This document shows positions 1 to 64,000 of a stretch of DNA of 64,000 bases, one piece after another. The DNA comes from Candidatus Latescibacterota bacterium (lineage in GTDB: Bacteria; Latescibacterota; UBA2968; UBA8231). How positions within the stretch are numbered: position 1 is the first letter of the stretch; the number at the start of each line of letters is the position of its first letter. Both the position numbers and the translations under genes were made by a program. The stretch lies in NCBI GenBank assembly GCA_965223905.1, contig CBDCXV010000009.1, positions 384,001 through 448,000 of the forward strand, read 5' to 3'. The notes below the pieces were generated by a model, which ran no database searches, was not told where the DNA came from, and saw only the letters and a list, made by a program, of their open reading frames with translations.

Positions 1-1277
1 TCCGGATCTTCTCCTTGATAGACCTTGATCTCCACGCTTTCCTGATGTTCGTGCATGGTGAAGAATACTTCCGTCCGGGTAGCCGGGAGTCTGGCGTTGC
101 GCCGGATGAGGGGAATGAACTGGTGAGCGTAAGGCATACCGTAGAGTTCCCCGACGGCACTGGTGCCGAAAGTATAGGGCGTGATATCGACGAGGACGGC
201 CTGCACCTCCTGCCCCGTCTCGATCCCCGCCTGCACCGCAGCCCCCAGCGCCACGCACAAATCCGGGTCCACGCCGCCGTGCGGCTCCTGCCCGAGTCGC
301 TCCGAAAGGAGTTGGACAATGCGCGGAATGCGGGTCGAACCTCCCACCAGCAGAATGCGGTCGAGCTGGCTCGGGCGCACATCGGCGTCGTTGAGCGCCG
401 TAGTAACAGCCTGCATGGTGCGGGCCAGCGGTTCTTCCAGCGCGCGCTCAAAGTCGTCGCGGCTCAGTTCGCAGGAAAGATGCAGGGCCTCGCCGTTGAC
501 CGAAGCGACGTGGTCTTCCTCCACGCAGGCGTACGGCTGATGGGAGAGTTCGATTTTGGCTCTTTCCGCCGCCTGCCGCAGCCGCGCCTGCAAAAGCCGG
601 TTCCCGCGGCTGTCCGCAAGGCCCAGTTCGGTTTCGATGTGGGTGTTGAGGCGCTCGAGGAGGACCTGATCGAAATCGTCGCCCCCCAGGTGGTTGTCCC
701 CGGTGGAAGCCAAGACCTCAACCACCCCTGCTTCCATGCTCACCACCGAGACGTCGAAGGTGCCCCCGCCTAGATCGTACACGAGGATTTTGCGGTGTCC
801 CTCGCTGCTGCTTTCGTAACTGAGCGCAGCGGCGGTAGGCTCGTTGATAATCCGCACCACCTCCAGGCCGGCGAGATCGCCGGCTTCCCGGGTGGCCTGC
901 CGCTGGGCATCGGTGAAATAGGCCGGTACCGTGATGACGGCCTTGGACACGGGCCGGCCCAGAGCCGAGCTCGCCCGCTCTTTGAGCGCCTTGAGAATAA
1001 AGGCAGAAATCTCCTGCGGCCTGTATTCCTCCGCTCCCATCGGCACCTTGGTCTCGGAACCCATCAGGCGCTTGATGGAAAGCACCGTGCGCTCAGGGGC
1101 GACCGCGTACTGATTGCGGGCCTGGTGCCCGATGATGACCTGCCCCGTCTCATCGAGCCCCACACACGAAGGCAGAATCGCTTCATCCCCCTCCCGGACG
1201 ATCCGGGGCGTCCCCCCGGAAATGACCGCCACTTCCGAGTTGGTCGTGCCCAGGTCAATACCGATAATCGGTTCCAT
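1..1277 (-). CDS. Hsp70/DnaK-family chaperone (runs off the left edge)
   Basis: Minus-strand translation from ATG 1277 after RBS AAGGAG: MEPIIGIDLGTTNSEVA, YDLGGGTFDVS, LLVGGSTRIP. Missing from the ORF track because no stop lies in the window. Confidence 0.93.
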   Translation of the reverse strand, partial: MEPIIGIDLGTTNSEVAVISGGTPRIVREGDEAILPSCVGLDETGQVIIGHQARNQYAVAPERTVLSIKRLMGSETKVPMGAEEYRPQEISAFILKALKERASSALGRPVSKAVITVPAYFTDAQRQATREAGDLAGLEVVRIINEPTAAALSYESSSEGHRKILVYDLGGGTFDVSVVSMEAGVVEVLASTGDNHLGGDDFDQVLLERLNTHIETELGLADSRGNRLLQARLRQAAERAKIELSHQPYACVEEDHVASVNGEALHLSCELSRDDFERALEEPLARTMQAVTTALNDADVRPSQLDRILLVGGSTRIPRIVQLLSERLGQEPHGGVDPDLCVALGAAVQAGIETGQEVQAVLVDITPYTFGTSAVGELYGMPYAHQFIPLIRRNARLPATRTEVFFTMHEHQESVEIKVYQGEDP

Positions 1278-1281
1278 GGAA

Positions 1282-1950
1282 TCACTCCTTCAGGTCGAGA
1301 CGGTTGACGGCTACCTCGGCCAGGCGCAGTACCTGGCCGTCTCGCGTAAAACCGCTGAGAAACTCCTCGACGACCACATTGTCGGCGAGTTGGGCGACCC
1401 GGCGCGTCTCCACCGACCGCATGGTGCGGGCATCGAAGGGATGCCCTACGGTCGGCAAGAGCTGGACGCCGAAACCACCCAGCATCCGGTCGAAGCGTCT
1501 GAGAGCCAATTCATAGCCTTGCACCACCCCGGCAATCCCCGGTGCGCGGCGCCGGAACAGCAGCGGCGGTCGACGCAGTTCGCCTGCCGCCGCCCGGCCT
1601 CGCACCAAAGCGTCGCGCACCTCGAAAAAAGGCCGCAGGCAGCGATCCTCGGCCGCCCTGGCGACGCGCTGCTCGAAGGATGCCAGGTCTTCTTCCCGGT
1701 GCTGCGCCCAGTCCGCGACCGTTTCGTATAGAGCGCCCGCCCTGGTCAACTCCCGGCCAACTCTGGCCTGCTCCCGGTTCTGCAGGCGGGTCTCCTGCCG
1801 CAGGGCGGCAATTTCTGCGAACAGGTCGCGCAGGTCGCACTCGGCGGTTTCCCCGGCATCCGCCGCTGGAGGGTCCCCGGTCCACTCCTCCAGCCACTGC
1901 CCGAAATCCGCCAGCGCCTGTTGCTTCCAGTCGTCGCCCGGCCTACCCAT
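1282..1950 (-). CDS. grpE: GrpE-like nucleotide exchange factor
   Basis: Coiled coil followed by VGHPFDARTMRSV...GFTRDGQVLRLAEVAV; adjacent to Hsp70. Confidence 0.85.
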   Translation of the reverse strand: MGRPGDDWKQQALADFGQWLEEWTGDPPAADAGETAECDLRDLFAEIAALRQETRLQNREQARVGRELTRAGALYETVADWAQHREEDLASFEQRVARAAEDRCLRPFFEVRDALVRGRAAAGELRRPPLLFRRRAPGIAGVVQGYELALRRFDRMLGGFGVQLLPTVGHPFDARTMRSVETRRVAQLADNVVVEEFLSGFTRDGQVLRLAEVAVNRLDLKE

Positions 1951-2269
1951 CGCTGCCGTTGCCTTTCACCGGCACCTTGCCCTCCGCAGCAAGGAGCGTT
2001 TTCAAGCCCGGTGTCCTGCCCCGGGCCGGCCGCGCCTGGACCAATGCCTTGAGAGCGAGTTCAAATTCGCCGTACCGGGCCATCCCGAAGATGGCGGTTT
2101 CCACTCGCGAGCGGTCGTCCTTCAAGGCGTCGTATGCGGCGGCAATTTGCTGGAAGCGCTGCGGGTTCCGGCCGGGTGGATGGGTGCGGACCAGCTGCAA
2201 ATAGCGCTGGCGAATCTCTGCCTGGGAGGCGGTCGGAGAAAGCCCCAGGACCAGGTAATGAGCCAGCAT
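1943..2269 (-). CDS. Small J-domain protein with non-canonical HPP motif
   Basis: HYLVLGLSPTASQAEIRQRYLQLVRTHPPGRNPQRFQQIAAAYDAL. Confidence 0.85.
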   Translation of the reverse strand: MLAHYLVLGLSPTASQAEIRQRYLQLVRTHPPGRNPQRFQQIAAAYDALKDDRSRVETAIFGMARYGEFELALKALVQARPARGRTPGLKTLLAAEGKVPVKGNGSDG

Positions 2270-2289
2270 GTCTCAGCTCCTCGACGAGG

Positions 2290-4932
2290 TCATTTCTTTT
2301 TACGGGCGAAGAGTAAAAAGAACACTTCCGGCGATAGCGAGTCGCTCAGATTCTCTGCCTCGCACTCGCGGGCGATCCGTTCCAGGTCTCGCCGCGTCTC
2401 AGGACTGGATCTGAAATCGCCGGCAAATTCCTTGAGTGCGGACAGGGGGGCTCCTCGCAGGTTGTTTTCATCGATGATGTCTTCCAGCTCGAACAGTTCT
2501 TCTTCTATACGGCTGCCGCCCGGATCCGGAAACGCCGGAGCCCCGGCCCCGTCGCTGAGCGGCCCGCCCGTCCCGCCGAGGAGGTCCAGCGGAAACCCAC
2601 CCCCGAACAGGGCCAAGGGCAAGTCGAGCAGGTCAAAGCGGAACTCCTGCAGGGCCTTCCGCAAGGGGCCGTACACGTTGCCGGCGAGCCGCGCCGCAGC
2701 CGCCCGCAGCCGCGTCTGGTCGGCGGCATCGGCCGCGTCGAGGACTTCCATAAAGCGCCTCGAATCGTAGTCCTGGCCCTCCTGGTAGCGAATCACCGCC
2801 AGGTAGAACAGCAGCAGCCGGTCGCGTCGGGCCTTTTTGCCGCCCCGCAGGCGGCGGTCTATTTCGGCGCGGACCGGAGCGAGCTCGTCGCAGGCCATCA
2901 GGATATCGAAAAAGGCCAGCAGGACATCCCCTTCGAGGCGCTCCATGAGTGCCGGCCACCACTCGGCGAGGACCGGAGCCGTCTGCAGGCGTTCGTAGAG
3001 GATGTGGAAGTCAGCCGGCAAGGGGGCGACGAGCTCGAGTATTTCGTCGGGGCCGAGTTTGTCCAGGGCGGTTGATTGCCGGCGGAGCAACACCTTCAGG
3101 GCACTTGCCATTTCGGGCGCGACGTTTTTGACATGGCTGTTTTCCGCCAGGTCGTGGAGCAGCAGGGCCAACGTCCTGAGCCGGGCACCGGGCGGCAGGC
3201 ACTCCAGGTGGGGAGCGACGATCTCGGCGGCGTCCCCGCCGGCGGATACAATCGCCAGAAGAAGACGCTTCACCCGCAAGACCAGAGCCAGCCGCGGACG
3301 CTCCAGGTTCCCGGCGCGCTGGAGGTCCCTGTCGGCCAACTCGAACCTTCCGCGCTTGCGGCTCTGATCGGCGGATTTGAGGAAGCCGATGGCCTGCATA
3401 TCCAGAAGACGCTCGTCGTGGGGAGCCCGCCGCCGGCCCTCAGCCAGCGCTTTTTCGGCGCGCCGGTACGCATTCCTGGCATAGTGGAGGGCCGCCAGTT
3501 CCAGATGGGGGTCCGGATCGTCGGGGAAGCGGGCGGCCATATCGTCCAAGGTCTTTTCGAAGCTTGACCGGTACTCGGGGTGGCCCCGCAGCAGACCGAG
3601 GAGAAAGCGATAGCCGTCGCGGTTGCCGGGGTCTGCCGCGAGGCTGGCGGTCATCAACCGGGCCAACAACATCCCGGGATCTCCGAGCGGTTCGTTTATC
3701 AAGGCCGCGAGACACTCTACCGTTTCGGAAGGCAGGTGGTGGGGCTGAAGACCGACCTTGTCAGCGGTCCGGGCAAGGCCCTCCAGCACGCGGCCACGGG
3801 CCAGGGCCCGGTCAGGCGCATGGGGAAACACCATGGGTAGCTGGTTGAGATACAAAGCAGCCGGCGTGGGATCCCACATGTGGGGAACTATCTGCTGGAA
3901 CAGCATGCCGATCTGGGCGATGGCACCAGGCACCCGTTCAGCCGGCAGGAGCCGGCTGGCCAGGCGGGGGAGGGAATCGATGGGCACTTTGTTCTGGGGA
4001 AGGGCCAGACCAACCACCTGCAGCAGGGCGATCCGGGCCTGGAGAGGCTCTTCGGGGTAAATGGCAGCGGCCAGGCCGGGAACAAGTCGTTCAATATCGC
4101 GCAGACGCCCTTTGTGGATCGCTTCGCCCAGTTGGTCGGCCAAGGCCGCGCTGCCCGTCCCCAGGGCTTGCTGAACGGCCGCCGACCCGCCCTCGCCTTC
4201 GCCGGTGCAATGACGTCTCCATTCGGCGACTGTGCGCGGCAGGGCAAAATCGGCCGGCAACAGGTCGAGAATCCGGAGCAACCCCTCGCTGTCGCCGTTG
4301 CCGAAACACACCATGGCCTTGCAAAACAGACGCCAGGCAGCAAACGGGGAGCGCCGGCTGATTCCTTGCAGCAGGCCGCCGGCCCGCTCCCAGTCCCCGG
4401 CGTCCATGGCTTCAAGGCTCTCCTGGACTGGCGCGGCGTCTCGCCGGAGGGGGTGATCCGCGGCGAGGACTTCGAGGCCCTGCCAGCACCGTTGGACCAC
4501 GAGCAGATCCGCCAGCATCCGCTCGACCTGGAGAATGGGCGGCAATGGGGTCTGCAGATAGTCCGCATATTCCGCCAGTACTTCCGCCCCGTCTGCGTGG
4601 CGGAAGTACTGCACCAGGTCTTCTTCGGCCAGCTGCTGGAAGGAAATGGAGGTTCGGTACTGGGCAGCACCTGCCCGCATCGCACCGGCTTCCTTGGCCA
4701 GGCCCTTTTCCGCCAACTGACGGGCGCGTTGCATGCAGGCACAAAAAAGCAACAGCGGCAGTTCCTCCATCGCGGGATCGCCGTGCTGGGCCTGCCTGAG
4801 CAGGTCGAGGGCTCCGCGTCCATCCCCCTCTGTCAAAGCCTGCCGGGCCTGCGTCAACAGATGCCTGGGCGGAACGCGCCTTTGTTTCAGCCGTTTCCGC
4901 TTTCGATCTCTGCGGCTGTGCTTACCAGGCAT
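2290..4932 (-). CDS. Large alpha-helical/TPR-like protein (~880 aa)
   Basis: Long ORF; likely start MPGKHSRR at 4932, directly after the PQQ gene stop; TPR-like segments such as FPDDPDPHLELAALHYARNAYRRAEKAL. Confidence 0.75.
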   Translation of the reverse strand: MPGKHSRRDRKRKRLKQRRVPPRHLLTQARQALTEGDGRGALDLLRQAQHGDPAMEELPLLLFCACMQRARQLAEKGLAKEAGAMRAGAAQYRTSISFQQLAEEDLVQYFRHADGAEVLAEYADYLQTPLPPILQVERMLADLLVVQRCWQGLEVLAADHPLRRDAAPVQESLEAMDAGDWERAGGLLQGISRRSPFAAWRLFCKAMVCFGNGDSEGLLRILDLLPADFALPRTVAEWRRHCTGEGEGGSAAVQQALGTGSAALADQLGEAIHKGRLRDIERLVPGLAAAIYPEEPLQARIALLQVVGLALPQNKVPIDSLPRLASRLLPAERVPGAIAQIGMLFQQIVPHMWDPTPAALYLNQLPMVFPHAPDRALARGRVLEGLARTADKVGLQPHHLPSETVECLAALINEPLGDPGMLLARLMTASLAADPGNRDGYRFLLGLLRGHPEYRSSFEKTLDDMAARFPDDPDPHLELAALHYARNAYRRAEKALAEGRRRAPHDERLLDMQAIGFLKSADQSRKRGRFELADRDLQRAGNLERPRLALVLRVKRLLLAIVSAGGDAAEIVAPHLECLPPGARLRTLALLLHDLAENSHVKNVAPEMASALKVLLRRQSTALDKLGPDEILELVAPLPADFHILYERLQTAPVLAEWWPALMERLEGDVLLAFFDILMACDELAPVRAEIDRRLRGGKKARRDRLLLFYLAVIRYQEGQDYDSRRFMEVLDAADAADQTRLRAAAARLAGNVYGPLRKALQEFRFDLLDLPLALFGGGFPLDLLGGTGGPLSDGAGAPAFPDPGGSRIEEELFELEDIIDENNLRGAPLSALKEFAGDFRSSPETRRDLERIARECEAENLSDSLSPEVFFLLFARKKK

Positions 4933-4933
4933 T

Positions 4934-6172
4934 TTACCCCGTCCGCTCCGCCAGGTTGAGGCAGACGATTTCCTGTTCGTCGCGGAGGAAGAGATGGCCC
5001 CCCGCGAGTGTGGGCAGCGTCCAGCAGCGGCCCTTGAGAGCGGGAAAGCCGGCCTTTTCGACGAAGCCCGCGGGCGTGGCCTCGGCCAGGCCGAGATTGC
5101 CGCGTTCACCCAGGATGACGAGGTGGCCGTCGGCGGCGATCAAAGTGCCCTTGCCGTAGCCCCGGGTCTTCCACTTTTCCGCGCCGGTCCCGGCGTCGAT
5201 GCACTTGAGGATCGAGTTGTCGAAACCGTAGAGGTGGCCCTGGTAGTAGATGGAGGTGGCGAAGTGATTTTTCATTTCCGTATTGCGCCAGATCTCCTTC
5301 ACACTATAGCCGCGGTCTGTGGCGGAGACCTCCACCACGGTGCCGCCCGTGCCGTAGCCGGAGGAGACAAAGAAGCGGTCGGGTGGTATGAAAACCGGGG
5401 TGGCGGCGTTGACGTCGTGCCTGGTCGTCCAGGGGTGTTTCCACAGTACCTGGCCGTTTTGCGGCGCGACCGAGACCAGCCCGTAACCGGTGAAAAACAC
5501 CGCCTGGGGCGTCTGGCCGATGGTGACAGCGATGGGAGAGGAGTAGCCCAGCTTGTCGCTGCCGGTGGTCCAGGCGACCTCGCCGCTGGTTTTGTCAAAG
5601 GCTATCAGCGAATGACCGCCACCGCCGGCTTCGATCAGGACCAGGTCTCCTGCGACCAGAGGCGACGGACAAAAGCCCCAGCGGGCCCTCTTGCTGCCGT
5701 ATTCGCGCACCAGGTCGCGGCTCCATTTTTGAGAGCCGGTCCGACTGTCGAGGGCGTAGAGTTTGCCGTAGGCGCTGGAGACATAGACCGTCGTGTCGTC
5801 GACGGTGGGGGAGGCACGCGGACCGTCGCCGCCCTGCCGTTCCATCAGCATCCCGTCGGTGCGGGTGCGCCACAGCACTTCGCCGTTGCGGGCGTCGAGA
5901 CAGACCGCGTATTCATCCCCGCCGTGGATGTACATCGTATAGATGCGATTGCCGGCTACGGACAACCCGGAAAAACCCTTCCCGCCTTGAACCCGCCAGG
6001 ACTCATGTAACGACAGCTTGTCGCCGAACAGGCCGGTCTCCGACGAAATGCCGTTGCGGTCGGGGCCGAGCCATTGCGGCCAGCCCGCCGACTGCCAGCG
6101 CGACCAATCCTGGGCCAAGGTTGGAAAGGCGCATAAGAGGAGGGTCAGGGCAACTCCCAATATCTTCTTCAT
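4934..6172 (-). CDS. Secreted PQQ-binding-like (BamB-type) beta-propeller protein
   Basis: Signal peptide, WPQWLGPDRNG, repeated LDARNGEVLW / GFCPSPLV / GYSSPI motifs. Confidence 0.9.
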   Translation of the reverse strand: MKKILGVALTLLLCAFPTLAQDWSRWQSAGWPQWLGPDRNGISSETGLFGDKLSLHESWRVQGGKGFSGLSVAGNRIYTMYIHGGDEYAVCLDARNGEVLWRTRTDGMLMERQGGDGPRASPTVDDTTVYVSSAYGKLYALDSRTGSQKWSRDLVREYGSKRARWGFCPSPLVAGDLVLIEAGGGGHSLIAFDKTSGEVAWTTGSDKLGYSSPIAVTIGQTPQAVFFTGYGLVSVAPQNGQVLWKHPWTTRHDVNAATPVFIPPDRFFVSSGYGTGGTVVEVSATDRGYSVKEIWRNTEMKNHFATSIYYQGHLYGFDNSILKCIDAGTGAEKWKTRGYGKGTLIAADGHLVILGERGNLGLAEATPAGFVEKAGFPALKGRCWTLPTLAGGHLFLRDEQEIVCLNLAERTG

Positions 6173-6367
6173 TGGACCGCTTCGTTGAGTTGCGGGTGGA
6201 GGTTAAAATTCGGTCGGGCGCGATGGACAGGAGTCGCGCGCTGATGTACAGGTAAAATAAGACACCTTTCCGGACTCTCTGCTCCTCGCGCATGGCCTTG
6301 ACGGGACACAAAAAAACGCGGAGCAGACGAGCTGCCCCGCGTCGTGAAGGAAAACAGGAACCGGTGC

Positions 6368-6961
6368 TTACCCCCGGCCGCGCCAGCGTTTGCCGCCGCC
6401 GTAAAACGCCTCGTCCTTCATCTCCTCAAGCTTTTCGCGCTGTTCATCGGTCAAGATGCTTTCCAGGACCGTGCGGTGCTTTTGGCGCGTTTCGCGTATT
6501 TCTGTGCGTTGCTCTGTGCGCAGTTCCTTGACCTGTTCCTTCTGCTCGTCGGTCAGGTCCAGCCTTGAAAACGCGCCCAGGCCGCCGCGCCCCGCGTGGT
6601 GCCGACCCTTACCGCCGCGCCGGTCGAAAAACTTGCCGCGCTTGCCGCGCATTTCTTTCAGGGTCTCCTGCTGCTCCTCGGTCAAAATGTTCATTACCGC
6701 TTCGCGCTGCTCCTCGCCCATGGCGGCCATGGTCTCGCGCTGCTCGCGCATGGATTCGCGCTGCTCCTTGCGCAACGCCTGCAGCTGTTCCTTCTGCTCG
6801 TCGGTCAGGTCGAGACGCTCCAGCATCCACGGCATGGGCTGCCTGTGCCCACGCATCTTTCCTCCGTGTCCGGCTACAGCCACGGTGCCCAGAGCACCGA
6901 GTGCCAGCGCGATGCCGGCTGCGATGATCCATTTCTTTTTCACTTTCTTTCTCCGCGTCAA
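6368..6961 (-). CDS. Spy/CpxP-family periplasmic chaperone (LTxxQ repeats)
   Basis: Signal peptide and repeated LDLTDEQKEQ / ILTEEQ motifs. Confidence 0.85.
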   Translation of the reverse strand: MTRRKKVKKKWIIAAGIALALGALGTVAVAGHGGKMRGHRQPMPWMLERLDLTDEQKEQLQALRKEQRESMREQRETMAAMGEEQREAVMNILTEEQQETLKEMRGKRGKFFDRRGGKGRHHAGRGGLGAFSRLDLTDEQKEQVKELRTEQRTEIRETRQKHRTVLESILTDEQREKLEEMKDEAFYGGGKRWRGRG

Positions 6962-7123
6962 GCGTTAATTGGGTTTTCCGCCCTGGTCGGCGGCTCGTGA
7001 GAGATGGCCATTTCTCTTCTCCACGCCCCATTAGACCACCGATTGATGCAATTCATTCCATTGCGGCTTCATTTTTTTGGCGCTGCCGATTGCGGCTGAC
7101 CCGGCCACGCCCTTGGTGGACTC

Positions 7124-8296
7124 TCAACGAGGGATCCTAGCCAGACTGCCGCAGGCGGCACGAGTACCAGGTCGGTTCACCAGGTACTCGTCGCCTTCAG
7201 AGCGCGACTCAGCGCCTCGACTGCCGTCCCCTGTAGCTTGTGCCGCCTCGCGGGCAAACCTCGGCGAATCGCTGTCGCCGCCGGCGATCCGTTCCAGCGC
7301 GTCCGCCTGTGCCTTCAGGGCCGCGTTGCCCTCCTCGACGGCGCCGGCCACCTCGCGAGAGATCACGCCAGCGGCCCACTCGCAGAACTTCACCGCGGCG
7401 GCGCGAGCCTTCGCCCACTCACCCGCCCGGCCCTGGAGCCCGTCCTTCGCCCCGCCCGACTGCTCGACTTCCTCCGCCCACGCCGACAGCCCGCTCGTAC
7501 CGTGCCGCAGGTCTTCAGCCCTGGCCGGCATCTCCGACCCCGAACTCTCGCCCGACAGCAAGGCCACCGCCCACGCGAGAGCCTGGCCCGCGATCCGGAC
7601 GTCGTCGACGGCTTTGGAGGGCTCTGAGAACGTGTATAAAGACAGCCACCCGACCGGATCGCACTCGCCGACCTCGCGGTGGTGCACACGGTAGGTTCCG
7701 GATCCCGAACGGTCGACGACCAGGTACTCGCCGCTGTCGTGATCGACACCGCTGACGGGACCCCACATCCAGCCCATGTGGGCATCCCGCTGCGCGCGGG
7801 TCATCGGCTGCCACATCAGGGCCGGGACTCCGCGGGCCACCGAGGCGGCGACAGCCTCGTAAGCCGCGGACAGTGCAGCTGCCCGCTCCGCCGCGGAAGG
7901 TCTTGGTCTGTCGGGGTGCATCGCTGTCTGGTCGACGCTGCTCACGTCGAGTCCGACGCTGCGGAGGGCGCGGTCGTGGTGATACCACTCGAGGCTGCCG
8001 TACGTCCACACTTCCGCGCTTCGGAGTCCCCACGTCGACTCGAAGGCGTGGCCGCACATACCCGCCAGGACGGAAGGCTCCCAGGGCCGGGACGTGTGGC
8101 GCAGGCAGGTGCCCAATGCCTGGATCAGGCCATGCGGCGTCATGGCCTCGGCCATCTGCACGTCGCGGACTTCGACCACTCCCGATGCGCTAATCTCGCT
8201 CTCCTCATTTGGCTGCTCGTGATGCACCATCCCGACTGGGTCCGGGGACGCTGCTCGTAGAGACTGGAGGCCAGCGCGGCCCGGATCAGCGCGCAC
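7124..8296 (-). CDS. Hypothetical protein (start uncertain)
   Basis: Long ORF with protein-like composition, co-oriented with neighbours. Confidence 0.6.
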   Translation of the reverse strand: MRADPGRAGLQSLRAASPDPVGMVHHEQPNEESEISASGVVEVRDVQMAEAMTPHGLIQALGTCLRHTSRPWEPSVLAGMCGHAFESTWGLRSAEVWTYGSLEWYHHDRALRSVGLDVSSVDQTAMHPDRPRPSAAERAAALSAAYEAVAASVARGVPALMWQPMTRAQRDAHMGWMWGPVSGVDHDSGEYLVVDRSGSGTYRVHHREVGECDPVGWLSLYTFSEPSKAVDDVRIAGQALAWAVALLSGESSGSEMPARAEDLRHGTSGLSAWAEEVEQSGGAKDGLQGRAGEWAKARAAAVKFCEWAAGVISREVAGAVEEGNAALKAQADALERIAGGDSDSPRFAREAAQATGDGSRGAESRSEGDEYLVNRPGTRAACGSLARIPR

Positions 8297-8326
8297 CCTC
8301 GTCTCCGGCCGGGTCGAGGGGTTTGC

Positions 8327-9259
8327 TCACGACGTCAGCGTTCTGACGAAATGGTCGAGGAAGCGCGGCGCATCTACGGCCACGCACACGTCGGCGTTGG
8401 GCTCGGCATCGCCCGCCCGGGCGGGAACCGTGGCGCCGTTGAGGCGCTCGGACCTCGTCTCCACCTCGATCCGCATGGGCCGCGTCTCGCAGAAGGTGGG
8501 ATCGAACACCATGGCGACGGCCAGCGGATCGTGCAGGAGCGGCCGGGGCTCCGGATCGTCACCGCCCCAGAGCTGGATGAGCTCGAAGCACAGCCGGTTG
8601 ATCGGGCGGTCGACCGCGCCGATCGCGCGTACCTGGTCGCTGCTCATGCGGCATTGCTCGGTCACGTCCAGGCCGACCATCGTGATCGGCACGCCGGTCC
8701 CGAACACGATGCGCGCCGCTTCCGGGTCGCACAGCGCGTTCCACTCCGGGAGGACGCGATGGGTGCACCCGCCCATGAGGCAGATCCTGGCCTTGTCGGC
8801 CATGCGGGGTTCCAGCGTGAAGGCGCACGCGATGTTCGTCAGCGGGCCGATCGGCACCAGGGTGACGTCGCCGTCGCCGCTCATGACCGTGTCGACGATG
8901 AAGTCGACGGCGCGCGTGTCCGCGGGCCGCGTCGAGGCCGGATACCGTTCGATCGCCTGCATCTGGTGCGGCCGATGCGCGGCGATCGCTGCCCGGCCTT
9001 CGGCGACCGGGTCGAGCAGGGGCTTCCCCAGGCCGGCGTAGACCCCGACGTCGCTCCGCCCCAGCGCCTCCAGCAGGCAGCAGGCAAGTTCGGCCCGGCG
9101 GACCGTATCGCGGAACACGGTGGTGACGCCGAGCAGCTCGATCTCCCCGCACATGAGCGCATACGCCAGCGCCAGCGCGTCGTCGATGTCGTCCCCGATG
9201 TCGGTGTCCAGGATGATCTTGTGCAATGCGTGCTCCTCTCCGGTGGGGCAAACGACCAA
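8327..9259 (-). CDS. Inosine/uridine-preferring nucleoside hydrolase
   Basis: IILDTDIGDDIDDALAL, IGPLTN, EWN, LHDPLAV motifs. Confidence 0.93.
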   Translation of the reverse strand: MVVCPTGEEHALHKIILDTDIGDDIDDALALAYALMCGEIELLGVTTVFRDTVRRAELACCLLEALGRSDVGVYAGLGKPLLDPVAEGRAAIAAHRPHQMQAIERYPASTRPADTRAVDFIVDTVMSGDGDVTLVPIGPLTNIACAFTLEPRMADKARICLMGGCTHRVLPEWNALCDPEAARIVFGTGVPITMVGLDVTEQCRMSSDQVRAIGAVDRPINRLCFELIQLWGGDDPEPRPLLHDPLAVAMVFDPTFCETRPMRIEVETRSERLNGATVPARAGDAEPNADVCVAVDAPRFLDHFVRTLTS

Positions 9260-9506
9260 GGATGGATCTATTTATTAGGTAAATAAGGGCCGGGCCGGCA
9301 AACCGACCCCGGTCAAAATAGATCGGATCGAAAGCCGCAGACCCGCATCGCGTCCCCCCTTTGCAGGATCGCCTCCGGCGTGGCCGGCGCGTCGAGGGGC
9401 GGCACGGCGCGGGACGCGCCCCTGCGCATTCCTAAAACATATTTGACGTACAACTATTTCGTCGTACGTTTTTTCTAAAACAATTCTGCTTTACAACCGA
9501 AGTGAT

Positions 9507-10742
9507 GTGAAAATGGAAACCACCCCCGAATTCTACACCGGCGCTCCCGTCGACCCGGTGGACCTGCGATCCCGCGACACGTTTCTGGCGGAGCTGTGGC
9601 AGGCGCTGCGCACCGGGCATGTGGTCCTCACGGCCCCTCGGCGAACCGGCAAGACCAGCGTCATGGATTACCTGCGCGACCACCCCGAGAGCGGGTTCTC
9701 TGTGGTGTCCATCAGCGTTCAGGACCTGACCCATCCCGCCGACTTCTTCCAGGTGCTGCTCGATGGATTCCACGATGCGCATCCGGATTTCGTGCGCGAC
9801 CGGCTTGCCGCAGGTTGGGAACTCGTCAGCGGCGTGGTCGGAAAGGTCGACGAAATCGGTGTCGGCGGCTTCAAGCTTGGGCTGCGCGAGAGCGACCCCG
9901 ACTGGCGCACGAACTGGCGCCAGCACGGCGACACGTTTCTCGCCCATGCCCGCAAAACCGATGCCCGGATTTTGTTCATCATCGACGAGTTTCCCGACAT
10001 GTTGCTCAGCCTGTCCCGGGAAGATGAAGGGTTGCCGCGCGAGTTCCTCGCCTGGTTTCGCACCCAGCGACAGAATCCGGCGCCGGCAAGGGATTCGATC
10101 CGCTGGCTGATCGGCGGTTCGGTCAATCTGGCCGGCACCCTCGACGCCCTCGGGCTGGTCGACCTCATCAACGACCTCGAAGACGTTTCCCTGCCGCCCC
10201 TCACCGATGGCGACATCGAAGCCTTCGTAAAGGAGATGCTGAGCGGCCGGGGCGTCCCCTTCGACGACGACGTTCCGCAACGGCTCATCGCTCGCCTGGG
10301 CAGTCCCATCCCCTTCTTCATGCAGATGGCGACCCAGAATCTCTACCGGTTGTGGAAACGCGAGCAACGCAGGATCGCCGCGGCGGATGTCGATGCCGTC
10401 TTCGACGCGATGGTCGTCGGTTCCGCCGCACGCACCCGACTGCAGCACTTCCATTCGAGGATCAACCAGTACTATGCGGATCCGAAACGCTCGCTCGCCC
10501 ATGCCTTGCTGGGACAGATCAGCGTGAGTGAATCAGGGCTGAGGCGCGCAACTCTGTTGCAGGAGACGGAACGCCTGCTGACAGAACTCGGCGTCACCCT
10601 CCCGGCGCATGAACGCAGGCGGATTTTCAACCAGCTGCTGCTCGACCTGGAGAACGATTTCTACATCGTCGAGGTCGAGGAGCCGTTCTACGACTTTGCC
10701 AGCGGCGTCCTGAAATCGTGGTGGAGGAAATACCATGCCTGA
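9507..10742 (+). CDS. P-loop ATPase (STAND/archaeal-ATPase-like)
   Basis: Walker A APRRTGKTS, Walker B IIDEF, C-terminal LKSWW. Confidence 0.85.
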   Translation: MKMETTPEFYTGAPVDPVDLRSRDTFLAELWQALRTGHVVLTAPRRTGKTSVMDYLRDHPESGFSVVSISVQDLTHPADFFQVLLDGFHDAHPDFVRDRLAAGWELVSGVVGKVDEIGVGGFKLGLRESDPDWRTNWRQHGDTFLAHARKTDARILFIIDEFPDMLLSLSREDEGLPREFLAWFRTQRQNPAPARDSIRWLIGGSVNLAGTLDALGLVDLINDLEDVSLPPLTDGDIEAFVKEMLSGRGVPFDDDVPQRLIARLGSPIPFFMQMATQNLYRLWKREQRRIAAADVDAVFDAMVVGSAARTRLQHFHSRINQYYADPKRSLAHALLGQISVSESGLRRATLLQETERLLTELGVTLPAHERRRIFNQLLLDLENDFYIVEVEEPFYDFASGVLKSWWRKYHA

Positions 10743-13338
10743 ACCCGCCCTCCCATCCAACATCGGTCTGTACCGATCCGGGGTGACCAGCCCGGAGCGC
10801 CTGCGCCGCACCAGCGTCGCGCGCCAACACCTCCTCGACAACGCCATCGAATCCCTGCGGGGTTCGGTGGACAGGAAGTCGAAGAACCACCTGCTGTTCA
10901 TCGGTCCGCGCGGGATCGGCAAGACCCACCTGCTCTCGTGCATCGAAGACGCCGTTCAGTCGGACGAAACCCTGAGCGCATGTGTCGTAATCGTCAGGTT
11001 CCCGGAAGAATCGAACCGGACGCTGTCCTTCGCCGATTTCCTGATCGGCATGTGCGAAATATTGAAGGAGGTCCTCGAAGACGAACCGCTGTGGACGAAG
11101 TTGTTCGCCGCAGTGCAGACCGAAGAAGAGGACGCCAGGGTTGCCGACAGGCTGGTGCCCGCGATCCGCGAAGAGAATCGCAGGCGTGGCCGAACCCTGC
11201 TGGTCATGCTAGAAAACCTGGGCGAGATCCTGGACCGGCAAATTCGGGACAAGAACCACGTCGCCGCTCTTCGCAAGTTATTCATGGGCGACAACGGCTG
11301 CCTGCTGCTGGCCACCGCGCCGCTGCATTTCGACGGGATCACCGACGTGGGCAAGCCGTTCTACGACTTCTTCGACGTTCAGATCCTGGAGAACCTGAGC
11401 TTCGAGGAAACGGTCGAGGTCATCCGCCTGAACCTCGAATGGGAGGGCCGCGAGGACATTCTCGAAACGCTGGACGAAATGCGCCCGCGACTGCAAGCGC
11501 TCTATCGCATGACGGGGGGAAACCCGCGGTTGACGATGATGCTCTACGAGCTGATCGCCCACGAGTCGGTCATTAGCGTGCAGGATCAGTTCCTTCAGCT
11601 GCTCGACCGGATCTCGCCGTTCTATCAGGGACGATCGAACGATCTGCCGCCCGGCCAGCGCGCCTTGCTGGAATGTCTGGCGAGCATGCGAGACCAGGAG
11701 AAGACTCCGGCCGCCATTGCCGCGCGAATGCGCATGAGCCAGCAGGAGACGTCGTCGCTTCTCAAGCGCCTCACCAGTGCCCACTACCTGCGCGCAGACC
11801 GGCACCCGCAAGACCGGCGTTCGCGCCTCTACACGATTCGCGAGGGATTCTTCGATATCTGGCTCGCGATGAATCTCTCCCGCGGCGCACGCAGGCGCAT
11901 GCCGTTCCTGCTCGACTTCTTCAGTCTCTTCTACCCGAGCATCGCTGCCCGCGACGAAAAGCGCGGCCAGTTGCGCGCGAAGCTTCTCGAAGAGGGCAGC
12001 GCCGACGCGGGACAGGCCCTCGACTACCTGAGTGAAGTCGGCGACGAAGGGGAGCGAGCGGCCGCAAAGTTCGACATGGCCCGAATCTATGCCCGCCGTG
12101 GAGATGTCGATCAGACCGTGAGCTTCGTGCGGGAAGCCGCCCCCCTGGCCGGAGACGGGGTGAGCCGGTCGATTGTCCGCATTGCCGACACCACTCCGTC
12201 CGCTCCCGACTATCTCTCCGAAATCGGGGAGATGATCGAGTGCTGGGAGCTGCACCGTAGCGGGGAGTTCGAGGAGTTTGCCTACCGGCTCGCGGAGATG
12301 GGGGAAGGACTGACCCTGCGCACGTTCTCCGAGGTCAGACTGGCTTTTCTGCGAGATACCCTGGAAAGCGTGGGCGATTCCGAGGAGCGAATCGCGCAGC
12401 GCCTGAGGATTGCGAAGGTGCTGATGGATCTCGCTCGCTGGAAGGAGAGCGAGGAGCAGCAGCGCCGTGCGCTTGCCGAGGCGACGGCACTCGCAGATTC
12501 CGAGCTTGTCGCAAGGTCGTCGAACGAGCTGGTGCAACTGCTACAACGCACCAACCGACTCGGAGAGGCCGAGCCGCTGATGCGCCGTGCGTTGGAGATC
12601 CTCCTAGCCGCCTACGGCGAGCAGCACCCGGACGTGGCAACTTGCTTGAGCAACCTGGCGTCTCTGCTGCATGACACCAACCGGCCCGGGGAGGCCGAGC
12701 CGCTGGTGCGGCGTGCGCTGGAGATCGCGGAGGCCTCCCTCGGCGAGCAGCATTCGACCGTGGCGATCTACTTGAACAATCTGGCGATTCTGTTGAAGGA
12801 CACCAACCGGATCGAGGAAGCCGAACCGCTGATGAGGCGTGCGCTGGAGATCGACGAGGCCGCCCTCGGGGAGCAGCACCCAACCGCGGGGACTCGCTTG
12901 AACAACCTGGCGACTCTGCTGCAGGTCGCCAACCGGCCCGAGGAAGCCGAGCCGCTGATGCGGCGTGCGCTGGAGATCGCCGAGTCCGCCTTCGGGGAAC
13001 AGCATCCGGCCGTGGCGACTTGCTTTAACAACCTGGCGACTCTGCTGCATGATACCGGCCGGATCGAGGAAGCCGAATCGCTGATGCGGCGTGCGTTGGA
13101 GATCGCCGAGATGGCCTTCGGCGAGCAGCACACAAACGTAGCGACACACATGTACAACTTGGCGGTGCTGCTACTGCCTACTCACCGGATCGAGGAAGCC
13201 GAACCGCTGATGGGGCGATCTCGGGAAATCCTGGACACCTTTCGTCGCCAGACCGGGCACGAGCACCCGCAGTTCCAATGGGTGAACGAGAGCTACCAGG
13301 CCCTTCAGCGGGCCATGGGGTCGGATGAGCCGGATTGA
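10735..13338 (+). CDS. ATPase + winged HTH + kinesin-light-chain-type TPR protein
   Basis: GPRGIGKT, TGGNPR, MarR-like PAAIAARMRMSQQETSSLLKRL, six 42-aa TPRs. Confidence 0.88.
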   Translation: MPEPALPSNIGLYRSGVTSPERLRRTSVARQHLLDNAIESLRGSVDRKSKNHLLFIGPRGIGKTHLLSCIEDAVQSDETLSACVVIVRFPEESNRTLSFADFLIGMCEILKEVLEDEPLWTKLFAAVQTEEEDARVADRLVPAIREENRRRGRTLLVMLENLGEILDRQIRDKNHVAALRKLFMGDNGCLLLATAPLHFDGITDVGKPFYDFFDVQILENLSFEETVEVIRLNLEWEGREDILETLDEMRPRLQALYRMTGGNPRLTMMLYELIAHESVISVQDQFLQLLDRISPFYQGRSNDLPPGQRALLECLASMRDQEKTPAAIAARMRMSQQETSSLLKRLTSAHYLRADRHPQDRRSRLYTIREGFFDIWLAMNLSRGARRRMPFLLDFFSLFYPSIAARDEKRGQLRAKLLEEGSADAGQALDYLSEVGDEGERAAAKFDMARIYARRGDVDQTVSFVREAAPLAGDGVSRSIVRIADTTPSAPDYLSEIGEMIECWELHRSGEFEEFAYRLAEMGEGLTLRTFSEVRLAFLRDTLESVGDSEERIAQRLRIAKVLMDLARWKESEEQQRRALAEATALADSELVARSSNELVQLLQRTNRLGEAEPLMRRALEILLAAYGEQHPDVATCLSNLASLLHDTNRPGEAEPLVRRALEIAEASLGEQHSTVAIYLNNLAILLKDTNRIEEAEPLMRRALEIDEAALGEQHPTAGTRLNNLATLLQVANRPEEAEPLMRRALEIAESAFGEQHPAVATCFNNLATLLHDTGRIEEAESLMRRALEIAEMAFGEQHTNVATHMYNLAVLLLPTHRIEEAEPLMGRSREILDTFRRQTGHEHPQFQWVNESYQALQRAMGSDEPD
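12565..13230 (+). repeat. 126-bp tandem TPR-coding repeats (~6 copies)
   Basis: GA(G/A)GCCGA-CCGCTG-TGCG-CG-GCG-TGGAGATC-like unit at 12565, 12691, 12817, 12943, 13069, 13195 (last copy more diverged). Confidence 0.9.
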
Positions 13339-13482
13339 TTGCGGCGTAGCTTCGCCTCGAGTCAACGAGGCACTGAAAAAGGACCACCCGTACGGCCGGC
13401 GCCGGAGATGGGTTGGGAGGCAGGTCAGGCGGCCAACTGCGGCTGCGCCGCCACTCAGAGCGCCTCAGCCTGAGGCTGCCAA

Positions 13483-15524
13483 CTACCGAAGGATCGTGAG
13501 TTTCCGGGCGAGGATGTCTTCGGAAGTGGTGAGGCGGAAGAGGTAATTGCCACTCGCCAAGGGGCGGCCCCGGTTGTCGCGCCCATTCCAGGCGACATGG
13601 TAGAAGCCAGGAGATTGGACTTCGTCTACCAGCGTGCGTATCCGTTGGCCCAAGAGGCTGTAGATCGCGATCTGCACCGGTCCGCCCTCTGAGAGGGAAT
13701 AAGTGATCCGAGTGCCTTCATTGAAGGGATTCGGATAATTGGGCGCTAGATCGGTGACCAATGGCGAGACATCCAGACCTTCGATAGCTGTCGCGCACAT
13801 AGGAACGTTGGTCATACTACTGATCCTCGAGAGTTCCGCAGGCAAGCACTCCTCGATACCCTGGCCGCCGAAATAGAAGTCTCGCAATTTCGTGAGTTGT
13901 GCAAACTCCAACGGAATGGAGCCCGTCAGTTTATTGCCAGATAGACCCAGGGTCTCCAGTATGACCGATCTGCAACCGCTCGAGTTTGGTAAGCTGCCCT
14001 AGCTCGGGAGGTATGGAGCCCGTCAGTCGGGCTCCGCGCAAATTCAGTTCCCGAAGTGCCGTCAATTCCCCAAGCTCCGGGGGGATCTCCCCCGTCAGAA
14101 TCCCCATACGGTTCCGGGACGTCCGAACCAGCCGCATTCCGGTTACCTGCGAGTCATTGACAATGATTCCTTGCCAGGACTCGATGGGTTTGTCCCCTGT
14201 CCAGTCCAGGCGGTAGTCACCACCCAAGGCATCCCGCAACGCCAGGAGCGTCTTGCAGTCCCTTACCAGATCCGGGTGTTCCTCCGGATTCTTTACAGCA
14301 AGCCCGTTCTCGCACGGATTGGCGTATTCCGGGCAGATAGGACCGTCGAAAAAGCGGACCAACCCTGCAGGAATACACCCCACCACCACATCGGGATCAA
14401 CTCTGATCCTGGAGAGGTTGCCGAGTTGACCCAACTCCCGGGGAAGAGGACCAACGATGGAATTGCCGCTGAGGAGCAGCAGCCTCAGCTTCGACAACTT
14501 TCCCAACTCTGAAGGAATCTGCCCGGTCAAGGCATTGTTCTCGAGGTCCAGTATCTCGAGCCCGCCAAGTTTCCCCATCTCGGTTGGAATCGATCCACTA
14601 AGTTGATTGTCATTGAGCGCCAAATGTCTCAATTCTGGCAATCGACCCAACTCCGCAGGGATGGATTCGGCCAATTCGTTTTCTCCGAGCCACAATGTCT
14701 CAAGACGCTCAAGTTGTCCGAACTCCGGAGGGATGGGACCCGTCAACTGGTTGCGGCGTAGGTCCAGGTGACGGAGGTTGGATAGCGCGCCTATTTCGGG
14801 GGGGATCAAGCCGGTCAAACCAGCAGTACTCAATTGCAGTACTCTCAGGTTCTTTGCCCTGCCAATCTCAGGTGGTATTGGCCCCATCCAGTCATTGTCG
14901 CCGTAGCGGTTACCAAGCCCCAGTGCTTCGAGACTGCTCAGGTTGGTGAAGAGCTCGGGCGGTATCGGGCCCCTCAGGTTGTTGTTATTGAGGAACAACC
15001 ACTTCAACTCCCGCAGGTTGAAGAGCTCGGCGGGTATGGGGCCCACCAGACTGTTCCCGCTGAGGTCCAGACGTACAAGATGTGTCAAATTCACCAGCTC
15101 ATGCGGGATCGGACCCTCTACAAGGTTGTGCTCAGTAAGTACCAGTTCTGTGAGCGCTGTCAGTTTCCCCAACTCCGAGCGCTGTCAGTTTCCCCAACTC
15201 CGATGGTAGTGTACCCTGCATAGAAAAAACCGTGCCCTCGGAGAAGTGAAAGAAATGCAGTCTTGCGACTCGGGAGTTGTCAATAAAGACGCCATGCCAA
15301 TCGGTTATGGGGATGTCCCCTGTCCACGTGCCATCCTCCCAGTGAACTCGAAGAAAGAGCTGATCCCGTACAGCCAACAGAGCCTCGCAGTCCTCCACCA
15401 AGGCGGGGTGGTTCTGTGGTTCCGGGATGACGATGCCGTTGGTACAGGGGGATGACTCTGCGGAACTTGGAGTTGTGGAGCCTATGATAGCCAAGACCGC
15501 AAGAGCAAAGGACTGCCTCCGCAT
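13483..15524 (-). pseudogene. Secreted plant-type LRR protein with C-terminal FlgD-Ig domain, split into three frames
   Basis: Signal peptide, two CxNG...LVxDC caps, LxGxIPxELGxL repeats, NYPNPFN. Frameshifts from a 25-bp duplication (15152-15201) and a deletion near 13960. Confidence 0.88.
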
Positions 15525-15756
15525 TGGGACCCCTTCTACGGATCAATCTCAAAACGACCTCTCCGAGCCGCCAAGAGCACGGCCGGAATGTGGACCAATC
15601 ACCTCCGGGGTAGAAGGTAGAAGGATAAGAAAGAGCACCTTGGGCGGCAAAAAGGCAGGTAAGGAGACGAGATTTAAGGAACTTATACTGGATGGTAACG
15701 GAGGGATGGGCCTTAGCTTTTTGCTTGGCTCCATTTTCCTCTCATGTATTTCATGA

Positions 15757-16311
15757 TCACAGCATCCAGAAGCCGGTGATACGAATCTTGTCCAGCTCCA
15801 GCCAGGACTGGTCTGGAAAACGGCTCGTGGTCTCACGGTATTGAGCGAAGATTCCCCACCGGATGAAGCATCCAAGGCGCTTGTGAGGCGACCAGGCTAT
15901 GCCCGATCCCACGGTAATGTTCGGGGCACCCCTGTCGCTAGATGATATGGCCCCGTTATCGTTCTTGATCTCTCTGATTACGAACCCGTCATAGGGGTAA
16001 TCCACTTCGTATAGAACGAGTCCGGGTTCCAGGAAAGTGAACCACGATGTCTCTTTTGTCCGATGGTGAAAGGCTTTCACCGTGAGCCGAACGTCAAGGT
16101 CCAGAGTCCAAGTGTCCCAATCAGCCACATGGGTAAAGACGTTGGTCCCCAAGGTGAGCCCATAGGTGAACCGAGGACCGATCCTCCACAGGGAACTGGC
16201 GTCTGCATCTCTGAGACTGACCCCTACGGCCCAGCGAGATTGTCCATGCTGAGGCAGGGCAGCCTCAGCATGGACAGCGAACAGTATGAAAAAAGCTACC
16301 AGAAGTGTCAT
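15757..16311 (-). CDS. Secreted hypothetical protein, possible beta-barrel
   Basis: RBS GGAG, signal peptide MTLLVAFFILFAVHAEA, alternating aromatic strands. Confidence 0.55.
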   Translation of the reverse strand: MTLLVAFFILFAVHAEAALPQHGQSRWAVGVSLRDADASSLWRIGPRFTYGLTLGTNVFTHVADWDTWTLDLDVRLTVKAFHHRTKETSWFTFLEPGLVLYEVDYPYDGFVIREIKNDNGAISSSDRGAPNITVGSGIAWSPHKRLGCFIRWGIFAQYRETTSRFPDQSWLELDKIRITGFWML

Positions 16312-16352
16312 AGGACACTCCTTTCTCCCGGATTTACCCTCCCGATTGGTAT

Positions 16353-17024
16353 TCAGGGATTCAGGGAACCCACCCTGATCTTGGCCGAATTGCTGCCCTC
16401 CCCATCCAGGCTGATCCCCACCTGGAGTACGACGCCTCGATTGTACACGGTGACAGCGATTCCCCTTTCCTCGAGAATGCTGGAGAAACCGGCGAACCGC
16501 GCTTCGAGACCGCTGTGTCCGAGCTCCTGTATGGGGCATACGGCGCGTTGGACCGCGATCCCGCGCTTCTCTGCCTCGGCAAGAATAGCCTTTGCATTGG
16601 ACTGGCCGCCGAGGTACTCGCTGGCACCCACGTAGAACTGCGTGGGCAGCGCATTATCGCTCCCGGCATTGGGATCCGCCGTGTTGAGCACGAGAACGGG
16701 GATACCCTCCGCGTGCGCGCGCTCGACGCTCTCCCGGATCGTTTCCGGATCCGGGCAGGTAATTCCGATGCCATTGACCTTGTTTGCGATGGCATCGTCG
16801 AGGAAATCGGGCATATCCTCGATTGAAAAGGTGGGATTGCTCAGGCATTGCACGTCGACATCGTAGCGTTCGGCCGCGTCTTCCATGCCCTTGATCACCA
16901 CGTTCCAGAACGGATTTCCCGGCCCGCCATGCGTGACGAAAGCGAACTTGTAGCGTTCCTGGGCGACTGCGGGGTGCAGACAAGTGAATACAAGAAAAAG
17001 CGCGGGAATACAGCGAATAATCAT
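16353..17024 (-). pseudogene. Sugar ABC transporter substrate-binding protein, C-terminally truncated
   Basis: FVTHGGPGNPFWNVVIKGMEDAA...GIPVLVLN; similarity ends at about 190 aa; no permease nearby. Confidence 0.75.
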
Positions 17025-17234
17025 TGGGAACTCCTGTCTCGAAATGATGGCTTCAGAGGGGGACGGAATGTCTCCCTTCAGGCGCTCTCGGGTCAAGATG
17101 CTGACCAACGGCGACCAGGGTTCGGGCCGACCACCGAGTCCCCGCCGGTCCGGGCCCGCGACTTGTAAGGGCGAACGGTATTACCGTACACTCAGAGCAT
17201 GTTTATCCGCACTGTTCACCACCGAGGACCGCCA

Positions 17235-17540
17235 ATGGCTACCGACGGCATCAAAGTGAACATGACCCCTTCTCATCCAGGTGATTTCATTCGTACGGAG
17301 ATCATCGAGGAGTTGGATCTGAACGTGACAAGGGCAGCCGAGATTCTGGGGGTTCGGCGGGCAACGCTTTCGGATTTACTGAACGGCCACGCTGTGCTGT
17401 CGCCTGAGATGGCACTGCGTATCGAGAAAGCCTTCGGCGTGGGTATGGACATGCTACTGAGGATGCAGGCCTGGTATGAGGCCTCGCAGATGCGCGCTCG
17501 TGAAAGCGAGATCAGCGTCCAGCGTTATGAACCTGCCTGA
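17235..17540 (+). CDS. higA: HigA-family antitoxin (orphan)
   Basis: PSHPGDFIR...LSPEMALRIEKAFG...LLRMQAWY. Confidence 0.9.
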   Translation: MATDGIKVNMTPSHPGDFIRTEIIEELDLNVTRAAEILGVRRATLSDLLNGHAVLSPEMALRIEKAFGVGMDMLLRMQAWYEASQMRARESEISVQRYEPA

Positions 17541-17651
17541 CCGACATCGCTCCGGGCCATCGTGAGGTTTACGGAAGACCCCGGCAACAGAGGGAGATAT
17601 GCGCGTAACCAGGCCGGAACCCGGCCGTTTTGAAGCAAGGAGCAAAGGCAA

Positions 17652-18890
17652 TTGAAAGCCCGACCTGACCTCGTCCCCGAGACCGAGCGGGACCATCTGG
17701 AAGTCATTCAGCTCACGGATGAGTCGATTCCCTCATCGCATGTCTATATGGAGGCGCAGATCTTCACGCCCGATTCGCAGCGGCTGATCCTCCACCGCTC
17801 AGCGCACCCTCACGGCTCTGATCCGCAGGACCCCGAGCATCAGTTTCTGATTTGCAACCTGGCAGACAATTGCAGCCTGGCGCCGATCACCGCCGAGCCT
17901 GGAACGACGGGGCCGTCTATCTCACCAGATGGCGACTACCTGTACTACTTCGTCGATGAAACAGAGCCAGGAACAGACGGACGACTGACGCTGAAGCGGG
18001 TCGGGCTGGATGGGTTTGAACGCGAGATCGTCTACGTCCTGGATCACGCGATTCCGGGGACCGGTTTCAGGCTGAGCCGGCCGTATCCGCTTTCGACGAT
18101 TTCATCCGATGGCGGGCGCATCGCCATCTCGGGATTCCTCGGGGACGGCAACACCGCCGGGGCGCCCTGGGGTCTGCTCGTCTTCGAGATCGAAGAGCCA
18201 TCCGTGCGGTTGGTCGTGCACGGTCCCACCTGGTGCAACCTGCATCCGCAGTACACGCGTCAGACGGATCCCGCGGCTTCCCACGACATCATGATCCAGG
18301 AAAATCACGGGAATACCGTTTCAGCCGATGGCAGGCTGGAAAAGCTCGTCAGCGGGCTTGGCGCGGACATCCATCTGATCCGGGACGATGGCACGGATCT
18401 GCGCGACTTCCCCTGGGGCCGGGACGGGAACGAGTTCTGTCAGGGGCATCAGTGCTGGCAGGGGAGAAGCGACATTGCCATCACCAGCACCTCGACGCGC
18501 GAACCGGACGAAAGACAGCTCATCTCGGGCAGGGCGACCGCGCACGTCGGCGATGAAGGCATCAACACGCCGGGCGGCTGGCGCAACGATCTGTCCCGCT
18601 CCTTTGCCGGGCCCGATTTCTGGCATTTTGCAACGGACATGGACGGGACCCGTCTGATAACAGATGCGGGTCCGAAAGACGGGGGCGGCGCGGTCTGGCT
18701 GTTCGACCTTCCCGAGGAAGAGGAAGGTGCGCTCGCCAATGCGCGGAAGGTCGCAAACCCCGGATCGTCCTGGCAGAAGGACACCCACATCCATCCTTTC
18801 CTCTCGCCGGATGGAGGTTGGGGCTTCTTCAATTCCGATGAAAGTGGCGTGTTGCAGGCCTATATGGTGCGCGGCTGGGAAGTGACGTGA
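17652..18890 (+). CDS. TolB/oligogalacturonate-lyase-like beta-propeller protein
   Basis: SHVYMEAQIFTPD, HIHPFLSPDG, FNSDESG. Confidence 0.7.
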   Translation: MKARPDLVPETERDHLEVIQLTDESIPSSHVYMEAQIFTPDSQRLILHRSAHPHGSDPQDPEHQFLICNLADNCSLAPITAEPGTTGPSISPDGDYLYYFVDETEPGTDGRLTLKRVGLDGFEREIVYVLDHAIPGTGFRLSRPYPLSTISSDGGRIAISGFLGDGNTAGAPWGLLVFEIEEPSVRLVVHGPTWCNLHPQYTRQTDPAASHDIMIQENHGNTVSADGRLEKLVSGLGADIHLIRDDGTDLRDFPWGRDGNEFCQGHQCWQGRSDIAITSTSTREPDERQLISGRATAHVGDEGINTPGGWRNDLSRSFAGPDFWHFATDMDGTRLITDAGPKDGGGAVWLFDLPEEEEGALANARKVANPGSSWQKDTHIHPFLSPDGGWGFFNSDESGVLQAYMVRGWEVT

Positions 18891-18925
18891 GAGAGTGGCA
18901 TTGATAACCGGCTGTTCTGCGGCTG

Positions 18926-19432
18926 TCAGCAGGTGTCCAGCAGTTTGCGGAGCGCGGCCTTTTCACGGGCATCGACGCTGAGTTTGTACTTCGTCTTCAC
19001 CCGGATGATGGTTCGTGCGAACCAGCATTTATTCCGTCTGGGTGACCAGCCGGCCGCATCCTTGTTGTATTTCCTTCGATTGACGCTCGGCAGGGCCAGA
19101 ACCAGGTTGTCCAGGTCCTGGGCAAACTGTTCGCGTCGAGCATAGGAAGCGCCGCACATACCAGAATCGTGGGCTTCGGACAGGGCCACTACGTGCTCGA
19201 TGTGGCTTTCGTTCAGGCTGGAGAACCGGTACCCGGTATAGCGGGAAACCCTTCCGTCCCGTTTTGCAATCAGGGGTTCAACAGATTGCGGGTAGTAGTA
19301 GTCGGACCGATCGTAGGAACTGCACCGGTATTCCGGCCTCACTGTCAGGGTGTTCAGCTTCCTGGTATCTGAGCAGGAATACCAGGCATAGACCAACAAC
19401 AGCAACACCAAGGCACATACCCAACGATTCAT
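18926..19432 (-). CDS. Secreted HNH nuclease (DUF1524-like)
   Basis: HIEHVVALSEAHDSG...NLVLALPSVNRRKYNKDAAGWSP. Confidence 0.85.
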   Translation of the reverse strand: MNRWVCALVLLLLVYAWYSCSDTRKLNTLTVRPEYRCSSYDRSDYYYPQSVEPLIAKRDGRVSRYTGYRFSSLNESHIEHVVALSEAHDSGMCGASYARREQFAQDLDNLVLALPSVNRRKYNKDAAGWSPRRNKCWFARTIIRVKTKYKLSVDAREKAALRKLLDTC

Positions 19433-19540
19433 CGCTTTTTGTACAAGAAGCCGAGCTGGTGATTCATCCTTTGCTTGAGTCTCCGCAGGACCTTCAGGTC
19501 AATTTCCGGATGGTCCAAGGTGGGTACATCGACTCCTTGT

Positions 19541-19954
19541 CTAACTGTGTATCCCGTCCAGTTCGGGCAAGAGTTTAACGCTCTCTTGTTCGTTGGGGTC
19601 CGTCCGGGCGATCACGGCAGTGCAGGTTTCGGTCTTGCTGGGATTGTAGGGAAGGTGAGGGATGCCGGCGGGGATGTAAATGAAGTCGCCGCTGTCGATG
19701 TCTGCATGTTCTTCCAGCCGCTCGCCATACCACATTCCAGCCTGGCCGCTGATGACATAAACAGCTGTCTCGTGGTTTTCGTGCAGGTGTGCCCTGGCTC
19801 GTTCTTCAGGAGGCATGTTCAGCAGGTGCATGCAAATCCCCTGCGAGCCGGTGTTCTCGGCGGCGATCCCCGCAATATAGGAGAGTGCCTGTTTGCCTTC
19901 GTAGGATTCCCGGCTGCGTATCACTTTGCAGGATGGGCTGGAGTGCTCTGACAT
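19541..19954 (-). CDS. Cupin domain protein
   Basis: AHLHENHETAVY...GDFIYIPAGIPHLPYN. Confidence 0.9.
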   Translation of the reverse strand: MSEHSSPSCKVIRSRESYEGKQALSYIAGIAAENTGSQGICMHLLNMPPEERARAHLHENHETAVYVISGQAGMWYGERLEEHADIDSGDFIYIPAGIPHLPYNPSKTETCTAVIARTDPNEQESVKLLPELDGIHS

Positions 19955-20182
19955 TGGTTTCCTCCGTGGATTTTGCAGATCAAAGACACCAGTCCGTCGA
20001 ACAGGTACTTCTGTGCCCGGCCGAGTTCCTCGTAGCTGGGGGTCTTCTGCCTCTCGGGATTGGCGATTTAGAAGGAGTTTTGTGCCCGCGCCGCCACCGT
20101 GTTGAAAATGGCGCGGTGGTCCAAGTCCGTCTTCACAATGGCCAAGTGCGTCCGAACTGCTTCGAGAGATAGGGAGTCACCA

Positions 20183-21349
20183 TCATTCGGGTTCTTCTCT
20201 CTGTGACTCGGGCCTTAAAGTCCTGAATCGCTGGGTGCGGTGGTACTCCAGTGGGGAAATGTGGCGGTCATCAACCAATCGCAAGCGCATCCCCTTGTGC
20301 ACCCCGAGGGCAGCCGCATCGGATCCGGACAAGGCTGGGGAGATGAGGATCTTCCCATTGTCGGCAAAGCTGATCATGCCCACCTCGAACAGCGCGTCCA
20401 TGTGGACAGCCAGCAGCAGTCCGTTGAACAGGTTGGTCCGGTCCTGGATGGATGCCTTCCGCCAGGGGATGATGTGGGCGGCGCGTACCAGGTCCGGGTC
20501 TGTCACCCCCGTCACTGCACAGCTTCCCCAGTGGTCGATGAGTGCATCTCTGAACCGGCCTTGGCCTATGCGAGCCTTCACCACCGCGTCGCGCTCCGTC
20601 GGTCCGAGCTCTTCGTAGTCCCGCACGTCAGGAAGCGCCCCATCCTCCTCCATCTGTCGCCCGATGATCCAGGCAAAGGAGTGGGCGTCAAGGGCCGTGA
20701 CTTCACAGTTCAGTTGTTCCGACAGCAGGGCTTGGAGTTCCAGCAGGATGGCGTTGAACTCCTGGTAGTTCACCCAGGAGCACTTGCCCCTCGCCGAGAA
20801 GTCGATGCCGAGGCGGGGGAGAGACCGTTCGAAGGTCTTGGGGGCGATGGGCAGGAACCGTGTTCGGTCCTTCAGGAACATCAGGTAGGCAAGGAGGGGA
20901 TAGTTCTTCCCGACAATCTCAACGAGATCCTCGAAAGCTTTCCGTGTGTCGCGGTCCCGGTAAAGCCTGAACAGGCAGGCTTCCACTTGGCTGCGTGCCT
21001 CGTCGGAACCAAGGGCAACGTAGAAAAGTTGGTGTGCACGTTTATTCTCACCGCGGCGGCGGTCCCACTGCACAAGGTTGTTGACGGGAATCTCGATTGC
21101 GCTGATAACGGCCTTCAGGATCTGGCCGGTACCGACAGAGGAAGTTTCCCAGTTTCCGAAGTTCAGTGCCTCGTTGCCGACCATGCTGACCTCGAGCTTG
21201 TAGCCTTCCTCCCGACGGATATAGGGGTTGGAGGCAAACGATTCGAAATGCATCCCGCACTTGCGCTCGACGAACTTGAGAAAGGCGTCCAGGTGCTTCT
21301 CGAACAGGTAGGGGTCGATTGAGTGATTGCTGGCGCTCAACGTAGTCAT
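20183..21349 (-). CDS. HNH endonuclease (putative restriction-type)
   Basis: ARIGQGRFR...CAVTG...AAHIIPW...NGLLL...DALF. Confidence 0.88.
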   Translation of the reverse strand: MTTLSASNHSIDPYLFEKHLDAFLKFVERKCGMHFESFASNPYIRREEGYKLEVSMVGNEALNFGNWETSSVGTGQILKAVISAIEIPVNNLVQWDRRRGENKRAHQLFYVALGSDEARSQVEACLFRLYRDRDTRKAFEDLVEIVGKNYPLLAYLMFLKDRTRFLPIAPKTFERSLPRLGIDFSARGKCSWVNYQEFNAILLELQALLSEQLNCEVTALDAHSFAWIIGRQMEEDGALPDVRDYEELGPTERDAVVKARIGQGRFRDALIDHWGSCAVTGVTDPDLVRAAHIIPWRKASIQDRTNLFNGLLLAVHMDALFEVGMISFADNGKILISPALSGSDAAALGVHKGMRLRLVDDRHISPLEYHRTQRFRTLRPESQREEPE

Positions 21350-21637
21350 GGTCACTGCCCCTCGTATTGACTTCGACACTTGTATATGAAACTTCGTGGC
21401 TTTCCATCCCCAGGGAACGGATTCCGTGGGTCCGGGTCAAGGAGGGGGTTGCCATGCAGAAACCGCCGCCTGACCCCAAGCCCAGCAGGGGTGAATGTTA
21501 GCCGCGTGACGGGATCAGCGTCCGTTTCCCTACCTTCTTGGTGGTATCATTTCTGCCTCTTCATTTAATAGCACGCAGGGCCAAGAAACGCTGACCTCGC
21601 ATCCGGGGTTGGCCGTTCCCAATCGGAGAGCAGGTCC

Positions 21638-25099
<3,462 letters not shown>

Positions 25100-25142
25100 C
25101 GGTAACCGTCGATACCCTTTCCAGCATCGAATTCACGCCTTT

Positions 25143-25164
25143 TGGACCCGGCTCGCCGGGTCCA
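25143..25164. terminator. GC-rich hairpin after the helicase gene
   Basis: TGGACCCGG-CTCG-CCGGGTCCA. Confidence 0.5.
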
Positions 25165-25183
25165 GCTCCCCTCACCGCACCGG

Positions 25184-25212
25184 TTGCTAGCGAGTAAGCA
25201 TTTACCTATACT
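25184..25212 (+). promoter_or_regulatory. Sigma70-type promoter
   Basis: TTGCTA-17 bp-TATACT. Confidence 0.7.
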
Positions 25213-25237
25213 GAAGGCATAACCTAGGGAGAGAATA

Positions 25238-25372
25238 ATGGCGGGGACGAAACGTATCGTACGGGAGGCACCCAAAAGGGGCACGGTAAAGATATCCACA
25301 ATTAAAAAGGCAGTTGCCAGTGTCAAGAAAAATAGGACGCAAGGTAGGAAGTCTACTCGCAAATCTAGATAA
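25238..25372 (+). CDS. 44-aa highly basic peptide
   Basis: GGGAG RBS; MAGTKRIVREAPKRGTVKISTIKKAVASVKKNRTQGRKSTRKSR; ends 2 bp before the next gene. Confidence 0.55.
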   Translation: MAGTKRIVREAPKRGTVKISTIKKAVASVKKNRTQGRKSTRKSR

Positions 25373-25374
25373 GC

Positions 25375-25992
25375 GTGATGGATATTGAGCACAATGCTGG
25401 GAACGTGTTCATCAATTGTCCGTTTGACAATGATTATTTGATACTCAGGAATGCTCTTCTATTTGCCATATTTGACTGCGGCTTCATCCCGCGATGTACT
25501 CTGGAGGAAGATGACAGCGGTAACGTGCGTTTTAACAAAATCCAGAAAATTATATCGGAGTGTCGGTTTGGCGTCCACGATATATCACGCACCGAACTAG
25601 ACCAAGAGACACAAACTCCACGTTTCAATATGCCCTTCGAATTGGGGGTATTCCTAGGCGCAAAGCTCTTTGGGAACAGGCAACAGAAAGGAAAGGTTTG
25701 TCTGGTTCTGGATCGCGAGGAATACCGATACCAAACCTTTATATCAGACATTGCCGGGCATGATATTCGTTCCCATGAAAACAAGCCTGAAATCGTCATA
25801 AGACATATACGAAACTGGTTAAACAACGCTTCGGGTAGAAAGACCATCCCGGGGGGGCAGGAGATTATTCGCAGGTGGAAGCGATTCGAGGCAGATTTGC
25901 CAGCTATGTGTAAGCAATCTGCCATTGAGGTTGATGAATTGACCTACAACGATCAGACTAACTTCATTTCCGAATGGCTGAGTGTAGAATAG
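25375..25992 (+). CDS. TIR-like / nucleoside-deoxyribosyltransferase-like protein (low GC)
   Basis: NVFINCPFD...HDISR...RFNMPFELG. Confidence 0.7.
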   Translation: MMDIEHNAGNVFINCPFDNDYLILRNALLFAIFDCGFIPRCTLEEDDSGNVRFNKIQKIISECRFGVHDISRTELDQETQTPRFNMPFELGVFLGAKLFGNRQQKGKVCLVLDREEYRYQTFISDIAGHDIRSHENKPEIVIRHIRNWLNNASGRKTIPGGQEIIRRWKRFEADLPAMCKQSAIEVDELTYNDQTNFISEWLSVE

Positions 25993-26118
25993 TCATCCAT
26001 ATCACGTCTTTCGCTCGCGACACCAAGATGTTCATCCAAGGTGAAAAGGGTTCCGTCCCTTCCATCCTTCAGATAGCTACGGCCTTTTCCGGTCCTCCGT
26101 CTACCAAGTCCTTGTAGC

Positions 26119-26970
26119 TCAGCCGGCGTGTCCCTTCGCGGCTTGGAGGAACGCATCGGAAACCGCGTAACGGCGCAGGCGATCGGCAAGTACGAGCGCG
26201 ACGAATCCATGCCGAGCTCAGGAATCCTCATTGCGCTGGCCGATGCCCTTTCGGTCCCGGTGGACTACTTGGTCGGTAACTAGGAAATGGCTCTGGAAGC
26301 CGTCGAGTTCCGTAGAAAAAAGATCACGAGCAAGCGTGAAGAGGCGCAGGTCGAGGCAAAGGTCCTGCACTTGCTGGAGCGCTACCTCATGGTCGAGGAG
26401 TTTCTCGGACTGACCAGCGTCAACTGGGACAAGCCCCGGGGAGCCCCCTAGGCGCACGAGCTTGGACATCTGGTCCTGGAAGTAACCGCAAAAGTAGATG
26501 CCGAAAGGGCCGCCTTCCGTTTCGCCAGAGCATTCCTGATACCCGCCGAGGCCTTGTGGGCCTCCATGGGCAAGCACCGCACGTCCATCGGCTGGGGCGA
26601 ACTCTTCGACCTCAAACGGCTGTTCGGGGTGAGCGTCCAGGCACTCACCTATCGGTGCAAGGATCTTGGAATTTTCAGAGAAACCCTGTACCGGCGGCTG
26701 TTCAAGGACATCTCGCAATTGGGCTGGCGCACTCCGCCCTACCAGGAGCCCTTCGCCATGGAGCAGGAGATTCCCCGACGTTTCGAGCGCCTGTGCTTCC
26801 GTGCTCTGGCCGAGGGAGCAGTCTCCGAGGCCAAGGCTGCGGAGCTGCTGGAAATCTCGGCTCACGAACTGAACCAGCGCATGGAAGAGCCCCCGGACCT
26901 GGAAGAGTCGCCAGACCTGGAGTATGCGGGCAATGAAGGTGCTGGTTTCGGACACCTCCGTCCTGATTGA
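26119..26970 (+). pseudogene. XRE HTH + ImmA/IrrE metallopeptidase remnant
   Basis: SLRGLEERIGNRVTAQAIGKYERDESMPSS and AHELGH in one frame, with in-frame TAGs at 26281 and 26449 and an internal deletion. Confidence 0.85.
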
Positions 26971-26979
26971 CCGGAGCAA

Positions 26980-27910
26980 GGAGAGGACAACATCCACCGC
27001 AAGAAGCTCATCGAAGTCGCCCTGCCCCTCGACGCCTTCAACGCCGCGTCGGCGCGGGAGAAGTCGATCCGGCCCCGAGCACCCTGCATCTGTGGTGGCC
27101 GCGGCGCGGTCGGTGATCTTCGCGCAGATGGTGGACGATCCCTCGGACTGCCCCGAGGAGTTCCCCACCGAGGCGGCCCAGAAGCAGGAGCGCGGGCGGC
27201 TGTTCCGCCTCATCGAGGAGCTGGTCCGCTGGGAGAACACGACCAACCAGGAGCTGCTGGAACAGGCGCGGGCGGAGATCCGCAGGAGCTGGCGCCGCAC
27301 CTGCGCGGACAATGCCGGGCATCCGCGCTCCGCCAAGCTGTTTGACCCGGACAGGCTGCCGGCCTTCCACGATCCCTTCGCGGGCGGAGGCGCCCTGCCG
27401 CTGGAAGCGTAGCGCCTGGGGCTGGAGGCCCATGCCAGCGATCTCAACCTGGGGGCGGTGCTCATCAACAAGGTGATGATCGAGATCCCGCCGAAGTTCG
27501 CCGGCAGGCCGCCGGTCAACCCGGAAGCCCGGCCCGGCGGGTCGTCGGCCAAGGCGTCGCTGATCGAGCGCGGCTGGACCGGCGCGCAGGGGCTCGCCGA
27601 GGGCGTGCGCTACTACGGGCAGTGGATGCGCGACGAGGCGGAGCGGCGCATCGGGCATCTGTATCCGCCGGTGGAGGTCACCGCGGAGATGGTGCGGGAG
27701 CGGCCCGACCTCAAGCAGTACCAGGGCCGCAAGCTGACGGTGATCGCCTGGCTGTGGGCGCGCACGGTGAAGAGCCCGAACCCGGCCTTCGCCGACATGG
27801 AGGTGCCGCTGGCCTCGACCTTCATGCTGTCGACGAAGCGGGGCAAGGAGGCGTATGTCGAGCCGGTGATCGAGGGGCGCGGGTACCGGTTCGCGGTGAA
27901 GGTGCCATGA
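26980..27910 (+). pseudogene. DUF1156 adenine-specific DNA methylase, fragmented and truncated
   Basis: [12 protein letters not shown]...[39 protein letters not shown]; frameshifts and a stop. Confidence 0.88.
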
Positions 27911-28539
27911 GCGCGACCGGCAACCCCGTTCTCACCATCGGCCATTCCAACCACGCCCAGGAATTCCTCATCGGGCTCCTTCGCCGGCACCATGTCACTG
28001 CCTTGGCGGATGTCCGCTCGGCGCCCTACAGCCGCTTCAATCCCCAATTCAACCGCGACGCTCTGGCTGCCGGTCTCAAGAAACATGGGATCGAGTATGT
28101 GTATCTCGGTCATGGGTTGGGCGGCCGCTCCGATGACCCTTCCTGCTACGAGAACGGGCGCGTCCGCTACGACCGTGTCGCCAGCACGGAGTCGTTCCGG
28201 CAGGGCCTCGGTCGCGTAGTTCACGGCGCAGCCGATAACCGCATCGTGCTCCTGTGTGCGGAGCGGGAACCGCTCGAATGTCACCGGACCCTCCTCGTCG
28301 CCAGGGCACTTGACGAGCGGGGTATCGAGGTCGCTCATATCCACGCCGATGGCGGACTGGAGTCTCATGGCGAGGCGATGGATCGTCTGCTCGACCGCTT
28401 CAACCTGCGTTCCGGCGACGATCTCTTCCGTGCGACTCAACCGCGGGAAAAGCTGGTTGCCGAGGCCGTTGAGCTTCAGGCAAAGCAGGTTGCCTTCGTG
28501 GACAAGAACCTGGCCTCAACTTTCGAGAAGTCTCCATGA
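27907..28539 (+). CDS. DUF488 family protein
   Basis: TIGHSNH...[11 protein letters not shown]...[12 protein letters not shown]. Confidence 0.9.
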
Positions 28540-28973
28540 ACCTCTCTACCATCGGCTTCACCAGGAAACCGGCCCGCCGTTTCTTCGAGCTGCTGCGCCA
28601 GTCGGGCGCCAGGCGCGTCGTCGACGTGCGGCTCAACAACGGGTCGCAGCTCGCCGGTTTCACCAAGAAGGATGACCTCCCCTACTTTCTCGATAAGCTT
28701 TGCGGCATGGAGTACGTTCACCTTCCCGCGCTGGCCCCCACTAAGGAAATCCTCGACGACTACAAGAAGCGGAACGGCGATTGGGCGACTTACGAAGACC
28801 GCTTCCTCGCCCTCATGCGCGAGCGGCGGATCGAGGAGACGATCCCCAGGGAGATCGTCGCGGACGGTTGCCTCCTGTGCAGCGAGGACAAGCCCCACTA
28901 CTGCCACCGGCGGCTCGTTGCCGAGTACCTGAACCAGCATTGGGGCGGCATTGAGATCTCCCATCTCGGATAG
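28536..28973 (+). CDS. DUF488 family protein
   Basis: TIGFT...DVRLNN..QLAGF...LLCSEDKPHYCHRRLVAEYL. Confidence 0.9.
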   Translation: MNLSTIGFTRKPARRFFELLRQSGARRVVDVRLNNGSQLAGFTKKDDLPYFLDKLCGMEYVHLPALAPTKEILDDYKKRNGDWATYEDRFLALMRERRIEETIPREIVADGCLLCSEDKPHYCHRRLVAEYLNQHWGGIEISHLG

Positions 28974-28982
28974 AAGCCTGGC

Positions 28983-29309
28983 ATGAATAAACCGGCCGTT
29001 GAAACTTTCATACCGACCATGGTGGACCGCATCGTGGAGGGCTTCCAGCCTGCACGGATCGTCCTCTTCGGCTCTCATGCACGGGGCACGGCTACCGAAT
29101 GGAGTGATGTGGACCTGCTCGTGATTCTGCCCAACGTGTCCGACAAGCGGGACACGGCAATCGAGATCCGCCGGACCTTGGGGGATCTGCCGGTCTGCAA
29201 GGACATAGTGGTAGCGACTCCGGAGGAAGTCACCCGCCGGGGCCACCTTGCCGGCACCGTGTTGCGTTCGGCACTTGGTGAAGGACGGGTCGTTTACGAA
29301 CGACCCTGA
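28983..29309 (+). CDS. Minimal nucleotidyltransferase (MNT antitoxin)
   Basis: VLFGSHARG...SDVDLLV; followed by an overlapping HEPN-like stub NDPETVDEARRWLRF. Confidence 0.88.
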   Translation: MNKPAVETFIPTMVDRIVEGFQPARIVLFGSHARGTATEWSDVDLLVILPNVSDKRDTAIEIRRTLGDLPVCKDIVVATPEEVTRRGHLAGTVLRSALGEGRVVYERP

Positions 29310-29415
29310 AACCGTAGACGAAGCTCGCCGCTGGCTTCGTTTCACAAGTGGATGGGCCACTCAGCTCAACATTCGCAGACTGGCTTCGGCAATTATTCAA
29401 GTGATGGAATGACCT

Positions 29416-30591
29416 ATGCAAATAACGCAGATCGAAATCAAGAATTACCGCTCCTTCCACCACGCCGTGTTCGGAAATCTCCCCCAGATGACCGCGGTCG
29501 TGGGGGCCAACGGCTCGGGAAAGTCCACGCTGTTCGACGTATTCTCCTTCCTCAAGGACGCACTGTCTCAGAACGTCGCCACGGCCGTGGCAAGACGTGG
29601 TGGATTCCGCGAACTCGTCAGCCGGGGGAAGACAGGGCCAATAGAAATCACGATCAAATTCCGCGAGAGGGAAGGGCCGCTAGCCACCTATCTCTTGCAG
29701 GTTGCCGAGGACCAAGGACGCGTAGTGGTGGACCGCGAGATTCTGCGATACCGGAGGGGCAGCCATGGCAAGCCCTGGCACTTTGTGGATTTCTCGAAGG
29801 GCAAGGGAAATGCAATTACGAATGAGTCGGTTTATGGTGAGGAAGGAGCCGTCGAGGCGCGTGAGGAATACGAGCTTGACGACCCGAGCATTCTGGCGAT
29901 CAAGGGCCTGGGTCAGTTCCGCGAATTCCGGTCCGTTTCGGAGTTTCGCGGGCTCATTGAGAACTGGCATGTCTCGGATTTCCACATTGCCGACGCCCGG
30001 CCCAGCAGCGAGGCCGGGTATGCGGAGCATCTGTCCAGCCGTGGCGATAATGTCGCCCAGGTAGCCCACTATCTCTACGAGAACCACCGCGACCGCTTCG
30101 ACGAGGTGCTGGAGGTTATGAGCCGCCGCGTTCCCGGGGTAAGCGGAGTTGAAGCTCGACCGACAGAGGACGGGCGGCTTGTCTTGCGTTTTCAAGACGG
30201 CAGCTTCAAGGACCCGTTCATTGCCCGTTACGTTTCCGACGGCACGATAAAAATGTTCGCCTATCTCGTGTTGCTGTATGACCCGAAGCCCCATCCCCTG
30301 CTTGCGGTCGAAGAACCCGAAAACCAGCTATACCCCCAATTGCTGACAGAGTTGGCCGAGGAGTTCCGGGACTACGCCCGAAGCGGCGGCCAGGTGTTCG
30401 TTTCGACACACTCCCCCGACTTCCTTAACGGGTTGAAACTGGATGAAATCTTTTGGCTGCTGAAGAAAGACGGCTTCACGACCGTGCACCGGGCGTCCGG
30501 CAGCGATCTGCTTAGAAGGCTTGTCGCAGAGGGAGACTTGCCGGGAGCCCTCTGGAAGCAGGGGCTTTTCGAGGGAGTTGGCCTCGGGTGA
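29416..30591 (+). CDS. ABC/AAA_21 ATPase
   Basis: VGANGSGKST, VSDGT, AVEEPENQLYP, STHSP. Confidence 0.92.
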   Translation: MQITQIEIKNYRSFHHAVFGNLPQMTAVVGANGSGKSTLFDVFSFLKDALSQNVATAVARRGGFRELVSRGKTGPIEITIKFREREGPLATYLLQVAEDQGRVVVDREILRYRRGSHGKPWHFVDFSKGKGNAITNESVYGEEGAVEAREEYELDDPSILAIKGLGQFREFRSVSEFRGLIENWHVSDFHIADARPSSEAGYAEHLSSRGDNVAQVAHYLYENHRDRFDEVLEVMSRRVPGVSGVEARPTEDGRLVLRFQDGSFKDPFIARYVSDGTIKMFAYLVLLYDPKPHPLLAVEEPENQLYPQLLTELAEEFRDYARSGGQVFVSTHSPDFLNGLKLDEIFWLLKKDGFTTVHRASGSDLLRRLVAEGDLPGALWKQGLFEGVGLG

Positions 30592-31160
30592 ATCGAATCG
30601 TGTTCCTGTTGGAAGAAGACTCGATGAAGACCCTGCTGGACGGGCTGCTGCCGAGGCTGTTTCCGGAACTCCAATTCCTGTGCGTGCCACACGAGGGCAA
30701 ACAGGACTTGGAGAAAAGCATCCCGCGCAAGTTGAAGGCTTGGCGTGAGCCGGGCGTGCGTTTCGTTGTGTTGCGGGATCTTGACAGTGCGGATTGCATG
30801 GAAGTGAAGGAAAACCTTGTCCAGCTGTGCCGGAGATCCAGGCGGCGTGACGTTCTTGTCCGCTTGGTTTGTCAGGAGCTGGAGTCATGGTACGTCGGAG
30901 ACCCGGATGCCCTTGTGCTGGCGTACCCCCAATCCCGGCAGAGGACGATACGCGAACTGGGCAGGCGCCGATTCCGAAATCCGGATTCGGTCGTCCGGCC
31001 TTCCGATGCCATTCCCATGCTGATCCCCGAATTCCAGAAACGGTCCGGTGCCAGACGTATGGCGGAGTTCTTATCGAGAAACAACCGCTCTCGCAGCTTT
31101 CAGGTCTTCGCCGAAGGAATCGAAGGTTTGTGGGCCTCCATGCAAACCGCGAAAGGATAG
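30588..31160 (+). CDS. DUF4276 family (TOPRIM-like) protein
   Basis: VFLLEEDS...HEGKQDL...LRDLD...ELESWY...NRSRSF. Confidence 0.85.
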   Translation: MNRIVFLLEEDSMKTLLDGLLPRLFPELQFLCVPHEGKQDLEKSIPRKLKAWREPGVRFVVLRDLDSADCMEVKENLVQLCRRSRRRDVLVRLVCQELESWYVGDPDALVLAYPQSRQRTIRELGRRRFRNPDSVVRPSDAIPMLIPEFQKRSGARRMAEFLSRNNRSRSFQVFAEGIEGLWASMQTAKG

Positions 31161-31166
31161 GCAACG

Positions 31167-31530
31167 ATGGCAATCACGAACCACGAGCGCGTCGGCACGG
31201 CGATGGAGTTGCTCCGCCAGGGACTTGCCCCGTTCGTCGAACGCGAGCTGAACGACAAGGTCAAGAGGAACGCCGTCGACATGGACGTTCTTCGCCGCTT
31301 CGAGATCGACAAGCCGTACCGCGAGTGGGACGCGGCTGCCCTCCTCCGGCTGATGGGGGGATAACTGGAGGGACGTCTTCAGCGACACCCTCGGCTACAC
31401 AGAGCGCAGCCTGGTTTCCGAGCTGCGTGAATGGCGCAACAAGTGGGCGCACCAGGAGCGCTTCTCCAGCGACGATGCCGACCGCGCCCTTGACTCCGCG
31501 GAGCGTCTTCTCACCGCCGTTTCCCGCCTG
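31167..31530 (+). pseudogene. N-terminal Swt1-HEPN fragment of a DUF499 ATPase
   Basis: MAITNHERVGTAMELLRQGLAPFVERE, then after a frameshift WRDVFSDTLG...RNKWAHQERFSSDDADRALDS; truncated. Confidence 0.82.
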
Positions 31531-31739
31531 ACCCTCAGCCCACTTGTGGCCATAGTCCTGGCCCTTGCGGCCGGTTGGCGGGTTCCGCGGACCGCCGTCC
31601 AGCCTGGTTCGACACCGGCCCCCCTGCCCCGGTTGCCGCTGTTCCCCTCGGGTTTTTCTGCCTGTCGGCGGGCTGCGGATGCGGGCCCTCCGCGCCGAGA
31701 TTCGACCGCACGGGCCCATTTCCTGCCGTTGCCCTTTGT

Positions 31740-31893
31740 GTCGCAAATTGAGACAGGCGTCGCATATCGCGACACATGGCCCTCACTGCCGTGCCCTGGG
31801 TTTTATAACCCGTTTATAAACAGTTGTTTGAACAGGTGAACCCCCTTCAGGAAACCCCTGGGGCAGGCGCAGGAATGTTTCAAAATGCGACAC
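31740..31893. promoter_or_regulatory. Three palindromic enhancer-like sites GTCGCA-N3-TGCGAC
   Basis: gtcgcaaattgagac, gtcgcatatcgcgac, gtttcaaaatgcgac, 80-230 bp upstream of a sigma54 promoter. Confidence 0.6.
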
Positions 31894-31972
31894 TCGACCC
31901 CTTTTTCCCCCGGCTTCTCTCCAATGCTTCAACTCGTTTATCTGCAAGTAGTTAGCTCCATTTCTTCGCAGA

Positions 31973-31988
31973 TGGCACAGTCTTTGCA
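31973..31988 (+). promoter_or_regulatory. Sigma54 (-24/-12) promoter
   Basis: TGGCAC-AGTCT-TTGCA, exact consensus spacing. Confidence 0.8.
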
Positions 31989-32060
31989 CGCTCATACAGG
32001 ATCCAAACGCGCAGGCCCCCCGGTGCGTTCCTGCCGGGGCTTCGGCAATCCCGGTCCTGC

Positions 32061-33371
32061 ATGCGGCCGACCTTGCGACTGGAGAACCCCATCGATACGC
32101 CCCGCACCCTGGCGGCCCGGCGCTCCCCGGCCTTTTTCCCGGGTGCCGGCGGTTTCGGATGGCTGCTGGCGGTGCTCGGCTGCCTCACGGGACCGGGGTC
32201 AGGCGCCGGGGCCGCCGCTGGCGCCGAGCCGCTGCTGGAGGGTCGGGTGCTTCTGTCTTCGGGCGCCCCGGCGGCCGGGGCGCGGGTGCGGCTGTTCGCC
32301 GAGCTGGGGCGTTCGCTGGGCGCCACCGCGGATGAGAGCGGCTACTTCGCCTTTCCCCTGAAGGCACTGCGCAAGGCCGCGCCCCTTCCGGCGCGCCTGC
32401 GCCTGGGTCAGAACTACCCCAACCCGTTCAATCCCTCGACGATCATCCCGTATCAGCTGCCGGCCCCGGCGCGGGTGCGCCTGGAGGTGTTCAACATCCT
32501 GGGGCAGCGGGTGGCGACCCTGGTGGACGGGGAGCGGCCGGCCGGTTTTCACACGGCGATCTGGGACGCGACCGACGCTTCGGGGCGGGGGGTGGGCTCG
32601 GGGGTGTATCTGTACCGGCTTCTTGGGGGCGGGGAGCGTCTGACGCGGTCGATGGTGCTGCTGGACGGCCCGGTGGTTGCGGCGGGTGGAGGGGGTTCGG
32701 GCGGGGCGTGGGCTTCGGCCCGCGGCGAGGGGCCGTTCTACGGGCTGACGGTCTGGGGACCGGGGCTGGTCCCCTATGTCGACCCGGCCTTCCGGGTGGG
32801 GGCCGGTCCGGTCGAGATCCAGGTTCAGCCGCTGTCATCCCTTCCTCGCGGCAAGGTGGCCGCCGGGGGCCTGCTGGGGGACGTCAACCGGGACGGCCGG
32901 GTCGATCTCGCCGACGCCCTGCTCATCGCCTCCTACAGCGAGGATCCGACCCTGTCCCTTGCCAACGGCGACCTCACCCTGGGAGACGTCAACGGGGACG
33001 GGCAGGTCGACCTGGCCGACGCCCGGCTCATCGAGGCCTACCACGCCGATCCGTCCGACCCGTCGCTTCCGGAAGGGATCGGCGCTCCAGTGGGGACCGG
33101 TACCCAGGCGCTGATGCTCTACTGGACGGACGCGGACGGCGACCGCATTCAGCGCTCCCGCCTGGACGGCTCCGGGGTGGAGGACGTGGTCGACAGCGGC
33201 CTGATCAACCCGCGCGGCCTGGCCGTGGATCAGGCGGCCGGCAAGCTCTACTGGACCGACTACGGCAGCGACCGCATCCAGCGGTCCAACCTCGACGGCT
33301 CCGAAGTGGAGGACCTGTCCACTGTTTTGGTATTTCATACCATTTCCTACCCAACCGTAAAGTTTCTGTAA
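32061..33371 (+). pseudogene. FlgD-Ig + dockerin + YWTD (LDL-receptor class B) surface protein, truncated at the element junction
   Basis: QNYPNPFNPST, GDVNRDGRVDLAD x2, LYWTD x2; composition switches to AT-rich at ~33320. Confidence 0.85.
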
Positions 33372-33431
33372 TCGACTGTATTTAAATCGTTTACGGCTTA
33401 TACGTAGTTTCCTGACGTTTCATAAGATCCC

Positions 33432-33460
33432 TTGACATGGCGGTAATTTTGTGATAACGT
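33432..33460 (+). promoter_or_regulatory. Integrase promoter
   Basis: TTGACA-17-TAACGT with extended TG. Confidence 0.6.
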
Positions 33461-33502
33461 GGGACATAACTCACGGACGCCAACAAGGAAGAACATCGAC
33501 CC

Positions 33503-34672
33503 ATGCAACGTCCCAAAATGCTCTCGGCAACCTTCGTGCGAAACGTGAACCGGTCCGGCCGCTACGGCGACGGGCGCGGCGGCTTCGGGCTCTCGCTGCT
33601 GGTCAAGCCTAGGGAGGACAACGGGCGGCTGTCCAAGACGTGGAGCCAGCGGCTGCGAATCGACGGGGAGCTGACCAACGTCGGGCTCGGGCCGTATCCG
33701 CTAGTGACGCTCAAGGAGGCGCGGGACAAGGCGCTGACCAATCGCCGCGCCGTCGAGCAGGGCTCAGACCCCCGAGCCCAACGCGCCGCCTCCCGCGTTC
33801 CCACCTTCGCCGCCGCCGCCGAGGCCGTCATCCGGATTCACGCCGAGACCTGGAAGAACGGGGGCCGGTCGGAGGACAACTGGCGCAAGAGTCTCGGCGA
33901 GTACGCCATGCCGAAGCTCGGGCGCAAGCCGGTGGACAAGATCACCACGTCGGACGTGCTGGCCGTCATCACGCCGATCTGGTCGTCGCGGCGGGAGACG
34001 GCCAAGCGGGTGCGCCAGCGCATCTCGGCGGTGATGAAGTGGGCGGTTGCCGAGGGCCACCGCGAGGACAACCCGGCCGGCGACGCCATCCAGGCGGCCT
34101 TGCCGAAGAACGAGACGGTGAAGGTCCACTACAAAGCCTTGCCGCACGGCGAGGTAGGCGCGGCGCTGCGCACGATGCGGGGCGTCGACACCTGGCCGCT
34201 GAAGAAGCTGGCTCTCGAGTTCCTGGTGCTCACGGCGACGCGCTCTAATGAAGTCCGGGGGGCGCGCTGGGACGAAATCGACGGGGAGGCGTGGACGATC
34301 CCGGCCGAGCGCATAAAAAAGGGCCGGGAGCACCGGGTGCCGCTGGCTCGGCGAGCCCTGGCGGTGCTGGAGGAGGCGCGCACCTACGACGACGGCTCGG
34401 GGCTGGTGTTCCCCAGCTCGCGCGGCGGCAAGCAGTCGGACGGGTCGCTGTCGCAGTTCGTCAAGCAGCTGGGCATTGCCGCGGTGCCGCACGGGTTCCG
34501 GAGCAGCTTCCGCGATTGGGCCGCCGAGTGCTCGGCCGCGCCCCGGGAGGTCTGCGAGCTGGCCCTGGCCCACGTCAACGACGACCGGACCGAAGCGGCC
34601 TACCGGAGAAGCGACCTGTTCGATCTGCGCCGCAAGTTGATGGAGGATTGGGAGGCGTATCTGGACGTGTGA
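33503..34672 (+). CDS. int: P4-type tyrosine integrase
   Basis: Arm-binding N-terminus (GLGPYPLVTLKEAR), LTATRSNEV, HGFRSSFRDW, LAH, AAYRR. Confidence 0.95.
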   Translation: MQRPKMLSATFVRNVNRSGRYGDGRGGFGLSLLVKPREDNGRLSKTWSQRLRIDGELTNVGLGPYPLVTLKEARDKALTNRRAVEQGSDPRAQRAASRVPTFAAAAEAVIRIHAETWKNGGRSEDNWRKSLGEYAMPKLGRKPVDKITTSDVLAVITPIWSSRRETAKRVRQRISAVMKWAVAEGHREDNPAGDAIQAALPKNETVKVHYKALPHGEVGAALRTMRGVDTWPLKKLALEFLVLTATRSNEVRGARWDEIDGEAWTIPAERIKKGREHRVPLARRALAVLEEARTYDDGSGLVFPSSRGGKQSDGSLSQFVKQLGIAAVPHGFRSSFRDWAAECSAAPREVCELALAHVNDDRTEAAYRRSDLFDLRRKLMEDWEAYLDV

Positions 34673-34970
34673 TCCTTCATGCGTTTCCGGGGGAAACATC
34701 GGTTTTCCCCCTTTTTTAGCCGCGCTGGCGCTTGGCTGAAAAATTTATTTCCGGGGTGCACCGGTGGTGCATGGGTGAACCCCAAATTGCGGCAAAATGC
34801 AACACCTTCCTCTCCTGAACCTCTAAGAAAACAGTTGTACATGAACACTATCATGCACACCTTCAAATTCGGGATTTTTCTCTTGCCCAATCGCCAAACG
34901 ACCGCTCCTTTTCACTCGGTAGCACAAGCCGTAAAGGCGTTTCAGAAAAGTGGAGGAAAGGAGCATTGTT

Positions 34971-35192
34971 ATGGACATCCTTCGTCTTCCGGTTGTGGTC
35001 AAAAAAACCGGTCTCAGCCGCACGACGATCTGGCGCATGATGAAGCGGGGCGAGTTCCCCCAGCCGGTCGATCTCGGATCTCGCGCCAGAGGCTGGGTGA
35101 GTTCGGAAATCACGGAGTGGATCGAAAACCGAATCGCGGCCCGCGACCGGAAAAAAGGGACCAATGGACAACCCGCCCGTCGTCCTGAGTGA
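34971..35192 (+). CDS. alpA: AlpA-family regulator/excisionase
   Basis: ILRLPVVVKKTGLSRTTIWRMMKRGEFPQPVDLGSRARGW. Confidence 0.92.
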   Translation: MDILRLPVVVKKTGLSRTTIWRMMKRGEFPQPVDLGSRARGWVSSEITEWIENRIAARDRKKGTNGQPARRPE

Positions 35193-36114
35193 ACTGCCGC
35201 GGTCGCTGACCGTTTCGGACACGGTGCGTGGGCTCATGGACGCCAGCGTCTCTGAGAACACGCGCCGTGCCTACCGATCCGCCCTGAACAAATTCGGCGA
35301 CTGGCTCTCCGGGGCTCCGGTCACCGACGAGGCCATCGCCGACTACCTTGCGGGTCTGCACGAGGCCGGCAAATCGCCGCAGACCTGCGCCCAAGTCGTT
35401 GCCGCGCTCAAGTTCGCGGCCAAGCTGCACGGGATGACCCCGCCCATCGGCCCGGTGACCAACCGGGTCCTTACCGGGATCCGGCGCTCAGGCCGGGGCC
35501 GAGGGCGCGGGCAAGTCCAGGGCGTGAGCTTCTCGCAATCCGACGCGGCGGCATCCTTCGCCGTGACCGGCGGCTCCCTGGCCGATTCGCGCGATGCGGC
35601 GATCCTCGCCGTCGCCTCCGACGGCATGCTCAGGGCCAGCGAGGTGGCCGCGCTTCAGGTCGACGACATCACCTGCCAACCCGATGGCAGTGGCACCGTG
35701 ACCATCCGGTCGAGCAAGACCGACCAGGAAGGACGCGGAGCCGAGCTGTACCTGGGGGCGATCACCGTGGGCAGGATCAAGGCATGGCTGGAGAAAGCCG
35801 GCATCCGGGAGGGGCCGTTGTTCCGCCGCGTCTTTTTGAAGGGCAGCCGCGTCGGCGACCGGAAAATGAACGTGTCCAGCGTCCGGGAGATCATCAAGAA
35901 ACGATGCGCCGCCATCGGCATCGTGGGGCAGGTCTCGGGCCACTCGCTGCGCGTGGGCGGGGCGCAGTCCCTGGCCGCCGGCGGGGCTTCCTTGCCGGAA
36001 ATGCAGACCGCCGGGCGTTGGGAATCGCCGCAGATGCCCGGCCACTACGCTCGGGGTCAGCTGGCGGCCAAGGGAGCCGTGGCGCGGATCAAGTATTCAC
36101 AGGGCGGACCATGA
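35164..36114 (+). CDS. Cre-like tyrosine recombinase
   Basis: SENTRRAY, LRASEV, SKTDQEG, GHSLRVG, GRWESPQMPGHY. Confidence 0.9.
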   Translation: MDNPPVVLSELPRSLTVSDTVRGLMDASVSENTRRAYRSALNKFGDWLSGAPVTDEAIADYLAGLHEAGKSPQTCAQVVAALKFAAKLHGMTPPIGPVTNRVLTGIRRSGRGRGRGQVQGVSFSQSDAAASFAVTGGSLADSRDAAILAVASDGMLRASEVAALQVDDITCQPDGSGTVTIRSSKTDQEGRGAELYLGAITVGRIKAWLEKAGIREGPLFRRVFLKGSRVGDRKMNVSSVREIIKKRCAAIGIVGQVSGHSLRVGGAQSLAAGGASLPEMQTAGRWESPQMPGHYARGQLAAKGAVARIKYSQGGP

Positions 36115-36314
36115 AATGGCATCGGCCCGGATTCCTTTTAGCCTTTATACCCCCGGGGAAATTTCCGCCCGCGCCAACAGTGGAGAAAAGAAATGCGTTT
36201 CGAGATTTACCAGGACGATGAGCTCGCTACCCAATCAAACCCCGTCACCGGAGCCCTACAGGCGCTCGAAATTGTGCTCGACGGCGTGCTCGGATTAGAG
36301 GAGTTGCAGGGGAA

Positions 36315-37170
36315 ATGACCCGCACCCAGTGCGAGGTGTGCAAGGCCATCTCCTCCGCTGTTGCCGACTTGGGCTCACCTATCCCCGCAGCGAGCGCCGA
36401 GCTTGATGTAGACGAGGAGGCCCTGAGCAGTGCCTGCACCGTTCACCGGAACAGGGTTGCCGCCGCCATCGCTGCCGGCAAGAACGTGATCGATTTGGCC
36501 GGGGAGCGTGGGAAGTGCCGAGGTGAAACTCCAAGCCAATCTGTACCAGGCTGCCGGGGACGAGGCCGCGGACAGGTCCGGGGCGTGACTTGGGCACAGG
36601 CCGACGCGGCGGTATCCTTCGCCGAGATGGGCGGGTCTCTGACCGATGCGCGCGATGCGCGATCATCGCCGTCGCCTCCGACGCCTTGCTCAGGGCCAGC
36701 GAGGTGGCCGCGCTCAGGTCGACGACACCACCTGCGAACCCGAAGGCACGGGCCTTGTCACCATCCGGTCGAGCAAGAACGACCAGGAAGGGCGCGGATC
36801 GGTTCAGTTTTTGGGGGCTCCCACCGTGGACAGGATCAAGGCATGGCTGGAGGGAGCCGGCATTCGGGAGGGACCGTTGTTTCGCCGCGTCTTTCTGAAA
36901 AACAGCCGCGTCGGCGACCGGAAAATGAACGTGGACAGCGTCCGGAAGATCATCAAGAAGCGGTGCGCCGCCATCGGCATCGTGGGGAAGGTCTCGGCCC
37001 ACTCGCTGCGCGTGGGCGGGGCGCAGTCCCTGGCCGCCGGCGGGGCTTCGTTGCCGGAAATGCAGACCGCCGGGCGGTGGGAATCGCCGCAGATGCCCGG
37101 CCACTACGCTCGGGGTCAGCTTGCCGCCAAGGGAGCCGTCGCGCGGATCAAGTACGGCGCGGGACCATGA
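36315..37170 (+). pseudogene. Second Cre-like recombinase copy with a different N-terminus, frameshifted
   Basis: 36555-37170 closely matches 35490-36114; frameshifts near 36660 and 36715. Confidence 0.85.
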
Positions 37171-37253
37171 AAAATGGCCGTTTCAGGGGAGGGGTTGCGT
37201 TTACGTTCTCTTTGACATGCAAGCCTCCGTGGAGCAGATTCCGTTATACGGCG

Positions 37254-37336
37254 GGGGATTCAAAGGGTAGCTCAGCTGGTTAGAGCACCGGGTTGAGGTC
37301 CCGGAGGTCGTGGGTTCGAGTCCCACCCCTCCCCCC
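37254..37336 (+). tRNA. Non-canonical tRNA: GAG anticodon, short variable arm, His-like G-1:C73, 6-nt acceptor bulge
   Basis: D stem GCTC/GAGC, anticodon stem CCGGG/CCCGG with loop TTGAGGT, T arm GTGGG-TTCGAGT-CCCAC; TTGACA upstream at 37212. Confidence 0.8.
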
Positions 37337-37489
37337 GGTTTTTTCCCGTTCAGAGGTTGCCTCCCATATTCCCGAGTAATTCCCGAAATGAGAAAATGAT
37401 CTCCTAAGGCAGGGCTCTCAGAAAAAAATGGCTACCAATCCCGCGGAGTAGAGAAAAATCTGAAACTAAACCGAGGAGGAGGTTTGACA

Positions 37490-37621
37490 ATGAAAACAGC
37501 TTGGAAAGCAGTACGAATTATGCTGACTGTAGTTGGGGGAGCACTGCTGGAGGCAGATTCGCCGGTGGAGGAAATATTCTCCACCGGCGACATCCCGCCA
37601 AAACCCGGGTTTCTGAAGTAG
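37490..37621 (+). CDS. 43-aa peptide with hydrophobic N-terminus
   Basis: Strong RBS GGAGGAGG; MKTAWKAVRIMLTVVGGALLEADSPVEEIFSTGDIPPKPGFLK. Confidence 0.45.
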   Translation: MKTAWKAVRIMLTVVGGALLEADSPVEEIFSTGDIPPKPGFLK

Positions 37622-37764
37622 TCAGACTCCGATGCTGGGCCTATCCTCTGTGCCCCGTACATAACCCTGAAGACTCACACCCCCCTTCGCCTAAAAAAAA
37701 CGGGCAGCCGCGTGATCGAGGAAGATCAACGACTGCCCGCCCCCGCCCCCGCAGCAGCTGGCTA

Positions 37765-38247
37765 TTACCCCTCCTGACGCAGTTCCTCCCGCAGTTCCCC
37801 CAGATACGGGAACCGCTTTTCCTCGAGCTCGGCGGCCAGCTCCTGATTCTCGGCCCATTCGGGCGGCAGGACGGCGACCTGAGCGCCGACCAACCGGGTG
37901 TCCGCCGTCGCTTTTGCCGTCGGCCATGAGCTGGCGGGACAGGCATGAATCGCCTTGCCTTTCTTCGTAGCCTGAACCACCACGGCCAGGTGCCATCTGC
38001 CCCCTTCCGGGTGCTTCACCCCGACGACGTGGCCCTTGCGGACGACCAGTTCGGTGCCGTCGACCAGGGGCACGTGCGGGATCTCCACGAGGGTTTTCCG
38101 TACGCGCCGGAGGTAGGACTTTGAACGATCGTTGGCGTTTTTCCCCTGGCGTATCCCTGAGCAGGTGCCCGAGCAGGTTTTGGTGTGTGGCCGCGCTCTG
38201 AGCCGGGCGGGTGGAATGTTCTTTCTGCATACCGTGCACTTCTTCAT
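37765..38247 (-). CDS. Zinc-finger (CxxC...CxxxC) hypothetical protein
   Basis: RBS AGGAG; MKKCTVCRKNIPPARLRARPHTKTCSGTCS. Confidence 0.65.
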   Translation of the reverse strand: MKKCTVCRKNIPPARLRARPHTKTCSGTCSGIRQGKNANDRSKSYLRRVRKTLVEIPHVPLVDGTELVVRKGHVVGVKHPEGGRWHLAVVVQATKKGKAIHACPASSWPTAKATADTRLVGAQVAVLPPEWAENQELAAELEEKRFPYLGELREELRQEG

Positions 38248-38294
38248 GTGCTCCTGTTCTCTTCCTGGTATCCTCCCGACCTTCCGTCGCCCCC

Positions 38295-38489
38295 TTATCC
38301 CAGCAGGGCGGAAAGGAAGCGGAGGAAGCGGTTGAGGATGCGGCCGCCCACCGATTCGGGTGGGTGGCGCTCGGTCCACTGCGCTTTGAGCCGCTCGTTT
38401 TCCTGGCGGCGTCGGTCGGCGGCTTCCTGGTCGAGAGCGGCGGCGGTCTCCAAGTCCCGTGGCGTAAGGGGGGTCCGTTCTTCCTCCAT
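38295..38489 (-). CDS. Small hypothetical protein
   Basis: GGAGG RBS; co-oriented with the operon. Confidence 0.5.
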   Translation of the reverse strand: MEEERTPLTPRDLETAAALDQEAADRRRQENERLKAQWTERHPPESVGGRILNRFLRFLSALLG

Positions 38490-38843
38490 CAGGTCATCGC
38501 CTCCGGTTTCAGGGTCCAGGGTGTTCCTTCCCGGTCCCTACAAATTATCCGCCTTTCGGCCGGTCTCAAGGTCCCGGCCCGCTCGCGGCAGCAAGCTGGC
38601 GGGGGGATCCGGTGACTTGGTGGAGCTGCGCTCGCAGCTTCCGGTTCTCCTCCCGCAGGGCGCACACGCGCTCTCCCAGGGCCTGAACCGCGTCCCAGGG
38701 CCAGGGGGGATGCCGCTGCCCTGCCGGTCGGGGACATACCGCTTCTGCTCGTGCTTGGTATCCTCCCGATTGCGAGCCCGGCACTTGGGACACCGGGCTG
38801 TAGGATTCCGCCGACCGCCCGAAGGCGGCCGGCCCCCTCTCCG

Positions 38844-39452
38844 TTACTCAGGCGTCGGGTTTGCGTCGTGCTGGCGCTTGAGCCGGTCGCCTTCGTCGTT
38901 GTCGTAGCGTGCGCAGCCCTCGCCGTCGACGAACTCCCGCAGATCGTTGCGGCGGATGGCGTGGGCCAGCTCGCGCACCGCCTCGGCGGACCGATCGTTG
39001 GGCCAGTAGGTCTGGTTGACCCACCGCTCGATCTCGCCGGCGATCTGGCCGCGCTCGTGCGTCGGGTCTGCCGGGACGGCCGGGTCGGCCACCGAGCCGG
39101 GCAAGGGGGTCAGCGCCTCCCAGGCGGCGTCGCTGTCGTTCACGTCGGTATCCTTGCGCCACACCGACCCGTCGTCGCAGAAGGCGATGACGTGGCTGAC
39201 GATGCCCGGGCCTGCGTTGGATACGGTTTTCAAGACCGTCCTGCCTTCCGGGGCGGTCCCGAAGTATTTGCCGATGAGCCCGGTGAGGGTTTCGTCGCCG
39301 AGGCCGATGTCGCCGGCCACGGCGATGGCTTGATCGGGCGTGGGTATCTTCTGGCGGATGCCGCGCGGCCCGCGCTGGACGCACAGGTGTCCGGCGATGT
39401 CGTGCAACGCCACCACCAGTTCCCCGTTCCGGTTCCTGCCAAACAGTTCCAT
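38844..39452 (-). CDS. Hypothetical protein
   Basis: GGAGG RBS preceded by a hairpin. Confidence 0.65.
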   Translation of the reverse strand: MELFGRNRNGELVVALHDIAGHLCVQRGPRGIRQKIPTPDQAIAVAGDIGLGDETLTGLIGKYFGTAPEGRTVLKTVSNAGPGIVSHVIAFCDDGSVWRKDTDVNDSDAAWEALTPLPGSVADPAVPADPTHERGQIAGEIERWVNQTYWPNDRSAEAVRELAHAIRRNDLREFVDGEGCARYDNDEGDRLKRQHDANPTPE

Positions 39453-39530
39453 GTGTCGAATCCTCCAAAAGCCCCCAAGGGGCGTTGTGGAGGCCGTAGC
39501 GAAGGGCCACGGCCTCCGTCCGGGTCGGGT

Positions 39531-41561
39531 CTACTCCTCGACGCTCCCAGGCCGAGCCGTGAAGCCCGGCGGCGTCCATTTGCGGATGCGGTCCTTGGCG
39601 TTCTCCGCCAGGGTGACCTCGCCGTCCGGGTTGCGGAAGATGGCTTGGGCGTGCTCGGCCAGTTCCTTCTTCTTGTAGCTCTTGAAGCCATCGGCCCATT
39701 CGCTGTCGCCGGCTGAGGCCATCGCCGCGAGGATGGCCTTCTTGGGGATGCGGGACCAGAACACGTCCGCCGACAGCCGGGCGTCGGCCAGCGGCGGCCC
39801 GAGCCGCTCGATGGCGGCTTCCAGCTCGACGGCCCCGGTCTCGATGCTCAACTGATTGGTGACCATTGCCGCGACGCAGAAGGCCAGCAGGTCCTGCTTG
39901 TCGTTCTCGCTGATCTCGCAAAACGCCTGCCAGCACTGCCCCACCATGCGCTCCGGATCGGTGCCCAACCACGGCTCGTGGCGCTTTTTCAGCTCCTCGG
40001 CGATCTCCTGAAACCGCGCCTCGCCGGGGTTGTTCTCGGCGAACCCGGCGTCCTGGTAGCGGTCGACCGGGTGCGTCGCGGTGACGGTCGCGGAAAACTC
40101 CAGCGCCTTGCGCCCGTAGCCGAGGTTGTCCCCCCCCAGCATCTGCCGGCCAAGCTGGAACACCAGCAGATCCACCGCGACCAGAGGCCGCTGGGCCAGT
40201 TCCGCCTTGACCATTGAGGTCCGGATGTGCTTCAAGTCGTCGGCCAGCGCCTGCGACACCCCGGCGTCCTTGCGGGCGTCGGCTTCCGGGTTGGACGCTG
40301 AGGGGGCCTTCGTCCGCGGCTTCACGGTGCCGTTGCCGCCGTGGCCGTTGCTGCCCGTTTCGACCACCGCCTGGGCGGCCGCCGCGTCGTCGGGACGGAT
40401 CAGGCCGCTTTCCGCCCGCACCGCGCCGCCGTTGGCCAGGTAGACGCACACGCCGGAAGCGGCCTTCTGCTCGGGCGTGAAGGCGGTCCGCTGCTCGACG
40501 GCGCCGGTGATCTCGTTGTGCTGCCGTTCCAGCCGGTCGTATTCGTCCTCGTCCCATTCGTCGCCGCCGTCGTCCTCGTTGTCGTCGTACGCCTCGTGCA
40601 AGGTGCCCATCTTCTCCTCGATGGCTTCCAGCTTGGCGGCTTCCTCCTCGGTCGGCTCCGGCTCGGGGGCGTGAAAGCGGCCGTAGCCGGCCAGCGCGGT
40701 GTAGTCGTACTCGAGGAGCACGTCGGCCCACTTCCAGCCCTCCTTTTTCAACTCCCCGGCGAGCTTGTTCAGCTTCTCGATCGCCAGCGAGCGCAGCAGT
40801 TGCGGGTCGTCGACGTAGACCCCGGCCTCGTCCCTTTCGGCGAACAGGTCGCGGGTGACGGTGCCGCCTGCGGCCTCGTACTCGGCGATGCCGACGAACT
40901 GCGCCGCCGCCGAACCGCCGTTCAGCTTGTCGTCGAGAAGCGTCGAGCGGATCGAGCGCGGGTTGACGTGATAGTGGCCCTCTACCGCCTTGAAACACGT
41001 CAACTGCGCCTCGGGGTCTGCCGACACGGTGAAGGCCATCAGGGCCTCCAGCGTCAGCTTCTCGTCGCGGTAGGCTTGCAGCAGCTCGGGGTGGACGCCG
41101 GCCAGCCGCAGCCGCTTCTCGACGGTCACGGGCGTCACCCCGAAGCGGGCGGCGATGGCCTCGACGGTGTGGCCGGCCTCGTGCAGCTCGCGGAAGGCTT
41201 CCACCTGGTCGGCGGGGTGCATGTCCGCCCTGACTACGTTCTCGGCAAGGCTGATCTCGGCGACCTCCTCCTCCTCCCCCATGATGAGACAGGGGACGGT
41301 GTAGGTGTCGCCGTCGATCTTGCCCTTGCCGGCCAGCCGCTGCAGGGCCTGAAAGCGCCGGCCCCCCGCGACCACGCCGTACGAGTCGTCGGCCTGAGAA
41401 TCCCCGGTGAGCAGCACCTGCAGGTTCTGGCGGACGCCGTGCGCGTCGATGGACGCTTCCAGCTGATCGTCCTCCTCCTTGGTCGCCGGCGTCGTGCGGA
41501 CGTTGGATTCGCTCAGATACAGCTTCCTGAACGGGATTGCTTCGATGTGGGATACGGTCAT
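39531..41561 (-). CDS. Long ParB/Spo0J-like protein (plasmid/ICE type)
   Basis: VVAGGRRFQAL, SLAENVVRADMHPADQVEAF, YEAAGGTVTRDLF. Confidence 0.9.
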   Translation of the reverse strand: MTVSHIEAIPFRKLYLSESNVRTTPATKEEDDQLEASIDAHGVRQNLQVLLTGDSQADDSYGVVAGGRRFQALQRLAGKGKIDGDTYTVPCLIMGEEEEVAEISLAENVVRADMHPADQVEAFRELHEAGHTVEAIAARFGVTPVTVEKRLRLAGVHPELLQAYRDEKLTLEALMAFTVSADPEAQLTCFKAVEGHYHVNPRSIRSTLLDDKLNGGSAAAQFVGIAEYEAAGGTVTRDLFAERDEAGVYVDDPQLLRSLAIEKLNKLAGELKKEGWKWADVLLEYDYTALAGYGRFHAPEPEPTEEEAAKLEAIEEKMGTLHEAYDDNEDDGGDEWDEDEYDRLERQHNEITGAVEQRTAFTPEQKAASGVCVYLANGGAVRAESGLIRPDDAAAAQAVVETGSNGHGGNGTVKPRTKAPSASNPEADARKDAGVSQALADDLKHIRTSMVKAELAQRPLVAVDLLVFQLGRQMLGGDNLGYGRKALEFSATVTATHPVDRYQDAGFAENNPGEARFQEIAEELKKRHEPWLGTDPERMVGQCWQAFCEISENDKQDLLAFCVAAMVTNQLSIETGAVELEAAIERLGPPLADARLSADVFWSRIPKKAILAAMASAGDSEWADGFKSYKKKELAEHAQAIFRNPDGEVTLAENAKDRIRKWTPPGFTARPGSVEE

Positions 41562-41643
41562 GGTTCGGTTTCTTCCTCTTAAGAGTCGGTAAGGGGGTAA
41601 AGCGGGAGGCCCCGAGCCGGCGACCTCCCGCCCTGAAAAGGTT

Positions 41644-42030
41644 TCAGCCTGTGGGGTGGTCGCGCTCCAGATGCTGAATAGCCCGCGCCTCGATCTCGAC
41701 AATCGAGTGCGGGTGGTCGGCCTCGTCGCGCCACGAGTGCGACGCCAGCCTGCCGGTGACGAACACCGGCGAGCCTTTGGTCAAGCAGTCGGCGCCGCGC
41801 TCGGCCTCGCTGTTGCGGACGATGACGTTGAAGTAGTGCGCCTCGTCCTGCCACTCGCCTTCGAGATCGCGGTACGAGCGGTTGACGCACATCCGGAAGG
41901 ACAGCCGCGACTGCCCGCTCTCGGTGATGCGATACTCGGGGTCCATGTGCAGCCTGCCGGCGATGCACACCTGATTGATGGCGGGCATGGGCAGGGCCGG
42001 ACGCGGCTCCTGTCGGGTTTCCTGTGTCAT
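41644..42030 (-). CDS. ssb: Single-stranded DNA-binding protein
   Basis: INQVCIAGRL..DPE...LTKGSPVFVTGRL; lacks the acidic DDIPF tail. Confidence 0.88.
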   Translation of the reverse strand: MTQETRQEPRPALPMPAINQVCIAGRLHMDPEYRITESGQSRLSFRMCVNRSYRDLEGEWQDEAHYFNVIVRNSEAERGADCLTKGSPVFVTGRLASHSWRDEADHPHSIVEIEARAIQHLERDHPTG

Positions 42031-42098
42031 GGGGTTTCTCCATTGGTGAAGGGGGAGGAAGCCCACAGGCGAGCCTGTGCGCCCCCTCCTGAGTGAGA

Positions 42099-42707
42099 TT
42101 AGCCGGCAGCCCGGTATTTGGCCGGCAGCCGCCTGAAATCGCCGGGCCGATGGGTCACGTATTCGGCCCCGGCCTGTGCGGCCTGCCGGTAGACGTCGGC
42201 GATACTCGGCCCGGCCCCGTGCTCGCGGCGACCCAAACGCCACTTGTAATGGCGGTTGCGGCCCGCGAAGCCCTCGACGGCGGGGTTGGGGTCGACCTCG
42301 GTGATCTGCGCGACGGACAGGTAGACCTCCGCCGCATCGAGCAGCATATCCCGCACCTGCCTGTCGATGGGCCGCTTGGCGAAGTCCGTCACCCGGTACA
42401 GGTCCAGCGGGAAGCTCAACGGGGCCGGGTCATGGCACACAAGCCCGTTGCGCTGTTCGTCGAAGCGGGCGATCCACACCCGCGCCTCGGCGGGAAGCAG
42501 CCCGACCAGCAGGTTGCTGTTCTCGATGAATTGCCCGTTGTCGTAGGCGACCAGATGAACGCCGCCCGTATCGCAGAACAGGCCGGTGGCCCGGTTCGTC
42601 GCCAGCGCCGCAGGGCAGGAGCGGCACTTGGCGATCTGCCCGTGCTTGATGTCGGCGTCCCGGATCTCGACGGTGACCTCCAGCGCGGGGTTCAGGTTGT
42701 TGTCCAT
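42099..42707 (-). CDS. Hypothetical protein
   Basis: GAGGAG RBS; CRSCPAALA motif. Confidence 0.65.
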   Translation of the reverse strand: MDNNLNPALEVTVEIRDADIKHGQIAKCRSCPAALATNRATGLFCDTGGVHLVAYDNGQFIENSNLLVGLLPAEARVWIARFDEQRNGLVCHDPAPLSFPLDLYRVTDFAKRPIDRQVRDMLLDAAEVYLSVAQITEVDPNPAVEGFAGRNRHYKWRLGRREHGAGPSIADVYRQAAQAGAEYVTHRPGDFRRLPAKYRAAG

Positions 42708-42783
42708 TTGCGTTGGTTCTCCTCAATGGGGGTGAAGGAAGGCAGGGGGGACCGCAGGCCGGCCCCGGCCCCCCCTTAATCCT

Positions 42784-42957
42784 TCATGCGCGGCGAGCCT
42801 TCCGGCGCTGGCCGGGGGTGGCGATCCCGTAGCGCCGGCAGAGACGGCCGAAGCTCGACGGGGCGATCCCGAGCGCGGCGGCCGCGTCGCGGGTGCGGTG
42901 ATACATCCGCGCGGCCCGCTCGATGCGCTCGGGGGTGTAGGCGGTCTGGCTGCTCAT
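42784..42957 (-). CDS. Small Fis-like HTH protein
   Basis: RDAAAALGIAPSSFGRLCRRYGI; start overlaps the radC stop. Confidence 0.7.
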   Translation of the reverse strand: MSSQTAYTPERIERAARMYHRTRDAAAALGIAPSSFGRLCRRYGIATPGQRRKARRA

Positions 42958-43682
42958 ACGATCCCTGTCTCCTTCAACGACACGAAGTCGGACCGTGCGA
43001 TGATGATGTGATCGAGGACCTCGATGCCCATGATGAGCCCGGCTTCGCGCAGCCGGTGCGTCAGGTCGATGTCGTCCTTGCTCGGCGACACGTCCCCGGA
43101 GGGGTGGTTGTGGGCGAGGATGACCGACGCGGCGCACTTGGCCACGCCGACCCGGAACACTTCGCGGGGGTGGACGATGGACGCGCTCAGGGAACCAATC
43201 GAGACGACCTCCTTGTGGATCACCTGATTGCGAGCGTTGAGGTAGAGGCAGACGAAGAACTCTTTGGGCTCGTCCTTGATGTCGGCCAGCATCGGGATCG
43301 TCTCGGTGGGGGTGCTGATTACCGGCAGGATGCCGATGCCGCGATCCAGCGCCCGGCGGGCGATCTCGACGGCGGCCAGCAGGCAGGCCGCGCGGCGCTC
43401 GGTGACGCCGCGCAGGCCGGCGAGCTTGTCCACGGGCAGGTTGACCAGCTCGCCGAAGTCGAAACGCTCGACGATGGACCGTGCGTCCTCCTCGGACGCG
43501 CCCAAGGCGACGGTCAGCAGCTCGGAATCGCGCATGGACTCGGCACCGTCCGAAATGAGCCGTTCCCGGCACGTAGGAGCCGCCAGAGGGCCGTCGTACA
43601 CCGGGCCGGTCTCTGACACCCTGTCGGCCCCGTGCGCCGGACGGGCGCAGGTGACGCGGTCTGCGGGGGTGTGCATCTTCAT
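42954..43682 (-). CDS. radC: RadC/JAB-domain protein
   Basis: DSELL, VHPREVF, AHNHPSGD, VLDHIII. Confidence 0.93.
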   Translation of the reverse strand: MKMHTPADRVTCARPAHGADRVSETGPVYDGPLAAPTCRERLISDGAESMRDSELLTVALGASEEDARSIVERFDFGELVNLPVDKLAGLRGVTERRAACLLAAVEIARRALDRGIGILPVISTPTETIPMLADIKDEPKEFFVCLYLNARNQVIHKEVVSIGSLSASIVHPREVFRVGVAKCAASVILAHNHPSGDVSPSKDDIDLTHRLREAGLIMGIEVLDHIIIARSDFVSLKETGIV

Positions 43683-43767
43683 GGCTATCCATTCTCCTTG
43701 ACAGAGGGTGATGGTGTGTTGTGGGAGGGGGGGACGTTGTGCGCGTCCTCCCCTCCCTTTTTGGTGC

Positions 43768-44547
43768 CTACTCCAACAGCCGGCAGGCGATGCGCTCCAA
43801 GACTTCGCGGACCGCTTTCGTCGGCTCGGCGTTGATGATCTCCTGCAACTCGGCGGCGACTGCGGCCCGGACCTCGCGGGAAACCTCGCCGCGCACTTCA
43901 TCGCGGATCCGCTGCCTGTGCCGGGTGGCCTCGGCGATGCGCTCCCGCTCCTCGACGATGCCCAGCGCCCGCCGCACCTGTGCTTTCCAGTGCTCGGCGT
44001 TGAGGGTGTGCAGCCCGTTCTCGTACTGCGCCCGCGCCGCATGGCGGAAGCGCCGGAAGTCGAACGGTACCCAGTTGGCGAAGTCGGCAGCCGCCGCCTT
44101 CAGGATGGCCTCGGCGTCCATGCCGTGCTCGGGGTGCAACTGAACCTCCAGCCGCTTGTCGAGAGGACGGGCGTCCAGTTCCAGCGCCACCCGCTCCAGC
44201 ACGTCGAAGCGGCCCGCCCGGTCATAGGCGTCGATGGCGTCCTGAATCCAACGCTTGCACTGCACGTCGTCGGCCATCTTCACGGCGGTATCAAACTCGA
44301 TGTCCTCCAGGTCGCCGCCGGTGCGGATCTCGGCAGCCCGCCGCAGCTTGACCTTGCCCCCGTCGAAGCGGAAGAAGTAGGCCGGCAGAATCCACGGTTT
44401 CGCCTCGACCGTCAGGGCGATGCACGCCATCTGATCGCCGGCCAGCTTGGCGGTGCAGTGCAGCTTGACGAGGGTGTCATACGACCGCTGCACGGCATCG
44501 CCTTGCCGGTTGTCGGCCCCGGCCCCGTTGCCGTTGGGATGCTTCAT
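43768..44547 (-). CDS. Hypothetical protein
   Basis: 259-aa ORF with RBS, downstream of hammerhead-like motif 1. Confidence 0.7.
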   Translation of the reverse strand: MKHPNGNGAGADNRQGDAVQRSYDTLVKLHCTAKLAGDQMACIALTVEAKPWILPAYFFRFDGGKVKLRRAAEIRTGGDLEDIEFDTAVKMADDVQCKRWIQDAIDAYDRAGRFDVLERVALELDARPLDKRLEVQLHPEHGMDAEAILKAAAADFANWVPFDFRRFRHAARAQYENGLHTLNAEHWKAQVRRALGIVEERERIAEATRHRQRIRDEVRGEVSREVRAAVAAELQEIINAEPTKAVREVLERIACRLLE

Positions 44548-44560
44548 CGGTTTTCCTTTC

Positions 44561-44619
44561 CGGTTTCTTGAGCGCGGCAGGATTGCCGCGCCCTCGTCAG
44601 CCCGTCGATTCGGGGACCG
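44561..44619 (-). ncRNA. Type III hammerhead-ribozyme-like motif, copy 1
   Basis: CGGUC-CCCG(AAUCGA)CGGG-CUGACGA-GGGCGCGGCA(AUCC)UGCCGCGCUC-AA-GAAACCG. Confidence 0.7.
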
Positions 44620-44875
44620 TTAAAGGCTGCCGGTGCCCGAGAGGGGAAAGGCACCGGCAGCCCCTTCACGCGGGCCAGCCGCGCGGTTTCTTCTTCCCGG
44701 CGTTGCCCTCGATCCACGCCTTCATCCCTTCCCAATGCGGGGTGCGGCTGTCTGTCAGGAACTCGGCCACACCCTCCGCCTTGGTCCGGTTGGTGCTGGC
44801 AAAGCAGAGTCGTTCTTCGGCGTCGAGGACGCGCCACGTCCGACTGCCGCGAGTCTTGACCGCGAGGTAAGTCCA

Positions 44876-45313
44876 TCAGCTGGCAGCCTTCGCGCCTACC
44901 GGCTCGCCGCAGGCGTGATGCAGCTTGGGGTAGATGGAGGCGCCGCACCGGGGGCAGTCCTTGGTGGCAGGGTCCAGCTTGCCGCCGTGAGAGCCGACAG
45001 CCTCCATCCCGGTCAACTCCTCCAACAGCGGCACCGCCACGTTGTACCGCTCGATCCTCATGGCGATGGCCAGCGCCGTCAGTTGCCCGCCGCCGATCCC
45101 GAGCAGGGCCAGCACGATGGGCGCCTCGCAATCCTCCTCGGCCCATCCCGGACCGTGATAGAAGCAGGTGAGCAACTCAGCCGGCAGACGGTCCTGAACC
45201 TCGGCGGACAGCCGCAAGCCGCCGTGTGAGGCCGTAGCGACGAGATCGACACCGGCGGCGAGGGTTTCGACGTGCTCGATCCGGCCCCACGGGGAGTGTC
45301 CGGGTTTACGCAT
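44876..45313 (-). CDS. DUF7007-like protein
   Basis: SPWG...TASHGGLRLS...WAEEDCE. Confidence 0.7.
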   Translation of the reverse strand: MRKPGHSPWGRIEHVETLAAGVDLVATASHGGLRLSAEVQDRLPAELLTCFYHGPGWAEEDCEAPIVLALLGIGGGQLTALAIAMRIERYNVAVPLLEELTGMEAVGSHGGKLDPATKDCPRCGASIYPKLHHACGEPVGAKAAS

Positions 45314-45333
45314 GGGTTCTTATCTCCGGTTTG

Positions 45334-45389
45334 CGGTTTCTTGAGAGCGGCTCGTCCGCTCCCTCGTTAGCCCGTTGATTCGGGGACCG
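45334..45389 (-). ncRNA. Type III hammerhead-ribozyme-like motif, copy 2 (CUAACGA core)
   Basis: CGGUC-CCCG(AAUCAA)CGGG-CUAACGA-GGGAGCGG(ACGAG)CCGCUCUC-AA-GAAACCG. Confidence 0.62.
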
Positions 45390-45428
45390 TCCAAGCGCCG
45401 GTGCCTGTCAAGCACCGGCGCTTGGGTA

Positions 45429-45719
45429 TCAGTGCGAGACGTGCAGGCCCGCCTCGGCCATGCCCTCGATCAGGTGCTCGATCGCGGACGCGGGAACGTC
45501 CACGGAGCCGAGAAACGGCGAGTCCTCGGCGTGCTCCTCGATCCACTGCCGGCCCTCGTCGGTGAGCACGTCGACGCGGTAGAACGACCCCGAGTCTCGC
45601 ACCACCAGCACGTCCGGCGACTGCGCCACCATGCGCACCTCGGGCAGAACCTCGAAGCGAGGATCGCCGTTGTGGTCAAAGGAGGTCGCCCGCGCGACCT
45701 CGACGAGTACGGTCTGCAT
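45429..45719 (-). CDS. Hypothetical protein
   Basis: GGGAG RBS; 96 aa. Confidence 0.6.
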   Translation of the reverse strand: MQTVLVEVARATSFDHNGDPRFEVLPEVRMVAQSPDVLVVRDSGSFYRVDVLTDEGRQWIEEHAEDSPFLGSVDVPASAIEHLIEGMAEAGLHVSH

Positions 45720-46060
45720 TTGCTTGTTCTCCCTTATCAGGTAGTTGCCACGATGCCGCAGCGCCGGCAGCGGTGGCGGTAGACGCGGTCAGGCACGGAG
45801 ACGGCGATCCAGTCGCCGCCGTCCCGGCACAGGCACGACCACACCCAACCGGGACAGGTAGCCCGCTTGCGCTCCATCGCATCGAGGGAGCGCCGCAGGG
45901 TGACGTGTGGACGGGTGTCAGCCATCAGCCGATAACCCGGTGCCAACGCAGGCGGAAGAAGAACCGCCGCATGTAGGTGTTGAATCCGGCGGGAGTAGGT
46001 CGCGCAGCTATCGGCCCGGTGAGAGCCACAGCCCGCTGATAGGCAAGCAGGTTGAATGCG

Positions 46061-46432
46061 TTAGCCATTGCGACCGCACATGTGGACCGCGAGACGGGCA
46101 GCGGCCTCCTCGTAAGCGACGCGGGACAGGCTGTTGGTGTGGCCGCCCGCATCTTGCCAAGCGCACCACGCGGCATGTTCGGCCGCCACGGCCGCGCGGT
46201 AGCGAGCGACCGCAGAACGGATCTGGACGCGATACAGCGCCTTCCATGCGTCGATCCGGTACCGCTCCGCGTGCAGGCCGGCAACGGTCAGCCGAGGCAT
46301 ACGCGGGTGGAAGGACATAGGCACGCGCCGGACCGCCGCCCGCCCGGAGCGGAAGCGCAGATCGAGCTTTTCGTGATAGTCCGAGTCGGGGCGGCGATCC
46401 GCCGGCGGCTCAGTCTTGAAGGTCAGTGGCAT
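46061..46432 (-). CDS. Hypothetical protein
   Basis: GAGG RBS after a hairpin. Confidence 0.5.
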   Translation of the reverse strand: MPLTFKTEPPADRRPDSDYHEKLDLRFRSGRAAVRRVPMSFHPRMPRLTVAGLHAERYRIDAWKALYRVQIRSAVARYRAAVAAEHAAWCAWQDAGGHTNSLSRVAYEEAAARLAVHMCGRNG

Positions 46433-46510
46433 TGATTGGCCTCTTGTATGTGAAGGGAAACGAACAAGGCCGGAACCGATGACGTACACCGGTCCCGGCC
46501 CGCTCTCAGT

Positions 46511-47092
46511 TCAACGCTCGCTGTACCACGAGCCCCACGTCTCGCCGACACGCTCCGCATTGTCGCGGCAGTTGTCGGTCAGCTCAGTGGCAGCACGACG
46601 GGCCACAGGCTCAGAACGCCACGCCTGCTCGACAGCCCAACAGACATCACACCATCCCGCTTCATTGTGTTCAAGCGCCGAGCGACACGCGATCTGCCCC
46701 TCGACAATGCCGATCTGCAGGTAGTAGTCGCTCTCGTGATGAGAGCCTTGCAGGTGGTTGTGGACAGCCCGCTCAAGCCATTCGACGGCGCAGCGGTGAT
46801 CGGCGAAGCGGTGACCGTCAGAGTCGACAGGCCCCGCCTTGGCAGCCCACAGCTCGCTGTCGCCGTCAAGCTCGATGATGCCGCGCACGGTGTTATCGCG
46901 CCGCACCACTTTGCGTAAGGAGCGAGCCCGCAACGCGAGCGCGAGAGCCGCGGCGACCACTACATCAGGTTCGGTAGCGGTCAGGGCGCGGTAATCGTCG
47001 GCGAACACGGCGCCGGACTGCACCAGCTGGGCCACGCGACGCGCAGCAGCTCGCCGTTTGATCTGACGAACCACCACGGCCGCATCGCACAT
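46511..47092 (-). CDS. Hypothetical protein
   Basis: Co-oriented ORF; start uncertain. Confidence 0.5.
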   Translation of the reverse strand: MCDAAVVVRQIKRRAAARRVAQLVQSGAVFADDYRALTATEPDVVVAAALALALRARSLRKVVRRDNTVRGIIELDGDSELWAAKAGPVDSDGHRFADHRCAVEWLERAVHNHLQGSHHESDYYLQIGIVEGQIACRSALEHNEAGWCDVCWAVEQAWRSEPVARRAATELTDNCRDNAERVGETWGSWYSER

Positions 47093-47337
47093 GGTAATCA
47101 GGCTCAGCGTCCCCACGAGGACACCGCCCGTTCTCTCTCCTTGGCAGACCATGCGTCGAGCGCAGGGCCATACGTGAGGATCGCGGCAATCAACACCATG
47201 CCGGCGAAGAGGATGGCGGACATGCCCACCACCCTGAACGCCGAATGCCACACGCGCCGAGTAGTGCATCGGTTCATTGTGCTTTCCCTCCGGTTGAGGT
47301 TGGGGTTGCATCGGTGTTTGAGTGTAGCCATACCGGG

Positions 47338-47366
47338 ATAATACAGTTTTAATCTACGTAGAGCAA
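47338..47366 (-). promoter_or_regulatory. Sigma70 promoter of the leftward operon
   Basis: TTGCTC-17-TATTAT on the minus strand. Confidence 0.7.
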
Positions 47367-47696
47367 GCCCTTTCCTCGCGCCGGTAGTTGCGTTCAGGTC
47401 GTTTCAGGTAAGCCCGTCCGGTTTCTTAATCGAAAACGACAGGCGAACATCGCCCGGACACACGCCGCCCGCCTCGCCGGCCCGGTTCGGCCTCGACCTC
47501 GCCGCACGGCCCCATCAGGCCCGATCCGGCCCCGATTCGGGACCGCTGGACGCACCGCCAGTGCGTCCAGCGAAGCAGGGATTCAGGAGGGGGAAGCGGC
47601 CATTTTCCGGCTCCGGCCCGGAATCCGGCACGGGAGGGGAGCCGGCGAGGGTGGAGCCTTACGCAATCCCCTGAAACTGTATGGTATCTTAGGGTA

Positions 47697-47973
47697 TGGG
47701 TGAACGTATGTTCACCCAATCAGAGAACACCCGATATTTATGTTTAACGCGGGTTCTCAACTATAATGAACCGACAGGGGAGCTATAGAAACAGATTAAG
47801 CGAAATGCGGACATAGATCCTATCTTCCACAAGAAGAGCGGGGGCCGGCCTTGGGAACCGGCTCGAACAGGCGCTTCCCCGGCTCCGATACCCCCGGTTC
47901 TAATTAAGATCCTAATGAAGGAACACGGACCCACAGGTCCACACCCCGAAGCATGGGTGAACGTGCGTTCACC
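47697..47973. promoter_or_regulatory. Two GGTGAAC-N4-GTTCACC palindromes
   Basis: Located at 47697-47718 and 47956-47973. Confidence 0.65.
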
Positions 47974-48678
47974 TCTTTTTTGGTTCGTATAACTCGAGGG
48001 CGAGCGGACGTAGTCGGCGAAGGATTATAGTCAACGACACCGCCAAAAAGGCTTGGCTAAACTGGCCATTGCAGAAAAGGCTGGTACGCTTAAAAAAAAG
48101 GACGGGCCCCCCAAGAGGGAGCCCGTCTTTCACCCAACAGCACAAGGACCGGCGCTGCGTCAACAGCGATCCGGTCCACATCCATGATTGGAGGCCAAAC
48201 ATGAACGATTTGAAGGTAGTTCCCGAATGAAACACCGGGCAAGAGCGGTGGTACCAGGCCAGCAGGTATGACAAATACGATCTCCGCGGCCGGATTCCTT
48301 CACCGCGTCGGGATGATCCCCTTAATCAGGAAATCTGGGCGGCCATGGCTTCTCCCGACGCTGGACAGGGTCGTCCCGAAAAACCGAACCGGCAATGGAC
48401 GCAGCTCTTATGGGCTGCCGTCCGACGGTCCGTTTCCTGCTCCAATGCGCCGAATGAAGGATGGAGACACCCGACCTGAAAATTTTTTTTAACGGGATTT
48501 AGCCAGGAAAACAGGTTGCATTTGAAACTATAGCCTTTCAAGTCGTTTCAGGACTCGGAAAACCTGGCTGTTTCCCCGCTAAGAGCGTGTTGACTACCAA
48601 GGAAAACCACGGTTGCATAGGAGGTGTTAAGGTGACTTGACAAACCGTTCACCCTTTAAGTCATGGAGCGAAACAGGA

Positions 48679-48852
48679 ATGCCCCGGAAACCGTATTCCT
48701 TCACCGAGCAGGTCTGGTCCCGAGTCTCCCCGAAGCTGCTTCGGAGAGTGTATCAGGCGATAGAGAAAAACGAGTCCGTCGACTCGCTGGCCGCCTGGAT
48801 TCGCCTGGCCATCGTCGAGAAGCTCCACCGCGACGAGCTGATGCAGGTTTGA
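48679..48852 (+). CDS. Ribbon-helix-helix-like regulator
   Basis: VWSRVSPKLLRRV...SLAAWIRLAIVEKL; first gene of the replication operon. Confidence 0.65.
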   Translation: MPRKPYSFTEQVWSRVSPKLLRRVYQAIEKNESVDSLAAWIRLAIVEKLHRDELMQV

Positions 48853-48862
48853 GGACTTCCTG

Positions 48863-50085
48863 TTGAGCAGAACCGACGACATAGACTGGCCCGCCTCGAT
48901 GCCGGAGGTAGCCGAACGGCTGCTTGGAAAACCGACGTCGATCCAGAACGGCGGCCATGAATGGCGGTATCGCCGAAAGGGTTCGCTGGCGGTGCATGTA
49001 GGCGGTGACCGGGCAGGCCGTTGGAAGGACCACGAAAGCGGGGATGCCGGCGGCGTGCTGGACCTGATCGAAAGGGAGCGCGGTTGCGATCACGCCGCGG
49101 CCATGAAGTGGCTGGAAGGCGAAGGGCTGATACCGGCCAAGTCAGACCGACGTCGACGTCGAACCGGGGCGGCCCCGACGGGGCCGCCCGCCAAAGCCGC
49201 TCAGAAGCCGGGTGAGCGCCTGTTTGCGGACTCCACCTCGACCCTGCCCGCACCGACGAAGACCGTCAGAAGATTGCCTACGCAGGCTGGATATGGAATG
49301 CGGGGGTTCCCGCCGACGACACCCCCGGACGCATCTATGCGTCGATGACGCGGTGGGTCTGGCCCGGCGTCGAGGTGACCGAATCTCCGAATCTGCCCGA
49401 AGCCGTGCGCTGGTTGTCCCGGGGAGCCGCAGAAGCCCGCGATCCCGAAACCGGCAGGCCCCTGCTGTGGCTGCCCCCAGGCGCCGCCGGCGCCCTGCTG
49501 TTCGCGTTCACCGACGCGGCCGGCCACGTCGTCGCCGTGCACTTCGAGGCCCTGACCGCGGCCGGAGAGCTTGTTCCCTATACCGACCGCGACGGCCAGC
49601 GACATAAGCGATACGAGCGGACTCGAGGGCGCAAGGACGACGGGTACATGCAACTGTCTCCTCGAAGACCCCATGAGCCTCTGCTTGTCCTGGTCGAGGG
49701 CCCTATGGACGCATTGGTGGCAACCTGGTTACAGCCCGGCGCTGTGGTGTGGTGCTGTGGGGGCCGCCTGAAGTTTCCAGCCGACCTGCCCGACGGCGGC
49801 TACGCCGTGCGCATCGAAGCAGACGGCGATGACCCCGGACGGACGGCAGCGGCCGAAGTGCGCGATGCCCTGGAGCTCGAGGGCGTATCAGTGGAGGTGA
49901 ATTGGCGGACCAAGGGAGACCTGGCAGAGGAATGGCCAGACACGCTGCACTACGAGCGTATTGAGCGTGCGGCCCTTCTGGAGATCGACGGGGAACTGAC
50001 CCGGGAAGAAGCCGAAGCCGCCGCCGCCCAAGCCTGGCCGACAAGCCGGCTGTGGGAATTATGGATGAAGCCCAGGAGCGAATGA
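48863..50085 (+). pseudogene. DNA primase (TOPRIM), split by one frameshift near 49220
   Basis: GRWKDHESGDAGGVLDLI; LVLVEGPMDAL; ADGDDPG; the second frame is already protein-like from ~49231. Confidence 0.8.
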
Positions 50086-51317
50086 AAGAAGCCCAACAAA
50101 ACGGAGAGGTTCCCACGACCGCCAAGCCTTGGCAGGACGAAGCCCGCGAATTCTTCAATGAGTGGGAAACGCGACGAAATGATCGCAACGCAGCTCCGCG
50201 GAGTTTGGAGCGGCTGCGCAGCTTGGCTTTCCCCCCTGAAAAACCCGCCCCGAGTGACGAACTATCGGACGTCGAAATCCTGGATGCAGCCCACAAGGCA
50301 TGGAAGGAAAACCCCGACGACCCGGCAGTTATTCGCAACCTGCTCAAACCGCCGCTGCTTCAACCGATGACCAAATGGCAAAACGCCACAGATCCGCCCC
50401 CCATTATGTGGCACGACCACCCGGATGACCGTTATGCCCACAGCGTAGTGTCAGAGGGGGAAGTCGGCATCCTGAGCAGTGCCGGCGGAACCGGCAAGTC
50501 CTACCTGTCCCTGGCGTGGGCTCATGCGGCCTGCGCGGCCTATGCGCAAAGGGAAGAATTTGGAACCGCCTGCGGTATGCGAGTAGCTGCCGGCCCGGTT
50601 GCCGTGATCAGCTACGAGGATACTCCGGAACGCATTGCGGTGCGCCTGAAGGCCATAGGCGGCGGCCCGATTCCGGGCGCCCTGCATGTGTGGGAGTATC
50701 CGAACCCCTTGTGGCACGCCGAGGCCGAACAGGGAGGCGGCAGTTTCCCGGCAAAGCAGTGGGGTGACTTGTGGGACCAGATCCGTCAGATCAAGGCAAA
50801 GCTGCTGATAATTGACCCGGCATCGGCCGCACTCGCCGACGTGTCTACCTCAGAAACCGGTCCAGTACGCGCCTTCCTGCGCGAGTTGGCCAAAGAAGCA
50901 AAACGGGCCGGATGCGGTGTTCTGATCGTAGGCCACAATACCAAAGCGGCCCGCATAGCCATAGCACAAGGCGACCTGGAGACGGGGGCCGCAGACCCGA
51001 TAGCCGGTTCGTCGGTGTGGTATGACGGTGCCCGCGGGGTGCTCCTGTTGGCGCGCGACCGGCTATCCAAGCCCGATCGCGTATTGGTTTCGGTCAAGTC
51101 CAACTACGGTGGCATGGGCTGGGGAGCCCGCCTGAAGGAACGGTTCAACGACGAGAAGAAGTTCGCCGGCCTGGAACTGGCAACTCGTATGGACTCCGAG
51201 GCAGTGGAGGGATGGTGCGAGGACGTGAGAAAAAAGAAGAAACCCAACAGACCGAAACCGTCCCCAGAGGACAATTCTGACCCCAATCCGAAACCGGAGA
51301 GGGTTACTGCCGCATGA
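50052..51317 (+). CDS. AAA_25 / RepA-like replicative helicase
   Basis: SAGGTGKS, SYED, LIIDP, GHNTK, KSNYG. Confidence 0.88.
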   Translation: MGIMDEAQERMKEAQQNGEVPTTAKPWQDEAREFFNEWETRRNDRNAAPRSLERLRSLAFPPEKPAPSDELSDVEILDAAHKAWKENPDDPAVIRNLLKPPLLQPMTKWQNATDPPPIMWHDHPDDRYAHSVVSEGEVGILSSAGGTGKSYLSLAWAHAACAAYAQREEFGTACGMRVAAGPVAVISYEDTPERIAVRLKAIGGGPIPGALHVWEYPNPLWHAEAEQGGGSFPAKQWGDLWDQIRQIKAKLLIIDPASAALADVSTSETGPVRAFLRELAKEAKRAGCGVLIVGHNTKAARIAIAQGDLETGAADPIAGSSVWYDGARGVLLLARDRLSKPDRVLVSVKSNYGGMGWGARLKERFNDEKKFAGLELATRMDSEAVEGWCEDVRKKKKPNRPKPSPEDNSDPNPKPERVTAA

Positions 51318-53074
51318 AATCCAAACAGCGGAAGGTAGCTCGCGGGCAAAACGAAAACGCTCTACAAGCTGCCCTGGACTTCCCGGAAGAGGCAAGGGAA
51401 AAAGCCTTGCGTCCTGCGCAGCTGGCGAAGTGGAGCGCACTGGACCCCCAGGGTTTTCCCGATGCCATCGCTTTGGTGGCGTCCCTTCGCCAGCTAGGCG
51501 ATTGGCAAGCCCGGCTGCACGACTGGTGGGAACTGATGCGGTTTCCGGCGGAAGCCGAGCCTCCCTCTGGTCCTGGCCCGGTTCACGAAATCAATGGAAG
51601 GAAATTCGACTTGGAGTTCAGGGAGAGGGTGTACGTCCTCCCCCGCGAGGCCCTAGCGGATTTGTCCCGCGAAGACCCTGACCGAGCGGAACGATGGAAA
51701 ACGACAGTGGAAAAGATTTCCAAAACCACCATCGAGGAGCCGATCCACGACGAGCCGGATTGGGAAAAGGTCCTTCCTCAACCGCTTACCGAGGAAGATG
51801 GGGCGGATCTGGCCGAAACCCTTATGCGCCTCGAGACCCGATTTCGCGGGTTCATGTTGAAGAAGTTTCCCTGGCATCCCTTGCCCCCTGTGAATCCGAA
51901 AGGGGTCGCTGCGTGGACCTCCTTGGCCGAAAAAATGCGAAAGGCCCCCGTCAACGCAGATGGCTTGTCAATGCTTGCCCAGGTGAGCCAAAAGGGAGAA
52001 TTCGAACAGAGGCATAAAGTCCTGTGCAAATCCCTGGCGCCGGTGCGCACCGTGCGTCCTGTGGAAAAATCGGTTCTCCCCAACAAAACCCGATTTCCGG
52101 CACTTGGGTTTTCGCAGCAACCCGACTGCCAACTGTACCTGCCTGGATTGGATCCGGTTCCGAATCGGCTGCCTGTGCCCTGTATCCCCCTGATCCTTTT
52201 TGATGAAAACCCGGCATGTCAAGAGCTCTACCACGGCAGCGGTGTTCCGCTTCCTTTGCGGCTTTTCGTTGAGGTATTGCTGGCGTTCGGGGCTCGCCAG
52301 ACGGAGACCCCCCAACCACTGCTATGCACCTTGCGCCAGCTGGTTGATGGCCTATGGCCGAAGGGTTGGCGGCGGCGCCAGGATTGGCCCAGGCTGAAAC
52401 GCAGCTTGGATCTCCTGACCGTGTCCGGCGTCGAGTGGAATAATGAGAAAAAGGGTGGTATTTGGCGACCCATCACCGTGCGGAACGTGCCCCGCGACGG
52501 GGCGGCTTTGGATGACATAATACGGTTCGAGATTCTACTGCCACCCAATAGCCATCAAGGTCCCCTGGTGGATCGTAGCGTTACGCGGATACTCGGCTTG
52601 GGCTCGGCCCCGGCGTATCGGCTTTACCTGGCCGTCTGCTATCTGTGGGACCAGCGTGCCACGTACCGAGGTCGGTTGATCGATTCAACCAAACCGAAGG
52701 TTCTCCGCAACCAGGAAGGCCATCTGGTAAATGCTCATAACGAACCGATTGTTTCCCAAGGCCGTTTCACCAAAAACGCCACTCACAAGCGCGCCGTGAG
52801 GACGGGGGGGCGCGAACGAAATGAGGAGGGCATCAGCCGGGGGTACCCGGCTCTGACTGATCAGGATGTGGAAGCGATGGCCTATCCTGCCGGAAGCAGG
52901 GAAAAGCTGACGAGGCAAGCCCAAAGCAACCGCCGGGTTCGTGCTCGCCAAGCCGTTCACAGGATAGTGAAAGTGGGCGGCGCAATTCTTGAAGAGCTAC
53001 CCGACAACACGGTGCGGTTTCTGCCACCGCGCAGTCACAAGGCTGCCCACGATGCCCGCGCCAGGGCCGCATGA
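51314..53074 (+). CDS. Putative replication initiator
   Basis: Coupled to the helicase; wHTH-like TLRQLV...RLKRSL and SAPAYRLY; iterons immediately downstream. Confidence 0.55.
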   Translation: MKSKQRKVARGQNENALQAALDFPEEAREKALRPAQLAKWSALDPQGFPDAIALVASLRQLGDWQARLHDWWELMRFPAEAEPPSGPGPVHEINGRKFDLEFRERVYVLPREALADLSREDPDRAERWKTTVEKISKTTIEEPIHDEPDWEKVLPQPLTEEDGADLAETLMRLETRFRGFMLKKFPWHPLPPVNPKGVAAWTSLAEKMRKAPVNADGLSMLAQVSQKGEFEQRHKVLCKSLAPVRTVRPVEKSVLPNKTRFPALGFSQQPDCQLYLPGLDPVPNRLPVPCIPLILFDENPACQELYHGSGVPLPLRLFVEVLLAFGARQTETPQPLLCTLRQLVDGLWPKGWRRRQDWPRLKRSLDLLTVSGVEWNNEKKGGIWRPITVRNVPRDGAALDDIIRFEILLPPNSHQGPLVDRSVTRILGLGSAPAYRLYLAVCYLWDQRATYRGRLIDSTKPKVLRNQEGHLVNAHNEPIVSQGRFTKNATHKRAVRTGGRERNEEGISRGYPALTDQDVEAMAYPAGSREKLTRQAQSNRRVRARQAVHRIVKVGGAILEELPDNTVRFLPPRSHKAAHDARARAA

Positions 53075-53086
53075 ATCAGGGAAAAA

Positions 53087-53254
53087 ATGTCCACCTACTA
53101 TGCGTACCCAATCAGCCCAAAGGACCTTTTTTGGGACCTGAAATCAGGATTTCCTCAGGATTGACTTGGAAAAACACGAGAAGGATGTGTTTCCAGCCAA
53201 TTTTGGGGGAGGTACGCATAGTAGGTGGACATCGTACGCATAGTAGGTGGACAT
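53087..53254. repeat. 22-bp iteron-like repeats (one inverted, two tandem)
   Basis: GTACGCATAGTAGGTGGACAT at 53212-53232 and 53234-53254; reverse complement at 53087-53107. Confidence 0.85.
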
Positions 53255-53505
53255 GTGCTCTCCTGACGAAGGCCGATCCCCATATACCCCAGTACCCCCA
53301 GTACCTGGGGGTGCTGGGGGAAGGAAACGGCGCGCTTTGAAACGCGCGCCGTTCCTTCCCCAGAGCCTCGTTGCCGGCCGCCGCCCGAAAAATCGCCTTC
53401 CGGCCACCCGGAAAGCAGCCGTAGGCGAGACGGGGCGTTGGACCCTATCTTTGATATGCTTGAGAGGGTGAGATTTGGAAAAATCTGGGGAAAAAACGAT
53501 GAGCC

Positions 53506-54345
53506 TCACTTCGGAGCAGGCGGCGGTGGATCGGGATCTGCACGATTTTCCTGTCCGGGAGGTTGAGTATTCAGAACTCTTCTCAGACGCCGAATTAGGT
53601 GTTCACCGAGTCGAAGACGTGATTCTTCTAGAACATGCAGCGCGAACTCTTGAAGGACCGATTCGTGAACTCGAACGCCGTGAAACTCGTATGTTAAGGG
53701 ATCTTCGGTATATCCTCGGGTCTCAGGTCGATCCAAAATCTTCTTTTGAGAATGCCACAGAACAACAACGTCTGTTTGTCTGTCAGCAATTGGAACCAGT
53801 AGCGGACCTATTACGTAGTCGCCACACCCTGGAAACTTTGCTCCCACTTCTGAGGATCTGTACCCAGTCAATACAGCATGCCCTTCATCGAAAGCGTTCT
53901 TTACTTGGTCTGTTATTGGAGGAGAAGGAGGGGTCCTCCAATATTCCTCCATCCTAATTCTCTGGGTTGGCCTCTCCAGCGCCACAACAGTCTGCAATCT
54001 CTGAATTAGGTGTTCACCGAGTGGAAGACGTGATTTTTCTAGAACATGCAGCGCGAATTGTTGAAGGCCCAATTCGCAAACTTGAGCACCGTGAAACTCG
54101 GAGGGGTTGGCATGTTCTTGTCCCAGTTTGATTGGCGCAGCCTTCCATTGGGAGTGCCACAGAACAACAGCAGCACGGTTGTCAGCAAATGGAATCAGTA
54201 GCGGGCCTTTTGCGTGGCGGCTACACCCTGGGAACACCTCTTCCACTTCTGATAATCTGTACCTGGGCAATACAACATGCCCTTCTTCGAAGGCGTACAC
54301 TGCTTGCTCTGTTAGTGGACGAAGAAGGGCATCTCCCCATTTCAT
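53506..54345 (-). CDS. Hypothetical protein made of a tandemly duplicated ~137-aa domain
   Basis: AFEEGHVVL / AFDEGHAVL and FALHVLEKSRL / FALHVLEESRL; the DNA is also duplicated. Confidence 0.75.
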   Translation of the reverse strand: MKWGDALLRPLTEQAVYAFEEGHVVLPRYRLSEVEEVFPGCSRHAKGPLLIPFADNRAAVVLWHSQWKAAPIKLGQEHANPSEFHGAQVCELGLQQFALHVLEKSRLPLGEHLIQRLQTVVALERPTQRIRMEEYWRTPPSPPITDQVKNAFDEGHAVLTGYRSSEVGAKFPGCGDYVIGPLLVPIADRQTDVVVLWHSQKKILDRPETRGYTEDPLTYEFHGVRVHESVLQEFALHVLEESRLRLGEHLIRRLRRVLNTQPPGQENRADPDPPPPAPK

Positions 54346-55252
54346 GGGTAAATTTTCTTTCAGGTTGACCTAACGCGGTTAGTGGAAAAAGAGGAGGTGC
54401 TCTTGCTGCAACCAGGGTTCTTCACCCGCTTATTTCCGGAAAAGAAGCCCCCAAAAGAAACGTAGAGGGACGGTATGGGGCAACCTTTCCATTTAGGAAA
54501 GCAAACCCCCTCATCCACCCATGCCCTCCCCTGATCCGCGTTGGATCGGCTCGTCGCTCCAGAACTTTCAGCAGAACCCACGCCGGCAGCCCGCCACCAG
54601 AACGGGAACGACGACCCCGAGAATCGGTCCCAGTAAGCCCCCGATGGCCCCCACCATGCGGCGGCCATCCCCAGAACCGCGTAGCCGAAAACCAGAAGCG
54701 GCCAGCGGCGGTGTCCCGAATCGTCGCAGTCGATCCCCGACCTGAGCGCCACGAGCCCCGATTCGTCCTCGATTCACTTCCCCCCGTCACGCCGGCGACG
54801 AGCCGATTGAACGCGGTTGCGGGGCTTCCAGGGTCGCCCGGCGGCCTTGTCAGCCGGCGCTGAGCGTCGTTCCCCTGAAACAATCTGGACCGCTACGGGC
54901 ATGAAAAACCCCGTTTGCATCCGAATCGCCACCCGATTAGAATTGGTGCTGCCACATATCAACGAGAAACCCGATGTGCCGGGTTTTTCGCTGAATACAA
55001 CAGCCAGAAATTCCCGGCATAGGGGTAGCTCCCCGGTGCTTGGCGAATAGGCGGAACCACATCGTTCTCGTTGATGGTGGCAGGGCCCGGCAACCCTTTT
55101 TTAACAGCCGGGCTTCCTCTCATCCTTTCAGGAGGACGACCCATGCGCTGTGATCTCGCACCCCCCCCCTTCCGCACCACCGGCTGAACCCGCTCAACAG
55201 CTAGACGAGAGACCGGTCCCCTCCGGGATCCTTTCTCGCACGTCCCTACAAA

Positions 55253-55594
55253 ATGGAAACGGCTCCAAAAGCCTGGATGTACGTGAGCCTGTTCGGTGCC
55301 TTTATCGGCTTCGCGATAGGCACTTTTTCCGAATGGGTGGATGAGTGGATGCACAAGCTCCGAATGCTCACCGCGGCCCTGGGCGGCGCCCTCGGCGCCC
55401 TGGCCTACTTCCTGATCTGGGTCCCGTGGACCCTCGACGAAGTCTGCGGCCTTCACCCGCTCGGCTTGTTCCTGGCAGCCTTGATCGGGGGGCTTATCGG
55501 CTGGGTTCACGGGCCGAAAAAGACCGATGAAGAACGACGAAAGGAATCCGTAGAAGCCCACCGGGAGGCGCTGCGGAGAGACGGGCTGATGTAA
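55253..55594 (+). CDS. Small membrane protein
   Basis: Three glycine-rich hydrophobic segments. Confidence 0.6.
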   Translation: METAPKAWMYVSLFGAFIGFAIGTFSEWVDEWMHKLRMLTAALGGALGALAYFLIWVPWTLDEVCGLHPLGLFLAALIGGLIGWVHGPKKTDEERRKESVEAHREALRRDGLM

Positions 55595-55905
55595 TGGGGC
55601 AAGCCGAAGCCGATCAGAGACGGAAAGAAAACCAAGCCCGCCGGCAGATGCTGCCGCTAGCGTGGGAATTGAAGCACCAGTGGACGCAGGCCCGCCCGAA
55701 GATGGTGGAGGAGATGAGGGCGGGGGGGGTCTTGTTCCAGTTATTGGAACAGGCCGGGAACCGGGGAGCGGCGATGTACGACCGCCTGAGGGACAAGCAG
55801 GGGCTGAGCCACGAACAGGCGATGGAGCTGGTCTACGACGACCTTCAGAAGCTGCCGGAGGAGAACCAGAAGGAACTGGGGGGGCCGGTGCTCCCCTACA
55901 GCTAA
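55594..55905 (+). CDS. TnpV-like protein
   Basis: RPKMVEEMRAGGVL...AMELVYDDL. Confidence 0.5.
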   Translation: MGQAEADQRRKENQARRQMLPLAWELKHQWTQARPKMVEEMRAGGVLFQLLEQAGNRGAAMYDRLRDKQGLSHEQAMELVYDDLQKLPEENQKELGGPVLPYS

Positions 55906-56017
55906 AACGGCTACTAACCGGAAGCCTCTCCAAATTTGCAAGGGCTTGGTGAGGCGGGGGCCGCGCCCGCCCGGCGGCATCTTCCCCACCACTTCCCCAA
56001 GGAGAGGGAGGGAAGAA

Positions 56018-57187
56018 TTGACCACGAAAAAACGGGGCATCGAGCCGTACGAGCACACAGACAAGACCCGCGCGAACAACCCGGACGTCGGCCTGGTTAC
56101 CCCGTCGACGGATCCGGACGCGGACGCGAAGACCTACGCCCACGACCCCCACCTGGACCCACAGCTGTCCTGGGCCGGCAAGGCGGAGAACACCTCGTTC
56201 GAGGTGCCCACTGTCTCCCTGCACGTGCACGAGCGCATCGAGCCGCGCACCATCATCGAAGCCGTGCGCAAGGGCAACGGCCGCCCGGAAGATCAACTCT
56301 CGTTCTTCTCCCGGCCGGAGGAGAACCGCCCGCTCCGCGAGGCCATCGACTTCTACCGCCACCGACGCAACTGGAGCAACCGCCTGGTCGCCGGCGACAG
56401 CCTCCTGGTGATGAACAGCCTGCTGGAGAAGGAGGGCCTGGGCGGACAGGTACAGATGGTCTACATCGACCCGCCCTACGGCATCAACTACGGCTCGAAC
56501 TTCCAGCCCTTCGTCAACAAACAGGACGTGCCCTCCAGCGACAAGGACGAGGATTTGACCACCGAACCGGAGCAGATCCGCGCCTTCCGGGATACCTGGG
56601 AGCTGGGCATCCACTCCTATCTCTCCTGCCTGCGGGACCGCCTGTTGCTGGCCCGGGAGCTGCTGACGGAAAGCGGCAGCTGCTTCGTGCAGATCGGCGA
56701 CGAGAACGTGCACCTGATGGGCGCCGCGATGGACGAAATCTTCGGCAAAAAAAATCGCGTAGCGACCATCACGTACTTGACGACCGGGGGCAGCTCCGCC
56801 AAGACGTTGCCGGAGGTTGCCGACTATTTGCTCTGGTACGCGAAAGACAAGGACCAGGTGAAGTTTCGGCAGCTGTACGAACCGATCACACGGAGAGAAA
56901 CTATCGATTTTTTCAGTTCGTATGCGGGCATCGAGTTGCCAGACGGTCAGAGCCGCAAACCGACGCCGGAAGAGCGTTTTGATCCAGACAAGCACCTGCC
57001 GGACGGGACGCGGATTTATCGACGCATGAACCTCGCTTCCCGGGGTGCTTCGACTACAGGCCGTTCGGATCCTTACGAATATGAGGGCCGAGTCTTTGAT
57101 GTAAGTTCCGGGGAAAATCTTCAGTGGAGAGTTTCCCCGGAGGGACTAGACCGCCTTGCGGAGGCCACCGAGAACCAACACACTTAA
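56018..57187 (+). pseudogene. Type III Mod-like N6-adenine methyltransferase, truncated
   Basis: YIDPPYG, AFRDTWELGIHSYL; lacks the SAM-binding FxGxG half; ends at an IS1595-type end. Confidence 0.87.
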
Positions 57188-57247
57188 AAAGGGAATTATA
57201 TACAATACAATCTTACCCACGGCCCCGGCGTAGGGGGGGGGCCGTGG

Positions 57248-57432
57248 CTATCGCTTGCGCCCGGATTCCTTCAGATACCGCCAGTCCTTCTTTGGCGGAT
57301 TCCGCATTATGGCGCGCGGGACGTTCTCCGGGGTGTCCGGGATAGGCTCCGGTACCGGATGCTCGGCAGGCGGCCTACGGGACGCTTGTCGGGCTGTTTG
57401 TCCTGCTTCTGCTTCCCTTGTTCTCTTTTCAT
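57248..57432 (-). pseudogene. Small Pro-rich IS-associated ORF, frameshifted
   Basis: MKREQGK...PEPIPDTPENVPRAIMRNPPKKDWRYLK. Confidence 0.5.
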
Positions 57433-57478
57433 ATCAAGGCCATCAGGTAAACGGGCTTGCCCGTATATTCCCGCTTTG

Positions 57479-59647
57479 TCACTGAAGGGCCTTCACCTCT
57501 CCATACAATCTCCGCAGATGATCGTCGGACATGTCGATTATCGGCTCGTACATAAATGAGTTCACATGTATATTCTCTGGTGTCATCAAAGCGACACGAT
57601 CAAGTGTAGCGATCACCTCCAGTTCTTGGGGAAACCTCCTCTTGAATTCGTCCGTCATTCCGCGTGCCTGATTGGCCTCCAAAGTTGCCACCCATGCCGG
57701 ATTGCCAATACGACCAGTCATAAATCGCTCTGCACTCAACCTTATCGCGATGGCCAGTACAATCTTGTTTTCCAAGTTCATCCCGGCGCTTGCTACCAGG
57801 CAAGCTTCGGCCTCCTCTGTCAACAACTCCCACAGCAATTTACCGGGCTTCTTTGAGCCTCCCGTTTCCTGACATATTGCGATATATATGTCATCCAATT
57901 GCCCAACCGTAATCGTCTCGGATCCTGGCTTCCAATGCAGCATAGATGTAAGGCTATCATAGTTGGGGTCTTGCTCACCCGTCGTCATCTCAACGAGATT
58001 GCGCAGGAAGGGGATAGAGGCGATCTTTTTCTTCGGATCGTCAAAGAAATGAAGTTTCCAGTCGCGAGCAAAGATATTCCGGATACCCGCCGCCCTGGCG
58101 AGTGTTATTCCATTTTTGTGTCTCGACGCCATCAGGCAATTTGGGTAACCCACAAATCGGCTCTCTATAGTTCGAAGAAAGTCGAAGTTGTGTGTCATAA
58201 CAAGCAGCTTGAACAGCCCGTCTTCGCTAATGTCTTTAAGGTACTGAATAATCGCGTATTTATTTCGGTAGTCGAAAGAGTCCGCAAGGTCATCTACGAC
58301 GATCAACGTCTCTTGTCGGTTCTTCTTGCGTGTCTCGATCTCGAATATGACATTCAGTACGTATAGTGCCTTTCGCTCGCCAGTGCTTAACGATTGCAAT
58401 AGGTCGTTGCGCCTCAGGTCAGCGCTATCGGCTCCGTCGACATACGTGAACCCGAGGTCGATGATCGAGGTCTGTCCAAGCATCACTTCGGTTTTATTTT
58501 TCGCATCGAGCTTAAACGGCACAAAGAAACGGTCGTTGAATATTTCAATGACATTTTCCCACTGCGTTCTCTGAGTGCGGGCGATGTCCTCGATGTCTTT
58601 CCGGCGTTGGCGCGCAGCGTCATACTTGGTCATCCAATCGGCATATAACGCCTCGTGTGTTTTGAGGTACGACTTTAATATCTCCTGCTTCAGGTTCGCA
58701 GGATTGTTCAGCCGCGAAAGTATCGTGGCATCGTCTCGGACATACTTGTAGAAGTGTCTTAGTTCAGCGTTTCGTGTCAGTTGGCCAGCAACGTCGTCGA
58801 ATTTTCGGCGGAGGGCGGGGTCTGCAAAGATGTCGTCCTTTTCTTTGGAAATTATCTTTTCGAGCTCCTGTCTATCGGCGATCTCCCGGTTGCCTGTCGC
58901 TGCGTTTAGGCTCACGGTGTGCTTGGCAGCAAAGAAGCCGTTGTCAGCGAGGCTCTTCGCAATTTTTCCGGCGTTATAGTAGTCGAACATCCCCTTCTTG
59001 AAGTACGTTGATGCAGAGAGGAGCTCGTTGTATCTTTGGGCATACTCCTCAATTGCGTTTTTTAGGTTTTTTGTATCCAAGCCCTTTAAAACCTTATCAT
59101 TAAATATTTTGTCGTATTCGATTTCGGAGAACGGGGCGTCCGGCTGATCCTCGACCTCGCGCTTGACACGGATCAAGGCGGCGTCGAACTCCAATGCGGT
59201 GGGCATGATGGCGGAGGATATTTCGGCTGCCATGTCTTGCTTTGATCGGGACTGGTTTCGGACGGCGGTCAATAGCGTCTCTTTAGCCGATTCGGTCGCA
59301 CGGAGTAGGTCGTCGTATTCCTTCTTCAACGCGGCATTCAAGAGCAAGGTGGATGTTTGCTCGGTGACGCCGAGGCCCTCGTCGTAGGGGAGTACTACCA
59401 GTACAAGGGCACCCTCGATTTCGCGATTTCGCTCGTCGGTGATTTTCCTCGACGTGGTTCGCTTCGGGAAGATCCGGTCTCCGGATGGCTTTCGTTGGGC
59501 TGCATCTTCAAATGTCTTGGCCAACGAGGATTTCATAGCCCCGTTTGGCGCGTAAAGGGCGTAGGCTGGTGCGGTGGAGTAGTCTAAGTCCGTCTGAAGG
59601 CTCTTTATCCCGTAGCAATTCTTCAGGTCGATCTTGACGCGGTTCAT
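57479..59647 (-). CDS. ABC/AAA_13-type (RloC-like architecture) ATPase with coiled coil
   Basis: YAPNGAMKSS, LSTGE, VVDDLADSFD, MTHNFDF. Confidence 0.85.
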   Translation of the reverse strand: MNRVKIDLKNCYGIKSLQTDLDYSTAPAYALYAPNGAMKSSLAKTFEDAAQRKPSGDRIFPKRTTSRKITDERNREIEGALVLVVLPYDEGLGVTEQTSTLLLNAALKKEYDDLLRATESAKETLLTAVRNQSRSKQDMAAEISSAIMPTALEFDAALIRVKREVEDQPDAPFSEIEYDKIFNDKVLKGLDTKNLKNAIEEYAQRYNELLSASTYFKKGMFDYYNAGKIAKSLADNGFFAAKHTVSLNAATGNREIADRQELEKIISKEKDDIFADPALRRKFDDVAGQLTRNAELRHFYKYVRDDATILSRLNNPANLKQEILKSYLKTHEALYADWMTKYDAARQRRKDIEDIARTQRTQWENVIEIFNDRFFVPFKLDAKNKTEVMLGQTSIIDLGFTYVDGADSADLRRNDLLQSLSTGERKALYVLNVIFEIETRKKNRQETLIVVDDLADSFDYRNKYAIIQYLKDISEDGLFKLLVMTHNFDFLRTIESRFVGYPNCLMASRHKNGITLARAAGIRNIFARDWKLHFFDDPKKKIASIPFLRNLVEMTTGEQDPNYDSLTSMLHWKPGSETITVGQLDDIYIAICQETGGSKKPGKLLWELLTEEAEACLVASAGMNLENKIVLAIAIRLSAERFMTGRIGNPAWVATLEANQARGMTDEFKRRFPQELEVIATLDRVALMTPENIHVNSFMYEPIIDMSDDHLRRLYGEVKALQ

Positions 59648-59979
59648 GTGAAGCACTCCATTGGGCCGGATTCCGAAAAAAATCTTGAGGAAGAAAGAAA
59701 AGGGGGCTCGCACTTTGCGGCGGCCTTCTTTTCAATATACGAAACTTCGAGTGCGGCCGTTATGCTCCGGCGGCACTCCGTGGGGAACATTTCGACCCGG
59801 AAAAACGCCAAGAACCGGGCAATCAGAAAAAGTAGCCAGGCCTGGGGGACGGGGACTTGTTCGAAGTTCGGCCGCGGTAGGCTCGCCCTACTTCAGGCAA
59901 TCAGGTCTTCGTACCGCAGCCGCCGTCCGTCCATCCGGGCGGCGGCCCGGTTCATCTGAATGATGGTGTCCTTTTCCCG

Positions 59980-60505
59980 GGGTCTATCCGGGTTTTTCAA
60001 CGGCGAAACCTGAGAACATGACAAGGCCATAGGTCGTTCCCTATGCTTGGTGTATCCCCATCAAGCACTCCCCAGGAAAGGGAGGCGACCTATGACCGCT
60101 ATAAGTTCGTCTCCAAGATGTTCCAATTCAAGGGGTTTCGCGCTGTCGACGTGTGGTTCGAAGGACGCGGGGAAGAAGCGGCCGTCGTGGTTGCGGTGCA
60201 GCCCACAAGAATGGGTGCCGCTGTCCCCGGTGTGGGCGCCGGGGCAAGATCGTACCGGTCATGGAGCCCCGGCGCTGGCGCGACGTCCGGGTTTGCGGCC
60301 GTACCCTCTGGTTGCACCACGCCCCTCGAGAGATCCGCTGTCCGACCCACGGCCGGCACGTCGAGGAGGTTCCCTGGTCGGCCCCTTCGGCCCGGGTCAG
60401 CTACCGCTTCGAATATCTGGTGCTGAAGTACTGCCAGTGGATGCCGCAGGTGGTGGCCGTGCTCCTGCTGGGTCTGGCCCCATCGACGCTGTCCGATCAG
60501 TTTTG
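59980..60505 (+). mobile_element. ISL3-family remnant (left end and transposase N-terminus)
   Basis: GGGTCT end; CRCPRCG...RRWRD...CPTHG..VEEVPW; frameshifted. Confidence 0.75.
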
Positions 60506-61018
60506 CACCGTGCGTGTCGACGAAAGCCGTGGTCGGCGCAACTGGAAAAAGGATGCGTCGGCCAAGGAGGCGGTGTATGCGAATCGTCGGCGTATACGGG
60601 GAGAGCGAGGAAAGAGGCTTCAACGGCTTCGCGCCGAGTATGTGGAACGCAGTTTCGCTCATACGTACGAAACCGGGGGGCATGCGACGCACTCATCTAC
60701 GCGGCCACACCAACATCTACAAGCGTCTGTATTCATGGCGGCGCCTTCAATCTCGGGCTGGTGATGCGCAAGCTCATCGGAAGGGGAACGCCAAGAGGGC
60801 TTCATGGATTGATATCGGCTTTCGGGGTCTTTGGCGCTCGCATAAACAGTATTTTTAGCCGAATTGTCGGCTATTTGCGGTTGTTGGGTGGTCCATTTCG
60901 AGCCGCCTCTGTGTAGGGGAATGTTTAGCCTGAGTACCCATATATCAAGGGAAGGAAACCATAACATTCGGCACACCTCCGGTTTCTGGAATTTCCCGGA
61001 TATTCAACGGCTTGCTAG
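60506..61018 (+). mobile_element. IS1182-like remnant (transposase C-terminus and right end)
   Basis: RAEYVERSFAHTYETGGMRRTHLRG...AFNLGLVMRKL; end TTCAACGGCTTGCTAG. Confidence 0.7.
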
Positions 61019-61041
61019 GCTGTTCCCCATCAGTCCGGTTG

Positions 61042-62028
61042 CTACACGGTTTTGAGTTTTTTCTCTAAATATGATCGTAATTTGTTAATGGGTATAATTT
61101 CTATAGGTTGATTCTCTATAGCTTGGGAAGGAAAGCCAATTAAATATTTAGTCACAATTAACCCTTCATCGGCAGTTCCATCTTTGATAAGTTTCATCAA
61201 GATCTCGCGAACTTTGCGCAAATAATGGGCTGGTGGTTGATTTCTCCATACTTTAGCCTCTACAGCTATTTTTTTGGGTCCTACAACTGCCATAAAGTCC
61301 GTTCGGAAGCCGGTCCCTATGGTCTCTGTTGCATATTCGATATTCAGTTTTTCAAGTATATCTGCAATTTCTTTTTCAAGAGCAAACCCCTCATTAATAC
61401 TTGACATCTTAGAAGGTTCATCACTTGTGTCGCGACTTTTCCTTATTGCAAGTAGACTGGTAATAATACCTAAGCTTGCAATAAAAACTCCTGCCATGGA
61501 AGCCAGGATATTTTCGTCGATGGGTTCAAGTTGTCCTAATGTCTTGTAAAAGAAGACACTTACGGCACCTAACCCCGAAGTGGTTACTGCCATTACTTTG
61601 ATTATGTGTTCTCTATGATCTTTAGAAACAAACTCTATCTCACTTGATTTTTTCTTATTACCATTTTCTGCTTGATTCAGTTCATTGAAGACATGGTCTA
61701 GACGTTTTTCTAATTCGATCCTTTGAGGAGACGCAATGAGATCGTTATCAAAAACTGCAGCATAAAGTTGATTTAAAACCTGATCTTCTGAAAGGAGATT
61801 TAAAGAACTGACTTGGAATTCTCTCGCTTTTCCTTCTAAGATTCGTGATATATCCACTAGACAGGGTTGGTAATCTTCTAAGACCATTCGCCGCAGTATC
61901 GCTCTATGGACTGATGTGTTAGCAGCCTTTTCGCGCTCTTTTCTGGCACCTATAGTTTGACGATAGCCTAATAGGAATAAAGCAATAGAGACGAAAATAC
62001 CTATTGCCGTTTGCGTATATCCATCCAT
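61042..62028 (-). CDS. Low-GC membrane protein with C-terminal PD-(D/E)xK nuclease
   Basis: Three TM segments; GFALEKEI...TDF...AVEAK. Confidence 0.75.
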   Translation of the reverse strand: MDGYTQTAIGIFVSIALFLLGYRQTIGARKEREKAANTSVHRAILRRMVLEDYQPCLVDISRILEGKAREFQVSSLNLLSEDQVLNQLYAAVFDNDLIASPQRIELEKRLDHVFNELNQAENGNKKKSSEIEFVSKDHREHIIKVMAVTTSGLGAVSVFFYKTLGQLEPIDENILASMAGVFIASLGIITSLLAIRKSRDTSDEPSKMSSINEGFALEKEIADILEKLNIEYATETIGTGFRTDFMAVVGPKKIAVEAKVWRNQPPAHYLRKVREILMKLIKDGTADEGLIVTKYLIGFPSQAIENQPIEIIPINKLRSYLEKKLKTV

Positions 62029-62074
62029 AGCTGGTTTCCAGTTTCGGCTAACGTTTTCCGGCTTGCGAACCCGC

Positions 62075-62220
62075 AGAGCCGGCGGGCAAGGGACTTCATC
62101 AATTCCGCGTGGGGAATCTGGCGGAAGTAGTCCGACCGATCCGCGTCCACCACCTCCCGGTGGCCCGTGTTCAGCAGCCGATGCACGCGCCGTACGGCAT
62201 CCAGCGCGCTGCGGCCCGGT
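62075..62220 (-). pseudogene. Group II intron reverse transcriptase fragment
   Basis: GRSALDAVRRVHRLLNTGHREVVDADRSDYFRQIPHAELMKSLARR. Confidence 0.8.
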
Positions 62221-62264
62221 CGATAAAGAACATCACCTGCGATCCTGTCTCCGAATCGAACCTC

Positions 62265-64000
62265 CTATCCCAACACCTCAACTACTTCCGCAATCACCGC
62301 CACCCCTTCATTGCCCTCTTCGACGACGATTTCCGCGAATTTCGGATTGATGGGCCGCAGCCGGATCGAACCCCCAAGCTCCCCATCATTTCGCACCCCC
62401 TGCTCAACCCGCTCATATCGCTTCACCGTGTAGCTGCCCCCGTGCTCCGGGTCGGTCGCATCCCGAAGTTGCGCCAGCACGTTCCGCCCCTGCCTGCTAC
62501 CTCCGGGATCACGACGGAACAGGCACCATGTCCCGTCCGGGATCTCCGGCTCCATCGAACGCCCCACGACCTTCCCCACGAACATCCCTTGGGATAATCC
62601 CCGCGTCGTTTCCAACTCCGCCCAGCCATCCGGATCCGGCACCTGTCCTTCGCTGAAGCCTCCGGCAGCTGCTCGAAGACTGTAAATGGGAACGCACGTG
62701 CGAAACATTTCGTCCTCTGAGGGTTCATCTATGCGCCGGAATGGCCCTTCGATTATCTCTGTTTCAACCGGCTCAGCAATCTCCGGCCCCTCTGCCACCA
62801 TATCCTCGGCCCGGGCCGCAAACCACTGATCCGCATCCTCACTGATCCGGTCAAGGGCGTCCCGCCCGATCAGGTTCCGTGCCAGCCGTTTGAAATGCTT
62901 CAGCATCGCCTGTGAATCGTCCAGGTCGGCTACCGTGATCTCCAGAACCTCGTGCCCCTGGCTCCGCAACTCACCACGGATCGCACGGTCCCGGTCCTGA
63001 GTTTCGGGGTTGCCATGGATGTGCTCAGATAGCCCGTCCAGATAGATGAAAATCTTTCGCTCTTCCTCATCCGGATCTTCGTAAGTCACATCCGGGGTGG
63101 TTGAATCGAGCGGCCTAGGCAGTAATCGTTGCTCCTGCCAGTGGCCATCCGGGAGGCCCGCAGCTAGAATCATTCGTCGCAGTTTCTCCTCGGCGACGTT
63201 TACCGGCTGGTCCTCCGAACCACCCCCACCGCCCAGAGGCAGCACGGCGGGGATCTCGTGCTCGACGTCGAGCCCGTCTCCCCACTCCTCGATGCGATCG
63301 AGAATGAGCTGCCGGTTCAGGTGTTCGTGGTAGAACGCATTGCGATACCGCTGCAGGCAGTCTATGCAGCTCCTCGCGCACTGCCCAGGGCATTCGGCCG
63401 CGACGCGCTTGGCCTCGGCCACGATTTCCTCAAAGCGCAGGCAAAGCTGCCACAATAGTCCCGACCCGCCCGGCATGGGATCGTAAAGCATGGCGTCGAC
63501 CTCGTCGCTGCCGATCTTGCCCACTACAAGCACTTGCAGATCCTCGTGCTCCATATCCAGGACCTCTGCGGCTGCGAACCGCAACCCTTCTGCAATGGAG
63601 AATGCCTCCTCCTTCGAGGCGCAGTCGGGCAATTTCAGGACATCCGCCGTGAGGTCGGCGTGGAACGCTGTCGCTGACGGGCGCCTTCCGCACCATTCCA
63701 GATGCTTCTCCTCGAAGTCTTGGCGCTGGGGCTGCGACGACATTGGCGACACGCTCTGCCCGCAAACTCGGCAGACGGGATATCCGAACTCGCCCCGTGA
63801 CCCGATGACGTTGCTGGCCCCCACATTGACGAGTGTCAGCCGCACGGCCCTACGCACATGCAGCGGCCGGGTCCCCCAGCGGAACGCCTGGCCTCCGTTG
63901 TGCTGCTCCAGCTCGCGTCCGTAGATCGCCACCCCCATCTGGAAGCGATTCTCTTCCTCGTCCGTGATACGAGAGCTGTGGACCAGTGTCACATCGCAGA
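62265..64000 (-). CDS. C-terminal part of a DUF1998 (DrmB/MrfA-type) helicase fused to a nuclease-like domain and an S24 peptidase domain
   Basis: LYDPMPGGSG, CPGQCARSCIDCL, TTPD...IYLDG...HG, GRSMEP...YTVKRY. Confidence 0.85.
   Translation of the reverse strand, partial: CDVTLVHSSRITDEEENRFQMGVAIYGRELEQHNGGQAFRWGTRPLHVRRAVRLTLVNVGASNVIGSRGEFGYPVCRVCGQSVSPMSSQPQRQDFEEKHLEWCGRRPSATAFHADLTADVLKLPDCASKEEAFSIAEGLRFAAAEVLDMEHEDLQVLVVGKIGSDEVDAMLYDPMPGGSGLLWQLCLRFEEIVAEAKRVAAECPGQCARSCIDCLQRYRNAFYHEHLNRQLILDRIEEWGDGLDVEHEIPAVLPLGGGGGSEDQPVNVAEEKLRRMILAAGLPDGHWQEQRLLPRPLDSTTPDVTYEDPDEEERKIFIYLDGLSEHIHGNPETQDRDRAIRGELRSQGHEVLEITVADLDDSQAMLKHFKRLARNLIGRDALDRISEDADQWFAARAEDMVAEGPEIAEPVETEIIEGPFRRIDEPSEDEMFRTCVPIYSLRAAAGGFSEGQVPDPDGWAELETTRGLSQGMFVGKVVGRSMEPEIPDGTWCLFRRDPGGSRQGRNVLAQLRDATDPEHGGSYTVKRYERVEQGVRNDGELGGSIRLRPINPKFAEIVVEEGNEGVAVIAEVVEVLG

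Follow-up and report, generated by a model that had tools for sequence, protein, structure and literature searches.

In RiboJ-type synthetic insulators a hammerhead ribozyme is placed just upstream of the RBS, where its cleavage sets the 5′ end, and in hammerhead switches that sequester the RBS it is cleavage that frees it. Both were engineered from canonical ribozymes, whereas the arrangement described here is natural, with a putative effect on expression. Among the closest natural systems are those of Perreault et al. 2011 (PMC3088659), whose text reports clustered hammerheads that flank prophage genes, several to an element, and proposes that they process polycistronic RNA; the genes flanked are not constant. 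The core variants named in that text are A6C, A6a, U13a, U15.1-A16.1 and 2a/2b, with no insertion between positions 11.1 and 12 among them, and the core insertions A6a and 2a/2b are stated there to lower activity strongly. The same text covers the HHphage and HHmeta variants from salterns, which have a two-nucleotide insertion in the core and lie 13 nt upstream of a viral start codon, with a transcript 5′ end within three nucleotides of the cleavage site. A 2019 review (PMC6765202) calls the purpose of hammerheads in bacteria undefined.

The window, by which we mean the whole stretch of 64,000 nucleotides analysed here (positions 384,001 to 448,000 of contig CBDCXV010000009.1, from a Candidatus Latescibacterota bacterium), contains two hammerhead-like RNAs on its minus strand. 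They are 80% identical overall, and the window has exactly two occurrences of the 30-nt 5′ half that they share, against none in 100 shuffles. From comparison with their relatives we think it probable that both belong to a distinct type III hammerhead subclass that would cut the mRNA just upstream of the RBS. The features of this subclass are a 4-bp stem I with a conserved hexaloop (AAUUAA, or AAUCRA in the GC-rich members), a full core (C3 U4 G5 A6 N7 G8 A9, G10.1-C11.1, G12 A13 A14, A15.1-U16.1 and C17) and an invariant AA between C11.1 and G12.

By direct reading of the sequence and by its fold, copy 1 (44620–44561, minus strand) runs A-CGGU-C, CCCG-AAUCGA-CGGG, CUGACGA, GGGCGCGGC-AAUCCU-GCCGCGCUC, AA, GAAA-CCG. 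Stem III pairs 44619–44616 with 44564–44561 (CGGU/ACCG), C17 is 44615, with cleavage predicted between it and 44614; stem I (44614–44611 with 44604–44601) closes loop 1 (44610–44605) and is followed by the core CUGACGA (44600–44594), stem II (44593–44585 with 44578–44570), the AA insertion (44569–44568) and G12-A14 (44567–44565). The insertion aside, the core of copy 1 is canonical at all positions. Copy 2 (45390–45334, minus strand, read and folded in the same way) has the same architecture, with C17 at 45385, the core CUAACGA at 45370–45364 in which an A (45368) stands at the G5 position, the AA at 45342–45341 and G12 at 45340; its stem II is GGGAGCGG/CCGCUCUC and its loop 2 is ACGAG. In both copies stem I is a 4-bp hairpin, CCCG-AAUC(G/A)A-CGGG, stem III is CGGU/ACCG with a U-A pair beside the unpaired C, and stem II is an 8–9-bp GC hairpin, with C-G (copy 1) or A-U (copy 2) as its fourth pair. 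A sequence-only reading of the window had already set out the order of GUC, 4-bp stem I, CU(G/A)ACGA, stem II, AA and GAAA on the minus strand, as well as the C-G versus A-U difference in stem II, and direct comparison of the copies agrees with it on both counts. It was also right about the GC hairpin ahead of each copy (44665–44622 and 45425–45391 by folding) and about the distance to the start codon, which is 13 nt before the ATG for copy 1 and 20 nt for copy 2. Folded alone, each motif has the three-way hammerhead secondary structure as its MFE structure, with modest z-scores of −2.5 (copy 1) and −2.0 (copy 2), and the family covariance model R2 gives the two copies 62.3 and 55.4 bits, respectively.

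The hairpin directly 5′ of copy 1 (44622–44665, minus strand) is GC-rich, with a 17-bp stem and no U-run; that directly 5′ of copy 2 (45391–45425, minus strand), also GC-rich, has a stem of about 16 bp, and the stem sequence GCCGGUGC/GCACCGGC is common to the two. Neither was called a terminator by a terminator scan, and a promoter scan of 43500–48500 found no sigma-70-like site. Downstream of copy 1, the purine-rich RBS region GAAAGGAAAACCG and an ATG (44547–44545) together occupy 44545–44560 and start a 259-aa gene without a family match (43768–44547, minus strand). Downstream of copy 2, a leader with GGAG and an ATG (45313–45311) occupies 45311–45333 and starts a DUF7007 gene (44876–45313, minus strand). 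A 96-aa gene on the same strand (45429–45719), again with no family match, ends just 5′ of the copy-2 hairpin. The operon products include the DUF7007 protein, a RadC-like JAB protein, SSB and a ParB-like protein.

On the reading that we prefer, the minus-strand operon would be transcribed through the upstream hairpin, and the RNA would fold to a three-way junction and cleave itself after C17 (44615/44614 in copy 1). The upstream message would end in the hairpin and a 2′,3′-cyclic phosphate, the downstream message would begin with a 5′-OH and two compact hairpins, 13–20 nt before its start codon, and the polycistron would thereby be split into units of separate stability and translation.

We compared the elements with the hammerhead families of Rfam release 15. 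Like RF00008 (Hammerhead_3), they have a three-way junction with both ends in stem III, a GUC triplet, CUGANGA, a G10.1-C11.1 pair, GAAA and an A15.1-U16.1 pair; unlike it, they have the invariant AA between C11.1 and G12 and the 4-bp stem I with its conserved hexaloop, and they score far below its gathering score of 48.5 bits, which the window copies do not reach. Taken position by position, the three helices, with the 5′ and 3′ ends in stem III, are found in the MFE folds, by covariation and by RNAalifold, and the G10.1-C11.1 pair is present in all five copies known from the genus (four in this genome and one in genome G011). The A15.1-U16.1 pair and a nucleotide other than G at position 17 are also present, the triplet being GUC in both window copies. 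C3 U4 G5 A6 N7 G8 A9 is complete in copy 1 and broken at G5 in copy 2, and in neither copy does G12 A13 A14 follow directly on C11.1, the AA intervening. The sequence-only reading had proposed a search with the Rfam hammerhead models: no hammerhead was reported for the window copies, or for the other copies in the genome, at gathering or at E-values up to 10, and RF00008 gave nothing genome-wide at E-values up to 1. None of the other Rfam families covers the element; matches at the window hairpins (miRNA, ar7, Scr3202 and CcsR1) were rejected as noise. On an AT-rich member of the family (L030) RF00008 scores 26.3 bits against the 48.5 of its gathering score, with GUC, stem I and CUGAUGA aligned, GAAAC and stem III aligned, and stem II skipped. 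Current Rfam models thus miss AA-type elements, and the annotation of hammerheads is incomplete as a result, both for GC-rich genomes and for many phage contigs. A literature search of article texts returned no description of an insertion between 11.1 and 12, and the AA-type subclass is apparently undescribed.

The genome as a whole (7.9 Mb) holds exactly four copies. Copy 3 (C9:843624–843686) has a textbook CUGAUGA core, with a ParB-like gene before it and the gene for a signal-peptide protein after it. Copy 4 (C9:848723–848785) has had its stem II rewritten at most positions with the pairing kept, GCCUCCUGC pairing with GCGGGGGGC. The same-genus genome G011 has one copy (locus L027), and a homologue of the 259-aa gene lies downstream of it, as also of copy 4. 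The upstream-hairpin stem GCCGGUGCC/GGCACCGGC is common to copies 1, 2 and 4 and the G011 copy (loci L004 and L027), and the upstream hairpin of copy 3 differs from these. Since a hairpin stem recurs in several copies, the repeated unit is hairpin plus ribozyme, about 110 nt in all. By pattern search the motif is present in 2 of 76 genomes of the bacterial family, the window's own genome counted, and a scan of genome contigs with a loop-restricted pattern, outside which the AAUUAA class falls, gave only the same-genus genome and two chance matches. Weak matches to the covariance model R1 in the window's own genome and in G011 (E 0.03–0.6), one of them antisense to a signal-peptide coding region, were set aside as chance.

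Viral and metagenome sequences yielded at least 165 relatives in at least 159 loci. In the viral scan, where one loop letter of the pattern was freed and the core kept fixed, stem I is fully paired (4/4) in 113 of the 124 matches listed, and the other 11, with 0–3 pairs, look like chance. The metagenome scan gave 36 matches, 22 with 4/4 stem I pairs and 14 with 1–3. When the core was kept and the stems were freed in the pattern, a diverged relative with changes on both sides of stems I, II and III was found on L019, a viral contig of 92 kb. Searches by blastn gave no match for an AT-rich member or for copy 1 among GenBank phages, and none for copy 1 among plasmids. Of ten genes downstream of relatives that were compared with PHROGs, one was recognised as an ATPase and one as belonging to a family of unknown function, and the other eight had no match.

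Covariation was assessed on 82 distinct sequences, many of them close kin, which had been pre-filtered on a perfect stem I. The proportion of paired cells is 98.3%, compared with 78.8% in shuffles and no more than 46.8% with slid partners; the contribution of stem I to this figure is there by construction, its ten different stem sequences are not. Changes on both sides are seen at 10 of the 15 pairs and in all three helices (n = 82). The count for G10.1-C11.1, a pair fixed by the search pattern, is uninformative in this alignment. RNAalifold, supplied with no structure, returned the identical 15 pairs and a type III hammerhead junction. Both the type III topology and the selection on structure that had been proposed from the two window copies are therefore upheld. 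On this comparative evidence the elements are real, selected RNAs.

The AA before G12, which the sequence-only reading had singled out as non-canonical and which is indeed in both copies, recurs throughout the family. A scan that did not demand it fetched 27 new loci, every one of which reads C-AA-GAAAC, and a pattern without AA gave only four matches, all with two stem I pairs at most and attributable to chance. We therefore regard the AA as a trait that defines the subclass, not as a lesion. It adjoins the general base G12, at a place in the helix where stem II is normally stacked on the A9-G12 pair, and our literature search returned no published kinetics for an insertion between C11.1 and G12. 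The HHphage and HHmeta insertion differs in lying at 2a/2b, beside C3 and stem I, where here it is beside G12, and these variants belong to archaeal haloviruses and need very high Mg2+ or salt, as the text of PMC3088659 describes them. The prophage hammerheads of that text are similar to the present elements in lying between genes of phage-like elements, several to an element and with variable neighbours; they have canonical cores or other changes, in contrast to the AA at 11.1/12 found here.

Another comparison is provided by type III hammerheads with canonical cores on phage contigs (L064:7805–7884, L046:3933–4012, L032:8557–8636, L115:9046–9122, and L031:1680–1751 and 2189–2263). These have in common with the AA type the contigs on which they lie, an AAUUAA loop on a short stem I and a place before an SD and ATG. 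They differ in having a 5-bp stem I, a GUA triplet and GAAAC directly after stem II, and in carrying, in place of the AA at the base of stem II, an AU bulge on its 3′ strand two pairs further up. These too fall short of the Rfam threshold, L031 scoring 33.4 bits against 48.5. We infer that the AU bulge is the docking partner of loop 1 and that in the AA type, where stem I is one pair shorter, this bulge has shifted to the stem II base. The AA bulge would then be a relocated tertiary contact for a very short stem-loop I and not a core lesion; loop 1 is conserved and the AA invariant, with no covariation linking the two and hence no Watson-Crick support. Many of the canonical-core hammerheads stand right after a hairpin and U-run. 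The same viral contigs also gave sub-threshold matches to the RAGATH-1 hammerhead (L042:548–635 at 32.0 bits and L040:1533–1632 at 29.6 bits; gathering score 56.3), so that several kinds of hammerhead appear to occur in one set of contigs.

Placement just before an RBS, claimed at the outset for the two window copies, proved to be a property of the family. Among the 121 distinct members listed, GAAA is followed within 30 nt by an SD-like motif in 118, and 120 have an SD-plus-start arrangement, the start codon following 11–31 nt after GAAA in 118 of these 120. In 90 of the same 121 listed members the 16 nt before the cut include an anti-SD-like word. Many relatives have an SD (GGAGG) that pairs, in extension of stem III, with a CCUCC-like word on the 5′ side of the cleavage site (for example L066:205–276, L166 and L043:3799–3872), and over the 121 members listed the flank duplex has a mean energy of −12.7 kcal/mol, against −9.0 for shuffled flanks. 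Where stem III is extended in this way, cleavage could free the SD. In L116 and L086 the anti-SD word doubles as the 3′ arm of an upstream hairpin, the 5′ arm of which mimics the SD. For the window copies themselves, pairing between upstream and downstream flanks was not convincing, and we do not extend SD sequestration to them.

These features allow a fuller and more speculative proposal. The AA bulge beside G12 may replace the loop-loop contact of other hammerheads and let a 4-bp stem I cleave fast at cellular Mg2+ in a subclass new to the literature, and the element may be a natural ribozyme-gated translation start, in which the cut detaches the anti-SD (5′ of the cut, in the stem III extension of many phage members) and switches the gene on. 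We put this forward tentatively, as possible rather than probable.

The sequence-only reading had named conservation of the core among homologues, beforehand, as a point on which it could fall, and the core proved to be conserved. The first viral and metagenome patterns fixed the core, and only two later scans relaxed parts of it. A core-free scan, in which the only fixed elements were loop 1, CAAGAAAC and part of stem II and nothing was demanded of the triplet, stem I or C3-A9, gave 105 matches (52 distinct sequences). GUC is present in all 105, stem I is paired 4/4 in all 105, and CUGANGA is conserved in 104, the remaining one having U4C; N7 is A, U or C. Matches found by the family covariance model alone include AUC with a compensating 15.2, GUU, one extra core A and one degenerate copy, and none of them has G17. 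Positions that matter to catalysis only are thus frozen while the indifferent N7 drifts, as would be expected if the ribozyme were active. Since the majority of relatives belong to a single AT-rich phage group and are closely related, the invariance of the core is partly inherited.

This pattern bears directly on the strongest of the alternatives, namely that the element is a hammerhead-derived leader in which the AA abolished cleavage and the junction is kept for protein binding, RBS accessibility or a block to 5′ exonucleases. Such a leader would have little use for C3, U4, G5, A6, G8, A9, C17 and G12-A14, which are invariant or nearly so in the family while N7 varies freely, and we consider it unlikely. 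It does draw support from the structurally sensitive place of the AA, from the poor activity of other natural core insertions in the text of PMC3088659 and from the constant position of the element right before the RBS. The anti-SD-like word seen in 90 of the 121 members listed likewise makes a purely structural role in translation conceivable. The persistence of copy 2 despite its G5A change points the same way; set against it, all 113 family members listed from a pattern permitting G or A have G at position 5, and contigs of three other runs (X3, X8 and X11) have G on the RNA strand at 45368 (plus-strand T to C, among the two differences listed in copy 2), so that the change is peculiar to the genome analysed here. 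The early warning over G5A was therefore well placed, and we predict that copy 2 is probably impaired, being slow or dead. Copy 1 is predicted to be active as a hammerhead of the AA type.

We also weighed whether the selected unit might be DNA, as a single-strand promoter, an initiation site of a conjugative leading region or a recombination site of a mobile element. A tRNA gene (37264–37330, plus strand) lies beside a block of mobile-element genes, and Toprim, AAA_25 and N6/N4 DNA methylase genes and one for a TraR/DksA-type zinc-finger protein are near the operon (window 37264–57187); this region is probably a mobile element, of uncertain type, that has integrated. Among the products of the neighbouring genes are SSB, a ParB-like protein, RadC and DUF7007, a set typical of the leading regions of conjugative elements. 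Moreover, in contigs from other public runs aligned to window 44480–45480, which are DNA-like assemblies, the genes between or beside the two ribozyme copies are replaced by other sequence (runs X3, X4, X8 and X11), with joints at 44619 and between 44574 and 45356, that is, at or inside the elements. A role for the motif as DNA is nevertheless very improbable. The family is found mainly on viral contigs in one fixed orientation to a downstream gene and its SD, and its conserved letters outside the helices coincide exactly with the hammerhead core. One stem II pair is U-G in 59 of the 82 aligned sequences, and G-U pairs work solely on the given RNA strand. The lack of a sigma-70-like promoter in 43500–48500 also speaks against it. 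That a repeated intergenic hairpin module is hammerhead-like by chance might be argued from the window, where just two copies at 80% identity cannot part structure from common descent, but is refuted by the at least 165 relatives with three covarying helices and a conserved core, together with the absence of the common 5′ half from shuffled sequence.

The hairpin-plus-ribozyme modules are borders of exchangeable gene cassettes, and the replacement of genes between the copies fits the remark in the text of PMC3088659 that the flanked genes vary. As putative ribozymes the AA-type elements make a test case for the role of bacterial and phage hammerheads, with at least 165 natural variants at a near-fixed 11–31 nt from a start codon, and the frequent folding of the SD into stem III offers a further handle on the role of the subclass. 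Copy 2, with its G5A, is a natural inactive-looking control beside the intact copy 1 in the same operon. If an invariant insertion next to G12 is truly tolerated, it would show that the hammerhead core can be re-buttressed, and the elements may serve as compact natural insulator parts.

Between the two copies, a stretch of 69 codons with high GC3 (44669–44875, minus strand) ends just 5′ of the copy-1 hairpin. It lacks a start codon at the 5′ end and lies in frame with the DUF7007 gene, behind the TGA of that gene (44876–44878), and could be explained by read-through, by a start that escaped recognition or by a nonsense change that arose recently.
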